A DNA stretch of 64,000 nucleotides from Truepera sp. GTDB lineage: Bacteria > Deinococcota > Deinococci > Deinococcales > Trueperaceae. This document shows, piece by piece, positions 1 through 64,000 of this stretch (the first letter of the stretch is position 1; each line of letters begins with the position of its first letter). The position numbers and the translations under genes are program-made. The stretch spans positions 1,760,001-1,824,000 of the forward strand of contig CBDCKW010000009.1 in NCBI GenBank assembly GCA_965218435.1, written 5' to 3'. The notes beneath the pieces were generated by a model. It had not been told where the DNA came from and did not search any database. It worked only from the letters and a program-made list of their open reading frames with translations.

Positions 1-713
1 ACACGCTAAATAGATGAAGGATGTGCGCATAATCATTCGCAAAGTCGGGATAAATTCACACTATGATTCATTTTTATAACGACTCGTCACGTTTTCCCCC
101 TAATATCGTTCTAAACCTGGATTTACCTTAATAGGTCTTCATTTGTTTTGTTCTATCGTGGGTGATGGTTTTCGCTTCGTAAGCGAACAGAGCTGAAAAG
201 GTTGATATACCTTACTTTGATATGCACACCCCTCAAATAGATAGTCGTCATCTCAGCCCACGCTCATACGTTTAGAACGTGTTACGAAGCTTGAAGATTC
301 CCCAAGCCGTTTGGTCAACGCTTAGGAAATCCGTTCCAATCCGGCTTTTTACATTTTCGGCAGCATCTTTTTGGGCATGTTTGGAGCTTAAAGGCAGGCT
401 CGAGTCCGAAATGCCGAAACAGCTGAACAGTTTAGCTGCTGTGCAAGACGCAAGTTCAATAGCCATAACAGCAGTTACAATTGTCACATTTGTAACGGGC
501 TCTAGCCGTGGCAAGCATCAAGACGCCTCCTTTATAGCAAACGTTATGGGTCAGATCAGGCGGTGAGTGCTAACAGGCTCGGCAGTTCGCTTCCGTCTAT
601 CCCTTATGCTGGGACAGTATCTCTACCGGCGTTGGCCCTGAGCCCGGACATTTGTCATACCGCATGTGTGCTATAACGATAAGCGGGAAAGACACGTGAG
701 TTGGAGGAACCGT

Positions 714-1103
714 ATGACCACACAACTAAACATAACCCATATGACCGTGACCGAAGCTGCCGCCCGCAAAGCCGGTGAGCTCTTGGGTAACGCGCAAAAA
801 GAAACCGCCGCCATCCGGGTTTACGTCAAATCGGGGGGCTGCAGCGGCTACTCGTACGGGATGGCCATTGACGACCGTGAACTCGAGGGCGACAGCATCT
901 TTGTGGACCGGGGCGTCCGTATCGTCGTGGATAAGATGAGCCTGCCCCTACTTCAGGGTTCACAGATCGATTACGTCGAGAACATGATGGGCGGCGGCTT
1001 TAGCGTCAATAATCCGAACGCGACGAGCGCGTGCGGGTGCGGCAGTTCGTTTCGTACCGACGGCAAAACCGCGCCGGAAGGCGAAAGCGTCAGCTGTCAC
1101 TAA
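714..1103 (+). CDS. HesB/IscA-family Fe-S cluster assembly accessory protein
   Basis: GGCSG and CGCGSSF motifs; start moved to ATG 714 behind GGAGG; extended -10 TGcTATAAC at 669-677. Confidence 0.95.
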
Positions 1104-1110
1104 GATTTGT

Positions 1111-1153
1111 CCAAAAAAGAAGCGGCCCGCTAGCAGGCCGCTTCTTTTTTTGG
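1111..1153. terminator. Bidirectional intrinsic terminator
   Basis: aaaaaagaagcggcc-loop-ggccgcttcttttttt between convergent iscA and gcvPB. Confidence 0.9.
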
Positions 1154-1160
1154 TTGAGGT

Positions 1161-2642
1161 TTACGGCGAGGTGTAACGCAAGACCGGTTTACGCGCCGCT
1201 TTGACCTCATCCAAACGGCGTACCGGCGTGGTGTAAGGCGCGTTTTTCAAAAAGTCCGGGTCGGCTTCGGCCCGTTTTAATATGTCCGCCATGACTGCAA
1301 CAAAGGCGTCCATCGTCTCCAAGCTCTCCGTCTCAGTCGGCTCGACCATCATCGCTTCTTTGACGACCAGCGGAAAATACATCGTCATCGGGTGCATCCC
1401 GTAGTCTAAGAGTGCCTTAGCGATGTCCAAAGTCTTCATCCCTCTGGGCGGCTGCGCCACAAATTCGTGCATGTTGATGCGGTCAAACGCGGTCTTGAAG
1501 CCGACTTCTTGCAGCTTGACACGCAGATAGTTTGCGTTCAAAACGGCCCGCTCCGAAATCTGCGCCAGCCCGTCGCGGCCCAGTGCCCGAATATAGGTAT
1601 ACGCCCGCACCAAGTTGCCGAAGTTCCCATGAAACGAACGCATCCGCCCGATCGAGTACGGTTGGTCGTAGTCGAAGGCGAAGTGGTCACCCTCTTTTTT
1701 GATGATCGGTGAGGGTAGGAAATCCCGTAGATGCGCTTTGACCCCAATCGGGCCGGTGCCGGGGCCACCGCCGCCGTGGGGCGTGGTAAACGTCTTATGC
1801 AGATTGAGGTGTACCACATCGAAACCCATATCGCCGGGGCGAGCGCGGCCCACGATGGCGTTCGCGTTCGCGCCGTCGTAGTAGAGCTGTGCGCCGACCT
1901 CGTGCGCGAGGTGGGCGATTTCTAAAATGTTTGTCTCGAACAGCCCCAACGTGTTCGGGTTCGTGAGCATGATCGCCGCAACGTCCGGGCCGAGCACGGC
2001 TTTAAGGGCGTCCAAGTCAACCTCGCCGTTAGGGGCTGTCGCCACCTCTTTGACGTCGTACCCGACCATCGTTGCGGTGGCCGGGTTGGTGCCGTGCGCC
2101 GCGTCCGGGACGATGACGATGCGGCGCTGCTCGCCCTCGCCGTTGTGCTCGTGGTAGGCCCGGATCATCAAAATCCCGGCGAGTTCGCCGTGGGCACCCG
2201 CCGCTGGTTGCAAGGTGATGGCGTCCATCCCGGTGATCTCGGCGAGGTCGTATTGCAGATTATAAAGCAGTTCTAACGCGCCCTGCACGGCGTCCGGGTC
2301 GGCGTTCGGGTGCACGTCAGCGAAGAGTTTGGCGGTCTCTTCGTTGACTTTAGGGTTGTATTTCATGGTGCACGAGCCGAGCGGGTAGAAGTTGCCGTCA
2401 ATAGAGAACTGCCGGTGCGCGAGCTGGGTATAGTGGCGGACGAGTTCCAACTCCGACACTTCGGGCAGTTTAGGCGGCGCGGCGCGGAGGTGTTCAGCGC
2501 CCAGAAGACTTTCTAAGCTCTCCCCCACCGGTTTGGGCGGATACGCCGCGCGGCGGCCCGGTTGTGAGCGTTCAAAGATCAGCGGGAAGTCACCGGCTGT
2601 GTTTTCCCGAGCTAAAATTGGGCGTTCTTCAAGTTTAGTCAT
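1161..2642 (-). CDS. gcvPB: Glycine dehydrogenase (decarboxylating) subunit 2
   Basis: [19 protein letters not shown] and [18 protein letters not shown] (PLP lysine) motifs. Confidence 0.97.
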
Positions 2643-3975
2643 GGGCGACCTCGAGCCTACGCTCTAAAACTTCTGCCAAAGCGTCCGTCAGGAGCGTCAT
2701 ATCTTCTGCTGTCGTGAGTTCAGTTGCGGAGAAAAGTGCCGCGTCCCCAAGGCCGTAAGTTTTGGGAACGGGCACAGCGGCAGCGACGCCCGCTTCGGCG
2801 AGCGCGTGACGCAACTCGTCCGCAGGGAGCGGTAAACGGGCGGCAAACTCGTTAAAAAAGGGTTTTGCGGTGAGGGGCTCGAGGCCAATCTCTCTAAGTT
2901 TACCCGCTAAGGTGTGCGCGTTCTGCACACTTTTAGTTGCGACGTCGGTTAAACCTTGCGGCCCGAGCGCGGCGAGGTTTACGGCGGCCATCAGCGCGGT
3001 GAGCTGGTGGTTCGAGCAGATATTCGACTTGGCTTTCGAGCGGCGGATGTGCTGCTCTCTGGCCTGCAGCGTCAGGACAAACGCCCGTTTGCCGTCCCGG
3101 TCCGTTGTCTCGCCGACGATACGCCCCGGCAACTGCCGTAAAAGCGGCTCAGCCACGACCATAAACCCGAAGTGCGGCCCGCCAAAACTGACCGGATTAC
3201 CGACCGTCTGCCCGTCCCCGACGGCGATATCCGCGCCGTAATCACCGGGCGCGGTGAGAACACCGAGCGTTAGGGGGTCACAGACGGCGACGAAAAGAGC
3301 ACCGGCTGCGTGCGCGGCGTCAGCAAGCTTCGGCATCGCTTCTAAGTAGCCTAAAGAGTTGGGATTTTGGACGATGAGACAAGCCGCGTCCGCCACGTCG
3401 CCCGGTTCAGGCGTGCTCAGCTCAGTGAGGGCGATTTCGACAATCTCAATGTCTAGAGGATGCGCGTAGGTCGCTAACACCTCCCGCGACTCAGGATGCA
3501 CTCCTTGACTTACCACAACCTTGCGCCGCCCGGTCTGCCGCACGGCAAGAAGTGCCGCCTCTGCGACCGCTGACGCCCCGTCGTACATCGAGGCGTTGGA
3601 GACCGGCAGCCCGGTCAGCTCACTCATCATCGTCTGGTACTCGAAGGTCGCCTGCAACATCCCCTGTGAGACCTCAGGTTGATACGGCGTGTAGGCCGTG
3701 ACGAACTCACTCTGCAGCGCCAGGTGCAGCGTCACCGAGGGGATAAAGTGCTCTTGCAGACCGCCGCCTAAAAAGTTGGCTTGTGGGGTTTTGTTTTTTG
3801 CGGCGAGTGAGCGCAAATGCCGGAGCAAACTCACTTCATCTAAACCTTCGGGAATGTCTAACTCAGGGATTTTGAGCGACTTGGGCAGGTCGGCGAACAG
3901 CTCATCAATGCTTTCGACGCCGATAGTCTCGAGCGCCCGTTCGATATCTTCCGGTGTATGCGGCAAGTAGTTCAC
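2635..3975 (-). CDS. gcvPA: Glycine dehydrogenase (decarboxylating) subunit 1
   Basis: [23 protein letters not shown] and [10 protein letters not shown] motifs. Confidence 0.97.
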
Positions 3976-3982
3976 AGGTCGT

Positions 3983-4366
3983 TCACCCTGCCTCGGCGAT
4001 TTCTTGATAGGCGTCAGCGTCTAAGAGCTTCTCGAGTTCTCCGGGGTCCGACACGCGCAGCTTAAACATCCAACCGCCCTCAAAAGGTGCTGAATTGATG
4101 GTTTCGGGAGCGTCCTCTAAGGCGCTGTTGACCTCGACGACTTCACCCGAAACCGGCGCGTAGATGTCCGAGGCGGTTTTGACCGACTCGACCACAGCAA
4201 CGGCAGTTCCTGCCGTGACCGTTTGGCCGACACTGGGGAGTTCGACGAACACCACGTCTCCGAGCTGGTCTTGGGCAAAGTCGGTAATGCCGACGGTGAG
4301 GGTGTCGCCCTCGAGCCGTGACCACTCGTGCGACGCACTATATTTGAGGGCTTCAGGTAGCTGCAT
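3983..4366 (-). CDS. gcvH: Glycine cleavage system H protein
   Basis: [20 protein letters not shown] (lipoyl Lys); RBS GAGGAG. Confidence 0.97.
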
Positions 4367-4633
4367 ATAGGACTCCTCAGGTCATTCTAAAGGCAAGAAA
4401 AAGGTTTTTAGGGCACGTATGACGTACACCGTGACGGGTGCCTTGCAAAACGTACCGGCATACGCCCATAACTCCCTCAGCCTACCGGAAAGTCGTCGGG
4501 CTATGCGTTTCTCACCTTGCGTTCTCTCGGCTGTGTTGACCCTAAGCCTCACCGGTTAAGTCTTGCTGTGTGCTGATTTCGCCCGGCTCACCGTAGACCT
4601 GTTTACCGCAAACGCCCCGGCTGACCCGCCCCA

Positions 4634-4828
4634 CTAGGTACTGCGTTCGGCCTTCAGCCGCTCGGCAGCTTCTTGACTCCGCCCGGCTTTAACCAGCTCA
4701 CTGAGTTCGGTCGCGGTACGAAAATCTATCGTTTTTTGCTCGAGCGCCGCTCCGATGGCGTCCAGCGCGTCACGCTGAGCCGCAGTAAATCTAGGGCCGC
4801 GTAACGTTTGAGTGGGGTGCTGCGCCAT
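4634..4828 (-). CDS. Small hypothetical protein
   Basis: Protein-like 64-aa ORF; TATACT 6 nt before ATG (leaderless pattern). Confidence 0.6.
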   Translation of the reverse strand: MAQHPTQTLRGPRFTAAQRDALDAIGAALEQKTIDFRTATELSELVKAGRSQEAAERLKAERST

Positions 4829-4914
4829 AAGAAAAGTATAAACGCCCCCTTACCGAGCGGACAACCTCCTTATTATGGGTTAGACGCGCCTTAGCTCGAG
4901 CAAGCACCTGCAGC

Positions 4915-5142
4915 TTAGCTGTTTGGTTGCCCCTCACCGTCTGCATTGTTGGTGATGGCGTTCCACACGACGCCGCTCTTGCCCCTGGCTTCACCTTCGG
5001 TGTCTGCTTTAACCATCCGGACAACGACCTTTTCAGAGGCGTAGCTGTCCCGGGCCGCGCAGCCCTGCTTATGATCGTCAAAACGGCTTAAGAGTTTCCA
5101 CGCAGTTGTACCGCTGGGTTTTTGAAAGATAAAGTAGGGCAT
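4915..5142 (-). CDS. Small hypothetical protein
   Basis: MPYFIFQK...; TGc-TAAGGT 5 nt before ATG 5142. Confidence 0.55.
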   Translation of the reverse strand: MPYFIFQKPSGTTAWKLLSRFDDHKQGCAARDSYASEKVVVRMVKADTEGEARGKSGVVWNAITNNADGEGQPNS

Positions 5143-5243
5143 CCCCGACCTTAGCACCTAACGGGCGCTCCTGACGCTTGGAGCAACGCTACAAAACGGC
5201 GCAGACTGCTGTTTAGAGGTCTTTCTCGAGCAAAAATGCAGCT

Positions 5244-5510
5244 ATGGACAGAGCTAATGATCTCGGACCGGCAACTCTCGGCACCTTAAACGGCACCGGT
5301 TTTATGAACCGTCATCCCACCCAAGCTAGTGGTTACGTTCAGGGCGAGGGCGTTTTTATCGTCGCTGAAACGACCCGCGAGGCGGTCGAGGCGCTGATGG
5401 GCGAAGAGCTCGACTATGTAGGGCCGACCGAAGACGGCAACACCCGGGTCGCGCAGTGCCATATCGTCTCCGCCGAGGACTTTCCTACTCTCACATTTTC
5501 AAAAAGCTAA
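5244..5510 (+). CDS. Hypothetical protein
   Basis: 88-aa ORF with host-like codon usage filling the gap. Confidence 0.55.
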   Translation: MDRANDLGPATLGTLNGTGFMNRHPTQASGYVQGEGVFIVAETTREAVEALMGEELDYVGPTEDGNTRVAQCHIVSAEDFPTLTFSKS

Positions 5511-5583
5511 CCAAGACCCACCGTGTAAATCCGCCGCCGGGCTGTTACGGCGAACTGCTCGGCGGCCACAGGCTGAGGCCATT

Positions 5584-5895
5584 CTAGTGCTGCTTTTTAG
5601 CCCAGGTAAGAAACCGCTGCACCTCGGGTTCGGCTAACAGTGCCGCCCGCGTGTTGAGCCTCTTGCCAAGCTCGTTTTCGCTGTAGCTGCGGTGCAGCTG
5701 CCGGTGACACAAGCGGCAGAGCATCAGCCCACAGCCGCTGAGCTCGGCGCGACTAAAGCGCCGCGTGTACCAACCTCGGCGGTGAACACGTTTGGGAATA
5801 AGGTGGTGAAAAGTCAGCGGCTCTTCGCGTCCGCACAGTTCGCAGTAGCGGCAGCTGGCGCGGCGCGGCCCGAAATCAGTAGTTGGCGACGTCAC
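5584..5895 (-). CDS. Small HNH-like zinc-binding protein (YisB-like)
   Basis: CELCGR...TFHHLIPK...LCRLCHRQLH; TAAACT 6 nt before GTG. Confidence 0.8.
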   Translation of the reverse strand: MTSPTTDFGPRRASCRYCELCGREEPLTFHHLIPKRVHRRGWYTRRFSRAELSGCGLMLCRLCHRQLHRSYSENELGKRLNTRAALLAEPEVQRFLTWAKKQH

Positions 5896-6048
5896 CCCAT
5901 CAGTTTACAAAAACCGAAAGCGCGAGGTATTGCTCTAGCTGTCAACCGTTTAGACCAACCGTTTGGCCTCAAGACCTTGTTAGAAAAGACTTTAGAAAAT
6001 CAGACAAAGCGGCTTGCTGAGGTTTTGGCAGTGCTTGAGCTTTGTCCC

Positions 6049-6077
6049 TTGAACGAACATTCCTCAACGATTATACT
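6049..6077 (+). promoter_or_regulatory. Sigma70-type promoter of the DUF305-nuo unit
   Basis: TTGAAC-17 bp-TATACT. Confidence 0.7.
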
Positions 6078-6086
6078 TTAGCCTAA

Positions 6087-6101
6087 CCCACCCCAGGTGG
6101 G
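6087..6101. promoter_or_regulatory. C/G-tract palindrome, putative CsoR/RcnR-type operator
   Basis: CCCACC-cca-GGTGGG just downstream of the -10. Confidence 0.4.
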
Positions 6102-6122
6102 GAGAGTAAAGGGAGACAACCT

Positions 6123-6728
6123 ATGAAGCCAGTTGCCGCAACGTATTTGCTACTCAGCACTTTTTTATTCGGTGCTTTTGGCTTAGCACAACCTGCGCCG
6201 CCAACAGGACCACCCAACCAGCACCCACAGGGCGCGATGAATATGAGCAAAGCGCCAATTGGCAGTGAGCTGGACTTCATTCAGGGGATGATCCCGCATC
6301 ATCAGGAGGCCGTAGACAGCGCCCTGGTGATCGAAAAACACAGTGAGCACGCCCAACTTCGCGCCTTTGCCGGAGCTGTCGTTGGGGTTCAGCAGCGTCA
6401 GATCAGCGAAATGCGGGGATGGCTCCGGGCTTGGTATCCGAAACAAGCAAAAGCGGCGTCACCTTACCTACCGATGATGCGCACTCTGCCGAACGCCACG
6501 CCGGACGAAGCCGACCGCGCCTTTATCGAAGACATGATGACGCATCACGAGATGGCGATAGCGATGGCTCGAGAGTTTCTAGCCGGGGACTTCAAAAAGC
6601 ATCCCAAAGCCGAGGCGCTCGCAAGAGACATTATGTCTACCCAAGCCGCCGAAGTCGGTACCTTACGCGGCTGGTTGCGACGTTGGTACGGCGTCAAAGT
6701 AGACGCCACTACAAACACACACGGCTAG
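6123..6728 (+). CDS. Secreted DUF305 protein (CopM-like ferritin fold)
   Basis: Signal peptide; two repeats FIQGMIPHHQEAV and FIEDMMTHHEMAIAMA. Confidence 0.9.
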   Translation: MKPVAATYLLLSTFLFGAFGLAQPAPPTGPPNQHPQGAMNMSKAPIGSELDFIQGMIPHHQEAVDSALVIEKHSEHAQLRAFAGAVVGVQQRQISEMRGWLRAWYPKQAKAASPYLPMMRTLPNATPDEADRAFIEDMMTHHEMAIAMAREFLAGDFKKHPKAEALARDIMSTQAAEVGTLRGWLRRWYGVKVDATTNTHG

Positions 6729-6824
6729 GCACACTAGAGATAGGTTTTGATAGGTCTTGCAAGGGGCAGGGCTCGAGCCAACTGGGGGTTTATGAACGGG
6801 CAAGTCAGACCACCGGTAAAGGTG

Positions 6825-6872
6825 TTCTTAACAGTGTTGTTCACGCTATTCTTCACACTGGTTTTCACACTA
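6825..6872 (+). repeat. 4 x 12-bp degenerate tandem repeat
   Basis: ttcttaacagtg/ttgttcacgcta/ttcttcacactg/gttttcacacta. Confidence 0.7.
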
Positions 6873-6883
6873 AGGGAAAAAGC

Positions 6884-7201
6884 ATGACCGTTAACAGCTA
6901 CGCCGTGGTAGGGCTGCTCGCCCTTATCGCCGCCGGGCTCGCGCTCCTCGGCGCAGCTTTCTGGAGACCTAAAGCCAAACTCTTAAAAGCGCCCGCAGCG
7001 TGGGCACAGTTTCGCTTCGGTTACGTCGTCTACGCGCTGATCTTTCTCTCATTCGACATGGAGATGATCTACATGTACCCGTGGGCGGTGGTGTTCGTGG
7101 AACGGGGCCTCGAGGCATTTTTAGACATGCTCGTCTTTATCGCCATTCTTTCTGCGGGCATCGCTTACGCCTGGGGGATGGGGGGGCTCGAGTGGGAGTA
7201 G
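6884..7201 (+). CDS. nuoA: NADH-quinone oxidoreductase subunit A-like (short loop)
   Basis: ALIFLSFDMEMIYMYPWA and C-terminal YAW..GGLEWE; start ATG 6884 within the longer ORF. Confidence 0.9.
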   Translation: MTVNSYAVVGLLALIAAGLALLGAAFWRPKAKLLKAPAAWAQFRFGYVVYALIFLSFDMEMIYMYPWAVVFVERGLEAFLDMLVFIAILSAGIAYAWGMGGLEWE

Positions 7202-8091
7202 TCACGGGTGCTCTTTTTGTCCTCGCAACGCTGCTCGTCGGGGGCTTGGGAACGATGGGGCTCGAGCACCTTATGCGCCGCCGCGCCGAGTTAGGTCCGG
7301 CTACGACGCCGAGTATTCGGGAAGATGTCAAACTCCTTCAGGCTGACCGCTGGCTCTATCCGGCGGGGACGGTTTCAGCTTTGCTGGGCATCTTTTTTGC
7401 GCTAGTCGTGATTCCTTTCGGCCCCGGTCTTATCGCTCAGGACATCGGTATCGGGGCGTTTTACTTTATCGTCGTGCTGGACTTTGTGGTACTCGGGGTC
7501 GCGCTCACGGGTTGGGGCACAAATATACCGGACGCCGTAGACGCCTACTACCGCATCACCGCGCAGCTCGTCGCCTACGTCGTCCCACTGGGTCTCGCTT
7601 ATGTCGGGGCCATCATGATGGCTGAGTCTCTGTCTATTGTCACCATCGTTGAGCGGCAGAACAGCTTGTGGTTTGTCTTCCTGCAACCCATCGGTTTCTT
7701 GCTCTACCTCGTAACCGGATTGATGCAGGCTTACCGTGCGCCCTTTATGGAACCGTTTTCTAAGTTCATCGGAGGTGGCGTGCTCGGCGCTGTCGGTGGC
7801 TGGCAGGCGCTCGTATGGCGTTTTGCGCTCGCCGGTCTGCTCTTTGCCATTGCCGCGATGGGGGCTGTACTTTACTTGGGCGGCCCGCAGGGGCCGTGGC
7901 TACCCGCGCCGGTTTGGATGCTCGTTAAAACGTTTGGGCTGATGGCCTTGATGCTCGGCCTGGGGCGACTCGTCAAACCTTTAAGCACCGCGCAGATGCT
8001 CCAACTCTCGTGGCGCATCCTGATTCCTATTGGTCTGGTCAATGTGTTGGTCGTCGGCGGGCTGATTCTTTTAGGCGTAGGTCCCACATGA
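7192..8091 (+). CDS. nuoH: NADH-quinone oxidoreductase subunit H-like (divergent)
   Basis: VIPFG, RxxAQLVAY, RAPF, LYLGG, LSWRILIP motifs; GTG 7192 overlaps the nuoA end. Confidence 0.85.
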   Translation: MGVVTGALFVLATLLVGGLGTMGLEHLMRRRAELGPATTPSIREDVKLLQADRWLYPAGTVSALLGIFFALVVIPFGPGLIAQDIGIGAFYFIVVLDFVVLGVALTGWGTNIPDAVDAYYRITAQLVAYVVPLGLAYVGAIMMAESLSIVTIVERQNSLWFVFLQPIGFLLYLVTGLMQAYRAPFMEPFSKFIGGGVLGAVGGWQALVWRFALAGLLFAIAAMGAVLYLGGPQGPWLPAPVWMLVKTFGLMALMLGLGRLVKPLSTAQMLQLSWRILIPIGLVNVLVVGGLILLGVGPT

Positions 8092-8960
8092 TTCTAGGCG
8101 CGACCGCACAGGTGTTCGCCTTTGCTCTCTTGTCACTGATCGCCATTTTGGGGGCGCTCGGCATGGCGACGACGATGAGCATGTTTCGGAGCGGTATCTT
8201 CCTGATGGCGTCGTTTATCGGCGTGTCGGGGCTCTTTATCCTCCTCTCCGCCGACCTTTTGGGACTGTTACAAATCATGATGTATATCGGCGGGATGCTG
8301 GTGATGGTGCTTTTTATGGTGCTCTTAATGCATGACCCCGGCGGCAGCATGATGGCGGGGATGGACATGGCCCCGGTTGAAAACTTCTTTAGCCGAGGAC
8401 TGCTCCCCAAAGACGAAGGAGAGGTTGAGGCGGCTCGAGTCGATAACTTAGGTCAAAATGCTGAAGACGAAAGTGACGAGCAGCAAGGTTATCAGCATAG
8501 AAATCATCAGCATGAAGGTCATGACATATCAGCTGACGGGCACGGTAATGGGGATAGTCAGCAAGAGCACGAACATAGCGATATGAACCACGACGACATG
8601 GACATGGGCGATATGGACATGTCTATGGTGACGCCCGTCCGTTCTTACGCGGCGTGGCTCGGGCTCGGTACGGGCGCACTGCTCGTTTTACTCCTCTTGT
8701 TGCGCCCCGCTTGGCCGGTCGCGGACGCACTCCCTGATCCTGACTCGGCGCAGCAGGTCGGCAACCTTTTGATGAGCAAATACATGATGGCGTTCGAGGG
8801 CGCGGGCTTGCTTATCTTGGTCGGTATCTTCGGCGCGGTCTACATCGCACGGCCTGACCGTCATCCGTCGGCGAAGGGACGTGAGGTGCATGTCGGGCAA
8901 GACGAAATGCCTAGTGAACTCGAGGATGACACCTTGAAACCGCTGAGGGACAACGCATGA
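8088..8960 (+). CDS. nuoJ: NADH-quinone oxidoreductase subunit J-like with His/Met-rich insert
   Basis: QIMMYIGGMLV (TM3) and GNLLMSKYMMAFE (TM5); ATGA overlap with nuoH. Confidence 0.88.
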   Translation: MILGATAQVFAFALLSLIAILGALGMATTMSMFRSGIFLMASFIGVSGLFILLSADLLGLLQIMMYIGGMLVMVLFMVLLMHDPGGSMMAGMDMAPVENFFSRGLLPKDEGEVEAARVDNLGQNAEDESDEQQGYQHRNHQHEGHDISADGHGNGDSQQEHEHSDMNHDDMDMGDMDMSMVTPVRSYAAWLGLGTGALLVLLLLLRPAWPVADALPDPDSAQQVGNLLMSKYMMAFEGAGLLILVGIFGAVYIARPDRHPSAKGREVHVGQDEMPSELEDDTLKPLRDNA

Positions 8961-9268
8961 TTCTCCCCTTGACAGCTTTTTTAAGCGTTGCTGCCATCCT
9001 CTTCGGCATCGGTGTCTACACCGTCATCGCGCAGCGTTCAGCCGTGATGATTCTGATGGGCGTCGAGGTCCTCTTAAACGCCGTCGGCCTTAACATCGTG
9101 GCCTTCTGGCGTTTTGTCGCCCCTTCAGACTACTCCGGACAGATTTTTCTGATCATCATCGTGACGTTAGGTGCGGTCGAGATGGGCATTGGGCTCGCCA
9201 TTATGATGATGCTCTACCGCAACCGGCAGACCGCACAGGTTGACGATTTTACGGAATTAAAAGGGTGA
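8957..9268 (+). CDS. nuoK: NADH-quinone oxidoreductase subunit K
   Basis: MGVEVLLNA, GQIF, GAVEMGIGLA; both conserved Glu retained. Confidence 0.93.
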   Translation: MILPLTAFLSVAAILFGIGVYTVIAQRSAVMILMGVEVLLNAVGLNIVAFWRFVAPSDYSGQIFLIIIVTLGAVEMGIGLAIMMMLYRNRQTAQVDDFTELKG

Positions 9269-11190
9269 CGGCGCTCCTGATCGCTGTGCCGCTTATGCCC
9301 TTATTAGCTGCACTTGTGATTCCTCTAGGGCAACGTCTGCCAAGCGGCTGGGTGAGCGCGGGCGCGACGGGCGTTTCATTGGCACTTTTACTCGCCCTGT
9401 TCGGGTCGCACCTCAGCATGACGGCGACATGGTTAGGGGTCGGCACTTACACCCTCACAGTTGGGCTCAGCCTGGACCCGCTTTCATATCTGCTGGCGCT
9501 CTTAGTCGCAGGCGTTGGTTTCCTCGTGGGGGTGTACGCAGTCGGGTATATGGCCGATGAACAAGGCAAGCCGCGTTTTTACAGCACCTTGTCATTTTTT
9601 ATCGGAGCGATGCTGACCCTCGTCCTCAGCAATTCGCTGGTGCTGCTGTTCGCCGCTTGGGAGAGTGTCGGGCTGGCGTCGTATCTGCTGATTGGCTTCT
9701 GGTATACCCAAACTGACGCGAAAGAAGCGGCGCGTAAAGCCTTCCTGATGACCCGCTTAGGCGATCTTGGCTTGCTGCTCGGCTGGTTACTCCTGCTCCT
9801 AACGGTTGGCACAACGGATATTCAGACCGTTTTAGGTGCGGTGGGAACAGGTTTGCCTGCAGGCATTGCCACACTCGCGGCTTTTCTCTTGCTTTTGGGA
9901 GCACTCGGTAAGAGCGCACAGCTTCCACTTACAGCTTGGCTCCCTGACGCGATGGCTGGGCCGACACCCGTGTCGGCGCTGATCCACTCGGCCACGATGG
10001 TCGCGGCGGGTGTGTATCTGCTGCTGCGCTTATTCCCACTCTACGAAGCGGCTCCGGGCATCCTCACCGTTGTGCTCTGGTTGGGCGCGCTTACGGCACT
10101 TTTTGCGGCGCTCGTCGCTACGGTGCAAACCGACCTTAAGCGCGTTTTGGCGTGGTCTACGGTGTCACAGCTCGGTGAGATGTTTTTTGCAATCGGTTTG
10201 GGCAGCGCATTTGCCGCAGCCTTTCATTTGGCAATGCACGCACTGTTTAAGTCGGTACTGTTTCTCACGGCGGGTGCGGTCGAGCATATCGTCGGCGGTT
10301 ACGACCTGCGGAAGATGGGCGGGTTGTGGCGACAGCTGCCCCTCACAGCTGGGGTGTTTGCCGCAGCGGGCTTGACGCTGGCGGGGTTTCCGCCTTTTTC
10401 TGCGTTTTGGAGTGAAGAGGCGATTTTGGCTCGAGCCGCGTCTGTTAGCCCATTTGCTGGGGCATTTTTCTTGCTGCTTATCTTTCTTGCCGGGGTGTAT
10501 ATCAGTCGGGCGGGAGTCGCAGCGTTTCTAAGTTGGCCGGGTGCGCCGAAACCAACCGAGAAAAAACCGAGCGTGTGGCTGGCTCTACCGATGCTTGTTC
10601 TGGCTGTGCTTACACTCGGCGCGGGCTGGGTATCGAAGGGGCCGCTCGAGTCCTTCCTCCCCTTTCCTCAACCGCCGGAAGCTCACACGACCTGGACGCT
10701 CTGGGCTGTCGCCGCAAGTGTTTTAGGGCTCGTCTTTGGAAGTTGGCGAACGTTGCAACATGGCCTCGTACCGACTTTTGGCAGGTTTCCGGTGGGGTTG
10801 GGGCACGGCCTCAACGTTCTGACCTCTACGCCCGTGACGATAGTGCATACGGTTTCGGCAGGTGTAAACGGGCTCGAGCACACCCTTGATGCTTTCGTCA
10901 GACAGCTTGCAAGCGGCACTCTTATGCTAACGGGCAGCCTAAACCGTGCTGAGAGTAGCTTTGATAGGGGGGCTCGAGGTTTCGCGTCTATAACTCTAAG
11001 AACTGCTACCGGAACCGAGAAAGCTGAACAAAGGGGATTCTCAAGAGGTGGCGACGCTTTCGCACGCCTCTTCAGCCGTTCCGGGCAGCGGCTACGCACC
11101 ACTGAGAGCGGCAAACTTTATCTTTATACGCTTGTCCTGTTCGTCTGGGTCGCAGGGGTCGTCGTCGGAGGCGTGCTGCTGTGGTGGTAA
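9265..11190 (+). CDS. nuoL: NADH-quinone oxidoreductase subunit L / MrpA-like antiporter subunit
   Basis: WESVGLASYLLIGFW, GKSAQLPL..WLPDAMAGPTPVSALIHSATMV. Confidence 0.93.
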   Translation: MTALLIAVPLMPLLAALVIPLGQRLPSGWVSAGATGVSLALLLALFGSHLSMTATWLGVGTYTLTVGLSLDPLSYLLALLVAGVGFLVGVYAVGYMADEQGKPRFYSTLSFFIGAMLTLVLSNSLVLLFAAWESVGLASYLLIGFWYTQTDAKEAARKAFLMTRLGDLGLLLGWLLLLLTVGTTDIQTVLGAVGTGLPAGIATLAAFLLLLGALGKSAQLPLTAWLPDAMAGPTPVSALIHSATMVAAGVYLLLRLFPLYEAAPGILTVVLWLGALTALFAALVATVQTDLKRVLAWSTVSQLGEMFFAIGLGSAFAAAFHLAMHALFKSVLFLTAGAVEHIVGGYDLRKMGGLWRQLPLTAGVFAAAGLTLAGFPPFSAFWSEEAILARAASVSPFAGAFFLLLIFLAGVYISRAGVAAFLSWPGAPKPTEKKPSVWLALPMLVLAVLTLGAGWVSKGPLESFLPFPQPPEAHTTWTLWAVAASVLGLVFGSWRTLQHGLVPTFGRFPVGLGHGLNVLTSTPVTIVHTVSAGVNGLEHTLDAFVRQLASGTLMLTGSLNRAESSFDRGARGFASITLRTATGTEKAEQRGFSRGGDAFARLFSRSGQRLRTTESGKLYLYTLVLFVWVAGVVVGGVLLWW

Positions 11191-11221
11191 CGAAATCTAA
11201 AACGCTCATTGCGGGGGCATC

Positions 11222-12691
11222 ATGCTGAGTATCACCATTTTTTTACCGCTCCTGACGGGGCTCGTCGTCCTAGCCTTACCCAATGTCCGGGCAATACGCT
11301 GGACGGCCCTCGCCGGGTCGCTGCTGACGCTCCTTTTCACGCTTATTTTGTGGGCGGGCTATAACCCAACCGGTTCACAGCTTCAGTGGCACGCGGCGGC
11401 TCCGTGGATTCCAAGTATTGGGGCGAGTTACGACTTGGCGGTTACCGGTCTTTCGCTCCCACTTATGGTTCTCACCGCGCTGCTGCTCAGCCTGACGATG
11501 GTTTATGTGTTGCCCGAGCACGACCGGGCGAAAGCGCACGCGTTTTTGTTCCTGCTGATGGGCACAGGGTTACTCGGTCTGTTCGGGGCTCGAGACCTGC
11601 TCCTCTTCTACCTTTTTTTCGAGGTTGCCCTCGTCCCGATGTACTTTATCGTCGGCATCTGGGGGGGCGAGAACCGGCGGTACGCCGCGCTCAAGTTCTT
11701 TCTCTATACCCGCGTCGGCAGCCTCGCCATGCTGCTGAGCTTTTTGGCACTCTATCTGGCAAGCGGCCGCAGCTTTTCACTCGCTGAGATCAGCACAGCG
11801 CAACCCTTTGCGGGTTCAGGGACCGGATTTTGGGTCTTTTTGGGCTTACTGCTCGGTTTCGGCGTAAAACTGCCGACGGTGCCGCTCCACAACTGGCTCC
11901 CCGATGCCCACGTCGAAGCGCCGACCGAGGGCAGCGTGATGCTCGCCGGAATTCAGCTCAAGATGGGCGCGTACGGCTTTTTAGCCATTATGCTGCCAAC
12001 CTTGCCCGACACGGTGCGGCAATACGCCTGGCTCCTGATGCTCTTGGCGCTGGTGTCGCTCGTTTACGGCGCGCTAGCGGCGCTCGCGCAGAGCGACCTC
12101 AAACGGCTGATCGCCTACACCTCGGTCAATCACATGGGTTTTGTGCTTCTAGGGGTGGCGGTGTGGGGGCTCTCGAGTGACCCCGGCGTCCGGCAGCTCG
12201 CCCTGAGCGGCGCGGTGTTGCAGACCATCAGCCACGGGCTTTTGACGGGCGGGATGTTCTTTCTGGCAGGGATTTTGCAGCATCAGGCAGGCACACGGGA
12301 GCTGGCGCGTTTTGGCGGACTACTGGGAAAGGTGCCGGGATACAGCGGTCTTTTGGGCCTCTTGGCGTTTGGTTCGTTGGGATTACCGGGGCTTTCGGGT
12401 TTCGTCGCCGAGTTTCAGGTCATCGGCGCAACCTTGTCGGTCAATATCTGGTTCGCGCTGGTCGCGGTTTTGGGGCTGATCATCTCGACGGCGCTCTACC
12501 TCAAGGTGTTGACTGCTCTGCTGATGGGCACGCCGCCTGACGATATGCCCACGGTGCGTGAGCTGAATCCGCGTGAGGCGACCGCTGTGATTCCGCTGGC
12601 TGTTCTGTCGCTGACGATTGGGTTGCTACCGGGACCATTTTTACGCGTGTTGGGGACAACTGTTCGCGCTCTAGCTCGGCTCGGAAGCTAG
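11222..12691 (+). CDS. nuoM: NADH-quinone oxidoreductase subunit M
   Basis: FFEVALVPMY, KLPTVPLHNWLPDAHVEAPT, KMGAYG, GFVAEF. Confidence 0.94.
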   Translation: MLSITIFLPLLTGLVVLALPNVRAIRWTALAGSLLTLLFTLILWAGYNPTGSQLQWHAAAPWIPSIGASYDLAVTGLSLPLMVLTALLLSLTMVYVLPEHDRAKAHAFLFLLMGTGLLGLFGARDLLLFYLFFEVALVPMYFIVGIWGGENRRYAALKFFLYTRVGSLAMLLSFLALYLASGRSFSLAEISTAQPFAGSGTGFWVFLGLLLGFGVKLPTVPLHNWLPDAHVEAPTEGSVMLAGIQLKMGAYGFLAIMLPTLPDTVRQYAWLLMLLALVSLVYGALAALAQSDLKRLIAYTSVNHMGFVLLGVAVWGLSSDPGVRQLALSGAVLQTISHGLLTGGMFFLAGILQHQAGTRELARFGGLLGKVPGYSGLLGLLAFGSLGLPGLSGFVAEFQVIGATLSVNIWFALVAVLGLIISTALYLKVLTALLMGTPPDDMPTVRELNPREATAVIPLAVLSLTIGLLPGPFLRVLGTTVRALARLGS

Positions 12692-12695
12692 CGAG

Positions 12696-14135
12696 ATGGA
12701 GTGCATGGACCTCTGGGCCATCGTCCCAGAGCTGATCTTAGCTGGTTTCGCGCTGCTACTCGTCCCGGTTGCCGGTCTGAGCAAAGGACGCGGGCAAAAC
12801 GTCGTGGTGTTTTTAGCGGTGTGCGGGCTTATCGCGGCGACTGTGTTTAGCGTACGGATGCTCCTCTGGAGAGACCAAGCCGTCTTTTGCGGGACCTACG
12901 CCGTAGACGGTTTCGGTACGGTGTTTAAGCTTCTGATTTTGTTCGGGGCACTCCTGTCACTTTTGGCTATCGGCGCACATTTCCGGGGGACGGGCAAAGA
13001 AGGACACGCCGCCGTCGCCTTGCTCTTTTCGACCCTGGGCGGGGTGTTGGCGGCCTCGAGCCTTGACTTAGGTCTCATCGTGCTCTTTTTACAGCTGCTC
13101 AGCATGGCCTCGTACATCTTAGTGGCGCTGGTACGAACCAATAGGGAGGCAAACGAGGCGGCGCTCAAATACTTTATCTACGGGGCGGTGGCGCTGGCGG
13201 TGATGGCTTACGGGCTTTCGTTTTTGTACGGCCTCACTGGAAGCCTCTCACTACCGGCAATTGGAGGAAGCTTGCGCAGTGCCGATGGCGTCTGGGTGGC
13301 GCTCGCCTTTGGTTTTGTCTTGATCGGCTACGCCTTTGAGATTACGGCGGTGCCCTTTCACTTCTGGGCACCCGACGTATACACCGGCGCTTCTGCGCCC
13401 GTCACCGGGTTTTTGTCGGTTGTACCTAAACTGGCGGGCTTTGCGGCGCTCTTGCGGTTTCTCCTCGTCGCGCTCCCCGGCGGTATGGCGGCGTGGCCGC
13501 TCGCGGTGGCGATTTTGGCCGCTCTCACCATGACGCTCGGCAATCTAGTTGCCTTGCGGCAAACACGGCTCAAACGGCTGTTGGCTTACTCGAGCATCGC
13601 CCAAGCGGGGTATGTGCTGATGGCCGCGGCCGTTTCTGAGCGCGTACCCTCAGCTCTGGGCGCCGCTGGCTACTACCTGCTCGCGTACTCCCTGATGAAT
13701 CTCGGAGCGTTCGTGGTGGCGGCGCAGCTCGAGCGCCTCACCGGGAGCGACGAATTACGGGGCTTGCGGGGTCTGGGCCAACGCTCGCCGCTGGCGGCTG
13801 TGGGCCTCACCTTGTCCCTTTTATCCCTGGCGGGTATTCCGCCGCTCGCAGGGTTTGCCGGGAAGGTACTCCTCTTAGACGTCACCCTCTCCGGTGGTCT
13901 AACCTGGCTGGCCGTCGTCGGTGTATTGAACTTCGCTGTGGCGCTCTACTACTACCTCTTGCCGATTGTTGAGATGTACCTGCGTGCGCCGGAAACCACA
14001 GACCGTGTTCCTAATTGGCCGGGGTATCTCGTGGCGCTCGGCGTCAGCGTTTTCGGCACGCTTTTGATCGGTATCTTGCCAAGCACCGTACTCAGCGTGA
14101 CGCAGCACCTCTCGAGGGTTTTTAACAAAGGCTAA
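12696..14135 (+). CDS. nuoN: NADH-quinone oxidoreductase subunit N
   Basis: EAALKYF, PFHFWAPDVYTGA, KRLLAYSSIAQAGY, GIPPLAGFAGK. Confidence 0.93.
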   Translation: MECMDLWAIVPELILAGFALLLVPVAGLSKGRGQNVVVFLAVCGLIAATVFSVRMLLWRDQAVFCGTYAVDGFGTVFKLLILFGALLSLLAIGAHFRGTGKEGHAAVALLFSTLGGVLAASSLDLGLIVLFLQLLSMASYILVALVRTNREANEAALKYFIYGAVALAVMAYGLSFLYGLTGSLSLPAIGGSLRSADGVWVALAFGFVLIGYAFEITAVPFHFWAPDVYTGASAPVTGFLSVVPKLAGFAALLRFLLVALPGGMAAWPLAVAILAALTMTLGNLVALRQTRLKRLLAYSSIAQAGYVLMAAAVSERVPSALGAAGYYLLAYSLMNLGAFVVAAQLERLTGSDELRGLRGLGQRSPLAAVGLTLSLLSLAGIPPLAGFAGKVLLLDVTLSGGLTWLAVVGVLNFAVALYYYLLPIVEMYLRAPETTDRVPNWPGYLVALGVSVFGTLLIGILPSTVLSVTQHLSRVFNKG

Positions 14136-14261
14136 GACACCTCGCTTCAAAGTGCTAGACGGCCGTGACAAAGGAGTGTTTTTAGAAAGGTTTCCGGCAC
14201 TTGGGTGCTACTTTACTTTTATCCCTTACGTTTTGCGGCGACTACCCGGTGCGGGGTTCTG

Positions 14262-14293
14262 GTTCTTACCGTGCCAAGTTCTTACCGTGCCAA
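14262..14293 (+). repeat. Perfect 16-bp tandem duplication
   Basis: gttcttaccgtgccaa x2. Confidence 0.9.
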
Positions 14294-14319
14294 GTAGAGC
14301 AGACCCCGTAAACTAAGGG

Positions 14320-14460
14320 ATGACCCCCGCCGCGCCGATCGCCGAATGGGAGCAAGTGACTACTGAGAATGTCGCCACTCAAAGCCACTTTTCAAGCTTC
14401 TATTGTCGTTTGACTAAATCAAAAGCTTGTATCTATCTGGCTTGTAAGGGTGCCTTGTGA
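14320..14460 (+). CDS. Putative 46-aa leaderless ORF overlapping the R-M gene start
   Basis: TAAACT 5 nt before ATG; open to TGA forming a GTGA overlap with 14457. Confidence 0.35.
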   Translation: MTPAAPIAEWEQVTTENVATQSHFSSFYCRLTKSKACIYLACKGAL

Positions 14461-17400
14461 CCTTTGACGAGTACCAAGCCAGCCTCGAGGCCGACTTTAA
14501 GCGAGGCAACGCTACCGAACACACCTATAGGGGCACCTTAAAAGCGTTGCTCGAGTCTAAGTTTCCGGGCATCGTCGCCACGAACGAACCCAAACGCATT
14601 TCTGCAGGCGCACCCGATTACGTCATCTCTCGAGGCGAAACCCCGCTGGGTTACATCGAAGCTAAAGACTTAGGCCGTTTAGACAACCCGACCGACCGGG
14701 AAAAAGAGCAGCTGGGGCGCTACCTCGGCAGTTTAGGCAACCTCATCTATACGGACTACTTAGAGTTTCGCTGGTTTGTCGAAGGACAGCACCGCTTGAC
14801 CGCACGGCTGGCAAGTATCAACGGCAAAGGGTTACGGGTAGAGCCTGACGGCGCACAAAACCTCGAGATGCTACTCAAGGGCTTTTTAGGCGTCACAGCC
14901 CCAACGATTAAGAGCCCGTCAGCCCTAGCCCGCAAGATGGCCGCGTTAGCCCAACAGATACGGCACACCATCTTAGGGGCGTTTAACGCCGAAGACTTAA
15001 CAGACGACCATCCCGACCCGCTGCACGACCAGTACCAGGCGTTCCGGGAAGTCTTACTCTCTGATTTGACCCCCACACAGTTTGCCGACATGTACGCCCA
15101 GACCATCACCTACGGGATGTTTGCTGCCCGCACGAGTCCGAACTTTACGCCGCCCTTTACCCGGTACAAAGCAGCGTATGACATCCCGAAGACCAATCCC
15201 TTTTTACGCACCGTGTTTCGGCAGATGGTCGGGCCGGAACTCGAGTCCAGTGTGGACTGGATTGTAGACGATTTAGTCAACCTCTTAGCGCACGCTGATA
15301 TTGGCGCTATCTTGCAAGACTTTGGCACCCGGACTCGTACTGAAGACCCGGTAGTCCATTTTTACGAAACGTTCCTAGCCGCGTATGACCCCAAGATGCG
15401 CGAGGCGAGAGGCGTCTACTACACCCCTGAGCCGGTGGTCTCTTACATCGTCAGAAGTGTTGACCATATCCTTAAAAAAGACTTTGGGCTTAGAGACGGG
15501 TTAGCCGACACCTCAAAAGTAAGAGTGATAGACCCTGAACAGCGCAGCCAAAAAGACCGTAAGACCAAAGACGTGCACAAGGTGCAAATCCTCGACCCGG
15601 CGACCGGCACGGCGACGTTTTTACATGCGGTCATAGACCAAATCCACAGCACCATTGTCGGACAGACCGGCGGGAACAAGGGGCTGTGGTCGGGGTACGT
15701 GAAGAATCACCTGTTGCCCCGGTTACACGGGTTTGAGTTATTGATGGCTCCCTATACCGTGGCGCATATGAAGCTGGGGTTGCAGCTCGCTGAACTCGGT
15801 TATGACTTCGACTCTAACGAACGGCTCAAGATTTACCTGACGAACGCTTTAGAAGAGGCGCACCAGTTTCCGAGTTTGCCGCTGTTTGGGCAGGCCATCG
15901 CCAGAGAGAGCCAAGAGGCGGGGCAGGTCAAGCAAGATGCGCCGGTGATGGTGGTGCTAGGGAACCCGCCGTATTCCTATGCGTCTTCAAACAACGGTGA
16001 ATGGATTAGCAAAATCATCAGAGACTACTACACTGTAGACGGGCAACCGCTAGGTGAACGCAACCCTAGAGGCTTGCAAGACGACTATGTAAAGTTCCTT
16101 CGCTTTTCTCAATGGCGCATTGAGCAGACGGGCTACGGCGTTCTGGGGTTTGTTACTGCTCACGGCTATCTGGACAACCCGACCTTTAGAGGGATGCGTC
16201 AAAGCTTGATGAATACCTTCGATGACCTTTATGTGCTTGACCTTCACGGCAATAGCAATAAGAAGGAGCGCACCCCGGACGGCGGCAAAGACGAAAATGT
16301 GTTCGACATCATGCAAGGTGTGTCCATCGGCATCTTTATCAAAAAGCCGAGCAGCTTAGAGAAGCGGGTATACAAGGCTGACCTTTACGGCTCGAGGGCA
16401 GACAAGTACAAAACCTTGTGGGAAAGCGACATTTCAAAAACTGAGTGGAAAGAGGTAAATCCGCAAACACCTTTTTACCTTTTCGCTTCCCAACAAGAAG
16501 ACATCTGGGACGAATACAAAGTATGGAACAAAATCACTGAGATAATGCTTACCCACTCAGTTGGCATCTTGACCTCAAGAGATGAACTAACAATTAAGTT
16601 CAGCCAAGAAGAGGTACTTCGCACAGTGAAAGATTTTATTAAGCTCTCCGAGGAAGATGTTCGACGCACATTCAATCTTCCAGAAGACAGTAGGGACTGG
16701 AAAATCTCTTATGCTCAAGAAGATTTGAGAAATAGCAAGATAAGTGATGCGAACGTGCTGCCCATATCCTATCGGCCATTTGATACGAAATATACCTACT
16801 TCACGGGAAAGTCTAGAGGCTTTCATAGCACTCCAAGAACGAATGTGATGAAACACATGCGGCGTGATAACCTTGCGCTGCTAACGAGCAGATTGACTAA
16901 GGGTGAGAAATTTGCTCATGCCTTGGCTACAAAGCATTTATCTGAGAAGATTTTACTTTCTGCTAAAACCTCAAATAATAGCTTTCATTTTCCACTCTAC
17001 CTCTACCCAGACACCTCTAACCTCTTTGACATCGGCGTGCGCCGCCCCAACCTCGCACCGGAGTTCACCGCAGAGTTTGCCGAGAAGGTGGGGCTCGAGT
17101 TTATAGGAGACGGCCAAGGCGACCTGACAAGTACCTTTGGCCCTGAAGACGTGTTTCACTACATCTACGCGGTGTTTCACGCGCCCAGCTACCGGGAACG
17201 CTACGCCGAATTTCTTAAGATTGACTTTCCACGGGTGCCGCTCACGAGTAGCTTGGGGCTATTCCGCACGCTCACTGCTTACGGTGAAACACTGGTAGCA
17301 CTGCACCTCATGGAACGAGTCGGCAGTCCGATCAGCAGCTACCCGGTAGACGGGGACAACATCGTAGACAAGGTGAGCTTTTCTGAGAACGAAGACGGTA

Positions 17401-17645
17401 AGACGGGGCGCGTCTACCTCAACCAGACGCAATACTTTGATGGGGTGCCGGTAAAGGTTTGGAACTTTTACGTGGGTGGGTATCAGGTGTGTCAAAAGTG
17501 GCTTAAAGACCGCAAGGGGCGCACGCTTTCGTATGACGACCTGCGGCACTACGGCTTTATCGTTTCGGCACTGTTTGAAACCATCGGCGTGATGGGTGAG
17601 GTTGATACGGCGATAGAAGGGGCTGGAGGGTGGCCTTTAGCTTAG
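14457..17645 (+). CDS. Single-chain restriction-modification enzyme (type IIG / ISP-like; nuclease + N6-adenine MTase + TRD)
   Basis: N-terminal PD...IEAK nuclease motif, GVYYTPEPVV, LDPATGTATFL (SAM), GNPPY (catalytic), C-terminal GGYQVCQKWLKDRK; no helicase domain. Confidence 0.9.
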   Translation: MTFDEYQASLEADFKRGNATEHTYRGTLKALLESKFPGIVATNEPKRISAGAPDYVISRGETPLGYIEAKDLGRLDNPTDREKEQLGRYLGSLGNLIYTDYLEFRWFVEGQHRLTARLASINGKGLRVEPDGAQNLEMLLKGFLGVTAPTIKSPSALARKMAALAQQIRHTILGAFNAEDLTDDHPDPLHDQYQAFREVLLSDLTPTQFADMYAQTITYGMFAARTSPNFTPPFTRYKAAYDIPKTNPFLRTVFRQMVGPELESSVDWIVDDLVNLLAHADIGAILQDFGTRTRTEDPVVHFYETFLAAYDPKMREARGVYYTPEPVVSYIVRSVDHILKKDFGLRDGLADTSKVRVIDPEQRSQKDRKTKDVHKVQILDPATGTATFLHAVIDQIHSTIVGQTGGNKGLWSGYVKNHLLPRLHGFELLMAPYTVAHMKLGLQLAELGYDFDSNERLKIYLTNALEEAHQFPSLPLFGQAIARESQEAGQVKQDAPVMVVLGNPPYSYASSNNGEWISKIIRDYYTVDGQPLGERNPRGLQDDYVKFLRFSQWRIEQTGYGVLGFVTAHGYLDNPTFRGMRQSLMNTFDDLYVLDLHGNSNKKERTPDGGKDENVFDIMQGVSIGIFIKKPSSLEKRVYKADLYGSRADKYKTLWESDISKTEWKEVNPQTPFYLFASQQEDIWDEYKVWNKITEIMLTHSVGILTSRDELTIKFSQEEVLRTVKDFIKLSEEDVRRTFNLPEDSRDWKISYAQEDLRNSKISDANVLPISYRPFDTKYTYFTGKSRGFHSTPRTNVMKHMRRDNLALLTSRLTKGEKFAHALATKHLSEKILLSAKTSNNSFHFPLYLYPDTSNLFDIGVRRPNLAPEFTAEFAEKVGLEFIGDGQGDLTSTFGPEDVFHYIYAVFHAPSYRERYAEFLKIDFPRVPLTSSLGLFRTLTAYGETLVALHLMERVGSPISSYPVDGDNIVDKVSFSENEDGKTGRVYLNQTQYFDGVPVKVWNFYVGGYQVCQKWLKDRKGRTLSYDDLRHYGFIVSALFETIGVMGEVDTAIEGAGGWPLA

Positions 17646-17785
17646 CGTCCGCAAGTAAGGCTCGAGGCGGCTGCCTACCAGCTGCACGTCTGCTCTTTGG
17701 GGCGTTACCGGCTTATGCTTGATAAAATCTGGTAAAGAATTTTAGGACGTCCTCGAGATAGTTTTGCAGCACCTGCCAAAGCAAC

Positions 17786-17813
17786 AGCCCCGCTGAGCGC
17801 GGGCTTCTTTTTT
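17786..17813 (+). terminator. Intrinsic terminator
   Basis: agccc-cgctgagcgc-gggct followed by a T-tract. Confidence 0.6.
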
Positions 17814-17834
17814 GCGTGCTGCACGTGCTTTTTC

Positions 17835-17909
17835 TGGTGGGCGGTATAGGGATTGAACCTACGACCCCTCGCGTGTGAAGCGAGTGCTCTCCCGCTGAGC
17901 TAACCGCCC
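17835..17909 (-). tRNA. tRNA-Val(CAC)
   Basis: GGGCGGTTAGCTCAG...CTCGC-TTCACAC-GCGAG...GGTTCAATCC...CCGCCCACCA; encoded CCA. Confidence 0.97.
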
Positions 17910-17923
17910 GGACTGAGCACATC

Positions 17924-17953
17924 AGCATACTAAAACCCTCTAAACGAAGTCAA
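17924..17953 (-). promoter_or_regulatory. tRNA promoter
   Basis: TTGACT-18 bp-TATGCT on the minus strand. Confidence 0.55.
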
Positions 17954-18052
17954 GAAAACGTCGGCAAAATTTCTGCGAGTTTACGCCTTTCGGGTTAAAC
18001 CGGGCTAAACTTTAACCGTGGGTCCATTTTTATACAAACTGAGCGTCCCGCA

Positions 18053-18475
18053 ATGAGCGCAACCGGGGCTTCGCCTGACACAGCTCTCTTCGTGGTGGCT
18101 GCTGCGGTCGTCGTCCGGCGAGGTAATACTTTGCTCGCTATGCGCCGCGCCCTTACCAAAGACGCCGGTCCGGGACTGTGGGAGACGCTTTCAGGGCGCG
18201 TCGAGGTCGGTGAGACGCCGCTCGAGACCGCCGCCAGAGAAGTTTTAGAGGAGTGTGGCCTGAGGGTCACCTTAGACCCACGCCCCGTGACCTGCTACCC
18301 TGGGGCGCACTTGGGGCTCCCAATGATCGTGATCGTTTACGCCGCCGCTTATCTTTCGGGTGAGGTGACCTTGAGCCGTGAGCACGACCGTTATCTTTGG
18401 CTCTCCCCTGACGCGTTTGCCGAGCTTAGCACCCTCATGCCCCTCGTCCGGGCGGTACACTTAGCCTTTAGATAA
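18053..18475 (+). CDS. NUDIX hydrolase
   Basis: Nudix box GRVEVGETPLETAAREVLEECG. Confidence 0.93.
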   Translation: MSATGASPDTALFVVAAAVVVRRGNTLLAMRRALTKDAGPGLWETLSGRVEVGETPLETAAREVLEECGLRVTLDPRPVTCYPGAHLGLPMIVIVYAAAYLSGEVTLSREHDRYLWLSPDAFAELSTLMPLVRAVHLAFR

Positions 18476-18496
18476 CTTTAGCCTAGAGGAGACCTG

Positions 18497-18823
18497 ATGA
18501 TCATCTCGACAACTTCGGTTTTAAGCGGCAAAGAAGTCACCGACTACCACGGCTTAGTGAGCGGTGAGGCGATTTTAGGCGCGAACATCTTTCGTGATTT
18601 TTTTGCGGGCATCAGAGATATTGTCGGTGGGCGGAGCGGCGCGTATGAACGTGCTTTACGCGAGGCGAAAGATATCGCCGTTCGGGAGATGGAAGACGAG
18701 GCGCAGCGGCTCGGGGCCAACGCGGTCATCGGCGTTGACTTAGACTATGAAAGCATCACCACGGGCAACGGCGGCGGAATGCTGATGGTGTCGGCCAGTG
18801 GTACGGCCGTCACGGTTCGTTAG
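18497..18823 (+). CDS. YbjQ/UPF0145 family protein
   Basis: [24 protein letters not shown]...[13 protein letters not shown]. Confidence 0.95.
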
Positions 18824-18828
18824 GCTTT

Positions 18829-19263
18829 TTGAAAGAGCTTCGAGGGTGGCCGTGGGACATGGTGCGGGCGCTCGAGCTACCCCAAAACGAGTACGTCGTC
18901 TTCGGCAGTGCGCCGCTGCTGGCCCACGGTCTTGTGACAGACATTGGCGATATTGACCTTTTGGCGACCGGGGCGGCGTGGCAAAAAGCGCAGACACTGG
19001 CCTTGCCAAAAACTGCGCCCGGTGGTGACCTTATCGTTCAGCTAACACCTGAACTTGCCATTTTTGACGGCTGGTTGGGGCTGGACACAGACGCGGTTAT
19101 TCGCCGCGCTGAGATGTGGAACGGGTTGCCGCTCGCGCAGTTGGCTGACGTAGCTGCGTACAAGCGTCTTTTAGACCGACCCAAAGACGACCGACCCAAA
19201 GACAGAATGCATTTGGAACTGCTCGAGCCCTACTTACCTAAACCATCAGCTAAGCCGGGTTGA
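18829..19263 (+). CDS. Nucleotidyltransferase-fold hypothetical protein
   Basis: FGS..L..HG...DIDL and K..LDRPKD motifs. Confidence 0.65.
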   Translation: MKELRGWPWDMVRALELPQNEYVVFGSAPLLAHGLVTDIGDIDLLATGAAWQKAQTLALPKTAPGGDLIVQLTPELAIFDGWLGLDTDAVIRRAEMWNGLPLAQLADVAAYKRLLDRPKDDRPKDRMHLELLEPYLPKPSAKPG

Positions 19264-19430
19264 CCTTTTCTTTTGTCATGCTTTGGCGTTATGTCCTGAA
19301 CATTATGTTGTGGGTAGGCGAAAAACGCTGTTCTCACCTGTAAAACAGCAACTTCTAAATTCTGTCTTGATTCTGTCTTTTTCTCTAGGGCCTACCATAA
19401 ACGCCCCCAGCTGATCAAGGTCAACGAAAC

Positions 19431-20480
19431 TCAGTACGACCGCGCCTCAACCTTTATATTGGCAGGCAGCGTCAACAACCACTCGGTTACCGCGTGAACT
19501 GCGCCCCGCGTCACGGGTGTGACAACCGGATCACCGAAGGGCTCGAGCCCCACAATCAGCCCCCCGGCACCTCGAGCACGCACACTGACCAGAACCTGTT
19601 GGCGCAACTCGGCCTCTTCAACCGTTGCCCTGACGAGCCATTTCTCGCCGCTACCTTCCGTGCTGCTGTCCGGGTCGTCCGACCCCAAGCTCCACAACAC
19701 CTCGTGCAAGATGACGTGGCCCCCGGCGTAGGGCGTGACTTGTTTACTAAAACTCAGCGGCGGCGGCAGCTGACCGGTTAGAAGCGCGTGGGGCATCGTC
19801 GAATCTCTTTCTAGTATCGGGTAGTCAGGGGCGGGTGCGCCGCTGTAGCGAAACACCTGATAAAACAGCGGTTTGCCCTGTGTCTTCCATTTGAGGGCGT
19901 ATTTGGTCTCAAAGACGGCGGCGGGTGGGTCGGTGGTCTCGAGTCTAAACAGCCCCGTACGCTCGGCTTCGGCGCGGGCAAAGGCCAGATACTCCGGGTG
20001 GTCGGTGGCTAAGAGCACCGCGCCCCCCAAGATGAGCCGACTTGCGGCCAGTTTGAAAAAGTCAGCTTGGAGCAGACGATTTTTCTCGTGCCGCTCTTTG
20101 GGCCAGGGGTCGGGAAAGTTGACGGTGATACTCGCCAGGGTGTGCGGCGCGAACAGCTGCTGCACAGCGAAGCCCGCACCCACTTTAAGCAGTTTGACGT
20201 TGTGCAGGTCATGTTTGCGGACGTTGCCGAGACCACGTTGCAGACTCGCCGAGGAGATTTCCAGGCCGACAAAACGCTCAGCCGGGTTTTCTCGAGCACG
20301 CCGGACGGTGTAGCGGCCGTCACCGAAACCGACCTCGAGATGTAACGGTAGGTGGAGCGGCCCGGTCACATTATGGGCAAATTGTGCGTCCCACGAGATG
20401 GGAAACCGAAACCGCCGCCACGGGACGAGCGGCCCGTTAGACATTTCTAAAAAGGTAGTGGTGGGTGGTGCAGACAACAC
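19431..20480 (-). CDS. trmB: tRNA (guanine-N7)-methyltransferase with C-terminal extension
   Basis: LEVGFGDG, GLE, NFPDPWPKERH, ATD, TKY motifs. Confidence 0.92.
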   Translation of the reverse strand: MLSAPPTTTFLEMSNGPLVPWRRFRFPISWDAQFAHNVTGPLHLPLHLEVGFGDGRYTVRRARENPAERFVGLEISSASLQRGLGNVRKHDLHNVKLLKVGAGFAVQQLFAPHTLASITVNFPDPWPKERHEKNRLLQADFFKLAASRLILGGAVLLATDHPEYLAFARAEAERTGLFRLETTDPPAAVFETKYALKWKTQGKPLFYQVFRYSGAPAPDYPILERDSTMPHALLTGQLPPPLSFSKQVTPYAGGHVILHEVLWSLGSDDPDSSTEGSGEKWLVRATVEEAELRQQVLVSVRARGAGGLIVGLEPFGDPVVTPVTRGAVHAVTEWLLTLPANIKVEARSY

Positions 20481-20501
20481 AGCTCAGCGTACCGCACACA
20501 C

Positions 20502-21503
20502 TTAACGCCTATCGTTCGGAAGTTCGACCTTGGCCCGCACGACCTCCTCTTGGGTGTGCGTGTGGGCCAGAGCCAGCACGCCGCCGTAGCCGCCCTTTTC
20601 GGCCGCTAAAAAACGCGGGTTGGCGACGATGCTCGAGCGCCCCTCAGCCTGCAACTCAAACATCCCGCCCACCAGCATCGGGTTGACGCCGTAACGGATG
20701 TGTTGCCGATTCCGCACGCCCTCGCGCAGACCCAGACCGAGCCACGCCTCACCTTCCGAATACGTCTCGTCGGGGGGCCAGCGGCGCGTCCAGGGGGCGT
20801 AGTTTGCGCTCGGCTGCACCACAATATCTGCACCCGCGCCGTCGAGCTGTTCTAATACCGAGCTGTAAAAGCCGTCCAAACAGAGCGCCACCCCGATGCG
20901 GCCCGCCGGGGTGTGCAGCACCCGCGTGTTGGACGCAGGCGCACGCGAAAGGCCGAGACGCGACTCGAGCCCCTTGGTCAGGTAACGTTTCCCGCTCCGC
21001 CCCAAGATGGTGCCGGTCGGCGCAAAGGTGTACGCCACATTTTGCACCCGCCCGTCCGCGATATGCAGCCCCCGCGACGCTTCGTTTTCGATGTGCGGGA
21101 GAAAGCTCGAGCCTGCCACAATCGTTGCGCCGGTCCGCTGCGCCGCTTCGGAAAACGCCCGGACATAGGCGCGGTACGCGGGCAGCGCCCGTGCTACAAA
21201 GAGCGCCTGCGGCCCCAACGCACGGTGACGCACCGCGGCGTGTAGCACGCTCCGCCACTGCCGCCGTAAAACCGTCAGCGCCGCGCCCGCTAAACGCGTC
21301 CGCCGCGACACGTCGGCGTAATTCTCCAAGGTCAAGAGCAGCGGCAAGCCGATGGTTTCAGGAAACGCCAGCAGTTTCGGCGCGTCGTCCAGCCCCGCCA
21401 CCGCGTGCTGCGACAGTTCCGCAATCCACACTGCAAACGCCTCCGGGCTGCGGTAATTCGATAACCGCAACTGCGCCTGCACCGCAATGAGGTGAACTTC
21501 CAC
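20502..21503 (-). CDS. Carbon-nitrogen hydrolase (nitrilase superfamily)
   Basis: E-K-C triad: FPE, GKRYL, LCLDGF. Confidence 0.85.
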   Translation of the reverse strand: MEVHLIAVQAQLRLSNYRSPEAFAVWIAELSQHAVAGLDDAPKLLAFPETIGLPLLLTLENYADVSRRTRLAGAALTVLRRQWRSVLHAAVRHRALGPQALFVARALPAYRAYVRAFSEAAQRTGATIVAGSSFLPHIENEASRGLHIADGRVQNVAYTFAPTGTILGRSGKRYLTKGLESRLGLSRAPASNTRVLHTPAGRIGVALCLDGFYSSVLEQLDGAGADIVVQPSANYAPWTRRWPPDETYSEGEAWLGLGLREGVRNRQHIRYGVNPMLVGGMFELQAEGRSSIVANPRFLAAEKGGYGGVLALAHTHTQEEVVRAKVELPNDRR

Positions 21504-21583
21504 CCATTGAGTTTAGCTGGTTTTTCGACCTACGACTTTAGAGCGGTGCCTTGGGAGATGGCGTTATTACTGACAGCTACCGG

Positions 21584-21979
21584 TCATAACGCAGCTTCAA
21601 ATTCTGGAGTCGTCACCATATATCCGGCCCACTCGAGCCACAGCACGTGTAGACATTCCAGCGCAGCACTTTGCGCCGTTCGCGTTTCCTCAGCGTCCGC
21701 TCCGGCGACAGCCCACGTTGCGCTCAGCTCGAGCTTGGCGAGCATGAACGCGCTCGCTCGGCCCCCCGTACCGCCGGGATTGGGCACGACTTCGGTCCAG
21801 TTAAAGGCAAACGCCCGCCATAAAGCTTGGCTTATGGGCTCGTGCAACGTTTGACAACGCTCGGCGGCGTCGAGAAGACCTTCTGTTTGCAAATGTTCGG
21901 TAGCCAGTTTGCTCACATCGTAGGTGAAGGTGCTTTGAAACCGGGTCTCGAGGGTTCGCCGCGCCGCGTCTTGAGCCAC
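21584..21979 (-). CDS. Hypothetical protein
   Basis: 131-aa ORF preceded by GAGG. Confidence 0.6.
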   Translation of the reverse strand: MAQDAARRTLETRFQSTFTYDVSKLATEHLQTEGLLDAAERCQTLHEPISQALWRAFAFNWTEVVPNPGGTGGRASAFMLAKLELSATWAVAGADAEETRTAQSAALECLHVLWLEWAGYMVTTPEFEAAL

Positions 21980-22065
21980 ATCCTCAAATATAAACGTTTT
22001 TACATGAGCCGCCCCTCAGCGCAACCGCACCCTGATTCTCACCCTTCCTTTGGTAGACTCGGGCC

Positions 22066-23136
22066 GTGCTGAAACGCTTTTCAACCTACCTCTTGCGCGA
22101 AACGAGTGGGCTTTACCTGCTCGGTGTCGCAGCTTTTTGTCTGCTCTTGTCGGTAGATACGCTGACCACCTGGGCGAGTTTTTTAATCGAACAAAACGCG
22201 TCGGTGTTTACGGTGCTTAAACTCATGCTCTACCAAACCCCGTTTTTTTTGCACTTGTCGTTGCCGATTGCCGCTGTGTTCGCGGTGCTTTTAGCGACCG
22301 GCAGGTTAGCCAAAGATTCTGAACTCAAAGCGGCTTACGCGTCGGGTGTCTCACCGCTTGCGCTCTTACGGCCTCTCTTGCTGTTCGGGGTGCTGGTCAC
22401 CGTCATTGCCGTCCTAAATAACGGGTACCTCGAGCCTCGGGGTGAAATCGCCCAGGACGTGCTCGAGGCGTCGTTTTATAACGCGCGGCCCTCGTCCGAA
22501 ACGCAGCGCGACGTGTCGTTTCATCAACCGGAAGGCATCTTTCACGCGGCCCGGATTCGCGTCGACCCCGACGACCGCGACCGCGCCGAGCTGACCGGGG
22601 CGCTCGTTTACGGGGACGACGGCACCGTCTGGAGTGCGCGTTACGGCACCTGGGACAGCGTAGCGAAGACCTGGACGTTGGAAGAAGTCGAGGTTTTGCC
22701 GCCACAAGGGAAACGAACTATCCTGCCGCAACAGCGGGCGCGGGTCACGCTGCCCTTTGACCTCGAGGCCGACGCGGGCGCGTCGCTCCGGGCCGCGGAC
22801 AACCTCACCTTGAGCGAGCTTTACGCCCGGATTGGGCGGGCACGACAAGCTGGGCAAAATATCGCGGGTGACCTGTTTGACTTTCACCGCCGTTTAGCGG
22901 ACGCCTCGAGCGCCCTGATCTTTGTGCTGATCGCCGGAGCCCTCGGCTTGACCCTGCGTGGACGCGCTGCCGGATTCGGTTGGACGATTGTGCTGCTGGT
23001 GTGCTTTTTTGCGCTCTGGACACTTTCAGAAAGCTTTTTTGAGCAAGAGGTGTTATCTCCAGTCGTTGCCGCGTGGTTTACCACGCTCGTCGTCGGGGCG
23101 GTCGGCGCACTTTTGGCGCTGAGGTTGCGGCGGTGA
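22066..23136 (+). CDS. LptF/LptG-family permease
   Basis: YLLRE, LPIA, GRLAKDSELKAAYASGVSP; 3+3 TM with periplasmic domain. Confidence 0.9.
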   Translation: MLKRFSTYLLRETSGLYLLGVAAFCLLLSVDTLTTWASFLIEQNASVFTVLKLMLYQTPFFLHLSLPIAAVFAVLLATGRLAKDSELKAAYASGVSPLALLRPLLLFGVLVTVIAVLNNGYLEPRGEIAQDVLEASFYNARPSSETQRDVSFHQPEGIFHAARIRVDPDDRDRAELTGALVYGDDGTVWSARYGTWDSVAKTWTLEEVEVLPPQGKRTILPQQRARVTLPFDLEADAGASLRAADNLTLSELYARIGRARQAGQNIAGDLFDFHRRLADASSALIFVLIAGALGLTLRGRAAGFGWTIVLLVCFFALWTLSESFFEQEVLSPVVAAWFTTLVVGAVGALLALRLRR

Positions 23137-24209
23137 ACCGGCGCTTTTCACGCTATCTCATCAGTGAGATTTTGCCGCTCTACGCCGCCGGTCTCACCGC
23201 GCTCTTGATCTTGCTCCTCGGTAGCTTTCTGATTTTGGGCGTGTTGGCGCAGGCGATCTCTCGAGGTGTCGGGCCGGGGCTCGTCGCCGAGTTCTTGCTC
23301 TACAGCATCCCTACAGCCGCGGCGATGGGTCTGCCGTTGGCGCTCCTGTTTGCGGCGCTCTTAGGGATTACCCGGCTCAGTCAGGACAGCGAGATCAAAG
23401 CGGCGCTCCTGTTAGGCGTCTCACCACGGCAATTTTTAGGGCCGATGCTCGTCTTAGGATTGGCCGTCGCCGCGCTCAGTTTTATCAACAACGAGCTCAT
23501 CGCCCCCTGGAGTTACGACCGGGCGCAGGAGGCGTTATCGGACATCTTGGTGCAGAGCCCCGAAGTCATCGTCGAAGAAGGCAACTTTTTTACCGACGCG
23601 CTCGGGCGCAGCGTCTACGTCGGCGGTCTTGGGAAGGGCGGCGTCGTCCGTGACGTGACGGTGATTCAACCGGGCGGCTCGCAGGGGGTGAGCGAAGTCA
23701 TCCGCGCCGAGCGCGGCGTCCTCGACCAAGAGGCGGGCGTGTGGCGTCTACAAAATATCCGACTTTTACGCTACCGCGACGGTCAGGTTGTGCTGGACGC
23801 ACCCGCCAAAAGCGCCGAGGTGCCGTTTCGGGGACTGTCGGCGAGTTCCGGTGCGCCTCCCGAACTCGTCCGGCTCCGCCTCGGTGACCTGCTCAGTCGG
23901 CTGCGCGGCACCACCCCGCAAGATGCGCCCGCCGAATGGACGGCGCTGCAGCGCAAATTCGCTGAACCCGCCGCGGCAGTGGCGTTTGCCATGTTCGCGC
24001 TCGCCATTGGGCTCTACAGTTTCCGGCGCAACTTCGGGCTCGGGCTCGTCTCAGTGCTGTTTTTGACCTTCATCTACTACGCGACCTGGAGCGTGTCGAA
24101 CCTGTTGGGTGCGCAAGGGGCAATTCCGGCAGTCGTCGCGGGGTGGGCGCCGGTCGCGCTCTATCTGGTGGCGGGCCTCGTCTTGTTCGGATTGTCGTGG
24201 CGGCGCTGA
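23133..24209 (+). CDS. LptF/LptG-family permease
   Basis: RLSQDSEIKA..LGVSP; GTGA overlap. Confidence 0.9.
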   Translation: MNRRFSRYLISEILPLYAAGLTALLILLLGSFLILGVLAQAISRGVGPGLVAEFLLYSIPTAAAMGLPLALLFAALLGITRLSQDSEIKAALLLGVSPRQFLGPMLVLGLAVAALSFINNELIAPWSYDRAQEALSDILVQSPEVIVEEGNFFTDALGRSVYVGGLGKGGVVRDVTVIQPGGSQGVSEVIRAERGVLDQEAGVWRLQNIRLLRYRDGQVVLDAPAKSAEVPFRGLSASSGAPPELVRLRLGDLLSRLRGTTPQDAPAEWTALQRKFAEPAAAVAFAMFALAIGLYSFRRNFGLGLVSVLFLTFIYYATWSVSNLLGAQGAIPAVVAGWAPVALYLVAGLVLFGLSWRR

Positions 24210-27200
24210 TGAGACGCACCACGCTCCTCACCCTCTTGCTGCTCTGTTTGGGTGTCTCGCACGCCGTTGAGGTTGAAATTTTAGACGCCGATAAGCTCGA
24301 GGTTCGCCCCATCACCCTGCCGGGGGGCACACAAACTGAACTGACGATTATCACTGGGTCTCCGGTCAGGCTCAAAGTAGACGGCGACACCATCGTGGCT
24401 GAATACGTCGAATTTGATAAGTCGAGCCGCATCATGCGGATCGTCGGACCCGGCAACGTCGCCTACGACAACATCACCACCAAAGGCAAAGATTATATCC
24501 TCGACTTAAGTAACGGCGACCTCAACTTCCGTGACGTTTTTATCTTTACCGAACCCATCGACATCGAGGGCGTCGCGGCGACCCGGCAACCCGGCCAGAT
24601 TGACATCAGCGCCGCGCAGTTCAGCCCCTGTAGCCGCTGCCAGAGCGAGGTGCAAGACTACCGTTTTAGCGCCGAGCGGATGAATTTTTATCCCGGCGAC
24701 CGGCTGGTGGCCTTTAATGTGACGGTGTATCTGCGCGACCTGCCGAGCTTTTTTCTGCCGCTGATGGTCGTCCCGCTCGGCCCGCAAGACCGCCGCCCCC
24801 GCTTTAACCTGACGCGCGGCAGCGCAGACGAACGCGCTGAGGTGGCGCTCGACTGGCCGTATGTCTTTGGCGCGAACGCCTTCGGCACCACCTCGCTGCG
24901 TTACTACGCCGACGTGACGCCGAACTCAAGTACCAGCCCGACCGAAACCATCTTGGGGGGCACCGTCACGCAAAACTATTTCGGCGGCGGCTTCGACCAC
25001 CGCTTTTATACCGAGCGGGGGCGCGGTAGGGCACGGTTTTTTTATACGCCGTCGTTTTTGCCCCGAACCGACTATGACGTCAAGACGCCCGAAGCCTTCG
25101 AGTACACACTAGGTTACAAAACCGAGGCGGCGCTCTCAGGGCTGCAAACCGACCTCTTGTTAGAACGAGACGACCTGACCAACCCGCAGATCATCAACCT
25201 GACGGCGCGGCTCGGCAATACCTACGAAGGCTTTAATTTCGGTTACGTGACGCAGACGTACTTCGACCTAAACCTGGACCCGAACGACACCTCGTATTCA
25301 CCAAGTTACGACGACGCGGAGGGGGCGCTCCGCACCTACGCGCAAGTGCAGGTCAGCCCGGAAGAAGATCTGAGTTTTAGCGTCGGGCCGTTGACGCTGA
25401 CCAACTTGCTGGTCACGGCGGGCGTGTACGAAGACTACGCCAACCCCAGCAACAACAGCGCGACGCAGGCGTCCGGTTTAACGATTGGGGGCCGGTCAAT
25501 CATCCGGGGCGGGCGGCTGTTAGAGCGGCACACGGTCACCTTAGCGCCCCTCACCCCGTTTCCCGGCTCGAGCGTTTCAGGCAGCACGAACTATACCGGG
25601 CAGTTTTACACCACCACCAACCCCGGCGGCGAAAACGAACGCCTGGTAGACTGGACTACGACGCTGAGCGCCGAACAAACCTTCGACGGGGGCTCCTTCG
25701 GCCTTAACTTCAGCCGCGTCATTTTAGAGGGCGAATCGCCCTTTGCCTTTGACGCCCGTACCACGCCCAACAACCGCACCGAACTGACCTCCACGTTCTC
25801 CCTGACGCCTTTGCCGTGGGTTGACCTGAGCGCCAGCGAGACCTACGTGTTTCGAGACGACCGCAGTTACGGCGGCTTCGGGACGGTGGGCGCAAGTGAA
25901 CTCGGCGCAGGCCCGCTCGAGACCCGCGCCGAACTGTTTAACAATCTGGACTGGCTGAACGTAACGCTCGAGCAAGCCTACGACCTGCAAAACAACGATC
26001 CCGGACTGCTCGGGGCGACGATTGAACTCGTCTCACCCAATCCGGTGCTGACGAGCCGCGTCCAGCTCAGCGGCGTCTACGACCTCGAGCAGAGGACCAG
26101 GCTGACCGGCGCGAAGGTCAACGAGTCCGAAGTGAACCTCGAGACGCAGGTCGGTTACACCCCCTACGCGGCGCTCACGGTTGACCTCGGTTACGACTTT
26201 AACGGCGTCAGCTTTGACAACTTCGGCGGGGACTACGGCAATTTTGACAACGGCTCGACTTATAGCGGCAGCTATTCAGACGGCTATACCGGCAATGGGT
26301 CGCTCGAGCCGGGCAGTGAAGCCGTAGGTGTGCCGCTCTATAAACCGCTGGTTTTCAGCCTCACCGCCGGGACCGAAAGCCAAGAAGACACAGTGCCCAG
26401 CCTGACGCTGAGTTTTGACCGCGACTTAAACCGCGACCGGATGAACTCGGCGAGTTACTTGGCTACCGCGAAGCTGGGGCCGCTCGAGCTCACCGCCGAA
26501 CAAAACTTTGACTTTGACGCCTATGACGCCAGCGACACCACCTTTACCGTAACCTATCCGGGCGTCGCCCAGCTGAGCGCCTCGGGTTTTACCCCGCTGC
26601 CGCCCCAGCTGATCGGCCTCGACCTAAAACCTGAAGACTCGACCACGTACGAGGTCAGCTTGCTCGACCAGACGCAAGAGGACGATACTAAACTCTATAA
26701 GGTGACCTACACGACGACCTACGGGCCGCTTTACGACGTCGGCGACAAGCAGTATCAGGGCTTTAGCGACACCAGCGTCACCGCGCAAACGAACCTCGAG
26801 ACGACCTTTTTTGAAACGCCTTTGGGGGCGCTGGGCTTCGGGATTGACGCCAACGCCATCTTAGAACTGAGCAGCGACGACCAGCCTCTCACCTACCTGA
26901 GCAGCGCCGCCGCAAAGTTTACGGTTGACTTTTTTTCCAGAGTCGGCCTGCAGGGGACGCTCAGCTACGCAGCCTTGGCTAGCGGCCTCGATATCACCAG
27001 TCAGACCCTGAGCTTTAACGAATTCGGTCCGACGGTGCGCATCTTAGACGACCTCTATCTGTCGGTCATTTTTGACGACCAAAACGGGGATGTTTGGAAT
27101 TTTACCAACCCCGGTCAGCAGCGCTACGACACGCCTTACAACTTTCAGCCGCTCATCTACCTGACCTTAGACCGCTGCTGCTGGGCCTTTTACGGCGCGA

Positions 27201-27316
27201 TCAATACCAAAAACGGAGCCATCAGCTTGACGCTCGGTTATCCCGGCAGCAGTCAGGGACTGACCGGAGGCTTTAGAATCCCTACCCTCGCCTTACCCGA
27301 ACGGAGATACAGATGA
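24209..27316 (+). CDS. LptD-like outer-membrane beta-barrel protein
   Basis: Signal peptide, OstA-like N-terminus with FSPCSRC, aromatic beta-strand-rich body, C-terminal DRCCW; follows lptFG. Confidence 0.75.
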   Translation: MRRTTLLTLLLLCLGVSHAVEVEILDADKLEVRPITLPGGTQTELTIITGSPVRLKVDGDTIVAEYVEFDKSSRIMRIVGPGNVAYDNITTKGKDYILDLSNGDLNFRDVFIFTEPIDIEGVAATRQPGQIDISAAQFSPCSRCQSEVQDYRFSAERMNFYPGDRLVAFNVTVYLRDLPSFFLPLMVVPLGPQDRRPRFNLTRGSADERAEVALDWPYVFGANAFGTTSLRYYADVTPNSSTSPTETILGGTVTQNYFGGGFDHRFYTERGRGRARFFYTPSFLPRTDYDVKTPEAFEYTLGYKTEAALSGLQTDLLLERDDLTNPQIINLTARLGNTYEGFNFGYVTQTYFDLNLDPNDTSYSPSYDDAEGALRTYAQVQVSPEEDLSFSVGPLTLTNLLVTAGVYEDYANPSNNSATQASGLTIGGRSIIRGGRLLERHTVTLAPLTPFPGSSVSGSTNYTGQFYTTTNPGGENERLVDWTTTLSAEQTFDGGSFGLNFSRVILEGESPFAFDARTTPNNRTELTSTFSLTPLPWVDLSASETYVFRDDRSYGGFGTVGASELGAGPLETRAELFNNLDWLNVTLEQAYDLQNNDPGLLGATIELVSPNPVLTSRVQLSGVYDLEQRTRLTGAKVNESEVNLETQVGYTPYAALTVDLGYDFNGVSFDNFGGDYGNFDNGSTYSGSYSDGYTGNGSLEPGSEAVGVPLYKPLVFSLTAGTESQEDTVPSLTLSFDRDLNRDRMNSASYLATAKLGPLELTAEQNFDFDAYDASDTTFTVTYPGVAQLSASGFTPLPPQLIGLDLKPEDSTTYEVSLLDQTQEDDTKLYKVTYTTTYGPLYDVGDKQYQGFSDTSVTAQTNLETTFFETPLGALGFGIDANAILELSSDDQPLTYLSSAAAKFTVDFFSRVGLQGTLSYAALASGLDITSQTLSFNEFGPTVRILDDLYLSVIFDDQNGDVWNFTNPGQQRYDTPYNFQPLIYLTLDRCCWAFYGAINTKNGAISLTLGYPGSSQGLTGGFRIPTLALPERRYR

Positions 27317-28584
27317 AATTTGGTTCCACTGTGGCGCTGTTCGCCTTAGCCGCGCTTTTAGGTGCTTGTACCGGCAGTTTCGAGGCTCCCAACCCTGTTC
27401 TGCTCGTCACCGGTTACCGAGACGCGACCGGCGCAAAGGTCGCACTGATTCGGGACGATCCCAACCCCAGAGTGCGGAACAACCGGCTGACCTTTTTGCC
27501 GCAAAGTGTCCGGACGCTGCCCGCACCCGCAGTGTCTTACGACGTGGTTGACCGGGAACGGGCACGCAGCGCCCTCGTCGTGTTGTCGCGGAGACCAATA
27601 AACGGTCCCACCGGCTCAGACGGCTTTTTAACGACGTTTTCACTGACCGGGATTGACCCGAACAGTCCGGTAGCCTTCGCCAAACGGAGCGAGGTTAAGG
27701 TCAACGACTTTCAACCGGTGACGCGCCTCATCAACCCGATTTTTTGTGCCAGCCGCCTTCAAGTCTCCCAAGGTGGGGACTACGCGGCGGTGCTCAACAC
27801 GCCCAGCCTCTGCGGGTTACAAGCGCAGCCTTTTATAGACATTTTAGACCTGCGCAACTCACGGCTTTTAGAACGGCTTACAGACGTGAACGGGGTGTCC
27901 TCGAGCGGCTTTTACCTCAGTCAGAACGTCACGCAAGACCTGCTCTACTACGCGACGACACCTTCGGGTAGCCTCGAGCTGCAGCGGGCTGTGCTGCCCC
28001 GCCCCGGTCAGCAGTTCGGTGTCAATGACACGGTTGAACATACCCCTGTTATCTCGGTCCGGACGCCGCCGGGACAGAGCGACGCCCGCGAGCTGCAACG
28101 TGCCGGGAGCAGCACCGAAGAGCGGCTCGTATTTTTGTTTCGTAACAGCTTGGTGAACGTGACCAACTTCGGGATCGGCGGAACGGCCAGGGTCAGCCCC
28201 GTTACCGATACCCTGCGCGACAACGCCTTTGTCGTCCGCGACGACGCACGCCGCCTTGACGCCACCTTTATCTTAAGCACGCCGCAGACAGGAGTTTTTA
28301 CTTATCTACCGCCGCCGTCTGAAGGGAATACCGAACAGGCAAACGCCCGCGTCAGAGCCGTAGACGCCGTGGCCGAACCGACCCAGGACTTAATTTATTT
28401 TGTGATCGGTAGTGAGGCCGTACCAAAAAATGTCGCCCTTTTTAGCGTCGGCGCTTATAACCCCGGTGACCCGCTCCCTAATCCTGCCTCCGACGCGCTC
28501 GCCGTACCGCAGCTGAGTGCGCCGAGCTTTGTAACCTGGACTCGAGCCGCCATTCCCATCACGCCTCAACGTTTAACACCTTAA
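27313..28584 (+). CDS. Hypothetical lipoprotein
   Basis: Lipobox LLGAC; ATGA overlap with the lptD-like gene. Confidence 0.75.
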   Translation: MKFGSTVALFALAALLGACTGSFEAPNPVLLVTGYRDATGAKVALIRDDPNPRVRNNRLTFLPQSVRTLPAPAVSYDVVDRERARSALVVLSRRPINGPTGSDGFLTTFSLTGIDPNSPVAFAKRSEVKVNDFQPVTRLINPIFCASRLQVSQGGDYAAVLNTPSLCGLQAQPFIDILDLRNSRLLERLTDVNGVSSSGFYLSQNVTQDLLYYATTPSGSLELQRAVLPRPGQQFGVNDTVEHTPVISVRTPPGQSDARELQRAGSSTEERLVFLFRNSLVNVTNFGIGGTARVSPVTDTLRDNAFVVRDDARRLDATFILSTPQTGVFTYLPPPSEGNTEQANARVRAVDAVAEPTQDLIYFVIGSEAVPKNVALFSVGAYNPGDPLPNPASDALAVPQLSAPSFVTWTRAAIPITPQRLTP

Positions 28585-29963
28585 CGCTCGTCGTCTATGG
28601 GTTGCGTTTTAACGTCGGAGGCGTCAGCAGCGAGACCTGGGGCGAAACCCAGTGCCGGATTTTGCCCTTCTCCCCAATAGATCGTCGTATGCGGAAACGG
28701 AATGTCAATCCCTTCGGCGTCGAGCCGGAGTTTAATGCGGCGGCGGAACTCGCGCCCGACGCCCCACTGCTCTTTGGGCAGCGTCTTAAACAACACCCGG
28801 ACGACGATCCCCGACGCGCCGAGCGCCTCGACCCCGGTGACTTCGGGCGGCGCGGTAATCCGCCAACTCCAGCCGAGCGCGTCGGCGAGTTTTCGGGCTT
28901 CGTCGGCGATGACTGAGAGCGCGTGCTCGAGGTCAGCCCGGTACGAAACCTCGAGGTCAACGATACTCCGCGACCACTCTTTCGAGGCGACTGTGACTTT
29001 ATCAATCTGGCCGTTAGGGATGACATGAACCGCGCCGTCAAGCGCCCGAAGCGTCGTTAGGCGGAGGCTCAGACTTTCAACCGCGCCTGAAAGTCCGGCG
29101 ATGGTCACGACGTCGCCGACGCCGAACTGGTCTTCAGCCAGGATAAAAAAGCCGGAGATAAAGTCTTTGACCAAGGACTGTGCGCCAAACGAAATCGCCA
29201 ACCCCAAAATCCCCACCCCGGCGAGCAGCGTCGCCACCGGAAAGCCAACCTGCGCCAGGACAAAAAGAATGAAAAACGTAATCAGCACCAGCTGCGCCGC
29301 CGACTCGACGACGTTACGAATCGTCGCGGCGCGGGCCACCTGACGTTCAAAGCGCTGACCGCTGACCGGCGTCAACGCCCTAGCCGTTTTCCGCACGACC
29401 CGTAAAAGCGTATAGATAATCAACCCGACGACTGCAATAGCGATAATCCGGCCCAGCCCGCCTCCAGCGAGCCACGCCTGCACGGTCAGCGCCACAGATT
29501 GCAACACCGGAACGCGGTAACGAAGTGAAAAAAGTCCGAGCGTCAGGGCAAAACCGAAAAAGACCGCAAACGAGATCAGGTAGCGCCGCAGCAAGGTGGT
29601 ACGCTCGAGTTCCCCCTGTTTCTGCTCATCTTCCCACAGCTCCCGCCTCGTGATAGCGGCCCGCGTATCTTGCGCCCACCGCTCGACTAAAAACCACAAC
29701 ACCCCGAAGAGCAAAAACCCCAGCGACGCGTCGAGAAACAAAGAGCCGAAAAAGTCAAAGGGCGTGTTTTGCACGGCCCGCCCGATTTCGGCAATCCAGC
29801 TCGTATCTTCAAATTCGGCGATCCACTGGCCGTTAAGGAGCGGAATCTCAGTAACGCCTCCGTCCGGCGTACCTGCGCCACCGCTCGCGGTGGCAGCAGG
29901 CGCGTTGGGCGCAGTTTGCGAGGCGTTTTGAACAGGGTTTGACGGGTTAAGCAGCGTCGTCAC
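28581..29963 (-). CDS. Small-conductance mechanosensitive channel (MscS family)
   Basis: GLAISFGAQSLVKDFISGFFIL.EDQFGVGD, IPNG, GIDIPFP. Confidence 0.93.
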   Translation of the reverse strand: MTTLLNPSNPVQNASQTAPNAPAATASGGAGTPDGGVTEIPLLNGQWIAEFEDTSWIAEIGRAVQNTPFDFFGSLFLDASLGFLLFGVLWFLVERWAQDTRAAITRRELWEDEQKQGELERTTLLRRYLISFAVFFGFALTLGLFSLRYRVPVLQSVALTVQAWLAGGGLGRIIAIAVVGLIIYTLLRVVRKTARALTPVSGQRFERQVARAATIRNVVESAAQLVLITFFILFVLAQVGFPVATLLAGVGILGLAISFGAQSLVKDFISGFFILAEDQFGVGDVVTIAGLSGAVESLSLRLTTLRALDGAVHVIPNGQIDKVTVASKEWSRSIVDLEVSYRADLEHALSVIADEARKLADALGWSWRITAPPEVTGVEALGASGIVVRVLFKTLPKEQWGVGREFRRRIKLRLDAEGIDIPFPHTTIYWGEGQNPALGFAPGLAADASDVKTQPIDDER

Positions 29964-29965
29964 CG

Positions 29966-31009
29966 CTACACCTGGGGCGCAGGTGTAGCGGCTTTGGAAG
30001 TTTTTTCAGTTCCGAGTGCCGCCATCCCTGCCAGCAGCTTGGGTACGAGCTGCGCGTCCACCGCCCGCTGCGCGGTGCGGAGCGCGTTCTCGACGGCTTT
30101 CGCGTCCGACGAGCCGTGTCCGATCAACGCGTACCCGTTGACACCCAAAAGCGGCTGCGCCCCGTACTCGCTCGGGTCGAGCCGCGCGGCGATGTTGCGC
30201 AGGGCCGGGCGCACCAAGGCCGCGCCGAGTTTGGTCCCCAGCCCACCACCCGAGAGCGCCTCACGGACCCAGCCGAAGATGACCTTCGCTTCACCTTCGG
30301 CGAGTTTGAGCATCACATTGCCGGTAAAGCCGTCGGCGACGACCACATCGGTTGTTCCCTTTAAGAGGTCGCGCCCTTCGACGTTGCCGAAAAAATTGAC
30401 GCCGGGGGTGCCTTGCAGGAGTTTATACGCTTCACGGGTTAGTTCGTTGCCCTTTTCGGGTTCTTCACCCAAAGAAATCAGGCCGACGCTGGGCTTTTCT
30501 ATGTCGTAAAAAGCTCGAGCGTAGACGCTGCCCATGACTGCAAACTGTTGCAACTGCACCGGGCGACAATCCGCGTTCGCACCGGCGTCAATCAGAGCCG
30601 TAAAGCCCCGGTTGGTCGGGATGTTGGCCAGAATCGCGGGGCGCTCGAGCCCCTTCAGCCGTCCCAGGACAAAGAGCGCCGCCGCCATCGTCGCGCCCGA
30701 ATGCCCAACCGACACACACGCCGACGCTCGAGCGTCTTTAACAAGCCGCATCGCCTGCATGACCGACGAATCTTTACGGCGGCGCACATCGGCGGCGTGG
30801 TCTTCCATCCGGATGACGTCAGCGGCATGGTAAACGGGCAGGTCAGCGTCCTGGCGCTTAAGTTCAGCGCGGAGTACGGTTTCGTCGCCGACTAAGACGA
30901 CGGGAATCCCGGCAGCAGCGGCGGCTTTGGCACCACCCACCGCGGCCTGCGGCATCGCGTCGCCCCCCATCGCGTCAAGGGCGATGGGTTTGAGACCTAA
31001 CGGGTTCAT
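29966..31009 (-). CDS. plsX: Phosphate acyltransferase
   Basis: IALDAMGGD, DAGANAD, GNVEGRD, DGFTGN, HGSS; start at ATG 31009. Confidence 0.96.
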   Translation of the reverse strand: MNPLGLKPIALDAMGGDAMPQAAVGGAKAAAAAGIPVVLVGDETVLRAELKRQDADLPVYHAADVIRMEDHAADVRRRKDSSVMQAMRLVKDARASACVSVGHSGATMAAALFVLGRLKGLERPAILANIPTNRGFTALIDAGANADCRPVQLQQFAVMGSVYARAFYDIEKPSVGLISLGEEPEKGNELTREAYKLLQGTPGVNFFGNVEGRDLLKGTTDVVVADGFTGNVMLKLAEGEAKVIFGWVREALSGGGLGTKLGAALVRPALRNIAARLDPSEYGAQPLLGVNGYALIGHGSSDAKAVENALRTAQRAVDAQLVPKLLAGMAALGTEKTSKAATPAPQV

Positions 31010-31059
31010 CGCCGTGACCACCCGAAAAGCGCCGGTTGCACTACCAGTAAGACAAACAT
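31006..31059 (-). CDS. Putative 17-aa leaderless upstream ORF of plsX
   Basis: TATACT-gagcct-ATG; MFVLLVVQPALFGWSRR*; stop overlaps the plsX ATG. Confidence 0.4.
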   Translation of the reverse strand: MFVLLVVQPALFGWSRR

Positions 31060-31176
31060 AGGCTCAGTATAAATCGCCTAGCTAAGAGAGCCCGCCGTGA
31101 GGCGCACCCGAGTAGACAGACCAGCAGACACTAAACCAGCAGACACCAAACTATAGGTGACACGGTAAAATAACGT

Positions 31177-32121
31177 GTGGACGTAAAAGTTTTTGAGGCA
31201 CCCGCAGGTGAACGCCTCGACGTTGCCGTGTCGGTCGCCGCCGGGTTATCACGCACTTACGCCAAAGCGTTGGTTGTAGGCGGTTACGTGCAACTTGACG
31301 GGCGTCCGGCGGCCAAGGCTTCGCTCAAACTCTCCGGGACCGAGCTCGTCTCGGTGCTGCTCCCGCCGCCCAAACCCATGCGAGTTGAACCTGAAGACTT
31401 AGCGTTAGGCGTCATCTACGAAGACAACGACCTCGCCGCCGTCAACAAACCCCCCGGCATGACGGCCCATCCAACCGCGTCGGTGAGGAGCGGTACGGTC
31501 GTCAACGCGCTCTTGGCCAAGATGCCTTTAGCTAAAGAGAAGTCGTTCGATCCGGAAGCGGGCGACTACCGCCCCGGCATCGTCCACCGCTTAGACAAAG
31601 ACACCTCGGGCGTGATGGTCGTTGCGAAAACCCTGGAAGCGCACCGCGACCTTTCGGCGGCGTTCAAAAAACGCCTGACTGAAAAAGAGTACGTTGCCAT
31701 CGCAGTGGGTAAGCTTGACGACGACCTCTATATGGACGGCCCTATCGGACGGCACCCCCAGCATGGCCGGAAGATGACCGTCGGCGGCGGCAATCCGCGC
31801 AGCGCCTCGACGTATTTCCGGGTGCTGGCGCGTGCGCCGCAAAAAAACGGGATGCAGCACCTGCTCGTCCGGGCGAAGCCGCACACGGGCCGGACACACC
31901 AGATACGGGTTCATTTAGCGCATCTAGGTGCGCCGATTTTGAGCGACAAACTTTATGGGAAGGGCTCGAGCCTCATCTCTCGGCAAGCCCTGCACGCCCT
32001 GCGCCTGACGCTGCCGCACCCCGGCGACCACGAAGCCATCACCTTTACGGCGCAGGTTCCGGCTGATATGGTAGAGGCGTGGCTAGCGCTCGGCGGGACT
32101 TGGCCCGCTGAACTCGACTGA
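31177..32121 (+). CDS. RluA/RluD-family pseudouridine synthase
   Basis: S4 domain, NKPPG, HRLDKDTSG, TGRTHQIRVH. Confidence 0.95.
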   Translation: MDVKVFEAPAGERLDVAVSVAAGLSRTYAKALVVGGYVQLDGRPAAKASLKLSGTELVSVLLPPPKPMRVEPEDLALGVIYEDNDLAAVNKPPGMTAHPTASVRSGTVVNALLAKMPLAKEKSFDPEAGDYRPGIVHRLDKDTSGVMVVAKTLEAHRDLSAAFKKRLTEKEYVAIAVGKLDDDLYMDGPIGRHPQHGRKMTVGGGNPRSASTYFRVLARAPQKNGMQHLLVRAKPHTGRTHQIRVHLAHLGAPILSDKLYGKGSSLISRQALHALRLTLPHPGDHEAITFTAQVPADMVEAWLALGGTWPAELD

Positions 32122-32286
32122 GGTCGCGGATTATTTAGCCTGTCGGTCCTGCGCTGGGGCAACTGCTCAAATGAAACGTGATTTAGCATCCCAAAATCGT
32201 AGCAGCGTAGCTATTTTTGTCACCTAAAGTTCTGTAACCTTAAAATACTGGCGCTCGGTGGGGGCGCACATATAGGGGGGATACAT

Positions 32287-34557
32287 ATGAGCACACGTTA
32301 CCTTGAACATAAGATTGCGGTGCTGGGCAATTTTCCGCCGCGGCGTTGCGGCATCGCCACCTTTACCGCCGACCTCGTTGACGCACTTGCAGCGCAGAGC
32401 ACAGGGTCGGTTTTTGCAGTTGCGATGAACGACACGGCCGAAGGCTACCGTTATCCCGAACGAGTCCGCTTCGAACTAACTCAAGCCGACTACGCCGACT
32501 ACTTGCGCACCGCCGACTTTTTGAACTTGCAAAATGTTGATGTGGTGAGCGTCCAACACGAGTTCGGGATTTTTGGTGGACCCGCCGGTGAACACCTCTT
32601 AGCCCTTTTGCGCGAGCTTAGAGCGCCGGTCGTGACTACCCTTCATACGGTATTGGAGCACCCTAACAAGGACCAACGCAGGGTGATGGACGGCCTGATT
32701 AGGTACTCCGAACGCCTGGTGGTGATGAGCGCCCTCGGCCGGAAGTTTTTAAGGACGGTTTACGGTGTACCGGAGAGTAACATTGACCTGATTCCGCACG
32801 GTATCCCCGATGTACCTTTTACCGACCCCGGTTTTTACAAAGATACGTTTGGCGTCGAGGGTAAAACGGTGCTGCTGACCTTTGGGTTGTTGTCGCCCAA
32901 TAAAGGGCTCGAGCACGCCCTACGCGCCTTACCCGAGATTGTCAGCGCACATCCGGACGTGATCTATATCATCTTAGGGGCGACTCATCCGCACCTGCTG
33001 CGTACCGAAGGCGAGAGCTACCGGTTGTCGCTGCAGCGCCTCGCCCGGTCGCTCGGCGTCGAACAGCACGTGGTGTTTTACGACCAATTCGTCGAACTCA
33101 GCGACCTATTGACCTTTATCAGCGCCGCCGACCTCTACTTAACCCCATACACCAACCGCGAGCAGATCACCTCGGGGACGCTCGCCTACGCGCTCGGCGC
33201 GGGCAAAGCGATCGTGTCAACGCCCTACTGGTACGCCGAAGAACTCTTAGCGGACGGCTGCGGGGTACTGACGCCGTTTGCCGACCCGGACGCGCTGGCG
33301 CAAAACGTGCTCGAGGTTTTAGAGAACGCGCCAGCCCGCGACGCGATGCGTAAACGCGCCTATTTGCGTGGCCGCGAGATGACCTGGAGCGCCGTGGCCG
33401 CACGTTATCAGGACGCGTTTGGGCAAGCGACCCATCCCGGTACGGCGCGCGCCGCGTTACCCGAACCACTCGCCGCCAGACCCACGGAGTTTCCGCCACT
33501 CGACCTGCGGCACCTCAAAACGCTGACCGACGACACCGGTATGTTGCAACACGCGCTTTACAGCGTGCCTAACTATCACGAGGGCTACACCACCGACGAC
33601 AATGCTCGGGCGCTGATTGCGGAGGTGCTGCTCGAGGCTTACGGAGCCGCCGAAGTAGGAGAAGCGAGCAAGTATCTGGCGTTTCTCAACTACGCGTTCG
33701 ATCCCGAAACCCGGTCGTTTCAGAACGTGCTGACCTACGAACGCCGCTGGTTAGACCGTTCTGAAGACGCACACGGTCGCGCACTCTGGGCGCTCGGGAC
33801 AGTGTTAGGGCGCTCGCAAGATGACAATTTGCGGGGGCTCGCGGGGTATCTTTTTGAGCTGGCCTTACCCGAAGCATTGCACTCGAGCAGTCCGAGGGCG
33901 TGGGCGTTTACGCTTTTGGGGCTGCGAGACTATTTGGGGCGTTTTTGCGGCGACCGCGCCGCGCAGCGTTTGCAAAAAACGCTGGCGGACAAACTGGTTG
34001 CGCTTTACCGGACCCACAGTGCTCCCGACTGGCCTTGGTTTGAACCTGTTTTAAGTTACTGCAACGCCAAACTGCCGCACGCGCTGATCGCCACCGGGAC
34101 GAGTTTAGGTCAACCCGACCTGACTGAGCTGGGACTATCAACGCTCGACTGGCTGATCCGTGAACAGACGAACGGCGAACACGTCTCTTTCGTCGGCAAT
34201 AGCGGCTTTTACCCTCAAGGTGGCCCCAGAGCGACCTTCGACCAGCAACCTATCGAGGCCCACGCGCAGGTTTCAGCGTGTTTAGAGGCGTACCGAGCCT
34301 CAGGCAACGCGCGGTATCTAACCGAGGCGAACCGCGCGTTCGAGTGGTTTTTAGGCGAAAACGACCTCGGCTTGCCCCTTTATGACCCGCACACCGGTGG
34401 GTGTTACGACGGCCTCCACCCCGACCGGGTCAACCGCAATCAGGGCGCTGAATCGTCGTTGGCCTTTTTGCTGTCGCTGCTCGAGCTGCGGTTAGAGGCG
34501 CGGCGACCCCTGCCGGAAGTTGAGCTGCAGCTCGAGCCTACAGCCGCAGCCGACTAA
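32287..34557 (+). CDS. GT4 glycosyltransferase fused to a six-hairpin glycosidase-like domain
   Basis: PRRCGIATF, QHEFGIFGG, SGTLAYA; C-terminal GYTTDDNARA, FDQQPIE, NQGAES. Confidence 0.88.
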   Translation: MSTRYLEHKIAVLGNFPPRRCGIATFTADLVDALAAQSTGSVFAVAMNDTAEGYRYPERVRFELTQADYADYLRTADFLNLQNVDVVSVQHEFGIFGGPAGEHLLALLRELRAPVVTTLHTVLEHPNKDQRRVMDGLIRYSERLVVMSALGRKFLRTVYGVPESNIDLIPHGIPDVPFTDPGFYKDTFGVEGKTVLLTFGLLSPNKGLEHALRALPEIVSAHPDVIYIILGATHPHLLRTEGESYRLSLQRLARSLGVEQHVVFYDQFVELSDLLTFISAADLYLTPYTNREQITSGTLAYALGAGKAIVSTPYWYAEELLADGCGVLTPFADPDALAQNVLEVLENAPARDAMRKRAYLRGREMTWSAVAARYQDAFGQATHPGTARAALPEPLAARPTEFPPLDLRHLKTLTDDTGMLQHALYSVPNYHEGYTTDDNARALIAEVLLEAYGAAEVGEASKYLAFLNYAFDPETRSFQNVLTYERRWLDRSEDAHGRALWALGTVLGRSQDDNLRGLAGYLFELALPEALHSSSPRAWAFTLLGLRDYLGRFCGDRAAQRLQKTLADKLVALYRTHSAPDWPWFEPVLSYCNAKLPHALIATGTSLGQPDLTELGLSTLDWLIREQTNGEHVSFVGNSGFYPQGGPRATFDQQPIEAHAQVSACLEAYRASGNARYLTEANRAFEWFLGENDLGLPLYDPHTGGCYDGLHPDRVNRNQGAESSLAFLLSLLELRLEARRPLPEVELQLEPTAAAD

Positions 34558-34943
34558 TGGGAGCTGGGCAAGGCGCTACGTCTCCGCCAGAGCTCGCCCT
34601 CGAGTACGAACGGCGCTTAAACCTGCACAGCCCTGACGAAGTAGCCGAGTTAATTACAGATGACGCCGTATTTTGGTTTAACGACGGCTCTTATGAAGGA
34701 GTAGCAGCCATCAAAGAGGCGTTTGCAGAGGTGTGGCGCACCATCCACAACGAGCATTACGAACTAAACGACGTCCGCTGGCTCTGCTAAGCTGACACTT
34801 ACGCCGTTTGCATTTACACGTTCTCCTGGTCGGGCTTTATTGAAGGAAAACCTGCTTATGGGCAAGGGCGGGGTACGAGTGTATTTCGTCAAGAAAATGG
34901 CGCGTGGCGCATCGTTCACGAACATTTGAGCACGCCGACCTAG
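34557..34943 (+). pseudogene. NTF2/SnoaL-like (YybH/DUF4440) gene with in-frame TAA
   Basis: After TAA at 34788-34790 the frame continues ADTYAVCIYTFSWSG...GRGTSVF...WRIVHEHLS to TAG 34943. Confidence 0.85.
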
Positions 34944-34958
34944 CATGACCCACCTACT

Positions 34959-35474
34959 ATGACTCATTCGGACCAGCCTTTTATCCTCACGCTGACTTTA
35001 GACGACGCTTTAGCCTACACACTTAACCAGCTGAGAAAAGCGCACTTTCCCAAAGAACGCAACTTTTTAGCCGCACACGTGACGCTTTTTCACGCTTTAC
35101 CGAGTGAGCGAGAGGCGGATTTGCGCCGTGACCTTGGCGAAATCTGTACGGAAACGCCGACGTTCGAGGTTCGTTTGCCTAAACTCGAGCATTGGGGTAA
35201 AGGGGTGTTTGCGATGCTCGAGGCTCCTCCTCTGCCAACTCTCAGAGCAGCATTAGCTGGGCGGTGGCACAGTTATCTGACGCCGCAAGATCGGCAGGGT
35301 TATAGGCCGCACGTGACGATTCAAAATAAAGTCTCAAAGGCTGAGGCGCTGGGACTTTATAACACACTCTCCCCTACCTGGCACCCGCTCACCGGTACCG
35401 CACTCGGTCTCACGCTCTGGCGCTACGCAGGCGGTCCCTGGACATTTGCCGATTCTTTTGGGTTCGCAGCGTAA
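34959..35474 (+). CDS. 2H phosphoesterase (2'-5' RNA ligase family)
   Basis: Two HxT motifs (AHVTL, PHVTI). Confidence 0.88.
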   Translation: MTHSDQPFILTLTLDDALAYTLNQLRKAHFPKERNFLAAHVTLFHALPSEREADLRRDLGEICTETPTFEVRLPKLEHWGKGVFAMLEAPPLPTLRAALAGRWHSYLTPQDRQGYRPHVTIQNKVSKAEALGLYNTLSPTWHPLTGTALGLTLWRYAGGPWTFADSFGFAA

Positions 35475-35627
35475 CTGAACGTTTGGCTAGCTTCCCAGCT
35501 AAGTAAACCCACAGCTAAGTAAACCCACAACGTTAAGACCGTTATGCCTGTATTCAGCCTCGCAGACGCCGGAATGCCGTTATACTTGTGCAGATTATCT
35601 TTACATTTGACGGTGGTGGAGGCGGAT

Positions 35628-36218
35628 GTGAAAGCTTGGCTCGGTGTTTCAAAAGGAATTGACACGGTGACAACGGCGGTCGGCCGTGTGATGTTTTGGT
35701 TGACGCTGGTGATGATCCTGATCGGCGCGTTTAACGTTGTCACGCGTTACGTGGGCCGGTCACTCGGGATGTCGCTCGGCGGCACGCTTTATATTGCGCT
35801 GCAAACCCAACTTTTTGACCTTGTCTTTTTGCTCGGCGCAGCTTACGTCTTAAATAAAGACGGTCACGTTCGGGTTGACATCATCTACGCGAGTACGAGC
35901 GAAAAGGTCAGAGCGTGGATTGATATTTTTGGGACGCTGTTTTTTTTGTTTCCTTTTTGTGCGCTCGGGCTTTATCTGAGCTGGGGGTACGTCGGGCGGT
36001 CGTGGCGGCAGGGGGAGGTTAATACCAACGCGGGCGGCTTTCCGGTCTATCCGATTAAAACCGTGATCTTAATCGCGTTTGGACTCCTTATCTTGCAGGG
36101 TGTGAGCGAACTCATCAAACGGATCGCGTTTTTGCGCGGGGTTCCCGTGACCATCGGCAACGAGACACCGCAGGCGGCAGCTGGGAAAACACAAACACCG
36201 ACCGAGGCGGGCCGCTAG
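35628..36218 (+). CDS. TRAP transporter small permease (DctQ)
   Basis: NVVTRY, GAAY, HVRVDI; GTG behind GGAGG. Confidence 0.92.
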   Translation: MKAWLGVSKGIDTVTTAVGRVMFWLTLVMILIGAFNVVTRYVGRSLGMSLGGTLYIALQTQLFDLVFLLGAAYVLNKDGHVRVDIIYASTSEKVRAWIDIFGTLFFLFPFCALGLYLSWGYVGRSWRQGEVNTNAGGFPVYPIKTVILIAFGLLILQGVSELIKRIAFLRGVPVTIGNETPQAAAGKTQTPTEAGR

Positions 36219-37594
36219 TGGAATACCTGAGCTTGTGGATGTTCGGCGTGGCGATTTTGCTCCTCTTAATCGGTTACCCGGTGGCGTTTAGTCTGGGCGG
36301 CACAGCGGTGCTCTTTACGCTCATCGGCAGCGACCTGCTACCTTCGTGGGGGTTGACGCTGCCGTGGGACGCGGTGTTTCCGCTGGCGCGGCTCAACATC
36401 TTACCGAACCGGATTTACGGCAATATCATGGACAACTACACGCTCGTGGCGGTGCCCTTTTTTGTCTTTATGGGCGTGATGTTAGAAAAGTCTGGGTTAG
36501 CTGAAGAGTTGCTCGAGACGATGGGTGCCCTGTTCGGCTCACTGCGCGGCGGGCTGGCGATTTCCGTCGTCGCCGTCGGCGCGCTGCTCGCGGCTTCGAC
36601 CGGCGTGGTCGGCGCGTCGGTCGTGACTATCGGCGTGTTGGCGCTGCCGGTCATGCTCAAATACAACTACAGCAAACCGCTCGCTACGGGCGTCGTCGCC
36701 TCATCGGGGACGCTCGGACAGATTATTCCGCCCTCTATCGTGCTGGTAATTCTGGGCGACCAAATCGGTGTGCCGGTCGGCAACCTCTTTTTAGGAGCGC
36801 TGATTCCGGGGCTGCTGCTCTCGGGACTCTTTATCTTATGGGTTATCTTCGTCGCCGCGACGCGCCCGCAAGACGCGCCTGCACTCCCGCCCGAAGCGCG
36901 TACGCTGCACGGCGGGGCGCTCGCCCTTAAAGTTCTTAAGAGCCTCGTCCCGCCGCTGTTTCTGATTCTCATCGTGCTCGGGACCATCTTTTTTGGCTTC
37001 GCCACCCCGACCGAGGCCGGGGCGATGGGCGCACTCGGGGCCATGCTGCTGGCGGCCATTAACCGCCGCCTCACCTTTCGTAACCTCACCGAAGCGATGC
37101 GGCAGACCGTCATTTTGACCAGTATGGTCTTTATTATTTTGGTCGGCGCGACCGCCTTTAGCATGGTCTTTACCGCGCTCAGGGGTGACCAAGTGGTAGA
37201 TAACTTTTTGCTTAACCTCCCCGGCGGGCAGTGGGGCTTTTTATTTTTTACGATGCTGGTTATCTTCTTACTCGGCTTCTTCATTGACTTTATCGAGATT
37301 TCGTTTATCGTCGTGCCGTTTGTCGTTCCGATTGCGGTGCGTTACTTCGGCCAAGACATGATGACCTGGTTTGGCATCTTGGTCGCCATGAACCTGCAAT
37401 CATCGTTTCTCACGCCGCCGTTTGGCTTCGCGCTCTTTTACCTTAAAGGGGTTGCGCCGCCGAGTATCAAGTCGCACCACATCTACCGGGGCATCATCCC
37501 GTTTATCTTGCTGCAGCTCTTGGCGCTTCTCTTGCTCGTCTTGTTTCCAGGGATCGTCAACTGGTTGCCGGGGCTGGCGAATCCGCAGGGGTGA
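36218..37594 (+). CDS. TRAP transporter large permease (DctM)
   Basis: GTLGQIIPPS, ATPTEA, SFLTPPFG. Confidence 0.95.
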   Translation: MEYLSLWMFGVAILLLLIGYPVAFSLGGTAVLFTLIGSDLLPSWGLTLPWDAVFPLARLNILPNRIYGNIMDNYTLVAVPFFVFMGVMLEKSGLAEELLETMGALFGSLRGGLAISVVAVGALLAASTGVVGASVVTIGVLALPVMLKYNYSKPLATGVVASSGTLGQIIPPSIVLVILGDQIGVPVGNLFLGALIPGLLLSGLFILWVIFVAATRPQDAPALPPEARTLHGGALALKVLKSLVPPLFLILIVLGTIFFGFATPTEAGAMGALGAMLLAAINRRLTFRNLTEAMRQTVILTSMVFIILVGATAFSMVFTALRGDQVVDNFLLNLPGGQWGFLFFTMLVIFLLGFFIDFIEISFIVVPFVVPIAVRYFGQDMMTWFGILVAMNLQSSFLTPPFGFALFYLKGVAPPSIKSHHIYRGIIPFILLQLLALLLLVLFPGIVNWLPGLANPQG

Positions 37595-37667
37595 ATAAGG
37601 AGTTAGAAGTCAGTTATCCGGTCGTCAGCAGTTGAAGCACAAGCTCGTCAAATAGCTGCATTCCAGT

Positions 37668-37694
37668 AAAAAGAAGCCCCCGATTCAGGGGGCT
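37668..37694 (-). terminator. Intrinsic terminator
   Basis: agccccc-gattca-gggggct with an A-tract on the left (U-tract on the minus strand). Confidence 0.7.
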
Positions 37695-37719
37695 CTGCAC
37701 TAGCACAGCTGAAGCGGGC

Positions 37720-38805
37720 TCAGCTTTCTTCTTGAGAATAAACGAAGTTTTGAAACGCGTACTCCGCTTGTTTGTGCCACGCCCTCACGCTATCGCGAAA
37801 GGTGGAAAAACTCTCCAAGGTCCGGCCGTAAAACTCATTGCCCTCTTTGTTCGCGTCGTGAATCTCGGTGATGTAGCCCTCTAAGGCAGCCAAAATCTCC
37901 GGTGAAAAGGTGCGTACCTGCGTACCCGAATCCATCAGGCGCTGCAAGGCCGGACCGTTCGCCGCTTCGTAACGGGAGAGCATCGTCTCATTGGCTGAAC
38001 TTGCCGCGAGCCGCACCGCTTCTTGAACTTCGGGCGGAAATCCGTTAAAGGTGTCTAGGTTGACGTACACGCAGAGCGTCGCGCCCGGCTCTTGCCAGCC
38101 TGGACCGTAGTAGTACTGCGCCGCCTTGTTAAGTCCTAAAATCTCGTCGTCGTACGGGCCGACCCACTCGGTTGCGTCAATTACGCCGGTATCTAACGCC
38201 AAGAAGATTTCACCACCCGGCAAGTTCTGCACGTTGACCCCGGCACGGGACATCACCTCGCCGCCGAACCCTGGAATACGCATCGTCAGACCCTTGAGGT
38301 CGGCGGGCGCGTTGATTTCACGGCGGAACCAGCCACCCATCTGGGTACCGGTATTGCCCGCAGCAAAGGCGATGAGGTTGTCCCGGGCGTTGATCTCGTC
38401 CCACAGTTCTTGCCCACCCCCCGCAATCAGCCACGCGTTATGCTGCTGCGCGGTCAAACCAAAGGGTACGGCCGTAAAAAACGCGTGCGCGAGGTCGCGG
38501 CCCGTGTAGTAGTACGAAGCGCTGTGCCCCATCGCAAACGCACCTGAAGACACCGCGTCGTACACCTCGAGCCCCCCGACCTGCGCCCCGGCCGGATAGA
38601 CGGTGACTTCAACTTCACCGTTGGTCAAATCTTTTAAGTTTTGCGCGACCGTCTCCCCGCCGCCGTAGATAATATCTAGCGATGAAGGAAAAGAACTGAC
38701 CATCTCGAGGCGCATACTCCCCTGGGCGCTTGCAAACATCAGCGGTGAAAAGGCGCTACTCGCCGCTATGACCCCGGACTTTTTTAGAAAATCCCGACGT
38801 TTCAT
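37720..38805 (-). CDS. TRAP substrate-binding protein (DctP/TakP-like), Tat signal
   Basis: MKRRDFLK; GNTGTQMGGWF, MRIPG, EWVGPYDD. Confidence 0.93.
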   Translation of the reverse strand: MKRRDFLKKSGVIAASSAFSPLMFASAQGSMRLEMVSSFPSSLDIIYGGGETVAQNLKDLTNGEVEVTVYPAGAQVGGLEVYDAVSSGAFAMGHSASYYYTGRDLAHAFFTAVPFGLTAQQHNAWLIAGGGQELWDEINARDNLIAFAAGNTGTQMGGWFRREINAPADLKGLTMRIPGFGGEVMSRAGVNVQNLPGGEIFLALDTGVIDATEWVGPYDDEILGLNKAAQYYYGPGWQEPGATLCVYVNLDTFNGFPPEVQEAVRLAASSANETMLSRYEAANGPALQRLMDSGTQVRTFSPEILAALEGYITEIHDANKEGNEFYGRTLESFSTFRDSVRAWHKQAEYAFQNFVYSQEES

Positions 38806-39104
38806 CCGTCAACCTCCTTTAATTTTGTCTTGCTAGAGCAGTATACTTAGCCGCGCCGCCGTTTGGCAAACCTCGAGGTTCTCGTAAGCAGATTGCCAGA
38901 AACCCACACAAAGCGATGACTAAAGAGGCGCAGGCGTGAGAAACTACACTCATCGTCCCACTTCGCACGGATTATCTCATCCAAACTTGACTGTAAGGTG
39001 TATAAGTAACAGGAAGCCCACATTATCCCACGAGTCCTCGGCGTGGGTCGCACTTGAGAGCTTCCTAACGCTTTAGGTGTGAACCGAGGTTTGAAAGGAT
39101 AGTC

Positions 39105-40085
39105 ATGGATTACCAGAAGCTGTTCAAAAGTAAACTCGACCGTCGCCGTCTACTAGGCAATTTGGGATTGATGGGTGCTGGGGCCGTGATGACCGCGTGC
39201 GGCGGCGCAATCGGCCAACCGACAACTCCAACCCCTCCTACCAATCCCGGTACACCTGGCACTGACGTTGACAACGCCATCCTCAACTTCGCGCTTAACT
39301 TAGAGTACCTAGAAGCCGCCTTCTACCTCGCCGCCGTTGGCCGCATTAGCGAGATTATGGCCATTGGTGGTGACGCCGCGATTGACCTGCCCGAGGGTTT
39401 CGACGGCACTGCTTCAATGAAATTTATGAGCGATGACGTTGCCTCCTACGCCGCTGAGATCGCTCAAGACGAGCTGAACCACGTAAAAGCTCTAGTTGCC
39501 ACACTCGGTGACGCAGCTTCCGCTCGTCCTCATCTCGACCTTAGCAAATCGTTCGCTGGCGCTGCTGAAGCTGCCGGAATCCTCCCCACAGGCATGGGCG
39601 CAGCGTTTAATCCCTTTGCCAGCGACCTGTTCTTCCTTCACGGTTCATTCATCTTTGAAGATGTCGGGGTCACCGCCTATAACGGCGCAGCTCCTCTCAT
39701 TACAAAAGGCGCTGTCCTTGGCGCGGCTGCTAGCATCCTTGCAGTTGAGGCGTACCATGCCGGTGAAATCCGCACGCTTCTCTATCAGGAACGCGACACG
39801 GTTGCGATTCCTGGAGGTAACGGCCTCACCAAGCAGACCGTTCAAGAGGTTGTTCAGAAGATTTCCGACTTACGCGGTAGCGTTGGCGGTATGAAAGACC
39901 AGGGCATCGTGATGGGCGACAGTGCCAATATCATCCCAACTGATGACAACAGCCTCGCCTATGCTCGTACCCCAACCGAAGTTCTTAACATCGTTTACCT
40001 CGGTTCTGCGGGTACTCCCGCCGGTTTCTTCCCCGAGGGTGTCGTCCTTACAGCCGACGAAGCTAAGGCTCTTTTAGCCGTATAA
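39105..40085 (+). CDS. Ferritin-like desiccation-related protein (PCC13-62-like), Tat lipoprotein
   Basis: RRRLL...MTAC; LNFALNLEYLEAAFY, DE..HV, FEDVGVTAYNGAA, ILAVEAYHAG. Confidence 0.88.
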   Translation: MDYQKLFKSKLDRRRLLGNLGLMGAGAVMTACGGAIGQPTTPTPPTNPGTPGTDVDNAILNFALNLEYLEAAFYLAAVGRISEIMAIGGDAAIDLPEGFDGTASMKFMSDDVASYAAEIAQDELNHVKALVATLGDAASARPHLDLSKSFAGAAEAAGILPTGMGAAFNPFASDLFFLHGSFIFEDVGVTAYNGAAPLITKGAVLGAAASILAVEAYHAGEIRTLLYQERDTVAIPGGNGLTKQTVQEVVQKISDLRGSVGGMKDQGIVMGDSANIIPTDDNSLAYARTPTEVLNIVYLGSAGTPAGFFPEGVVLTADEAKALLAV

Positions 40086-40099
40086 GTAAGTCCGCATCA

Positions 40100-40136
40100 G
40101 GTGTGAGGTAGTTCGCTACTTCACACCCACCTTTTT
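40100..40136 (+). terminator. Hairpin with UUCG loop, probable terminator
   Basis: ggtgtgaggtag-ttcg-ctacttcacacc followed by a T-run. Confidence 0.7.
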
Positions 40137-40194
40137 AACGCCCTATAACGTGCCCCTCACCGGAGGAGTGCTAAATTAGTAAGAGGAGGCTGTC

Positions 40195-40521
40195 ATGAAA
40201 TTTGGTTCTTTAGGTGTACCCGAACTGCTCATCATTCTGGTTGTGGTCTTGTTGGTCTTTGGCCCTCGCCGTTTGCCCGAGATGGCCAAAGGGATCGGTC
40301 AATCGGTGCGTGAGTTCCGCAAAGGTATCCGCGATATGAAAGACGAGATTGACCGCGACGACGAGCCTACGCAGGCCGCGCCCAAGCAGGCCAAAGTGGT
40401 CGAATCCGCCACGACGCCGACGGTCCAAACTGTTTCGGCTGCTACAGCCCAACCCGCTGAGAGCGCCGAAGTCAAGGTCTCACCGGTTCAAGATGAGACT
40501 AAAGAAGAGATCAAAGCTTAG
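40195..40521 (+). CDS. tatA: Tat translocase subunit A/B
   Basis: ELLIILVVVLLVFGPRRLPE..KGIG..REFRKG. Confidence 0.93.
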   Translation: MKFGSLGVPELLIILVVVLLVFGPRRLPEMAKGIGQSVREFRKGIRDMKDEIDRDDEPTQAAPKQAKVVESATTPTVQTVSAATAQPAESAEVKVSPVQDETKEEIKA

Positions 40522-40599
40522 CTGTAGCTTGACAACCCTAGCTTGACGCGCTATCTGTTAACCTACCTTCCTTAGCTCACTAGACTCGAGGAACCACGC

Positions 40600-41334
40600 T
40601 TGACGCTGATTGACCACTTTGCAGAGCTGCGGACGCGCCTTTTTATTGCGCTTGGGGGCTGGCTCGTAGGGGCTTTTGCGGCTTTCTATTTTCGTACGCA
40701 ACTGCTCGCTTGGCTACGGGCACCGCTACCGGCTAATATCAACCTTATTGCCACGGGGATTCTCGAGCCTTTTAACGTTTCGATGCAGGTTACAGCATTC
40801 TTCGGTTTAGCACTCGCTTCACCCATCATCCTCGGTCAAATTTGGGGCTTTATCGCGCCTGGGTTGTTACCCGAAGAGCGGCGCTGGGCAGTGCCTTTCG
40901 TCTTTCTCACCGTGATGGCTTTTAGCGCCGGAATTGTTTTTGCTTACTACGTTATTTTACCGTTAGCGTTACCCATTATTGTTGGATTTTTAGGGAACCA
41001 AGTCGAGCTGCTCCCCCGTATCGGCGACTATATTTCAAAAGTGCTGCTCTACATGGGCGTCTTCGGCCTTATTTTTGAGATGCCCATTATCAGTTTTTTG
41101 CTCGCGCGTTTGGGCCTGATCTACGCGCCGATGCTCGTGGGCGTGCGCCGCTACGAAATCGTTGTAAGCTGTATTTTGGCGGCCGTAATTACCCCGACCG
41201 CTGACCCGCTCAACTTTTCGCTGGTCGCAATTCCGCTTATTTTACTCTATGAGCTGAGCATCATCGTGGTACGTGTGTCTCAGCAAAAGGTGCCCTTTGC
41301 GAGAGACGATTCAAGCTTTACGAACCCGAATTGA
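40600..41334 (+). CDS. tatC: Tat translocase subunit C
   Basis: HFAELRTRL, QIWGFIAPGL, FEMP, AVITPTADP. Confidence 0.95.
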   Translation: MTLIDHFAELRTRLFIALGGWLVGAFAAFYFRTQLLAWLRAPLPANINLIATGILEPFNVSMQVTAFFGLALASPIILGQIWGFIAPGLLPEERRWAVPFVFLTVMAFSAGIVFAYYVILPLALPIIVGFLGNQVELLPRIGDYISKVLLYMGVFGLIFEMPIISFLLARLGLIYAPMLVGVRRYEIVVSCILAAVITPTADPLNFSLVAIPLILLYELSIIVVRVSQQKVPFARDDSSFTNPN

Positions 41335-42397
41335 CGCGCTTAATTTAGAACTTTTAGAGCTGCTTTCACAGCGCGCCAGCCTAGCCGAAGAGATCGGTGA
41401 GCTGCAAACGCAGCTGGGTACGTCGCACTACGACCCGGTGCGCGAAAGCGAGATGCTAGACGCGCTTACGGCGGCGAACCACGGTCCCTTTAGCGACGGC
41501 GTGGTTAAGAGCCTGTTTAAGAGTATCTTTCAGGCTAGTATGCAGCTAGAAGTCGCTTCGGATAAGGTCAAGTATCTGACCTCGAGGCAAACTCATACTG
41601 AAGACACCGTGGTCTACCTGGGCGACGTGCCGATTGGCAGCAACCATTCGCCGGTGCTGATTGCGGGGCCATGTTCGATCGAGTCAGCCGAACAACTGGA
41701 CGCAGTAGCCCACTTTATCTCTGAGCGGGGCGTCAAAGTGATGCGCGGCGGCGCGTTCAAACCGCGTACCGACCCGTATTCGTTTCAGGGCTTAGGTGTC
41801 GAAGGGCTCGAGCTGGGCCGCAAAATCTGTGACCGCTACGGCCTCAAGTTTATCTCTGAAATCATGGACGCGAAAGATTTAGACGCTTTCGTTCACTACG
41901 CCGACATGCTCCAGATCGGCGCACGCAACATGCAGAACTTTACGCTCCTCAAAGCGGTCGGGCGCTCGAGAAAACCGGTTTTGCTCAAGCGGGGATTGTC
42001 CGCTACCATCGAAGAGTGGGTAATGGCCGCAGAATATCTGCTCTATGAAGGTAATGAGAACGTCGTACTTTGTGAACGCGGTATCCGCACCTTTGAGCAG
42101 TACACCCGCAACACACTCGATGTGTCGGCGGTGGCGCTGGCGAAACTCGAGACTCACCTTCCGGTCCTTGTAGACGTGACCCACTCCGGCGGACGCCGCG
42201 ACCTGCTCGTGCCCTTGACCAAAGCAGGTTTGGCAGTTGGGGCGGACGGCATCATGATCGAAGTGCATCCAAACCCGGCGGTTGCTCTATCAGATAACAA
42301 ACAGCAAGTTGATTTTGAGACGTTTGACAAGTACCTGGAAGAAACCGGCTATCATAACAAGCTCTCTGAAAAACGGCTCGAGGTCTACGGCTTCTAG
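41297..42397 (+). CDS. aroF: Bifunctional chorismate mutase / DAHP synthase (class I-beta)
   Basis: N-terminal LRTRID...YDPVRE; IAGPCSIES, GGAFKPRT, QIGARNMQNF, LLKRG; probable TTG start at 41297. Confidence 0.93.
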   Translation: MRETIQALRTRIDALNLELLELLSQRASLAEEIGELQTQLGTSHYDPVRESEMLDALTAANHGPFSDGVVKSLFKSIFQASMQLEVASDKVKYLTSRQTHTEDTVVYLGDVPIGSNHSPVLIAGPCSIESAEQLDAVAHFISERGVKVMRGGAFKPRTDPYSFQGLGVEGLELGRKICDRYGLKFISEIMDAKDLDAFVHYADMLQIGARNMQNFTLLKAVGRSRKPVLLKRGLSATIEEWVMAAEYLLYEGNENVVLCERGIRTFEQYTRNTLDVSAVALAKLETHLPVLVDVTHSGGRRDLLVPLTKAGLAVGADGIMIEVHPNPAVALSDNKQQVDFETFDKYLEETGYHNKLSEKRLEVYGF

Positions 42398-42429
42398 CAA
42401 CTGCTCCGGTCAAAGCCTAACAAACTCAG

Positions 42430-42466
42430 AACGCCGAACGGGGTAAAGCTACCGTTCGGCGTTTTT
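42430..42466 (+). terminator. Intrinsic terminator
   Basis: aacgccgaacgg-loop-ccgttcggcgtt-ttt. Confidence 0.85.
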
Positions 42467-42589
42467 AATATAGCGATATAAACACTGAGCGCAAATCTCG
42501 CAGGAATCATCGCAGAATGCGCGTGTCAGACTATACTGCATTTACCAAGGGCGTTTCAAACCAGACGATACCTGCTATCGTCGTGCTGT

Positions 42590-43180
42590 TTAGGCAACGG
42601 CTTCCGGAATGGCCTGCTCACGTGCTGCTTTCAGGGTGTTCGTCCACCACGCCAGCTCGTCAAGCATGTCTTTTACACCTGCTTGGAGGTAAGTAAGCGA
42701 CTCGAGGCTTTGCCCACCCTGCCACACCGCCATAAAGTCGCCGCCTTGGATATGAACCCCTTTATGTAGCGGTGCCATCTGCAGCTCGACATGGATCAGG
42801 CGCAACTGCTCGATAGCTCGCGCCGCACCTACCGAACCGTAACCGACGTAAGCGGCGGGCTTTTTGTTCCACTCGGTATAGGCAAAATCGAGCGCATTTT
42901 TGAGCACGCCCGAAATGCTGTGGTTATATTCAGCGGTTACGAAGATATAGCCGTCAAACTCGGCGATCTTTTGCTGCCAGCGGACGCCGACCTCGTTTTG
43001 TGTCGGAACCCAAAGGTTTGAAGCAACTTCGTTAAAAAAAGGTAGCGGAAAGTCGCGGAGGTCAACGATTTCAAACTCGAGGTCACGTCGCTGACTCGCT
43101 TCGTCGTAAAGCCACCGGGCAGGCTTGTCACCGAAGCGGGTATCGCGGTCGGTGCTGATGATAATACCAATTTTGGGCAT
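42590..43180 (-). CDS. NADPH-dependent FMN reductase
   Basis: FVTAEYNHSISGVLKNALD, KPAAYVGYG. Confidence 0.93.
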   Translation of the reverse strand: MPKIGIIISTDRDTRFGDKPARWLYDEASQRRDLEFEIVDLRDFPLPFFNEVASNLWVPTQNEVGVRWQQKIAEFDGYIFVTAEYNHSISGVLKNALDFAYTEWNKKPAAYVGYGSVGAARAIEQLRLIHVELQMAPLHKGVHIQGGDFMAVWQGGQSLESLTYLQAGVKDMLDELAWWTNTLKAAREQAIPEAVA

Positions 43181-43339
43181 AGTTACTCCTAAAACAGTGC
43201 TGAAGCTGCCCTTACAACCAGATTGGGCAACGACCTAAGATATACTTCGCAAAGCACATAGCTAGGTATAGTACAATACATAATGTAGCCTTGCTAGTCA
43301 GATTCTACTCAGCAGCTGCAAACCAACAAGGCTCGAGCT

Positions 43340-43368
43340 AAAAAAGTGGCCCGTTTTGCGGACCACTC
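43340..43368 (-). terminator. Intrinsic terminator
   Basis: Minus strand agtggtccg-caaaa-cgggccact-tttttt. Confidence 0.7.
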
Positions 43369-43385
43369 GGGGAGACAGTATCGCC

Positions 43386-44276
43386 TTATGCAGCTTTTTG
43401 CTGACGCTCCGACTCTTCTTTGCCCACCTTATCGAGCGCCCGGAAGTCTTCGTCACTCAGCTCTAACGACGCGGCGGCGACGTTTCCTTCTAAGTGTGAA
43501 ACCTTGCTGGTACCGGGAATCGGCAGCATCACCGGGCTGCGTTTTAGCACCCAGGCGAGCGCAACTTGTGACGGCGACGCGTCTAGCTTTTTCGCGATGT
43601 CGTCCAAGACGCTGCCGGGTTGTGCCAAGTTCCCCGAAGCGAGCGGTGCCCACGGGATATACCCGATGCCTTCACCCTCACAAAAGTCTAAAACTTCTTC
43701 GTCCTGACGCGTTACGAGGTTATAGCGGTTTTGCACCGTTACAACGTTGAAATGCTGCTGCGCAGCCCGAATCTGTTCAACATTGACGTTGCTTAACCCG
43801 GCGTGGCGAATCAAGCCTTCTTGTTGCATATCGGCAATCACCGCAAACTGCTCATCAAGTTCGGTTTTAGGGTCAATACGGTGGAGCTGCCAGAGGTCGA
43901 GGGTGTCAGCCCCCAGCCGGCGCAGGCTCATCAAAACACCCTGCCGTAAAAATTCAGGCCGGCCCAAAGGCACCCAGACATTAGGGCCGTTGCGAATGTT
44001 GCCGCCTTTAGTGGCCACGACAAGACCGTCGTAAGGGTGAAGCGCCTCGCAAATCAAGTTTTCGCTCACTTCTGGGCCGTAAGCTTCGGCGGTGTCAATG
44101 AAGTTGACGCCGAGTTCGGGTAGCCGTTTCAGGACGCGAATCGCTTCGTCATGGTCGTCGGGTTCGCCCCAAATCCCTTCACCGGTAATCCGCATTGCCC
44201 CGAATCCCAAACGGTTGACCTCTAAATCGCCGCCCAGCTTAAAGGTGCCGCTTGCTTCTGCATTTGGTGTTGCCAT
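43386..44276 (-). CDS. Aldo/keto reductase
   Basis: [26 protein letters not shown]. Confidence 0.95.
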
Positions 44277-44469
44277 GTTGACCTCGCTTTCTCCTTAAAA
44301 CTTTACGCTTCTCTTTTTACCGGTGCCTGTAAGGAGGGCAACGGTTTGGGTCTAGCTTTAGCAGAGTGGGTAGCTCGAGCCTCAACAGCTTTTGCGGGGT
44401 TTTGAGAACGCAACTTTATCACGGTTTTCGCCGAATGATTCTGAGAGATAAGCCGTTCCGCCGCGAGAG

Positions 44470-45507
44470 TCAGCGGGGCAGTGATACCTGAAACACTGCC
44501 CCGCCCTCCGGGAGGTTCGTGACCTCGACGCGTCCGCCGTGCAGCTCGACGAGCAGCTTGACAATCGCCAACCCTAAACCGGAGCCTGAAGCACCCGCGT
44601 CCGGACTGTAAAAACGCTCGAAGACCCTCTCCCTGACCTCCTCAGCAATCCCCGAGCCGGTATCCTGGACGCGTAAACTGACACCTTTCTCTTCTGTTTT
44701 TACCGTGACGCTAATGCAGCCCGCCTGGGGTGTAAACTTGAGCGCGTTGTCGAGCAAGTTCGTAACAACCTGACGGAGGCGCGCCGCGTCGCCGTTTAGT
44801 AGCGCCGCTTCTGTACGAACCTCGAGCCTGACCCCTTTGGCCCGAGCGCGCGGTTCAAACCCCGCTACGGCGTCTTTAGTCAAGGCGGCCAGATCGCACG
44901 GCGCAAAGGTGAGCTCGAGCTCTCCCGCGTCTGCTAACGAGAGGTTACGCAAGTCTTCGACCAGCCGCGCGAGCAGGTCGGTCTGCTGCGCGAGCAGACT
45001 GATTTCAGCAGGGTCGAGGGTAAAAACGCCGTCGCGGAGTGCGGCGAGGCGCGCCTGGAGGACGGCGAGCGGGGTACGCAGTTCGTGGGCAATCGCGGCG
45101 GCGGTGGCCTGACGTTCAGTCTCGAGCCGTTCTAACGAGGCCGCCATCGCGTTAAAGTCGTCTAACAAGCGGGTAGCCTCACCGTTTCGCCGGTTCCAAG
45201 GCCATAGCCGCTGCCTGAATGGAAGCTTGGCGCGGGCGCTCAGGTCGCCGCCCGCCACCTGCCGCGCCGCGCTTGAAACTTCGCTTAGTGGCTTTGCCAA
45301 ACGCCACGCGATAAAGGCGGCGAAGAGCACGCTGAGCAAAAGACCACCGAGGTTGCCCCAAATAAGCATCGCGGTTTCGTTCTCGCCGAACCCTCGAAAA
45401 ATGGTTCCGGCAAGCGCGGTGACGGCTTGAGCAAGCTCAAAAGAGATCAGTAGGCCCACAAACGCGCCCATGATGCCTAACCACACGCCGACCCAGATGC
45501 GGTTCAC
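44470..45507 (-). CDS. Sensor histidine kinase (BaeS-like; 2 TM, HAMP)
   Basis: AHELRTPL, NLLDNALKF, DTGSG, GSGLGL. Confidence 0.95.
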   Translation of the reverse strand: MNRIWVGVWLGIMGAFVGLLISFELAQAVTALAGTIFRGFGENETAMLIWGNLGGLLLSVLFAAFIAWRLAKPLSEVSSAARQVAGGDLSARAKLPFRQRLWPWNRRNGEATRLLDDFNAMAASLERLETERQATAAAIAHELRTPLAVLQARLAALRDGVFTLDPAEISLLAQQTDLLARLVEDLRNLSLADAGELELTFAPCDLAALTKDAVAGFEPRARAKGVRLEVRTEAALLNGDAARLRQVVTNLLDNALKFTPQAGCISVTVKTEEKGVSLRVQDTGSGIAEEVRERVFERFYSPDAGASGSGLGLAIVKLLVELHGGRVEVTNLPEGGAVFQVSLPR

Positions 45508-46220
45508 CGGCCCGCACCGCTATCTACTGACTTGTCCACTAAGCGGTAGCCGACACCGCGCACCGACTCGAGTGGATCAGCCACACCCGCCGCGCCGAGC
45601 TTGCGCCTGACGCTGCCTAGGTGAGCGTCTACCACGCGCCCCAACGCCTCGGATTCGGGTAGACACCGCTCTAAAAGCTCGCTGCGACTAAACACCCGCC
45701 CCGGATGACGGATAAGCAGCTCGAGTAAGCGGTACTCACTTAGGGTCAGCTCGAGGCGCACCCCGGCGGCGGTGACCCGCATCCCGAGCGGATCAAGCTC
45801 GAGTCCCCCCACACAGATGGGTTTCTCTACCTTGACAGGCCGCACGCGGCGTAACACGGCCTTGACGCGCTCAACCACCTCAGCTGGATTAAAAGGCTTG
45901 GCGACGTAATCATCTGCGCCCATCCGCAAGCCCACCAGCCGGTCAACGTCCTCGACGCGGGCCGTCACCATAATCACGGGGGTGTCCCCGGCCTGCCGTA
46001 CCCGCCGCAACACCTCAAACCCGTCTAACTTGGGCAGCATCACATCGAGCAACACGAGGTCGGGTTTGGCCGCGTCAAAGAGGCGTAGGGCGCTCTCCCC
46101 ATCGGCGGCGCGTTCGGTACGAAATCCGTCTCGGCGCAAGTACGCCTCCAACACCTCACTGAGATTCGGTTCATCTTCAACGATGAGAACCAGCGTGGCT
46201 GAGGTCACGGGTAAAGTCAC
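45504..46220 (-). CDS. OmpR/BaeR-family response regulator
   Basis: VEDE, LLDVMLP, GADDYVAKPF, VRGVGY. Confidence 0.95.
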   Translation of the reverse strand: MTLPVTSATLVLIVEDEPNLSEVLEAYLRRDGFRTERAADGESALRLFDAAKPDLVLLDVMLPKLDGFEVLRRVRQAGDTPVIMVTARVEDVDRLVGLRMGADDYVAKPFNPAEVVERVKAVLRRVRPVKVEKPICVGGLELDPLGMRVTAAGVRLELTLSEYRLLELLIRHPGRVFSRSELLERCLPESEALGRVVDAHLGSVRRKLGAAGVADPLESVRGVGYRLVDKSVDSGAGR

Positions 46221-46364
46221 ACGTCAGTATATAAAACGTGACGTTGACGCTCTGAAGGTAACAGGCATATTCGACAAATCTTCACAAAGTCTGAGCTGAC
46301 TCTGCTTAAGGAGTGCTTAAGCTCTTTTTCAGAAGCTGCTAAAGCCTCGGAAAAGGAGTTTGAC

Positions 46365-47933
46365 ATGTTCGCAAAAAGACCTGTTGCTATCGCCGCCCTT
46401 TGGATGCTCTTTCTAAGTGCATTCTTTACAGGTGCATTCGCCCAACCCTCTTTTAGTACCGCCCAACTCGACACGTTTGTCACCCGCATGATGAAAGACT
46501 ATGACGTTCCCGGCGTTGGGCTTGCAGTTGTCGAAAATGGCAAGGTTGTTTATACGAAAGGCTACGGCGTCCGCGACGTGGCGACGAACGCACCGGTCAC
46601 GCCGGACACAGCGTTTCCCATCGGCTCGGTGAGCAAATCGTTTACGGCGCTCGGCATGATGGTACTGGTCCACGAAGGTCTCGTTGACCTTGACGCGCCG
46701 GTCACAACCTATATCCCCGAGTTCAAATTGTCCGATCCAGAGTCTACGAAAACAGTCACCGTCAGAAACTTGCTGACGCACACGACCGGCCTCGTAAGGA
46801 CCGACGCTTCGACCTTTGATTTGAACGTCACAACCGAAGACATCATCAGAGCTGCGGCGACAACGCCCTTGGTCGGTAAACCTGGCGAAACATTCGTCTA
46901 CAGCAACGTCAACGCGATTCTTGCTGGGGAAGTTATCAGGCGGGTCAGCGGCGAGTCGTGGAAAACCTTTACCCGTGAACGCGTCTTAAAGCCGCTGGGG
47001 ATGGACACGGCAACCCTGACCATCGCGGCACTTAAAAGGCAGTCCAACATCGCTGTGCCGAGTATCCTTAACGTAAGGCGCGGCACCTTGCAGACCACCG
47101 CTTACCTGACCCTAAGAGCCGACGCCCCCGCCGGAGCAGTCAACGCCAGCGCCGCTGATATGGCCCGCTACGTGCAGTTTCAAGTTGGTGACGGCGCGCC
47201 GCTGCTCTCTCAAAAGAACCTCAGTGAGATGCACCGCGGTCAGATTGCGGCCCCAGACTTTAACTTACCGGGCGTCGCCGCCGCGCAAGCGCGGGCGGTA
47301 GCTAAAAACCCCGCAGACGTGCCGCCCTCACTCGTTACCGACGAGCAGTACGGATTTTTCTGGGCAGTTGATGACTTTTCAGGAAAGAAGCTTGTGCAGC
47401 ACGGCGGTACCGTCACGGGGGGCACAGCGAACGTGACCTTGCTGCCTGAAAAGCACTCCGGCGTCGTGATCTTGGCCAACGCAGACGGGGCAAACTTTTT
47501 TATGGAGGCGGTGCGACTGCACGTCGCCGAACTCTTGCTGGGCCGCTCACAGCCTGACGTGAACGCCACGCTTCAAGCACAACTTAGGGCCGTAGGGCAA
47601 GACAACGCCACGCTCCAAGCTGACCGTGAGGCAGCGCACAGCTATCAGCTTAGAGCGGGCGAACTGAGCGCCTTAGCCGGTACCTACAAAAGCCTCGCCG
47701 ACCCTAAGCCCACCCAAGTCGAGGTCGTGAAGAACCGTGAACTCAGGCTCGAGTCCGGGTTTCAAGGTGTCCGTTTCACGACGGCTTTACTGCCTCTGGG
47801 TGGCGGCCGCTTTATGGCAGCTGACGCGCCGCTAACAGGCGCGATTCTTAAGTTTGTAGAGGGTGCCAAAGAGCGCACTATCGAACTCGAGCCCGTCACC
47901 GGCGCAGTCCCCATAGCTGTACTCAACAAGTGA
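46365..47933 (+). CDS. Secreted serine hydrolase (class C beta-lactamase family)
   Basis: Signal peptide; SVSK, YSN, HGG motifs; LLTHTTG. Confidence 0.9.
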   Translation: MFAKRPVAIAALWMLFLSAFFTGAFAQPSFSTAQLDTFVTRMMKDYDVPGVGLAVVENGKVVYTKGYGVRDVATNAPVTPDTAFPIGSVSKSFTALGMMVLVHEGLVDLDAPVTTYIPEFKLSDPESTKTVTVRNLLTHTTGLVRTDASTFDLNVTTEDIIRAAATTPLVGKPGETFVYSNVNAILAGEVIRRVSGESWKTFTRERVLKPLGMDTATLTIAALKRQSNIAVPSILNVRRGTLQTTAYLTLRADAPAGAVNASAADMARYVQFQVGDGAPLLSQKNLSEMHRGQIAAPDFNLPGVAAAQARAVAKNPADVPPSLVTDEQYGFFWAVDDFSGKKLVQHGGTVTGGTANVTLLPEKHSGVVILANADGANFFMEAVRLHVAELLLGRSQPDVNATLQAQLRAVGQDNATLQADREAAHSYQLRAGELSALAGTYKSLADPKPTQVEVVKNRELRLESGFQGVRFTTALLPLGGGRFMAADAPLTGAILKFVEGAKERTIELEPVTGAVPIAVLNK

Positions 47934-48383
47934 AGGACGACTGAGCGAGTCTACCGGGGCTGACTTGACCCTTATATTTATGTACGTCAGCTGAAACCGC
48001 GAACGCAGACCTGACGCAGACTTATGGTTGACACCGCCGTAAGTTTGCGTTTTTTGTATCTATTTGCTGCGTCCATTCGCTGGGTCAACCAACGGGTGTC
48101 GGCAGCGTCTCAGCCCGTACAGCCGGGCTGCAAACACTGCTTCGACGTTTAGCACACCTGAGGGCGTGAAGCCGGCACCTCGAGAGACGGAAACAGAGGT
48201 CTCAGTGAGGGTACGCCTCGAGCGTTTGCGGCTATACCTCAAACGGCTAGCCATCAGAGCGTCGGCGCGGTGCAAGGCCCAGAAGGGTTGAAAGCTTCTA
48301 AGCGAATGAAGGTATCGGTAAGCGGATCGCGCTCGTTTCAGCAAAGCGCGACTTTACGGCGGACCTCGGCTAAACTAGAAGAA

Positions 48384-49379
48384 ATGTTCGACAAACTTCT
48401 CAACTTCATCGTCAAGGCAACCAATATCCAGCCGAGCTACACGCCCGAGCACTGTTTGGTTGTGACCCGCACGGTCGGCGGCTGCTCGGTGTGTAAAGAT
48501 ATCTGTCCACACCAGGCCATTACCATTTCTCGGCAGGTTGAGATTGACGAGATTGACTGTACCGGCTGCGGTCTCTGTGTCCAGGCGTGTCCGTCGCAGG
48601 CGCTCGCAAGTAGCACCGCGTTTCAGCCGGGTGCGCCGGTCAAGTGTTCGCAGGTACACGGTTCGGCGCAGAGCGTGCAGTGCTTGACAAGGCTGCAACC
48701 GTCGGACATGTTGCGGCTAGCCGGTCGTAAAGACAAGGTGACGCTCATTAGGAACGACTGTAAGGGCTGCAAAATCGGCGGCGCGGAGGTGCCGGAGCGG
48801 GTAGACGCACTTCTTCAAAAAGCCCAGGCGCTAGCTGAGGTGCGCGGCCGCACGCTGCAGACCGAAGTCTTGCAAGAAGAACGCTACGACACGACAGACA
48901 ACCCCGACGCCCTGAGCCGCCGCGAGCTTTTACGGGGCGGGCTGCGGGGCACGCAGCGGTTTTCCGCCGACCTGCTCGCGCCCCTAGAGATTTTCGGCGA
49001 AACCGAAGCTGAACAAAAGGGTGTGCCGATCGAACTCGAGCGCCACCTCTTAACGATTCGCGCGGCCAAACCGGAAGCCGACACGCACGTTCCGTGGACG
49101 TTGCCGAGAGTTCACGACGGCTGCATCATGTGCCCGGTCTGCACCAACGTCTGCCCGACCGACGCCTTTGCCCGCGAATTAACACCCGTTAAAGACGGCG
49201 GCGGCGGCGTCTTAAAGCTTCACCCCGACCGCTGCAACGGTTGCAACGCCTGCGTGAGTTCGTGTCCGGTCAAGGTCATTACGTTAGACGAACAGGTGAC
49301 GTGGGGTGAACTCTCAGGGGGAACGCAAGAGGTGTATCACAAGTCGGGTAAAGGGGGGCAGGGGTCGGTCTCGAGGTAA
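48384..49379 (+). CDS. Multi-[4Fe-4S] ferredoxin-like protein
   Basis: CTGCGLCVQACP, CIMCPVCTNVCP, CNGCNACVSSCP; start at ATG 48384 behind TAAACT. Confidence 0.88.
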   Translation: MFDKLLNFIVKATNIQPSYTPEHCLVVTRTVGGCSVCKDICPHQAITISRQVEIDEIDCTGCGLCVQACPSQALASSTAFQPGAPVKCSQVHGSAQSVQCLTRLQPSDMLRLAGRKDKVTLIRNDCKGCKIGGAEVPERVDALLQKAQALAEVRGRTLQTEVLQEERYDTTDNPDALSRRELLRGGLRGTQRFSADLLAPLEIFGETEAEQKGVPIELERHLLTIRAAKPEADTHVPWTLPRVHDGCIMCPVCTNVCPTDAFARELTPVKDGGGGVLKLHPDRCNGCNACVSSCPVKVITLDEQVTWGELSGGTQEVYHKSGKGGQGSVSR

Positions 49380-49490
49380 AGCTTTATGGCCTTTTTTGAT
49401 CTTTTTGACTACGCTGACCATTTCGCAGGCGATAAGAACCTGGTTGCGTCGTCAGGGCTTTCCCTGTTTTACAAGCTGTAACGGTAAACC

Positions 49491-50619
49491 CTAAGTACGG
49501 GACAAATCAAAGGAAAAAGGCTTCCTGAGCGAGAATAGCTGTGTGAAAGAATCTCGTGGAAGCCATTATCAGCATAAGACAAGCCTGAAACAAATACTAG
49601 CGGCAAAGTTGCCTATGAATGGAGCAAGGCTGACATGCCTGAGCACGTTGCTACTCGTACTGATTCAAGAGAAGACGGTCAACCTAGTAAGTCTGAGCTT
49701 AGCATTTCAGGGTAGAGCGGAGCCAGAATCAGCGTACCGTCGCATCAAGCGATTTTTTACAGAAGTACGCTTAGACAAGGTGAAAGTTGCTCAGTTTATC
49801 CTCAACTTGCTACCACCACCGCCTTACACCGTCTGCGTTGACCGCACGAACTGGCAGTTTGGCAGCCTCGACATCAACATTCTAGTGATTGCCATAGCCC
49901 ATAGAGGTGTTGCTTTTCCTATCGTATGGTCGTTTCTGAATAAAGGTGGAAATTCATCTAGTGAAGAACGTATCAGCCTGCTCCAATGTTTTTTCGAGCT
50001 TATAGCCTCCAAAGACGTAGCGTTTTTCTTGGCTGATAGGGAGTTTATCGGAGTAACCTGGATTAACTATCTGGATAAACGCCAGGTTCCTTTTGCCATT
50101 CGTATCCGTAAAGACAGCCTATGTGACAACTGGTGTCCCGTTCGTGCGCTTTTCGCCCACTTAGCTATAGGCGAACTCAAGGTTCTAAACAATAGCTATG
50201 GCTTTTACGGCTGTAACTTGCGTGCCGCTGGTATGAAGCTCTCTGGTAGCGATTACCTCATAGTTGTCACCAACCGTGCGCCTGCTCAAGCCTTTGTGGT
50301 TTACAAGCGTAGGTGGGAGATCGAAATGCTTTTTTCCGCCTTGAAAACAACCGGCTTTGAGCTTGAAGCTAGCCACCTTACTCGGCTTTATAAACTCGAT
50401 ACCCTTTTTACCCTCTTGGCTCTGGCTTTTACCTGGGCGCATCATGTAGGTGAATGGCTCCACGACAGCAAACGAAAGCTTCTGCGTATCAAGTCTCACC
50501 TACGCAGAGAAAAGTCTTTCTTCCGTCACAGTCTTGACTATCTCAGGCATCTGCTTAAGAATCTACACCTCAAGCATGACGACCTGCTTCTCTGTATTCA
50601 CTTTTTGTCCCGTACTTAG
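49491..50619 (+). mobile_element. IS4-family insertion sequence (ISAba1/IS10-like), 1129 bp
   Basis: 16-bp perfect TIR ctaagtacgggacaaa / tttgtcccgtacttag; 9-bp TSD cggtaaacc at 49482-49490 and 50620-50628. Confidence 0.96.
49543..50619 (+). CDS. IS4-family DDE transposase
   Basis: DRTNW, ADREF, YKRRWEIE.LF..LK (YREK); stop coincides with the end of the right TIR. Confidence 0.95.
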   Translation: MKESRGSHYQHKTSLKQILAAKLPMNGARLTCLSTLLLVLIQEKTVNLVSLSLAFQGRAEPESAYRRIKRFFTEVRLDKVKVAQFILNLLPPPPYTVCVDRTNWQFGSLDINILVIAIAHRGVAFPIVWSFLNKGGNSSSEERISLLQCFFELIASKDVAFFLADREFIGVTWINYLDKRQVPFAIRIRKDSLCDNWCPVRALFAHLAIGELKVLNNSYGFYGCNLRAAGMKLSGSDYLIVVTNRAPAQAFVVYKRRWEIEMLFSALKTTGFELEASHLTRLYKLDTLFTLLALAFTWAHHVGEWLHDSKRKLLRIKSHLRREKSFFRHSLDYLRHLLKNLHLKHDDLLLCIHFLSRT

Positions 50620-50709
50620 CGGTAAACCTAACAAGCCTGCTGTCACTTGGTTTAAGGCGGCGTTAACGAGGGAGCTTTACAAAAAAAGCAAAACGCGTAA
50701 ACTAAGCCT

Positions 50710-50946
50710 ATGAACGTTGACGACTGGGTTTTAGAAGCGGTGCGCCCCAACGCCCGTGGCGCAACTTTGCGTGAGGTGCAGCGTTACATTGACGAGCACC
50801 AGCACGAAGAGTTATCGGTCAAAGTCATCGGGGACGCGCTCGACAAACTCGTAGAGCGCGAACAGCTCACGCTCAGCAGCGAACGCTACTTCGCCGTACA
50901 AAAAACTAACAAAGAAGACGCGCTTAAAAAACTCTTCGGTGAATAA
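50710..50946 (+). CDS. Small hypothetical protein (possible winged helix)
   Basis: TAAACT 6 nt before ATG; GATLREVQRYI. Confidence 0.7.
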   Translation: MNVDDWVLEAVRPNARGATLREVQRYIDEHQHEELSVKVIGDALDKLVEREQLTLSSERYFAVQKTNKEDALKKLFGE

Positions 50947-50949
50947 CAC

Positions 50950-51276
50950 CTAAAATGGATAACGCACCGCCAGCTCACCGAGAAAAAAGATAGCGAGCGC
51001 GGCGAGGGCGCGAAAAAGGTGGTTACGCCAGACCACCCGGCCGATCACGATCTCGGCGTTGAGATAAGACGACACCGACGCCATCATCAGCCCGGTGGCC
51101 AAGATGATACGGGTGTAAGGGATGCTCGAGATAAACGCGGCGGCGGCAACGACCAAAACGACCGCTGAAAGCATAAACATGCCGGCCACCCACGGTTTAC
51201 GGCGACTGACCAGCCACGCGCCGAACGCGTTGACGAGCGCGTACGCCGCCGCTGCCAAAAACGCCACCACGGGCAC
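50950..51276 (-). CDS. Four-TM membrane protein
   Basis: Four hydrophobic segments; coupled to the upstream gene. Confidence 0.75.
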   Translation of the reverse strand: MPVVAFLAAAAYALVNAFGAWLVSRRKPWVAGMFMLSAVVLVVAAAAFISSIPYTRIILATGLMMASVSSYLNAEIVIGRVVWRNHLFRALAALAIFFLGELAVRYPF

Positions 51277-52115
51277 TAGGGCCGCCCGAACACTCTAGGT
51301 TCGTCCAAACGCTGCACGTAGGCGACAGAAAACGGCTTATAGACGATCTTTTGCGCTTGCGCGACGAGAAACGCGTCGGCGCTCACCGTTTCGTCGGCGA
51401 TCATGACGAGCTGCTCAACACTGCCTTTACGCCCTAAAAACCGCGCCGCGCCGAGCACCTCGAGGTCGGTACTCACCAGCCGCTCGGCCACGCGGCGGCC
51501 TTCGTCACGGAGGAGCTGAGGCGCGAGCTGGTGTTGCGACACAACGTGACGCTCGCCCACGACGCGCCGCACTACTGCGTCGGTGAGGAGCCACGGCTGC
51601 CCGATGACGCCGACTGTGCCGCCCTCGGACGGACGGACCCGCCAGCGGGGTTCGGGCAGGCGGGGCGCTCGCGCCGCGTTGCGGAAACGCTCCCAAACAC
51701 GCCGCACCAGCGCCGGGTCGTGCGTGAGGTTTAAGAGCGTACTGACGACTAAAGACTCGAGCCCGTCCCCGGTAAGCGACGTGGGTACCCCGAGAACCGG
51801 CGGCAACCCGCCCAGTGTGGCAACCAGTGCGCCCGGAAAGTCGGCGATAAAGGCGTCTTGCCCACCGCCACGCGTGGCACTCTCGCCGGGGTTGAGTTCC
51901 GGGGCAAGGATGACGTCGGCGTCTAACGCGAGTGCCTGCGCCGCCGCGAGCCGAAAGGCGGTCCCGGGCACCGCCTCCAAACGTGGGTCGGTCAGCGCAC
52001 GCCGCACCGCGTCGTCTTGCGCGTAGACAGGCTCTAACCCCGCGCCCGCCAAAAGTTTGGTCCAAAAATCCCCGTAACGGGGCCACAACAGCTGAGTGAT
52101 TAAACCGACTCTCAT
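51276..52115 (-). CDS. Hypothetical protein, weakly resembling acyl-CoA dehydratase activase-related (DUF2229-like) domains
   Basis: MRVGL...LLW.RYG.FW..LL and VGVIGQPWL patterns. Confidence 0.6.
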   Translation of the reverse strand: MRVGLITQLLWPRYGDFWTKLLAGAGLEPVYAQDDAVRRALTDPRLEAVPGTAFRLAAAQALALDADVILAPELNPGESATRGGGQDAFIADFPGALVATLGGLPPVLGVPTSLTGDGLESLVVSTLLNLTHDPALVRRVWERFRNAARAPRLPEPRWRVRPSEGGTVGVIGQPWLLTDAVVRRVVGERHVVSQHQLAPQLLRDEGRRVAERLVSTDLEVLGAARFLGRKGSVEQLVMIADETVSADAFLVAQAQKIVYKPFSVAYVQRLDEPRVFGRP

Positions 52116-52556
52116 AAGCAGGCCAGTCTAGCACGGAGGGTGTCGGGAGGCTCGAGGCGTTCAACTGTCCTCGGCTGATTTTTGACGCCACCCGAGAATC
52201 GGCAGTTCGTGCGGAAGGGCTGACGTACGGCGTTCGTATGAGCAAATACGCAAATGCGTTCATCTAACCTTGCTTGTAAATGGCAACTACCCACCAGCAG
52301 CTCTTCGTAACGGGTCTTTGCAGCAAGCAGCGGGTAAAAATCTTCACAGCTGCCCGCTTGAACGCGCGGTAGCGTGAGCTCAACTAAGGTCAGTACCTTA
52401 GCGGCGCTGAAACCGACTCTGTACTTGGGCGCTTGGAGTCGGCCGAGCCAGTAGCGCAACCGGCTGAGGATGACAGCTTAGTTTGTCCTCCTGCACTTTT
52501 TCTAGTGGCTGTCTTGACCCCGGAGCCAGCCCTAACGACCTCTCGGAGGATCAGTT

Positions 52557-54506
52557 ATGCCAAAACACGCTGCGCTGCGGCGTACTCCCTTAGTCTCGAG
52601 TATGTTCGGTCTTTTGCTGGCGCTTTTGGCGGGCTGTAGCAGCGCCCCAACGAGCGCCTTACCCCCTGAACTCATGAGTTTAGCCGCGCCTGCTGTGGAA
52701 AATGAGCAGGGCTTACTCGTAGTTGACGCCACCGCCTTTCAAGCCAACCAACCTAGGGGCGGCCACAGTTGGCAGTTGCAAAAAGACGCGGAAGCCACCG
52801 GCGGCACCGCCATGGCCGCGCTTCGTGGCCTTCACGTCACCCTCGACCGCCAGGTTGAACGGACCAGCCCCCGCCTCGACTACCGTGTTCAGTTTGTCAA
52901 AGCGGGGACACATTATGTTTGGGTTCACGGCCAAGCGGCGGCGCAGCAGAGCCTTAACGGTGATTCACTCCACGTCGGCCTAAACGGTAGGGTAGCGAGC
53001 AGTGCCAAGCGTATTACCGGCTTTGGGCAAGACTACGCCTGGGTCAACCAGACGATGGCTAGGCGCGTGGCGACCATCAGGATACCGAAACCGGGCGTCT
53101 ACACCTTAAACGTCTGGATGCGCGAAGACGGTACGCAGTTTGACGCGCTCGCCCTTGCAACCGACGCACGCTTCGTTCCGTCGGACGCGCTGGCGGCTAA
53201 GCCGGTAGCCGCGCCAGAGGTTTCCGAAGCGCCTGCTGCACCCATATTAAGTTCGCCTACCAGCAGCGTTACGCCTACTCGAGTAGCATTTTCAGCTCAG
53301 GCACTGCGCAACTCTGTTGGCGTCAACATTCATAGCACCTATGATGACACGGCCTATTATGACGTCAGCCGAATCATCAGCTATCTTAAAATGCTGGGAC
53401 CTACGTGGGTCAGAGAGGGCGTGCATCAGCACCCACGCGCTTGGCATCCCGGATTTTTACGCGACCTAAAAAATGCCGGCTTTAAGGTCAGCGTCGGCGT
53501 CGGTGATCCGGCAGGTACCTACGGTAACTTCGGGATAGGCGACAGCGGCAACTTAGTCGAGTCACTTAAGACAACCTACGCCGGAATGTACGACCAGTTC
53601 GAGCTACCCAACGAGTGGGATTTGTTTTCGCCGACCAGCAACTGGGTAGACGAGCTGAGCAGTTTTTATAACGAATACTACGGTGCGCTTAAAAACGATC
53701 CGTACTTTAGGGGTGTGCGCGTCGTCGGTCCCTCATTCGGTACTCCCAACGGACCCAAGGCGTTCTCCAAAAGTGCTGACGCTGCGAATATTCACCCTTA
53801 TACCGGGGGCACGATGCCGGAAACGGACGATATCGCGCGGGCGATCGCCGAAGCGAAGAGACGAGCAGGGTCGGGTCAAGTTGTGGCAACCGAACTCGGT
53901 TATCACAACGCGGTCAATACGTCGTCCGGATTTCGCGGCGTACCTGAAGACGTTGCAGCGCATTACCTCGTCCGCACGCTGCTCTGGAACTTTTCGCAGG
54001 GCGTTGATCAAAACTATGTGTATCAGCTGTTTGACCAAAAGCCGAACGACCCGCAGCGTACTGAAATGGAGGAGTGGTTCGGCCTGGTCGCGGTCGAGGG
54101 CAACCCGGGCGCGTCCCCGACGACCTGGACACTCCGCAAAAAGCCCGCCTTTGACGCGGTTGCCCGGTTCCAGAACTACTTACGCGACTCAGGCAACGCT
54201 TCTATGCCGGATACCCTACCTTTTGAAGTTGCGGGCCTGCCGCAAAACGCGGTGATGCTTCCGGTGACCCGTAAAGACGGGAGTTACGACGTTGCGCTGT
54301 GGCTCGAGAACTCGCTTTATGAACGTAACAGCCGCACGCTCGTCCCGGACACCACCAAAACCGTCACACTCCGGTTTAACTCGGCGGTCAGCGTAAGCGG
54401 CTACCGGCCTTCGGTAAGTGGAGCCGTCACCCAAGTCAGCAACCATACGGCCGAGGTGAACGTACCGGTAGACGGCAAAGTCACATTTTTTAGAGTTACG
54501 CCGTAG
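52557..54506 (+). CDS. Lipoprotein glycoside hydrolase (clan GH-A-like) with N-terminal beta-sandwich module
   Basis: Lipobox LLAGC; PNEWD acid/base, HPY, TELGY nucleophile, WFGL; Ala/Pro linker. Confidence 0.75.
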   Translation: MPKHAALRRTPLVSSMFGLLLALLAGCSSAPTSALPPELMSLAAPAVENEQGLLVVDATAFQANQPRGGHSWQLQKDAEATGGTAMAALRGLHVTLDRQVERTSPRLDYRVQFVKAGTHYVWVHGQAAAQQSLNGDSLHVGLNGRVASSAKRITGFGQDYAWVNQTMARRVATIRIPKPGVYTLNVWMREDGTQFDALALATDARFVPSDALAAKPVAAPEVSEAPAAPILSSPTSSVTPTRVAFSAQALRNSVGVNIHSTYDDTAYYDVSRIISYLKMLGPTWVREGVHQHPRAWHPGFLRDLKNAGFKVSVGVGDPAGTYGNFGIGDSGNLVESLKTTYAGMYDQFELPNEWDLFSPTSNWVDELSSFYNEYYGALKNDPYFRGVRVVGPSFGTPNGPKAFSKSADAANIHPYTGGTMPETDDIARAIAEAKRRAGSGQVVATELGYHNAVNTSSGFRGVPEDVAAHYLVRTLLWNFSQGVDQNYVYQLFDQKPNDPQRTEMEEWFGLVAVEGNPGASPTTWTLRKKPAFDAVARFQNYLRDSGNASMPDTLPFEVAGLPQNAVMLPVTRKDGSYDVALWLENSLYERNSRTLVPDTTKTVTLRFNSAVSVSGYRPSVSGAVTQVSNHTAEVNVPVDGKVTFFRVTP

Positions 54507-54907
54507 CGAAAACTTGCAGCGGTGCGGCGCAGGCTTTTTCTCGCAACTTTAGACGCTTCTCTGCCCTTTAGTCTTATACCGGCTACCGCCAAAAGGACTA
54601 GCCTGGTCGTACTGGTATAAAGGCTTTAGACTAGGTATAGTTCCTAAGCGTTGACTACATTTGTGTTGGGTCATTCGTGTCTTTTCAGGCAATTGTTGGT
54701 AAACCGCTCGAAAGCCGTCTTAACCCGTAGCCGAGCACAAGTTTTGTAAACCTCGTTCTGGTCAGCTGTACAGCACTAGCTAGACGAGCTAGATGTAAAG
54801 AGTCGTCAGTACAAAAGCAGTAGGAGTAAATGCGGACAATTATACTGGGACGGGACACGAGATGTGGCACGATACGACTATATGGGCAAGACTGTGCAGG
54901 TAAAACC

Positions 54908-56200
54908 ATGCGGCTAGACTGGCCTTTAGAACAGATCGTCGCCTTTTTTCTGGCCTTCACTTTGGTGGGCACAGCTCAGGCGAGTACCCCGGCATCAGCG
55001 GCGCAGTTTTTTGGCGCACTTGGGACGCGGCCTGAACTCGCCGCAGCGCACGCTGCCGTCGAAGCGGCTGAAGCAGGGCTGGCGCAAGCCCATAACCCGG
55101 TTGCCCTCGACCTAAACGTCGCTTCAAATACGCGAGCGGGGCTCGGGCCGGTCGATACCAGAGTCGGCGTCGGCGTAACAGCGTATCCGTTTCGCTACGG
55201 TCAACCCGGCGACGTGCTGCGGCTGCGCGAACTCGACTTGGAGCGGGCACAACTCGCGCTCCGCGAAGCGCGTACGCTCCTCGAGGCGAGAGCGTTTGAA
55301 AGCGCCTTGGCCGTAAAACTCGCTCATGAATCGCTCCAGCTTGTGCGCACTTCGGCGGAAGCTAGTGCGGCCGGTTTTACGGCGGCGCAGCTCCGCTTTC
55401 GCCGGGGTTTAGCGACGCCCGCCGAACTGCGGAGCGCCGCCGCCGAACGGCAGCGAGCTCAAAACCTCGTCGCCAGTGCCGAGGCGAACGCGGCCCTGGC
55501 CGAGGCGACCCTAACAGAACTGGTCGGTCAGGTGCGGTTAAAGAAGCTGCCCAAGCTCGAGGTCACCAAAGCGGCCTTCGCTCTGGCGGTGCCGCCCTTT
55601 GTACGCCGCGCCGAACTAGACGTCACCGCCGCGCAGATTGGACAAGACGGCTCCGCCAGACCTTTTTATCCGGTGGCCGAGCTGAGTTACAGCTACGACG
55701 TATCGTCTCAAAACCGGCTGTCCGCTTCGGTCAGCTCCCAAGATTTGGCTCCACGGGTCGGGTACAGCTTCGACTATAACGGCTATGATGACGCCCCACG
55801 GTTGGCGCTCCGGGTAGCGGCGACCCTCGCGCCCGAACAGTTTGACAACGTGACGCGCCTCACCGCCTTGCGGCGCTCAGCCGCGGCGTCCTTAGCAGCG
55901 GCGCAGCAAAACGCCGCCGTGACCGAGGCGCAGCTTCGCACGCGGTCAGCCGAAGTCGGGCGCAATAAAAGGTTAGCAGAGCTCGTTTTCGAGAATGCCA
56001 TGCAGAACTTGGCTGAAGTGCGTGAGCGCGAAACATTGGGGGCCGGGACCCCGCTCGAGACCCAAGCAGCGGCGGCGGCGCTCGCTGACGCCGGGTTAGA
56101 GCTGCGTGACGCCCGTCAAACAGCGACCACCGCACAGCTCGACCTCTACAGATTTTTTGGACTACCCCTCTCGGCCACGCCGGGTTTGGAGACACCGTGA
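54908..56200 (+). CDS. TolC-family outer-membrane efflux protein
   Basis: Signal peptide, PELAAA, RFRRGLAT, Ala-rich coiled coils. Confidence 0.82.
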   Translation: MRLDWPLEQIVAFFLAFTLVGTAQASTPASAAQFFGALGTRPELAAAHAAVEAAEAGLAQAHNPVALDLNVASNTRAGLGPVDTRVGVGVTAYPFRYGQPGDVLRLRELDLERAQLALREARTLLEARAFESALAVKLAHESLQLVRTSAEASAAGFTAAQLRFRRGLATPAELRSAAAERQRAQNLVASAEANAALAEATLTELVGQVRLKKLPKLEVTKAAFALAVPPFVRRAELDVTAAQIGQDGSARPFYPVAELSYSYDVSSQNRLSASVSSQDLAPRVGYSFDYNGYDDAPRLALRVAATLAPEQFDNVTRLTALRRSAAASLAAAQQNAAVTEAQLRTRSAEVGRNKRLAELVFENAMQNLAEVRERETLGAGTPLETQAAAAALADAGLELRDARQTATTAQLDLYRFFGLPLSATPGLETP

Positions 56201-57318
56201 CGGTTATTGGCTCACCGAGATTATTTTTTGGCCGCGTCAGCCGCACGGAAACGGGGGTTAAGCTGCGTCACTTAGGCGCGGCACTAGGATTTTTGGGACT
56301 CGCCACAGTTGGTACCGGGGCGCACGCCTACAGCCTCAGCGACGCGCTAAAGAGCGCCCAAGAGCGCCCCGCCGTCACCGCCGCGCAGCTCGAGATTGAC
56401 GGTGCGCGGGCCGACCTCGAGCGTACCAACGCCGACCCTTTTGCCCTGGCGCTCGAAAAAATCCAAGCGCAGCAGCGCCTCGAGCTGACACAAGTCACCG
56501 CGAAGGGAGCCTTTTATACCGCTCTCAGCGAACTCGGGAGCGCGTACACCGCGCAGCTGCAAGCCGAACTCGAGGCTGAAGCCGCCCGCGAAAACGAGGC
56601 GCTGACGAGACGTCTCCTCGAGGTCGCCAGGATAAGGTTTGGACGCGGCAGCGTCACCGAGCTCGACGTGCGCGAGGCCGAGGCGAACTTAAGTGTCGCC
56701 CAAGCTGCGCACATCGCCGCCGAAGAGACGCTCGCGCTCAGCCGTACCAGCTTGCAGGCACTCCTCCCCGCCGGAACCGAAACGGAGCCGCTCGAGCCGA
56801 TCCCTGAAAGCGCCGTCTTGCGCCCCCTGCCGGGCGTCGCCCAAGTTTTAGAGGCCAGCCATACTCCGGCGCTCCTCGGGGTCAGCCAGAGTTTGGCATT
56901 GGCGCGACTGCAAAACAGTCTGCTCGACCCGAGTTACAGCTCGGCGCGCGAAATAGCGGCGGCCCGGACGACACTGGGGGCCGCCCAGGTCAGTTTAGAA
57001 GAAACCGTACGCACCCAAAATGCCCAGCTTCGCACCCTCTACGCCCAGACCAGCGCCGCCCAAGAGCTGTACCGTGCCCAAAAGTCGGCGGCGAGGGCCG
57101 CGCGGGAGCGGCTGAGTTTTCAGCAAAACCGGTTTTCGCGGGGTTTAATTTCCGACCTCGAGCTGCGCCAGAGCGAGTACACGGCCACCCAAGCGAGGCT
57201 CGAGCTACTCCGCGCCAAACACGCTTACGTGACCTCGGTCTTTGACCTGCAGGCCGCCGCCGCCACCGAACTCTGGCCGTTAGACGAGCCCAGCTCAGCG
57301 CCCGGCGGGGGGAGCTGA
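56197..57318 (+). CDS. TolC-family outer-membrane efflux protein
   Basis: RFGRGSVTELDV and RFSRGLISDLEL repeats. Confidence 0.82.
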   Translation: MTVIGSPRLFFGRVSRTETGVKLRHLGAALGFLGLATVGTGAHAYSLSDALKSAQERPAVTAAQLEIDGARADLERTNADPFALALEKIQAQQRLELTQVTAKGAFYTALSELGSAYTAQLQAELEAEAARENEALTRRLLEVARIRFGRGSVTELDVREAEANLSVAQAAHIAAEETLALSRTSLQALLPAGTETEPLEPIPESAVLRPLPGVAQVLEASHTPALLGVSQSLALARLQNSLLDPSYSSAREIAAARTTLGAAQVSLEETVRTQNAQLRTLYAQTSAAQELYRAQKSAARAARERLSFQQNRFSRGLISDLELRQSEYTATQARLELLRAKHAYVTSVFDLQAAAATELWPLDEPSSAPGGGS

Positions 57319-58487
57319 TGCGACCTTTCCGCCAGCTTGTCTGGGTTGTCGTCGTACTTGCAGGGCTGGCCTACGCCCAGCCTGCCCAGTCGGTCGAGGT
57401 CGTCAAGGCGCACCTCGGCAAACTTAGCGCGACGCGCACCACCTCGGTGGTGATCGGCCCCGAACAAGAGGTCACGGTCACGGCTGAAACTGCGGGCCAG
57501 GTGCTCGCGGTGGCCAAACGGCAAGACACCGCCGTGCAAAAAGGTGAGGTGATCGTACAGCTCGATTCGGAGAACCTGACGCGCACCGTCCAAGAGGCGC
57601 AGTTCGCCCTCTCGAGCGCCCAGGTTAATCTCAACAGTGCAAGCGCGACCACGCAGAGCCAACAGACCCAAGCCGAACTCGCGGTACGCAGCGCCGAAGC
57701 CGGATATGAAGCCGCCCATAATGACTACCTCGAGGCTCAAGACCTGTTTAAGATCGGCGCGATTTCTAAAACCGAACTCAACACCGCCGAAACCGCCTTT
57801 TTAGCCGCCGAAACTGCCCTGGGTCAAGCGAAGGCGCTCTTGGCGCAAGCCGAGGCCGGGGGCAACGTCGAGCTGCTGCAGCTCCAAGTCGAGCAGGCCC
57901 AAGCCAACCTGACCCGAGCGCAAGAGGCCCTGGCTGAAGCAAATATCACCGCGCCGGTCACCGGCGTCATCACCAGGATGCTGGTCGAACAAGGCGCGTT
58001 CGTGGGCCAAGGCACCCCCGTCTTTAGCGTTGCCTCGACCGAGCAGCAGCTCGCCACTTTTCAGGTACCCCTACCGGTAGCGGAGCAGTTGAGCCGTGAG
58101 AAGACCCTTCGTTTCTCTTTCGGCGGGACACCCCACACCGCACAGGTGCTGACCACGAGCGCACTCAATCCCAAAACGCAGCTCGTGACCGTAACCGCGC
58201 ACCTCAAGCCTTCTAAACCCCCTATTCCCAACGGCAGCCGGACTCAGCTCTCGTACCGCTACGCCGACGCTGGTGGGATTATCCTGCCGAGCGGCGCAGT
58301 GCAGCGGGGTCCCGGTCGCCGGTTTGTCTTTGTCGTAACCCAGAGTAGGGCCGTGCGGCGTGAGGTCGAAGTCCTCGGTGAAACCAAAAATCAGGTCGCC
58401 GTTTTGGGGATTAAAGCGGGGGCTCAGGTCGTCTATCCGGTACCGCCTAACTTACGCGACGGAACACGCGTGGGCGTAGCTAACTAA
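57318..58487 (+). CDS. Periplasmic adaptor (membrane fusion protein)
   Basis: VQKGEVIVQLD and ITAPVTG lipoyl halves flanking a coiled coil; GAISKTEL. Confidence 0.9.
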   Translation: MRPFRQLVWVVVVLAGLAYAQPAQSVEVVKAHLGKLSATRTTSVVIGPEQEVTVTAETAGQVLAVAKRQDTAVQKGEVIVQLDSENLTRTVQEAQFALSSAQVNLNSASATTQSQQTQAELAVRSAEAGYEAAHNDYLEAQDLFKIGAISKTELNTAETAFLAAETALGQAKALLAQAEAGGNVELLQLQVEQAQANLTRAQEALAEANITAPVTGVITRMLVEQGAFVGQGTPVFSVASTEQQLATFQVPLPVAEQLSREKTLRFSFGGTPHTAQVLTTSALNPKTQLVTVTAHLKPSKPPIPNGSRTQLSYRYADAGGIILPSGAVQRGPGRRFVFVVTQSRAVRREVEVLGETKNQVAVLGIKAGAQVVYPVPPNLRDGTRVGVAN

Positions 58488-58700
58488 ATAGGTGCAAGTT
58501 AGCTACCACTGCTGTTGACATCAGCCGGTCAAGAGCTGCCCCAGAAAGGTTTTTTGCTATGCCCTTTAATCTTGCTTTACCTGGGTATCCGCCCAAGCCA
58601 GTCTTCAAGCCTTCCGGGGCCGCGAACACTCTTGGTGAGCTCGAGAGTAGTTTATGAAACAGCGTAAAACACCTTTAGTTCCTCCTGCTCAAGGGCGGTA

Positions 58701-60044
58701 ATGACCAGACTTTTTCGCGCCGCCGGGGTTTTCGTCTACGGCAAAGGCATGTTCGCCGCCTCCGTACAAACGCTGCTGATCAGCGTCGTTATCTTGTTTA
58801 TCAACCTCTTAACCGGGATTATCACAGCTCGGTTTTTAGGGGCTGCAGGGCGCGGCGAGCAGGAGGCGATAGGGGCTTGGCCGCTCTTTTTGGCGCAGGC
58901 ATTTACCTTAGGCTTACCTTCAGCACTCGTCTATAATCTCAAAAAAACTCCGGCACAAGCTGCCAAGCTGTTTGCCGCTGCGGTCGTTTCCGGGTTATTG
59001 GCCGGTTCACTCGCTATCGCTGTAGGGGTAACCTTTATTCCGCTGTGGCTCGCTCAACATCACGCTAACGTGATCGGCAGCGCAAAAATCTTGATGTTTT
59101 TCGCGCCTGCAGTGCTGCTAGATGAGATTTTTTCTTCTGCGCTCCGGGCCAAAGGAAATTACGCACTTTTTAATGTCATTCGCTTTTTACGTCCTTCGGC
59201 CACAGTAGCCGCGCTGCTTACGCTCGCCCTGCTCGGCTGGCTTACCCCGTTTAGAGCAACGCTCTGCTACCTGGTTCCAAGCTTGCCCATCTCAGCGTGG
59301 CTTTTTAGCCAAATCTGGCGGGTGTACAGGCCCAGTTGGACGAAAATCGGGCCAGCGACGAAAAAGCTCTTCTCGTATGGAGCCCGGTCTTATGGCATTG
59401 ACCTTTTAGGTACGTTGTCGTTACAACTCGATAAAGTTCTGGTGGTTGGACTTTTAAGCGCCCCCAGCATGGGGCTCTACGCCGTCTCACTAAGCCTCGC
59501 TAAGATGCTCAATATTTTTCAGGGCGCGGCGATTACCGTTTTGTTCCCCCAAGCTTCGGGGCTCTCGCCGCAAGAGGCGGTTGCTATGGCAGGACGCACC
59601 GCGCGTATCAGCACGGCGGTCACGGTCGTCTCTGCACTCGTTTTAGCTGCGCTAGGCCCGTGGGCGCTCTCTTTTCTCTACGGTCCCGAGTTTCGCGGCG
59701 GTACCAACCTGATGCGCCTTTTGATTTTAGTAACCATCTTTGAAGGAACCGGCAGCGTCTTGGCGCAAGCGTTTATGGCCACCGACCGCCCCGGTTTGAT
59801 TACCACGCTGCAAGGTTTGGGTCTACTGCTCAACCTGCCGCTTTTGCTCGTGCTGGTTCCAGCATTTGGGCTGATGGGCGCAGGAACCTCACTCCTTATC
59901 ACCTCACTGGTACGGCTGATTTTTATCATTGCTGCTTTTCCGCGCGTGCTCAAGGTGCCGCCCCCAAGGTTATGGCTCAACCTCGAGGATTTTAGTGATA
60001 TCAAACGCGTTGTCTTGTCCCTTAGCAACCGGGGCGTCGGTTAG
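58701..60044 (+). CDS. Wzx-type oligosaccharide flippase
   Basis: ARFLGAAGRG, LDKVLV...MGLYAV; multi-TM MOP pattern. Confidence 0.88.
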   Translation: MTRLFRAAGVFVYGKGMFAASVQTLLISVVILFINLLTGIITARFLGAAGRGEQEAIGAWPLFLAQAFTLGLPSALVYNLKKTPAQAAKLFAAAVVSGLLAGSLAIAVGVTFIPLWLAQHHANVIGSAKILMFFAPAVLLDEIFSSALRAKGNYALFNVIRFLRPSATVAALLTLALLGWLTPFRATLCYLVPSLPISAWLFSQIWRVYRPSWTKIGPATKKLFSYGARSYGIDLLGTLSLQLDKVLVVGLLSAPSMGLYAVSLSLAKMLNIFQGAAITVLFPQASGLSPQEAVAMAGRTARISTAVTVVSALVLAALGPWALSFLYGPEFRGGTNLMRLLILVTIFEGTGSVLAQAFMATDRPGLITTLQGLGLLLNLPLLLVLVPAFGLMGAGTSLLITSLVRLIFIIAAFPRVLKVPPPRLWLNLEDFSDIKRVVLSLSNRGVG

Positions 60045-60051
60045 ACAGCTT

Positions 60052-61191
60052 ATGCAGGAGCCTACTACGTTGTCTAATCGTTACTTCGTTTGTCTCCCCG
60101 GTCAGCCCAAAACAGTTCCCTTAGATCCATTTGCATACCGTCAAGACGCGTATCCAAAATTTATCGAGATTGACTATTTAGCCAAAGCTTTTCAGGTGTT
60201 AGAGAAGTCGGGACCCAAAAATCTGACGTTTTATATAACTTGGAACGTTCACGAGCTGCCTACTTATGGCGATGATGTCGTCGTTGTCCTGATGGGCGAT
60301 GAGTGGTGCCGTTTCCCACGCTACTTAGGCAGAGTGCGAGCCGTTTTCCGTTCTCATGCCAATTGGCCGATGTATACAGGGAACCTTGCTAACGGCGTAA
60401 CTTATAGCAACGTTATCTCCGCCGTTCAGTTTTTGAGGCTGCAGCTAATCGGCCTACCCGGACGACTGGCTTATCTGGTACATAGATACTTTCAGGGGCA
60501 CGACTATCCGACAAAAACTTACGTTATTCCTCTGGGTTATGCCAACCAGTTAGACCTGCCTATTATTCCCCTTAAAGATAGAAGCACCGACGTTTCGTTT
60601 ATGGGTAGTGTAAATAATGAACTGTCCGGCAAGCTTTCCCTCAAATATTGGCTCCGCTCGCCTAAAACCGTGGCGCGAGAACAGATGTTGCAAAATGCAC
60701 GTACGCTGCAACAAAATCCCGACTTGAACGTTTATCTTCAGGGTACGGAGCAGTTCACCGGCAATCTACTTGATAGCGGACAACCGCTAGAAGATGAAAA
60801 AAATCGCTACTCGAGCAAGCTGATGGACACTAAAATCTGTCTAGTGCCGCGCGGCTCTTCGCTTGAAACCTTTCGCCTTTTCGAAGCCGTCCGTTACGGT
60901 TGTATTGTGATTTGCGGGCAACTACCTCAACGTTGGTATTACGATAGTTTACCTGCTGCACAGATTGACAACTGGAGCAACCTCGAGAAGACCGTTGACG
61001 ACTTACTCGGTAACCCAGAAAGGCTCGAGCAGCTCCATCAAAAAGCCCTGACCTACTGGCAGACAAGCTGCTCCGAAACAGTTTTAGGACGCTATATGGC
61101 CGCGCAGCTAACGCAAGCGGACAGCAGACTTTACAGTGACAAAGAAAACAGTATTTCTTCCCAGCTCGCCAGTTACCCGAAACGGCCCTGA
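60052..61191 (+). CDS. Exostosin-like (GT47-related) glycosyltransferase
   Basis: TKICLVPRGSSLETFRLFEAVRYGCIVI. Confidence 0.7.
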   Translation: MQEPTTLSNRYFVCLPGQPKTVPLDPFAYRQDAYPKFIEIDYLAKAFQVLEKSGPKNLTFYITWNVHELPTYGDDVVVVLMGDEWCRFPRYLGRVRAVFRSHANWPMYTGNLANGVTYSNVISAVQFLRLQLIGLPGRLAYLVHRYFQGHDYPTKTYVIPLGYANQLDLPIIPLKDRSTDVSFMGSVNNELSGKLSLKYWLRSPKTVAREQMLQNARTLQQNPDLNVYLQGTEQFTGNLLDSGQPLEDEKNRYSSKLMDTKICLVPRGSSLETFRLFEAVRYGCIVICGQLPQRWYYDSLPAAQIDNWSNLEKTVDDLLGNPERLEQLHQKALTYWQTSCSETVLGRYMAAQLTQADSRLYSDKENSISSQLASYPKRP

Positions 61192-61212
61192 GAACAGGTG
61201 TGATAAGAGAAT

Positions 61213-62121
61213 ATGCTTTCTAAAGTTTCAGTCATTATTCCCGCCTACAACGCGCTGCACTTTTTGCCGCAAACAGTAGAAAGTGCCTTGGCGCAGACGT
61301 GGCAAGATTTTGAACTTTTGATTGTTGATGATGGTAGCTCAGACGGCACGAGAGACTGGGTATTCCAGCAGCACGATAGCCGTATACGAATGGTCCAGAA
61401 GCCGAACGGAGGTCTGGCGGCAGCGCGTAATACTGGAATTAATACGACTCAGGGGGAATATATTGCGTTTTTAGACGCCGACGACCTCTGGGAGCCGACG
61501 AAGCTCGAGCGGCAAGTCGCGTGTTTAGACGCGCGTCCCGAGGTGGGGTTGGTGCATACCGCCATTCGCTATATTGACGAACAAGGGCGTGAGATCAACC
61601 GCGTTTTGGGCGTCCAAGGCGACGGCGCTGTTTGGAAAGAGGTCGTGGTTCATAATCCTGTACGGTGCGGCAGCACACCACTAGTTCGCCGTGAATGTTT
61701 TGAAGTGGTTGGCGTATTCGACCCGACCCTTACGTTTTCCGAAGACTGGGATATGTGGCTTCGGATTGCCTCGAGCTATCACTTTGCGACGATTAACGAG
61801 CCTCTTACCTTGTACCGGCAGCACAACACAAATATGACCAAAGGATACCAGGTCATCATGCCCAACTTAGAAAAGATTATCGAACGCGCGTTTCAAAATG
61901 CGCCAGCCGAGAGTGCCGTACTTAAGCAAGAATCATACGGTCGCGCCTACCTATTTGCTGCTTGGCGAGCATTTTTCGCTCATGATTTCAGTATGGCAAA
62001 AATGTTACAAAAGCAGGCATTTGCGGCCTGGCCCAAATTGCAGTTTGAAAAGAACAGCTTAAACCTGACGCTTAAGTTGGCTAGGGTACGTTTTTTGGAA
62101 CGAAGCACCAAGAGGGACTAA
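61213..62121 (+). CDS. GT2 glycosyltransferase
   Basis: VIIPAYN, VDDGSSD, FLDADD, EDWD. Confidence 0.95.
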   Translation: MLSKVSVIIPAYNALHFLPQTVESALAQTWQDFELLIVDDGSSDGTRDWVFQQHDSRIRMVQKPNGGLAAARNTGINTTQGEYIAFLDADDLWEPTKLERQVACLDARPEVGLVHTAIRYIDEQGREINRVLGVQGDGAVWKEVVVHNPVRCGSTPLVRRECFEVVGVFDPTLTFSEDWDMWLRIASSYHFATINEPLTLYRQHNTNMTKGYQVIMPNLEKIIERAFQNAPAESAVLKQESYGRAYLFAAWRAFFAHDFSMAKMLQKQAFAAWPKLQFEKNSLNLTLKLARVRFLERSTKRD

Positions 62122-62134
62122 GAGGGACTAGACC

Positions 62135-62971
62135 ATGCCGGAACTTTCAGCTGTCATTATGACCAAAAATGAAGCGGACAAGATCGCCCGCTGCATACGC
62201 AGCGTCACCTGGGCCGACGAGGTGCTCGTGATTGACTCGGGGAGCACCGACGCCACTGTAGAGATCGCTACGTCTTTGGGGGCGCGGGTTGTAGAGCAGC
62301 CGTGGCTCGGGTTTTCGGCGCAGCGTAACCGGGGCGCAGCGTTGGCGCACCACGACTGGATTTTTTACGCTGACGCAGATGAGATCGTCTCCTCGGAGCT
62401 AGCGGCTTCGGTAAAGGCGGTGATGGCCGGAACTCCTGACCCTAAAGACGGCTACGCGGTTGATCGCCGCGGCGACTTTTTAGGGGTGCTCTTACCCAAC
62501 GAAGCGAGGCCGAGCAAACGGCGCAACTTTATCCGGCTCTATAACCGGCGCGAGAGTGCCTACGACGAAACGATGTCGGTTCACGAAGAGGTGCGGTTTC
62601 CGGGTCAGGCGGTGCCACTAACCGGGGTACTCTTGCACTGGAACGACCTGAATATGGATGAATACTTCTCACTCTTCAACCGCTACGCGACGCTCGAGGC
62701 TAGGGCTCTAAACGACCAAGCTGCACACGTCCACGCACTTGATATTTTGCTCCGTCCAGTTTTACGATTTTTTTGGAGTTACCTCGCGCGGGGTGGGTGG
62801 CGGCTCGGAACGCGCGGGCTGATTCACGCGCAGCTCAAAGCCAGCAGCGACTTTATGCGCTACGCAAAACTTTGGGAGCTGCAAAACGTTACGCCCACCC
62901 CCGACCCGCCTCTGCCTGCTCGAGCTGCGTCCGTAGACCCGGCACCCCTACAGAGAGAACAGGGTTCGTGA
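62135..62971 (+). CDS. GT2 glycosyltransferase (WaaE/KdtX-like)
   Basis: KNEA, DSGSTD, WLGFSAQRN, DADE, VHE. Confidence 0.92.
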   Translation: MPELSAVIMTKNEADKIARCIRSVTWADEVLVIDSGSTDATVEIATSLGARVVEQPWLGFSAQRNRGAALAHHDWIFYADADEIVSSELAASVKAVMAGTPDPKDGYAVDRRGDFLGVLLPNEARPSKRRNFIRLYNRRESAYDETMSVHEEVRFPGQAVPLTGVLLHWNDLNMDEYFSLFNRYATLEARALNDQAAHVHALDILLRPVLRFFWSYLARGGWRLGTRGLIHAQLKASSDFMRYAKLWELQNVTPTPDPPLPARAASVDPAPLQREQGS

Positions 62972-64000
62972 CCCGCACCCAGCCTCTCGATGGGCTTGCC
63001 TACGCCGCGCTGCTGGCAACTGTCGGGGTCGGCGCAGCCGGTTTCGTCGGGCCACTGGCCCCCGCTGTTCAGTTTGGGTATCCGCTCGTCGCCCTGCTCG
63101 CCGCCGCCCTGCTGCTCTGGCGGCGTCCGGCGCTCTACTTGGGCTTTACCTGGTGGGTCTGGTTTTTAACCCCGGAGGTGCGCCGCTTGGTTGACTTCCG
63201 CGTCGGCTATAGCGAAACGAGCCCGGTGATGCTGACCCCTTTTTTAGTCTCGGGGCTGGCACTCTTTGCAGTGCTCGCTCGGCTTACCAACCTGCCCCGC
63301 GCCGTCCGGTTACCGTTAGCCTTTGTCACGGCTGGTCTACTCTACGCCTACGGTGTAGGCGTCCTTTATAACGGCCTGGTCACCGCGACCTTCGACCTGT
63401 TGACCTGGGGTGTACCCGTGATTGTCGGCGCTTACGTTTTGACGAACGCGCATCTCAGCGCAGCGTTTCGTGAGGTGACGCAGCGTGCGTTTATCTGGGG
63501 ACTGCTCGTGATGGGTCTTTACGCTGTCGTCCAGTATTTTTACCTACCAGCCTGGGACGCTTACTGGATGGATAACGCCGGGCTCGGTTCGATCGGCGCT
63601 TCAGAACCCCTCCAGGTACGCGTCTTTAGCACGCTCAACTCGCCGGGACCTTTTGGGGCGGTGATGATGGCGGGGTTGCTGCTCGTGTTTACCAGGGGTG
63701 GCTTAGTAACCGTGCTGGGCTCAGCGGCGGGTTTTCTCGGCTTCGCCTTGGCCGCTGTTCGTGCGAGCTGGGCGGGCTGGTTAGTCGGGTTTGTCGTCGT
63801 TGCAGCGAGCTTACCCCCGCGGCTTCGTACCCGTCTTTTAGGCACTCTGTTTCTCCTGATACTGGTCGCCTTACCGGTTTTTACCGTCGGGCCGGTGGCC
63901 GACCTGCTCTCGAGGCGGTTACAAAGTTTTACCGACTTAGGGAGTGATGTAAGCTTTAACGAACGTTTAGAGCTCTATACGAGCTTACCGGAATTTACCG
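62968..64000 (+). CDS. O-antigen ligase/Wzy-like polymerase, truncated by the window end
   Basis: GTGA overlap; read by hand: FTWWVWFLTPEVRRLVD...RVFSTLNSPGPF; multi-TM; absent from the ORF track because it has no stop in the window. Confidence 0.8.
   Translation, partial: MTRTQPLDGLAYAALLATVGVGAAGFVGPLAPAVQFGYPLVALLAAALLLWRRPALYLGFTWWVWFLTPEVRRLVDFRVGYSETSPVMLTPFLVSGLALFAVLARLTNLPRAVRLPLAFVTAGLLYAYGVGVLYNGLVTATFDLLTWGVPVIVGAYVLTNAHLSAAFREVTQRAFIWGLLVMGLYAVVQYFYLPAWDAYWMDNAGLGSIGASEPLQVRVFSTLNSPGPFGAVMMAGLLLVFTRGGLVTVLGSAAGFLGFALAAVRASWAGWLVGFVVVAASLPPRLRTRLLGTLFLLILVALPVFTVGPVADLLSRRLQSFTDLGSDVSFNERLELYTSLPEFT

Follow-up and report, generated by a model that had tools for sequence, protein, structure and literature searches.

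A CopM-headed operon of complex I membrane-arm genes is a candidate redox-free Cu(I) exporter

The operon analysed here, found in a 64,000-nucleotide window of Truepera sp. DNA, encodes the seven membrane subunits of complex I behind a CopM/DUF305 gene and, as its sequence indicates, belongs to a distinct multi-phylum family. With a probability of about 0.58, we read its product as a secondary transporter of seven subunits that evolved from the complex I membrane arm, operates without redox chemistry and would draw on the pmf to export Cu(I) by Mrp-like coupling. An earlier note on this DNA had proposed a membrane arm repurposed as a secondary transporter in copper homeostasis; the sequence supports this, and from it we infer transport, direction and substrate.

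ORF calls with Pfam and NCBIfam assignments gave eight intact ORFs, copM and seven nuo genes, all on the forward strand (Table 1). The A/H genes overlap by 10 nt and H/J, J/K and K/L by 4 nt each, therefore leaving no space for nuoB–G or nuoI. These coordinates bear out the packed nuoA-H-J-K-L-M-N order lacking B–G and I that the earlier note described, as the ORF and domain calls do its statement that all seven nuo genes are intact. That the set fits neither redox-active complex I-like enzymes nor Mrp antiporters also holds, with no B/C/D/I module, NuoA and NuoH present, and MrpE/F/G absent. The B, C, D, E, F, G and I genes are missing at 40/40 related loci. The GC content of the cassette is 0.55–0.62 against 0.57 for the genome, so base composition gives no hint of a recent transfer. 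A terminator scan, performing at chance level, called no site in the copM–nuoA gap or where the operon ends. A look through sequencing runs listed the DNA in two contig sets of a single study and in no RNA data set.

Table 1. Features of the copM-nuo operon, in window positions
Feature	Position	Strand	Basis
Sigma70-like promoter match TTGAAC-17-TATACT	6049-6077	+	9/12 consensus
Candidate CsoR-type operator CCCACCCCAGGTGGGG	6087-6102		match to T. thermophilus CsoR site
CopM/DUF305 ORF, 201 aa	6123-6728	+	PF03713 E=7e-35; NF049983 above cut-off
nuoA-like, 105 aa	6884-7201	+	Pfam/NCBIfam calls, alignment
nuoH-like, 299 aa	7192-8091	+	NuoH fold, alignment, model
nuoJ-like, 290 aa	8088-8960	+	Pfam/NCBIfam calls, alignment
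NuoJ His/Met/acidic insert, residues 83-180, TM3/TM4	8334-8627	+	alignment, model
nuoK-like, 103 aa	8957-9268	+	Pfam/NCBIfam calls, alignment
nuoL-like, 641 aa	9265-11190	+	Pfam/NCBIfam calls, alignment
nuoM-like, 489 aa	11222-12691	+	Pfam/NCBIfam calls, alignment
nuoN-like, 479 aa	12696-14135	+	Pfam/NCBIfam calls, alignment

The earlier note had suggested looking for a separate full nuoA-N operon, its reading being untenable were the cassette the only nuoAHJKLMN set with BCDI encoded elsewhere. A genome search located a complete nuoA-N operon at C9:3.390–3.405 Mb, which holds the sole NuoB, C, D and I of the host. Among relatives, 36/39 genomes carry a canonical-scoring NuoH.

The seven subunits A, H, J, K, L, M and N comprise a complex I-type membrane arm with a NuoH fold; the NuoH model (pTM 0.82) superposes on E. 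coli NuoH with a TM-score of 0.85. Its amphipathic loop is ~14 aa shorter, the equivalents of E157, D213, E216, E218 and E228 are gone, and D97, M142/143, M178, Q179 and E187 are gained. Across the family, the quinone-cavity and E-channel residues R46, E71, E157, D213, E216/218/228 and R291 occur in 0–4/31 sequences against 37–44/44 controls, with R46 (42/44 controls), E157 (43/44) and E228 (44/44) each at 0/31. In E. coli NuoH, mutating R46 or E228 removes almost all activity (PMC9696053). The operon NuoA has lost the TM1-2 loop with its YE(C/S)G motif, retains D58 and E60, and has gained M59, M61, M64, D81 and M82. The motif is found in 0/27 family members and 23/23 controls, and the loop is deleted in 27/27. 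At the sequence level, the electron-input interface of the membrane arm is thus gone.

The earlier note argued for redox uncoupling from the gene set. While the absence of B/C/D/I stands, absence alone is not proof: at 17/76 control loci, an A-H-J-K-L-M-M-N operon also lacks B/C/D/I and yet its NuoA/NuoH motifs are canonical, so the gene set alone does not show uncoupling. Uncoupling is favoured instead by the family-wide loss of the NuoH and NuoA contacts with the peripheral arm and quinone, and residue changes, not the gene set, set this family apart in our alignments. It seems very improbable that the products form an alternative arm that docks onto NuoBCDI(EFG) of the host, or onto some unknown redox module, for redox-coupled proton pumping under copper stress. 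Although the seven subunits and NuoH fold are retained, split operons with canonical residues exist and a sister clade has a NuoD-like gene, nearly all conserved charged NuoH quinone-cavity and peripheral-arm residues and the NuoA loop are lost family-wide, the NuoJ insert lies on what we take, from complex I topology, to be the docking face, and no conserved redox gene occurs in the family neighbourhoods. The NuoD-like gene, present between A and H in the actinobacterial sister loci L213 and L214, encodes a degenerate NuoD; a NuoB remnant in it, possible by eye, was unsupported (E=4.5) and rejected.

The proton axis of L, M and N consists of Glu5/Lys7, Lys/His8 and Lys/Glu12. NuoM retains E144, K234, K265 and E407, a complete axis, and has gained E236, Q245 and R164. 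NuoL retains E144, K229, H254 and K342 and has gained E305; its K399 is replaced by E, and K399 occurs in 0/39 family members, which mostly have E instead. In NuoN, K247 and K395 are retained, with Q for E133 and E for K217, replacements seen in 119/120 and 118/120 family sequences. NuoN numbering was checked against the mutagenesis primers of PMC13073174, the study in which E. coli NuoN K247 and K395 were essential for pumping and E133 and K217 dispensable. A His-to-Gln change at NuoN 303 is not among the family-specific losses and was rejected as a marker of the family. By alignment, then, the L/M/N proton-axis lysines are largely retained.

By sequence, near-invariant methionines line the core formed by A, J, K and H. 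NuoA M59 and M61 occur in 27/27 family members and 0/23 controls, NuoK M76 in 26/26 and 0/36, and NuoH M178 in 30/31 and 0/44; NuoJ has 16 alignment columns with at least 88% Met, against one Met column in controls. No comparable gain was seen in the family and control alignments of NuoL/M/N. The operon NuoK retains the E36 and E72 equivalents and has M31, M34 and M76, and NuoJ keeps the Y59 equivalent. The NuoA and NuoJ Met motifs were also present in 11/11 loci retrieved without use of the NuoJ patterns. On complex I topology, these residues may form a continuous path. The His/Met insert noticed earlier in NuoJ is indeed there: residues 83–180 (98 aa) include 8 His, 10 Met and 25 Asp/Glu. 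The insert is largely disordered in the model (residues 126–182, pLDDT <50), a poor single-chain prediction (pTM 0.30) used for helix positions and disorder only. It presumably faces the cytoplasm, as in complex I topology, and ranges from 38 to 235 aa across the family, being as short as 38 aa with 0–1 His in four loci.

That the operon is what remains of a nuo duplicate now in decay is scarcely credible. A, H and J score low against canonical models and apparent frameshifts occur in loci L004, L039 and L211, but the ORFs in the window are intact, family identity is about 50–90% across many phyla, and the gained residues are near-invariant; such conservation largely refutes decay.

Upstream, position 6049, where the segment described in the earlier note starts, is the −35 of a sigma70-like match; with three such matches in the region and 2.7 expected by chance, this one is informative by position only. 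The candidate CsoR-type operator begins 9 nt past the −10 and ends 20 nt ahead of the copM ATG. Compared by eye, its reverse complement is identical over 16 consecutive nt to the T. thermophilus CsoR site quoted in PMC10318464; in the host genome, a nearly identical copy sits in the interval separating copA from csoR (C9:3703570). The host CsoR has 3AAI as its top PDB match; the lone host copZ showed no operator ahead of it. A C-tract/G-tract pseudopalindrome lies at the promoter and the host encodes a cognate CsoR, so the locus has the sequence features of a CsoR regulon, and the operator probably places the copM-nuo operon under putative copper-sensor control. The Met/His-rich DUF305 gene that the note placed ahead of nuoA is confirmed by its PF03713 match and by 96.1 bits against NF049983 (cut-off 90); the signal peptide was judged by eye only. 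The protein has DUF305 four-helix domains with the conserved M/HH motifs of the CopM family, is the single strong DUF305 match in the host genome, and is putatively an exported Met/His copper-binding protein. In Synechocystis, CopM is reported to be a tight Cu(I) binder of the periplasm (PMC4335983).

Copper genes lie within 6 kb of 28/50 family loci and 0/37 controls, the enrichment near AHJKLMN-only loci that the earlier note had expected; together with the operator and the Met-rich A/J/K/H core, it sustains the proposed copper link. The neighbours are mostly resistance-specific (multicopper oxidase, CusF, CopCD, DUF326, CopM), and copZ-csoR stands immediately ahead of nuoA in L004 and L038. 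Against the exporter reading, 15/26 lineage groups lack copper genes within this distance, and some adjoin genes for rhodanese/sulfur transport, for Na+/H+ or Na+/Ca2+ exchangers, or of ArsR/Acr3-like type. A CsoR-like site occurs within 1 kb upstream of 6/51 family loci and 0/20 controls; its lack at the other 45/51, the short, His-poor NuoJ insert of four loci, and the CopA ATPase the host already encodes, also count against that reading. Recent cross-phylum transfer is not supported, as a concatenated tree groups family members largely by phylum.

An Mrp-like Na+/K+-H+ antiporter or pH/pmf regulator, induced by copper stress and sensing or buffering copper through its Met/His parts without transporting it, is possible if unlikely. 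It shares the superfamily and coupling geometry of Mrp, L032, L039, L040 and L041 have Na+/H+ and Na+/Ca2+ exchanger genes alongside, the extra axis acids (N E215, L E384/E305, M E236, H D97) would suit a hard cation, and Penn and Jensen took a Salinispora seven-gene partial NDH-1 operon for a Na+/H+ pump. However, an MrpA/MrpD-like locus exists elsewhere in the host genome, genes resembling MrpE/F/G are missing from the cassette, and the in-membrane thioether enrichment, confined to A/J/K/H, is not required for Na+ transport. Quite improbable is another soft substrate (Ag, Cd, Hg, metal-thiol or sulfur species), a mixture, or copper import or delivery to cuproenzymes. Rhodanese/sulfur-transport genes adjoin L019, L022 and L025, plasmid pBAL398.3 carries a CzcA/DmeF island, L020 has cupredoxin and cytochrome c neighbours, and the fourth ligand of the host CsoR is His, not Cys; CsoR-type sensors with His there are less selective. 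Against this, the neighbours are mostly copper-specific resistance genes, and an operon under CsoR would be induced when there is an excess, as fits export and not import.

Under the exporter reading, excess Cu(I) would free the operator of CsoR and induce copM-nuo and copA together. The NuoJ insert would gather Cu(I), perhaps from CopZ, and pass it along the Met sites of NuoJ/K/A/H, where Mrp couples cation to protons; the Mrp coupling point corresponds to homologues of NuoJ, NuoK and NuoN-TM5 (PMC7419157). Protons would enter through NuoL/M/N, the reverse of respiration, and the entry of several for each Cu(I) could meet the cost of uphill export; periplasmic CopM would receive the copper. 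Ag(I) may be exported as well. We give even odds to the fuller proposal of a multi-proton/Cu(I) antiporter that runs the membrane arm in reverse, with the quinone-coupling E-channel rebuilt as a methionine relay, and that arose stepwise from a full complex I via a redox-dead-NuoD intermediate.

If the cassette does transport copper, it would reveal a multi-phylum, partly plasmid-borne copper-resistance system hidden under 'NADH-quinone oxidoreductase' annotation, and the actinobacterial 'marine adaptation' nuo operons would invite re-reading. Whatever its substrate, the cassette offers a naturally redox-free version of the complex I membrane arm, in which ion movement without quinone chemistry and the roles of NuoN E133/K217 and NuoL K399 become testable.

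Like the complex I membrane arm, the cassette has seven subunits in canonical order, the NuoH fold, the central lysines of L/M/N, and equivalents of NuoK E36/E72, NuoA D79/E81 and NuoJ Y59. Unlike complex I, it lacks peripheral subunits and the NuoH/NuoA residues of the quinone cavity, the E-channel and the docking contacts, and carries NuoN E133Q/K217E, NuoL K399E, Met-rich A/J/K/H, the His/Met insert and a CsoR-type operator. With Mrp (CPA3) it shares redox-free use of NuoL/M/N-type subunits and remodelling at the J/K/N-TM5 site, where Mrp couples cation to protons (PMC7419157). It differs in combining NuoA and NuoH with three antiporter-like subunits and no MrpE/F/G, in the preference of NCBIfam for NuoL/M/N over MrpA/D, and in NuoK, which has E37/E75 without His where MrpC has a cation-coordinating His pair (PMC7419157). 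As in Synechocystis copM/copMRS, the first gene encodes a CopM-family protein, which here heads an operon of nuo origin behind a CsoR-type operator. The Met-lined Cu(I) path proposed here resembles those of CusA (RND) and Ctr1 by analogy only, and CusA export is likewise proton-driven in the available part of PMC8092243, but the folds are unrelated. A literature search found no member of the complex I/Mrp superfamily that transports copper, and PMC13707694 does not mention nuo. The partial NDH-1 operons of Salinispora, Kocuria and Streptomyces and Noc0474-0481 of N. oceani are, as described, similar membrane-only sets, extra to a full operon and patchily distributed, but are presented as marine/osmotic adaptation or forward complex I in the available parts of those accounts, which contain no residue analysis or copper link. 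Also against the exporter reading, the N. oceani membrane-arm operon fell 2–12-fold on ammonium and was read as forward complex I, copper not being tested (PMC3772326). The actinobacterial order nuoA-hypothetical-H-J-K-L-M-N, found in L213/L214, differs from the present operon, which has no gene between A and H. Membrane-only nuo operons are thus already published, without a copper-export function, and the candidate CsoR-type operator is new here. We regard the cassette as a new family of the complex I/Mrp superfamily, and as a categorically new transporter class if Cu(I) is its substrate.

The window carries eight intact plus-strand genes, copM/DUF305 and then nuoA, H, J, K, L, M and N; nuoA through nuoL overlap and leave no space for B-G or I, as the earlier note had described. 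NuoK, L, M and N each score above an NCBIfam Nuo cut-off, and NuoA, H and J fall well under theirs, which makes these three the divergent part. The earlier note had proposed looking for a separate complete nuoA-N operon; the host genome (9 contigs, 100% complete) has one, along with an MrpA/MrpD-like locus. By tblastn of this genome, NuoB, C and D occur solely in the full operon, and NuoI there and as one weak ferredoxin-level match elsewhere. A Type ISP restriction-modification gene lies directly 3' of the cassette with a low-GC stretch, and together they may mark an insertion hotspot.

Coordinates of the features discussed (C9, a contig of host genome G000; L, individual loci)
Feature	Location	Strand	Remark
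gcvH, gcvPA, gcvPB	window 1161-4366	-	glycine cleavage, by sequence appearance; ordinary
Two small ORFs	window 5244-5895		upstream of cassette; no Pfam matches
One of these ORFs	window 5584-5895	-	CxxC and H-H motifs, HNH nuclease-like
CsoR-type site	window 6087-6102		CCCACCCCAGGTGGGG
copM/DUF305	window 6123-6728	+	
nuoA-H-J-K-L-M-N	window 6884-14135	+	
Type ISP gene	window 14457-17645		
Low-GC stretch	window 16001-17000		GC 0.447
MrpA/MrpD-like locus	C9:244-249 kb		
Full nuoA-N	C9:3.390-3.405 Mb		
copA-csoR divergon (L198)	G000:C9:3703570		
Separate copZ	C9:3847145-3847315		
X (degenerate NuoD)	L213:13735-15195	-	PF00346
X (degenerate NuoD)	L214:4689-6062	+	PF00346
Bacteriorhodopsin-family and PQQ beta-propeller genes	L004:5698-7900		Deinococcus plasmid
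Unannotated membrane protein genes	L003:6272-7363; L075:874-2514; L078:2330-3966		
Rhodanese/metallo-beta-lactamase and sulfur-transport genes	L019:34-2334; L022:7349-8725; L029:6883-8265		delta-proteobacterial
A-H-J-K-L-M-M-N control operons	L084, L087, L093, L122, L128, L149, L152 and 10 more		ATP synthase genes often downstream

Judged by its residues, the redox interface is gone from the family, the multi-phylum relatives of the window cassette. Controls were canonical Nuo proteins of the host, of relatives' genomes and of 76 metagenome loci, which is not a balanced bacterial sample. Against these, family NuoH (E. coli numbering, via alignment) lacks R46 (0/31 versus 42/44), D63 (1/31 versus 43/44), E71 (4/31 versus 44/44), E157 (0/31 versus 43/44) and the TM5 Glu (0/31 versus 44/44), as well as D213, E216, E218, E228 and the C-terminal R-x-R-x-D motif. 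About 14 residues are deleted after TM1, and the NuoA YE(C/S)G loop is missing in 27/27 family sequences. In E. coli, the NuoH loops in question touch NuoB/CD/I, and mutating R46, E71 or E228 leaves almost no activity (passages of PMC9696053). A model of the window NuoH retains the NuoH fold (pTM 0.82; TM-score 0.85 to E. coli NuoH). With contact residues lost across the family, an alternative arm serving a redox module is highly improbable, and decay, set beside intact genes and near-invariant gained residues, is hardly credible.

The redox uncoupling proposed in the earlier note is thus supported at the level of residues, but not by the membrane-only gene content, since 17/76 control loci are membrane-only too. 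These A-H-J-K-L-M-M-N loci, which we take to be Chloroflexota two-NuoM complexes, retain canonical NuoA/NuoH motifs, and those displayed mostly adjoin ATP synthase genes. They are split housekeeping operons and a trap for reasoning from gene set alone, which is therefore not diagnostic; the residues are.

The divergent subunits have also gained methionines. Columns with at least 88% Met, family versus control, number 5 versus 0 in NuoA, 5 versus 0 in NuoH, 16 versus 1 in NuoJ, 3 versus 1 in NuoK, 4 versus 6 in NuoL, 5 versus 3 in NuoM and 4 versus 2 in NuoN. Conserved Leu columns too are commoner in the family, because it is the tighter group; the Met gain is restricted to A/H/J/K. There the methionines flank central-axis residues (NuoA D58-M59-E60-M61-x-x-M64; NuoJ M64-M65-Y66...M73...M77; NuoK M31, M34, E37 and E75-M76; NuoH M178-Q179). 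Although the search patterns for NuoJ were already rich in Met, 11/11 loci retrieved via NuoH or NuoN also carry the motifs of NuoA and NuoJ. A NuoJ insert of 38-235 residues holds 0-21 His and 6-35 Met (30/34 rows with both anchors matched). Placed from complex I topology, the methionines may form a continuous path. Ctr1 is a methionine-relay Cu(I) transporter, and a methionine relay is also described for CusA (in part of PMC8092243).

The antiporter subunits differ in how far the proton axis is kept. NuoM axis residues are complete, and among 120 database homologues NuoN keeps K247 in 120 and K395 in 118, with E133 changed to Q in 119 and K217 to E in 118. According to passages of PMC13073174, E. 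coli NuoN cannot pump without K247 and K395, whereas the E133A change is silent and K217A reduces electron transfer, not pumping. NuoL K399, which with D400 is a proposed proton exit (PMC9271201, in part), is kept in 0/39 and replaced by E in 32/39; NuoL gains E305.

A NuoJ search of GTDB genomes returned 40 family loci, from Deinococcota, Alpha-, Beta- and delta-proteobacteria, Chloroflexota, Actinomycetota, Cyanobacteria, Calditrichota and Vulcanimicrobiota. All seven genes stand in order in 31/40, the other 9 being cut by contig ends, and none of the 40 has B/C/D/E/F/G/I matches within up to 10 kb. A NuoH with E<1e-100 against Pfam also occurs in 36 of the 39 genomes concerned (one locus shares a genome with another), which indicates, short of proof, a canonical operon there too. 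Occurrence is patchy (11/364 Deinococcota genomes; 1/5 other genomes of the window's genus). Three plasmids bear the cassette; on Rhodopseudomonas pBAL398.3 a DUF305 gene lies immediately 5' of nuoA, within a metal-efflux island. Two Deinococcota genomes (G080, G104) hold two copies each (L205, L207, L209, L210), every one beside a DUF326 gene. A NuoN tree built by a quick method from 29 family rows and 29 controls (a sample of 70) sets the family apart on its own side of a single branch, with SH-aLRT 100 and a stem of 0.91. A concatenated H-K-M-N FastTree is consistent with this, its members clustering largely by phylum.

Sister to the family in FastTree, on two rows of biased composition, are the actinobacterial loci L213 and L214, with the order nuoA-X-H-J-K-L-M-N. 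X has a His/Asp-rich linker and matches PF00346 (NuoD) above cut-off over a short stretch (E=4e-10 and 5e-7). Both loci share the family's NuoA M59/61/64 and NuoJ M32/65/73/77/229/233 and keep NuoN K217 and NuoL K399; upstream in L214 lie copA and a CsoR-type site. They are possible intermediates: since these NuoD-bearing loci share the methionines, Met gain may have preceded complete loss of the peripheral arm, an order we infer. The published Salinispora-type 'marine adaptation' operon has this same arrangement of genes.

A CsoR-type site and the gene neighbourhood support the link to copper. The CsoR-type site of the window lies nine bases 3' of a sigma70-like -10. Derived from the window site only, the pattern CCCACC-N3-GGTGGG has three occurrences in 4.8 Mb: the site itself and two more, of which one falls between host copA and csoR. 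A tighter pattern, set after both sites were known, gives 2 matches versus 0.065 expected; under a looser definition C9 has 21 overlapping positions. The host copA-csoR divergon has its operator in common with the cassette; the separate copZ has no CsoR-type site upstream. Host CsoR has Cys/His/His ligands and its best PDB match is 3AAI, which we take to be T. thermophilus CsoR. Read as its reverse complement, the window site is identical to an unbroken run of 16 bases in the T. thermophilus CsoR site (part of PMC10318464), and CsoR operators are described as G/C-tract pseudopalindromes (part of PMC3902906). L204 has the same motif ~50-60 bp 5' of nuoA, without copM there. CsoR-like sites lie within 1 kb upstream of 6/51 loci, including the window and L214, versus 0/20 controls; most family hosts would use other regulators.

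The earlier note had expected cop/cus/DUF305 enrichment, and copper genes do lie within 6 kb of 28/50 family loci versus 0/37 controls, a count that required at least 3 kb of flank (dropping 4/54 family loci and 40/77 controls) and is favoured by reference proteins drawn from family loci and by shorter control flanks (6.5 versus 8.9 kb). By lineage, copper genes are that close in 11/26, versus 0/37 controls. The 210 flanking ORFs include CopZ, CsoR, P-type ATPases, multicopper oxidases, CusF, CopCD, DUF326, DUF411 and DUF305 by Pfam, and unrelated neighbours too. Synechocystis CopM is periplasmic and binds Cu(I) with KD ~3e-16 (part of PMC4335983). In L004 and L038 copZ-csoR lies immediately 5' of nuoA; in L004 the bacteriorhodopsin-family and PQQ genes stand between DUF305 and copZ-csoR-nuoA. 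Close relatives of the window's genome conserve membrane protein genes between csoR and nuoA; the two examined have no Pfam match. In three delta-proteobacterial loci rhodanese/metallo-beta-lactamase and sulfur-transport genes precede the cassette instead of copper genes, possibly reflecting a different substrate or regulator. Another soft substrate, or import, is distinctly unlikely.

The membrane-only gene set is already in print, in operons that match by description. In Salinispora, Penn and Jensen interpret a partial NDH-1 of seven genes as a Na+/H+ pump gained by horizontal transfer (PMC3314556). The same view recurs in papers on Kocuria and Streptomyces (PMC6002675, PMC6676996, PMC8622039), the Kocuria one noting extra copD/czcD genes separately, and N. 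oceani Noc0474-0481 are tabulated as 'C I-membrane arm' (PMC3772326), all in the portions of these papers cited. In a search largely outside subscription journals, we found no paper that links operons of this kind with transport of copper or reports the changed residues. Copper-induced Na+/K+-H+ antiport or pH control, close to the published reading and set against the gained methionines, is an unlikely alternative.

The cassette is real, conserved and new to functional description. We favour, at a probability of about 0.58, a candidate proton-driven Cu(I) exporter. It would be costly to drive a cation so tightly buffered outward against a potential that is negative inside, which may be why three proton-conducting modules are present to meet that cost. 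By their defining features the cassette is neither a complex I nor an Mrp. In Mrp, the parts homologous to NuoJ, NuoK and NuoN TM5 hold the proton/cation coupling point (part of PMC7419157), and it is there that the family is remodelled. The cassette probably has an Mrp-like mode of action in which the cation is copper.

What the first reader, a model, noticed from the sequence alone, without database searches (positions are those of the whole stretch)
6884..8091. NuoH and NuoA have lost the quinone-site and coupling motifs
Seen: the NuoH TM5-6 loop reads RAPFMEPFSKFIGGG where the canonical motif is RxPFDLxEAESELVxG. The SYE motif reads AYV. The N-terminal ERK...QxRxGP/ADxxKL region is shortened to EHLMRRRAELGPATTPSIRED. 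The NuoA TM1-2 loop lacks YECG but keeps FDxE. Known: these elements line the quinone cavity and E-channel and dock NuoB/D. Inference: no coupling to quinone reduction, with A and H retained as a structural cap. This argues against a swap-in membrane arm.
Basis: partly seen in the sequence, partly recalled or inferred. Interest (0 to 1): 0.8.

Follow-up and report, generated by a model that had tools for sequence, protein, structure and literature searches.

The report
Copper-regulated, redox-free complex I arm
Seven genes encode only the membrane half of respiratory complex I, with its quinone-docking motifs lost, new methionine-lined helices gained and a predicted copper-sensor binding site in front, so it likely works as a proton-driven copper exporter and not as a respiratory enzyme.

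Summary
NuoH and NuoA belong to a stand-alone nuoA-H-J-K-L-M-N operon; the genome's only NuoB and NuoD lie in a separate, complete complex I operon. The quinone-site and docking motifs are lost across 43 NuoH relatives under purifying selection (dN/dS about 0.09 to the nearest), so this is not decay, and a swap-in arm is unlikely. 'Structural cap' undersells it: NuoH gains an invariant membrane Asp at the Thermus Nqo8-E130 position, NuoA keeps D79/E81, and NuoA/J/K gain invariant methionines at the place where Mrp binds its cation. The promoter carries a 16-bp match to the Thermus CsoR operator; the only other exact copy of its core in the genome lies between csoR and copA. CopM heads the operon, 23 of 32 relatives have copper/metal genes nearby, and sister forms keep a cysteine-less NuoB-NuoD remnant, often with heavy-metal-binding domains. 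Best reading: a Cu(I)/H+ antiporter built from complex I (0.6; transport untested). The gene set is in print as a 'marine adaptation' proton pump; I found no copper reading in print. This scan noted the family before on other DNA (six notes).

The parts
6049..6077 (+). sigma-70-like promoter (TTGAAC-17-TATACT), consensus match only
   Evidence: 3 sites found in the region, 2.5 expected in shuffles: weak on its own
6086..6107 (+). predicted CsoR operator; 18 of 22 bases match the T. thermophilus CsoR site, 16 in a row (6087-6102), 9 bases after the -10 box
6123..6728 (+). CopM/DUF305 metallochaperone, first gene of the predicted operon
   Evidence: NCBIfam NF049983 96.1 bits, cut-off 90; Pfam DUF305
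6884..7201 (+). nuoA-like, 105 aa; TM1-2 loop shortened (6965-7003); FDMEMIYMYPW with D58, E60 and gained M59, M61, M64 (7052-7084)
7192..8091 (+). nuoH-like, 299 aa; quinone-entry helix deleted (7264-7326), gained D97 (7480-7482), SYE to AYV (7573-7581), de-acidified TM5-6 loop (7735-7779)
8088..8960 (+). nuoJ-like, 290 aa; methionine stripe in TM3 (8268-8345), Y59 kept (Y66), 98-residue His/Met/Asp/Glu-rich insert after TM3 (8334-8627), M229/M233 in TM5
8957..9268 (+). nuoK-like, 103 aa; E36/E72 kept (E37, E75), gained M31 and M76
9265..11190 (+). nuoL-like antiporter subunit; E144, K229, K342 kept; TM12 K399 replaced by Glu (E384, 10414-10416)
11222..12691 (+). nuoM-like antiporter subunit; E144, K234, K265, E407 all kept
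12696..14135 (+). nuoN-like antiporter subunit; TM5 E133 to Gln (13092-13094), TM7 K217 to Glu (13338-13340), K247 and K395 kept

Best explanation
The seven genes encode a complex I membrane arm that has lost its quinone-site and docking motifs and gained methionines in NuoA/J/K, and it likely works as a copper-induced, proton-driven Cu(I) exporter. Shown: gene set, motif loss, purifying selection, methionine gains, CopM, operator-like site, copper neighbours. Inferred steps: (1) Cu(I) releases the genome's CsoR from the site at 6086-6107 and copM-nuoAHJKLMN is transcribed; (2) the His/Met/acidic loop of NuoJ, on the cytoplasmic side where the redox arm would dock, gathers Cu(I); (3) the ion moves along J-TM3 M81/M77/M73/M70 (with J M32, K M31/M34/M76) to a mid-membrane site made of A D58/E60, J Y66, K E37/E75 and H D97, the spot where Mrp holds Na+/K+; (4) protons running inward through L/M/N drive its release through A M61/M64, J M64/M65/M229/M233; (5) CopM likely takes it up outside. 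NuoH would serve both as a plug for the old quinone cavity and as donor of one carboxylate.
For: Architecture: window-type loci read A-H-J-K-L-M-N with A abutting H and no B/C/D/I hit (17 other genome/plasmid loci, three of them duplicates; 50 metagenome loci L046-L095, many cut by contig ends); the genome has one NuoB and one NuoD, both in its full operon. Methionine gains shared by all three forms, which are about 35% identical in NuoH: A M59/M61/M64 71 of 71 vs 0 of 13 canonical; J M65/M73/M77 69 of 69 vs 0 of 24; J M32 69 of 69 vs 1 of 24; J M233 68 of 69 vs 0 of 24; K M31 54 of 54 vs at most 2 of 22; K M76 51 of 54 vs 0 of 22. Met per J-TM3: 1.7 canonical, 8.4, 9.0, 5.6 in the three forms; seven control helical stretches of L/M/N show no shared gain. 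J M70/73/77/81 fall on the Y66 face of the helix. In Mrp the bound cations sit between E706a (= NuoJ Y59), H37c/H40c (NuoK glutamates) and E137d (TM5 Glu) (PMC7419157, passages); N-TM5 Glu is lost in 52 of 53 family members. CusA is a precedent for a methionine ladder in a proton antiporter (PMC7558416, passages). Operator: 16 consecutive bases equal the T. thermophilus CsoR site (PMC10318464, passage); the 15-bp core has 2 exact copies in 4.8 Mb, here and between csoR and copA (0 in 3 shuffles); 40 of 128 family genomes carry it (reversed control in 8); 26 of 30 fetched copies lie within 1.5 kb of csoR, copA, copZ or CopM-type genes and 1 more lies about 45 bases before nuoA of this operon in G259. 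Neighbours within 5 kb: 23 of 32 window-type loci, 0 of 8 canonical loci, 4 of 477 10-kb tiles of the genome; 14 of 19 actinobacterial sister loci; Rubrobacter plasmids have CopM, Cu-ATPase, CsoR and CopZ-type genes upstream on the same strand. Sister form II carries heavy-metal-binding domains (PF19335, like the N-terminus of Legionella CopA, 8OVL) between its NuoB and NuoD remnants. A model of H+A+K+J scored 0.73 against a best control of 0.28 (mark reached by 116 of 157 solved complexes and 2 of 215 mismatched pairs; runs agree in at least 80% of contacts; partner pLDDT 56-59) and puts H D97 against J I63; the pass is expected from likeness to solved complex I.
Against: No transport, binding or expression measurement exists. 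9 of 32 window-type and 5 of 19 sister loci showed no copper gene with my queries, and the queries were drawn from these same flanks, which favours the family over the controls; related loci are not independent. Most relatives show no CsoR-like site within 1.5 kb of nuoA (8 of 49 with a loose pattern, up to about 5 expected by chance). The genome already has a CopA-type ATPase, so a 2,400-residue second exporter needs a reason. I had no coordinates, so a continuous methionine path is inferred from canonical topology and a contact list only. P1B ATPases, CsoR and His/Met loops also serve Zn, Cd, Ni, Co or Ag. NuoL K399, a key residue, is replaced by E/D/A/G in 34 of 34 window-type sequences and the N-TM5/TM7 ion pair is broken, so how protons would drive the A/J/K site is not clear. 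The direction (export) rests on CsoR logic only.
Confidence: 0.6

Rival explanations
1. A copper-induced Na+(K+)/H+ antiporter or proton conduit that protects pH or membrane potential under metal stress; the methionines and the NuoJ loop sense copper and gate the J-TM3 switch but do not carry it across.
For: Closest functional relative, Mrp, moves Na+/K+ at the same site; published reading is a Na+/H+ pump for marine adaptation; NuoL has a carboxylate pair E384/E385 and NuoN a TM7 Glu that could hold a hard cation; copper regulation alone does not name the substrate.
Against: Methionines lie on both predicted halves of the membrane, not only at the cytoplasmic face; the genome has two other antiporter-subunit genes at C9:244-248 kb that look like a separate Mrp (identity as Mrp not checked further); hosts include non-marine Deinococcus, Methylobacterium, Rubrobacter.
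Confidence: 0.2
2. A soft-metal transporter with another direction or substrate: uptake or re-routing of copper to storage and cuproenzyme assembly, or export of Ag/Zn/Cd/Ni/Co.
For: Neighbours include copper-storage (DUF326), SCO, DUF411 and, on one plasmid, Co/Ni and CzcA-type efflux genes; the genome's CsoR has His where most have the second Cys, a type recalled as less selective.
Against: A repressor site of the copA type implies induction in excess; Met-only ligand sets favour Cu(I)/Ag(I) (general knowledge); CueR, CopB, multicopper oxidase and Cu-ATPase neighbours are copper-specific by family.
Confidence: 0.13
3. A swap-in membrane arm that pairs with the canonical NuoB/C/D/I and N-module under copper stress.
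For: All 10 Deinococcota hosts tested have a NuoB elsewhere, as does this genome; NuoH keeps the fold (TM-score 0.80-0.81 to NdhA and E. coli NuoH).
Against: Docking and quinone-site motifs are absent in 43 of 43 NuoH and 46 of 46 NuoA; the J insert (35-199 residues) sits where the arm would dock; sister forms carry their own dead B-D remnant in cis, and keep D213/E220/E228 and NuoA K46 only in those forms.
Confidence: 0.04
4. A decaying duplicate of complex I.
For: Some relatives are frameshifted or split (L041 A/H, L043 H, L033 M, L096); patchy presence (11 of 364 genomes of the phylum).
Against: dN/dS window vs L030: A 0.063, H 0.088, J 0.11, K 0.064, L 0.108, M 0.08, N 0.068; medians 0.19-0.38 and no pair above 0.72; 63-93% identity across phyla; new invariant residues.
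Confidence: 0.01

Closest known systems
Partial NDH-1 operon nuoAHJKLMN ('partial 2', marine adaptation genes) of Salinispora, Kocuria flava S43 and marine Streptomyces (PMC3314556, PMC6002675, PMC6676996, PMC8622039; passages read)
   Same: Same seven genes in the same order, extra to a full complex I, judged horizontally acquired. Their 'hypothetical protein' between nuoA and nuoH matches the position of the B-D remnant in my forms I/II; I did not fetch those strains' sequences, so the link is by gene order.
   Different: Read in print as a Na+/H+ pump for seawater, untested; in the passages seen no link of these genes to copper, no motif loss, no methionines. The window's form has no gene between A and H and has the long NuoJ insert.
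Respiratory complex I (NDH-1, NuoA-N), membrane arm; nearest sampled canonical relative is an 11-subunit ABCDHIJKLMN operon (L174)
   Same: All seven membrane subunits, fold of NuoH, A D79/E81, J Y59, K E36/E72, most L/M/N axis residues.
   Different: No redox modules; quinone cavity and docking loops lost; N E133, N K217 and L K399 changed; methionine gains; copper operator.
Mrp cation/proton antiporter (PMC7419157)
   Same: Redox-free complex of antiporter-like subunits with a J/K-like module; the family's changes map to Mrp's cation site.
   Different: Three antiporter subunits of Nuo type plus NuoA and NuoH, no MrpB/E/F/G; Mrp's E706a and H37c/H40c are Tyr and Glu/Glu here; substrate predicted to be a soft metal.
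CusA (heavy-metal RND) methionine ladder (PMC7558416)
   Same: Proton-driven Cu(I)/Ag(I) export along membrane methionines, by analogy only.
   Different: Unrelated fold and ancestry; no outer-membrane channel or adaptor in this operon.
Ehr complexes and group 4 hydrogenases (recalled; Mbh subunits were top PDB hits of the B-D remnant)
   Same: Complex I relatives with NuoB/NuoD-like subunits lacking the usual catalytic site.
   Different: Recalled Ehr complexes keep Fe-S subunits and lack NuoA; here even the N2 ligands are gone and the window's form has no soluble subunit.

Membership tests
Respiratory complex I (NDH-1) | Q-module NuoB/C/D/I with cluster N2 in the operon or available as partner | tested here: not met
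   None in the operon or in window-type loci; the single genomic set belongs to the full operon
Respiratory complex I (NDH-1) | NuoH quinone-cavity and docking motifs (QxRxGP, D63 helix, E157, acidic TM5-6 loop, R286/R291) | tested here: not met
Respiratory complex I (NDH-1) | NuoA TM1-2 loop [YF]E[SC]G | tested here: not met
   0 of 46 vs 13 of 13
Respiratory complex I (NDH-1) | Seven membrane subunits with A D79/E81, J Y59, K E36/E72 | tested here: met
Respiratory complex I (NDH-1) | Complete central axis in L, M, N (GluTM5, LysTM7, TM8, TM12) | tested here: not met
   M complete; L K399 and N E133/K217 replaced
Mrp antiporter | MrpA-G subunit set including B, E, F, G | tested here: not met
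   NCBIfam best hits are NuoL/M/N, above cut-off for TIGR01974/1972/1770, far below for Mrp models; no further genes in the operon
Mrp antiporter | Cation/proton exchange activity | not testable with these tools
   needs vesicle assays
Partial nuoAHJKLMN operon (Penn and Jensen 2012) | Seven membrane genes alone, beside a full complex I elsewhere | tested here: met
Partial nuoAHJKLMN operon (Penn and Jensen 2012) | Hypothetical gene between nuoA and nuoH | tested here: not met
   A overlaps H in the window; the gene is present in sister forms I/II
Partial nuoAHJKLMN operon (Penn and Jensen 2012) | Common ancestry with the Salinispora/Kocuria sequences | tested here: inconclusive
   All three forms are one clade, support 1.0, but the published strains were not in the tree
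CsoR regulon (Thermus type) | G/C-tract pseudo-palindrome at the promoter matching the site of the genome's csoR-copA | tested here: met
CsoR regulon (Thermus type) | CsoR binding and copper-dependent release | not testable with these tools
   needs gel shift and RT-qPCR

The most novel reading that the evidence does not exclude
A new class of metal transporter: the whole membrane arm of respiratory complex I rebuilt into a Cu(I)/H+ antiporter, in which the J-TM3 switch that normally reports quinone chemistry has become a methionine-lined copper channel, and in which evolution can be read in steps (11-subunit complex, then cofactor-less B-D remnant with metal-binding domains, then no soluble subunit and the metal-binding loop moved into NuoJ).
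Probability: 0.55. Interest if true: 0.92.

Novelty: new variant of a known kind. Interest (0 to 1): 0.78.

Why it matters
No member of the complex I/Mrp superfamily is known to me to move a transition metal, and the ten literature searches run here found none. If right, this adds a class of copper exporter that is mobile across Deinococcota, Proteobacteria, Cyanobacteria and Actinomycetota and is now annotated as NADH dehydrogenase or as a marine adaptation gene. It is also a natural experiment on an open question, how the complex I membrane arm couples the J-TM3 switch to the L/M/N axis: a seven-gene, cofactor-free version with defined swaps (N E133 lost, N K217 and L K399 to Glu, one carboxylate supplied either by H-TM3 or by J-TM3) can be expressed and assayed directly.

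Tried and rejected
Sequencing runs: no RNA holder listed; no reads were laid. A 31-codon hydrophobic ORF at 6792-6887 overlapping the nuoA start has no Pfam match and no similar ORF before nuoA in the relatives checked: left out of the system. A loose CsoR-type pattern upstream of nuoA in relatives gave 8 of 49 loci, near chance. Terminator scan: 11 found, 12.9 expected, none between copM and nuoA; uninformative. GC and GC3 of the operon do not differ from the genome, so composition gives no sign of recent transfer; a DNA search in four congeners showed only scattered short matches and did not define an insertion site. AlphaFold models are of modest confidence (NuoH pLDDT 61.6, NuoJ 69.4) and gave no coordinates, so the cavity could not be measured. 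The weak NuoI hit at window 48270-49379 is an unrelated multi-ferredoxin protein. Two papers sought by id were not held (the T. thermophilus complex I crystal structure paper; the Nitrosococcus oceani genome paper, recalled as mentioning a membrane-only nuo set): not seen. Literature searches found the gene set but no copper or motif-loss reading; the library lacks most subscription journals and no supplements were read. Rows dropped before counts: duplicates L006, L009, L037; frameshifted or split L041 (A, H), L043 (H), L033 (M), L039 (N), L096; sequences under set lengths; near-identical sequences. G686 (unpublished) is in the tally only (30 of 351 with it, 29 without); no other claim rests on it.

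Full report
Setting. The window is G000:C9:1760001-1824000; its nearest named relatives are Trueperaceae. On the + strand lie copM (6123-6728; NF049983 above cut-off) and nuoA, H, J, K, L, M, N (6884-14135), overlapping or closely spaced. The genome (100% complete) has two NuoH genes but one NuoB and one NuoD, both in a complete nuoA-N operon 1.6 Mb away.

Observation. With E. coli K-12, the genome's own complex I and metagenome operons as controls, NuoH D63, E157, E216, E218 (E/D), E241, R286 and R291 are in 27 of 27 canonical and 0 of 43 window-type sequences; the TM5 Glu (26 of 27) is Gln in 43 of 43. The E36-D79 stretch is 16 residues shorter and the TM5-6 stretch holds 1.7 acids against 6.0. 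The NuoA loop motif is in 13 of 13 canonical and 0 of 46 relatives, while D79 and E81 are kept in all. The AlphaFold model keeps the NuoH fold (TM-score 0.80-0.81 to NdhA and E. coli NuoH) with no confident structure at residues 32-52 or 182-196 (mean pLDDT 61.6).

Not decay. A search found 415 proteins at E<=1e-10 among 7,999 scored, the best 120 at 63-93% identity, with names from Methylobacterium, Methylorubrum, Rhodopseudomonas and Deinococcus; 11 of 364 genomes of the phylum carry it and it occurs on plasmids. Nei-Gojobori dN/dS against the nearest relative L030 is 0.063 (A), 0.088 (H), 0.11 (J), 0.064 (K), 0.108 (L), 0.08 (M), 0.068 (N); over pairs with dS 0.1-1.5 (H: 677 of 903; A: 543 of 1035) medians are 0.27 and 0.24. 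Within H, TM3 is 0.11, TM4 0.16, the TM5-6 loop 0.26 and the N-terminal loop 0.54.

Three forms. Form III (window): A abuts H; no B/C/D/I hit in any locus. Form II (Paracoccus, Sulfitobacter, Nitratireductor, Rubrobacter plasmids): a gene between A and H made of a NuoB-like domain, 0-5 heavy-metal-binding domains with His-rich linkers, and a NuoD/MbhL-like domain; 679 such proteins at E<=1e-15 among 8,000 scored. Form I (Actinomycetota): the same remnant without those domains (of 20 loci fetched, 19 are forms I/II, 17 with a BLAST hit for the remnant, and 1 is canonical). In the 20 remnants aligned none keeps the N2 cysteine motifs, and in the 7 aligned the quinone-site HxxxH is gone. In H, M, N and concatenated FastTree trees (59 taxa, 11 canonical, rooted on E. 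coli) the three forms are one clade with support 1.0 on a long stem, I and II are sisters, and the nearest canonical taxon is an 11-subunit ABCDHIJKLMN operon (sparse canonical sampling, so the donor is not established). Forms I/II keep H D213/E220/E228 and mostly A K46; form III, without the remnant, has lost them.

What was gained. A M59/M61/M64 (71 of 71 vs 0 of 13), J M65/M73/M77 (69 of 69 vs 0 of 24), J M32, M70, M233, K M31, M76 and N M170 are shared by all forms; control stretches in L/M/N show no shared gain. J M70/73/77/81 lie on the Y66 face, in the cytoplasmic half of TM3 that rotates in complex I (PMC7434922, PMC10212512; passages). Form III adds a His/Met/acidic insert after J-TM3 (98 residues here; 35-199 in 43 sequences), disordered in the model. 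H D97 (43 of 43; also invariant in 55 of 55) aligns with T. thermophilus Nqo8 E130, named as an E-channel residue beside Nqo10 Y59. Forms I/II lack D97 but have Glu at J62 and Met at J59 (25 of 25), so each lineage places one extra carboxylate beside J-TM3. A four-chain model (H, A, K, J) scored 0.73 against 0.28 for the best control (mark reached by 116 of 157 solved and 2 of 215 mismatched pairs; contacts agree at least 80%; partner pLDDT 56-59) and lists H97-J63 and H94-J64 as contacts; likeness to solved complex I can explain the pass. In Mrp, cations bind between E706a (J Y59), H37c/H40c (K glutamates) and E137d (TM5 Glu) and leave along TMH5d, TMH3c, TMH21a (PMC7419157): the same helices that are altered here. 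N E133 is lost in 52 of 53; in form III N K217 is Glu (28 of 28) and L K399 is E/D/A/G (34 of 34); M is intact.

Copper link. Just after a -10 consensus (6072-6077) lies a 22-base stretch with 18 matches, 16 in a row, to the T. thermophilus CsoR site given in PMC10318464. I defined its 15-base core by comparing the window with the csoR-copA intergenic region, so its two exact copies in the genome are partly by construction; the independent tests are the published site, 40 of 128 family genomes against 8 for the reversed pattern, and 26 of 30 fetched copies next to csoR/copA/copZ/CopM-type genes, with one more about 45 bases before nuoA in G259 and three next to nothing recognised. Copper or metal genes lie within 5 kb in 23 of 32 window-type loci with at least 3 kb of flank (50 examined), 0 of 8 canonical loci (30 examined) and 4 of 477 genome tiles (identities; queries came from these flanks), and in 14 of 19 sister loci. 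Against: most relatives show no operator near nuoA, and CopA is already present.

Mechanism. Most likely a CsoR-controlled Cu(I)/H+ antiporter (0.6): capture by the J loop (or by the metal-binding domains of the B-D remnant in form II), passage along the methionines to the A/J/K/H carboxylate site, release driven by inward proton flow through L/M/N, hand-over to CopM. All transport steps are inferred; topology is taken from canonical complex I. Rivals: copper-gated Na+/H+ or pH homeostat (0.2), other metal or direction (0.13), swap-in arm (0.04), decay (0.01).

Known and new. The gene set is published as a partial NDH-1 operon and marine adaptation marker (PMC3314556, PMC6002675, PMC6676996, PMC8622039; passages only; 'copper' does not occur in the main text of the first and fourth, and the second lists copD separately without linking it). 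It fails membership of complex I and of Mrp on defining features but works, on this reading, like Mrp with a soft-metal site. Ten searches found no copper or motif-loss reading in print; subscription journals and supplements were not seen. Six earlier notes of this scan on other genomes reach a similar reading; my reading was logged before I saw them, and they are not counted as support. What this window adds is the match to an experimentally defined CsoR operator, the D97/J-E62 exchange, and dN/dS. Interest 0.78; new variant of a known kind, and a new transporter class if transport is shown.

Noticed in passing
window 6792-6887 +: 31-codon ORF with a hydrophobic stretch and a 4-base overlap with the nuoA start; no Pfam match, not seen in relatives.
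   Followed up: yes
window 14457-17645 + and 17835-17909 -: Type ISP-like restriction-modification protein (N6_Mtase, Type_ISP_C) followed by tRNA-Val(CAC), in a lower-GC stretch right after the operon: possible integration site.
   Followed up: partly
window 1161-4366 -: Genes that read like a glycine cleavage system (P1, P2, H) upstream of the operon; named from sequence, not scanned. Rfam found no riboswitch in 1-20000.
   Followed up: no
window 5584-5895 -: Small HNH-like protein (below Pfam cut-off) divergent from copM.
   Followed up: no
window 48270-49379 +: Multi-ferredoxin protein with a weak LdpA-type Fe-S domain match; gave the only extra NuoI-like hit in the genome.
   Followed up: partly
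window 24143-27316 +: 1057-aa protein after two LptF/G-like genes, no Pfam match at E<=0.001; looks like an LptD-type outer-membrane protein.
   Followed up: no
G000 C9:244270-248307 -: Two further antiporter-subunit genes, probably an Mrp operon.
   Followed up: no
L015:8044-9267 -: An extra partial NuoN-like gene upstream of the form II operon on a Sulfitobacter plasmid, beside a heavy-metal ATPase.
   Followed up: no
L035 and L037 (G041), L034 and L039 (G065): Two Deinococcaceae genomes carry two copies of the form III operon.
   Followed up: no
form III NuoN, window residues 3 and 65: Two cysteines conserved in 86% of form III NuoN and absent from canonical NuoN; possible disulfide or metal site.
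   Followed up: no
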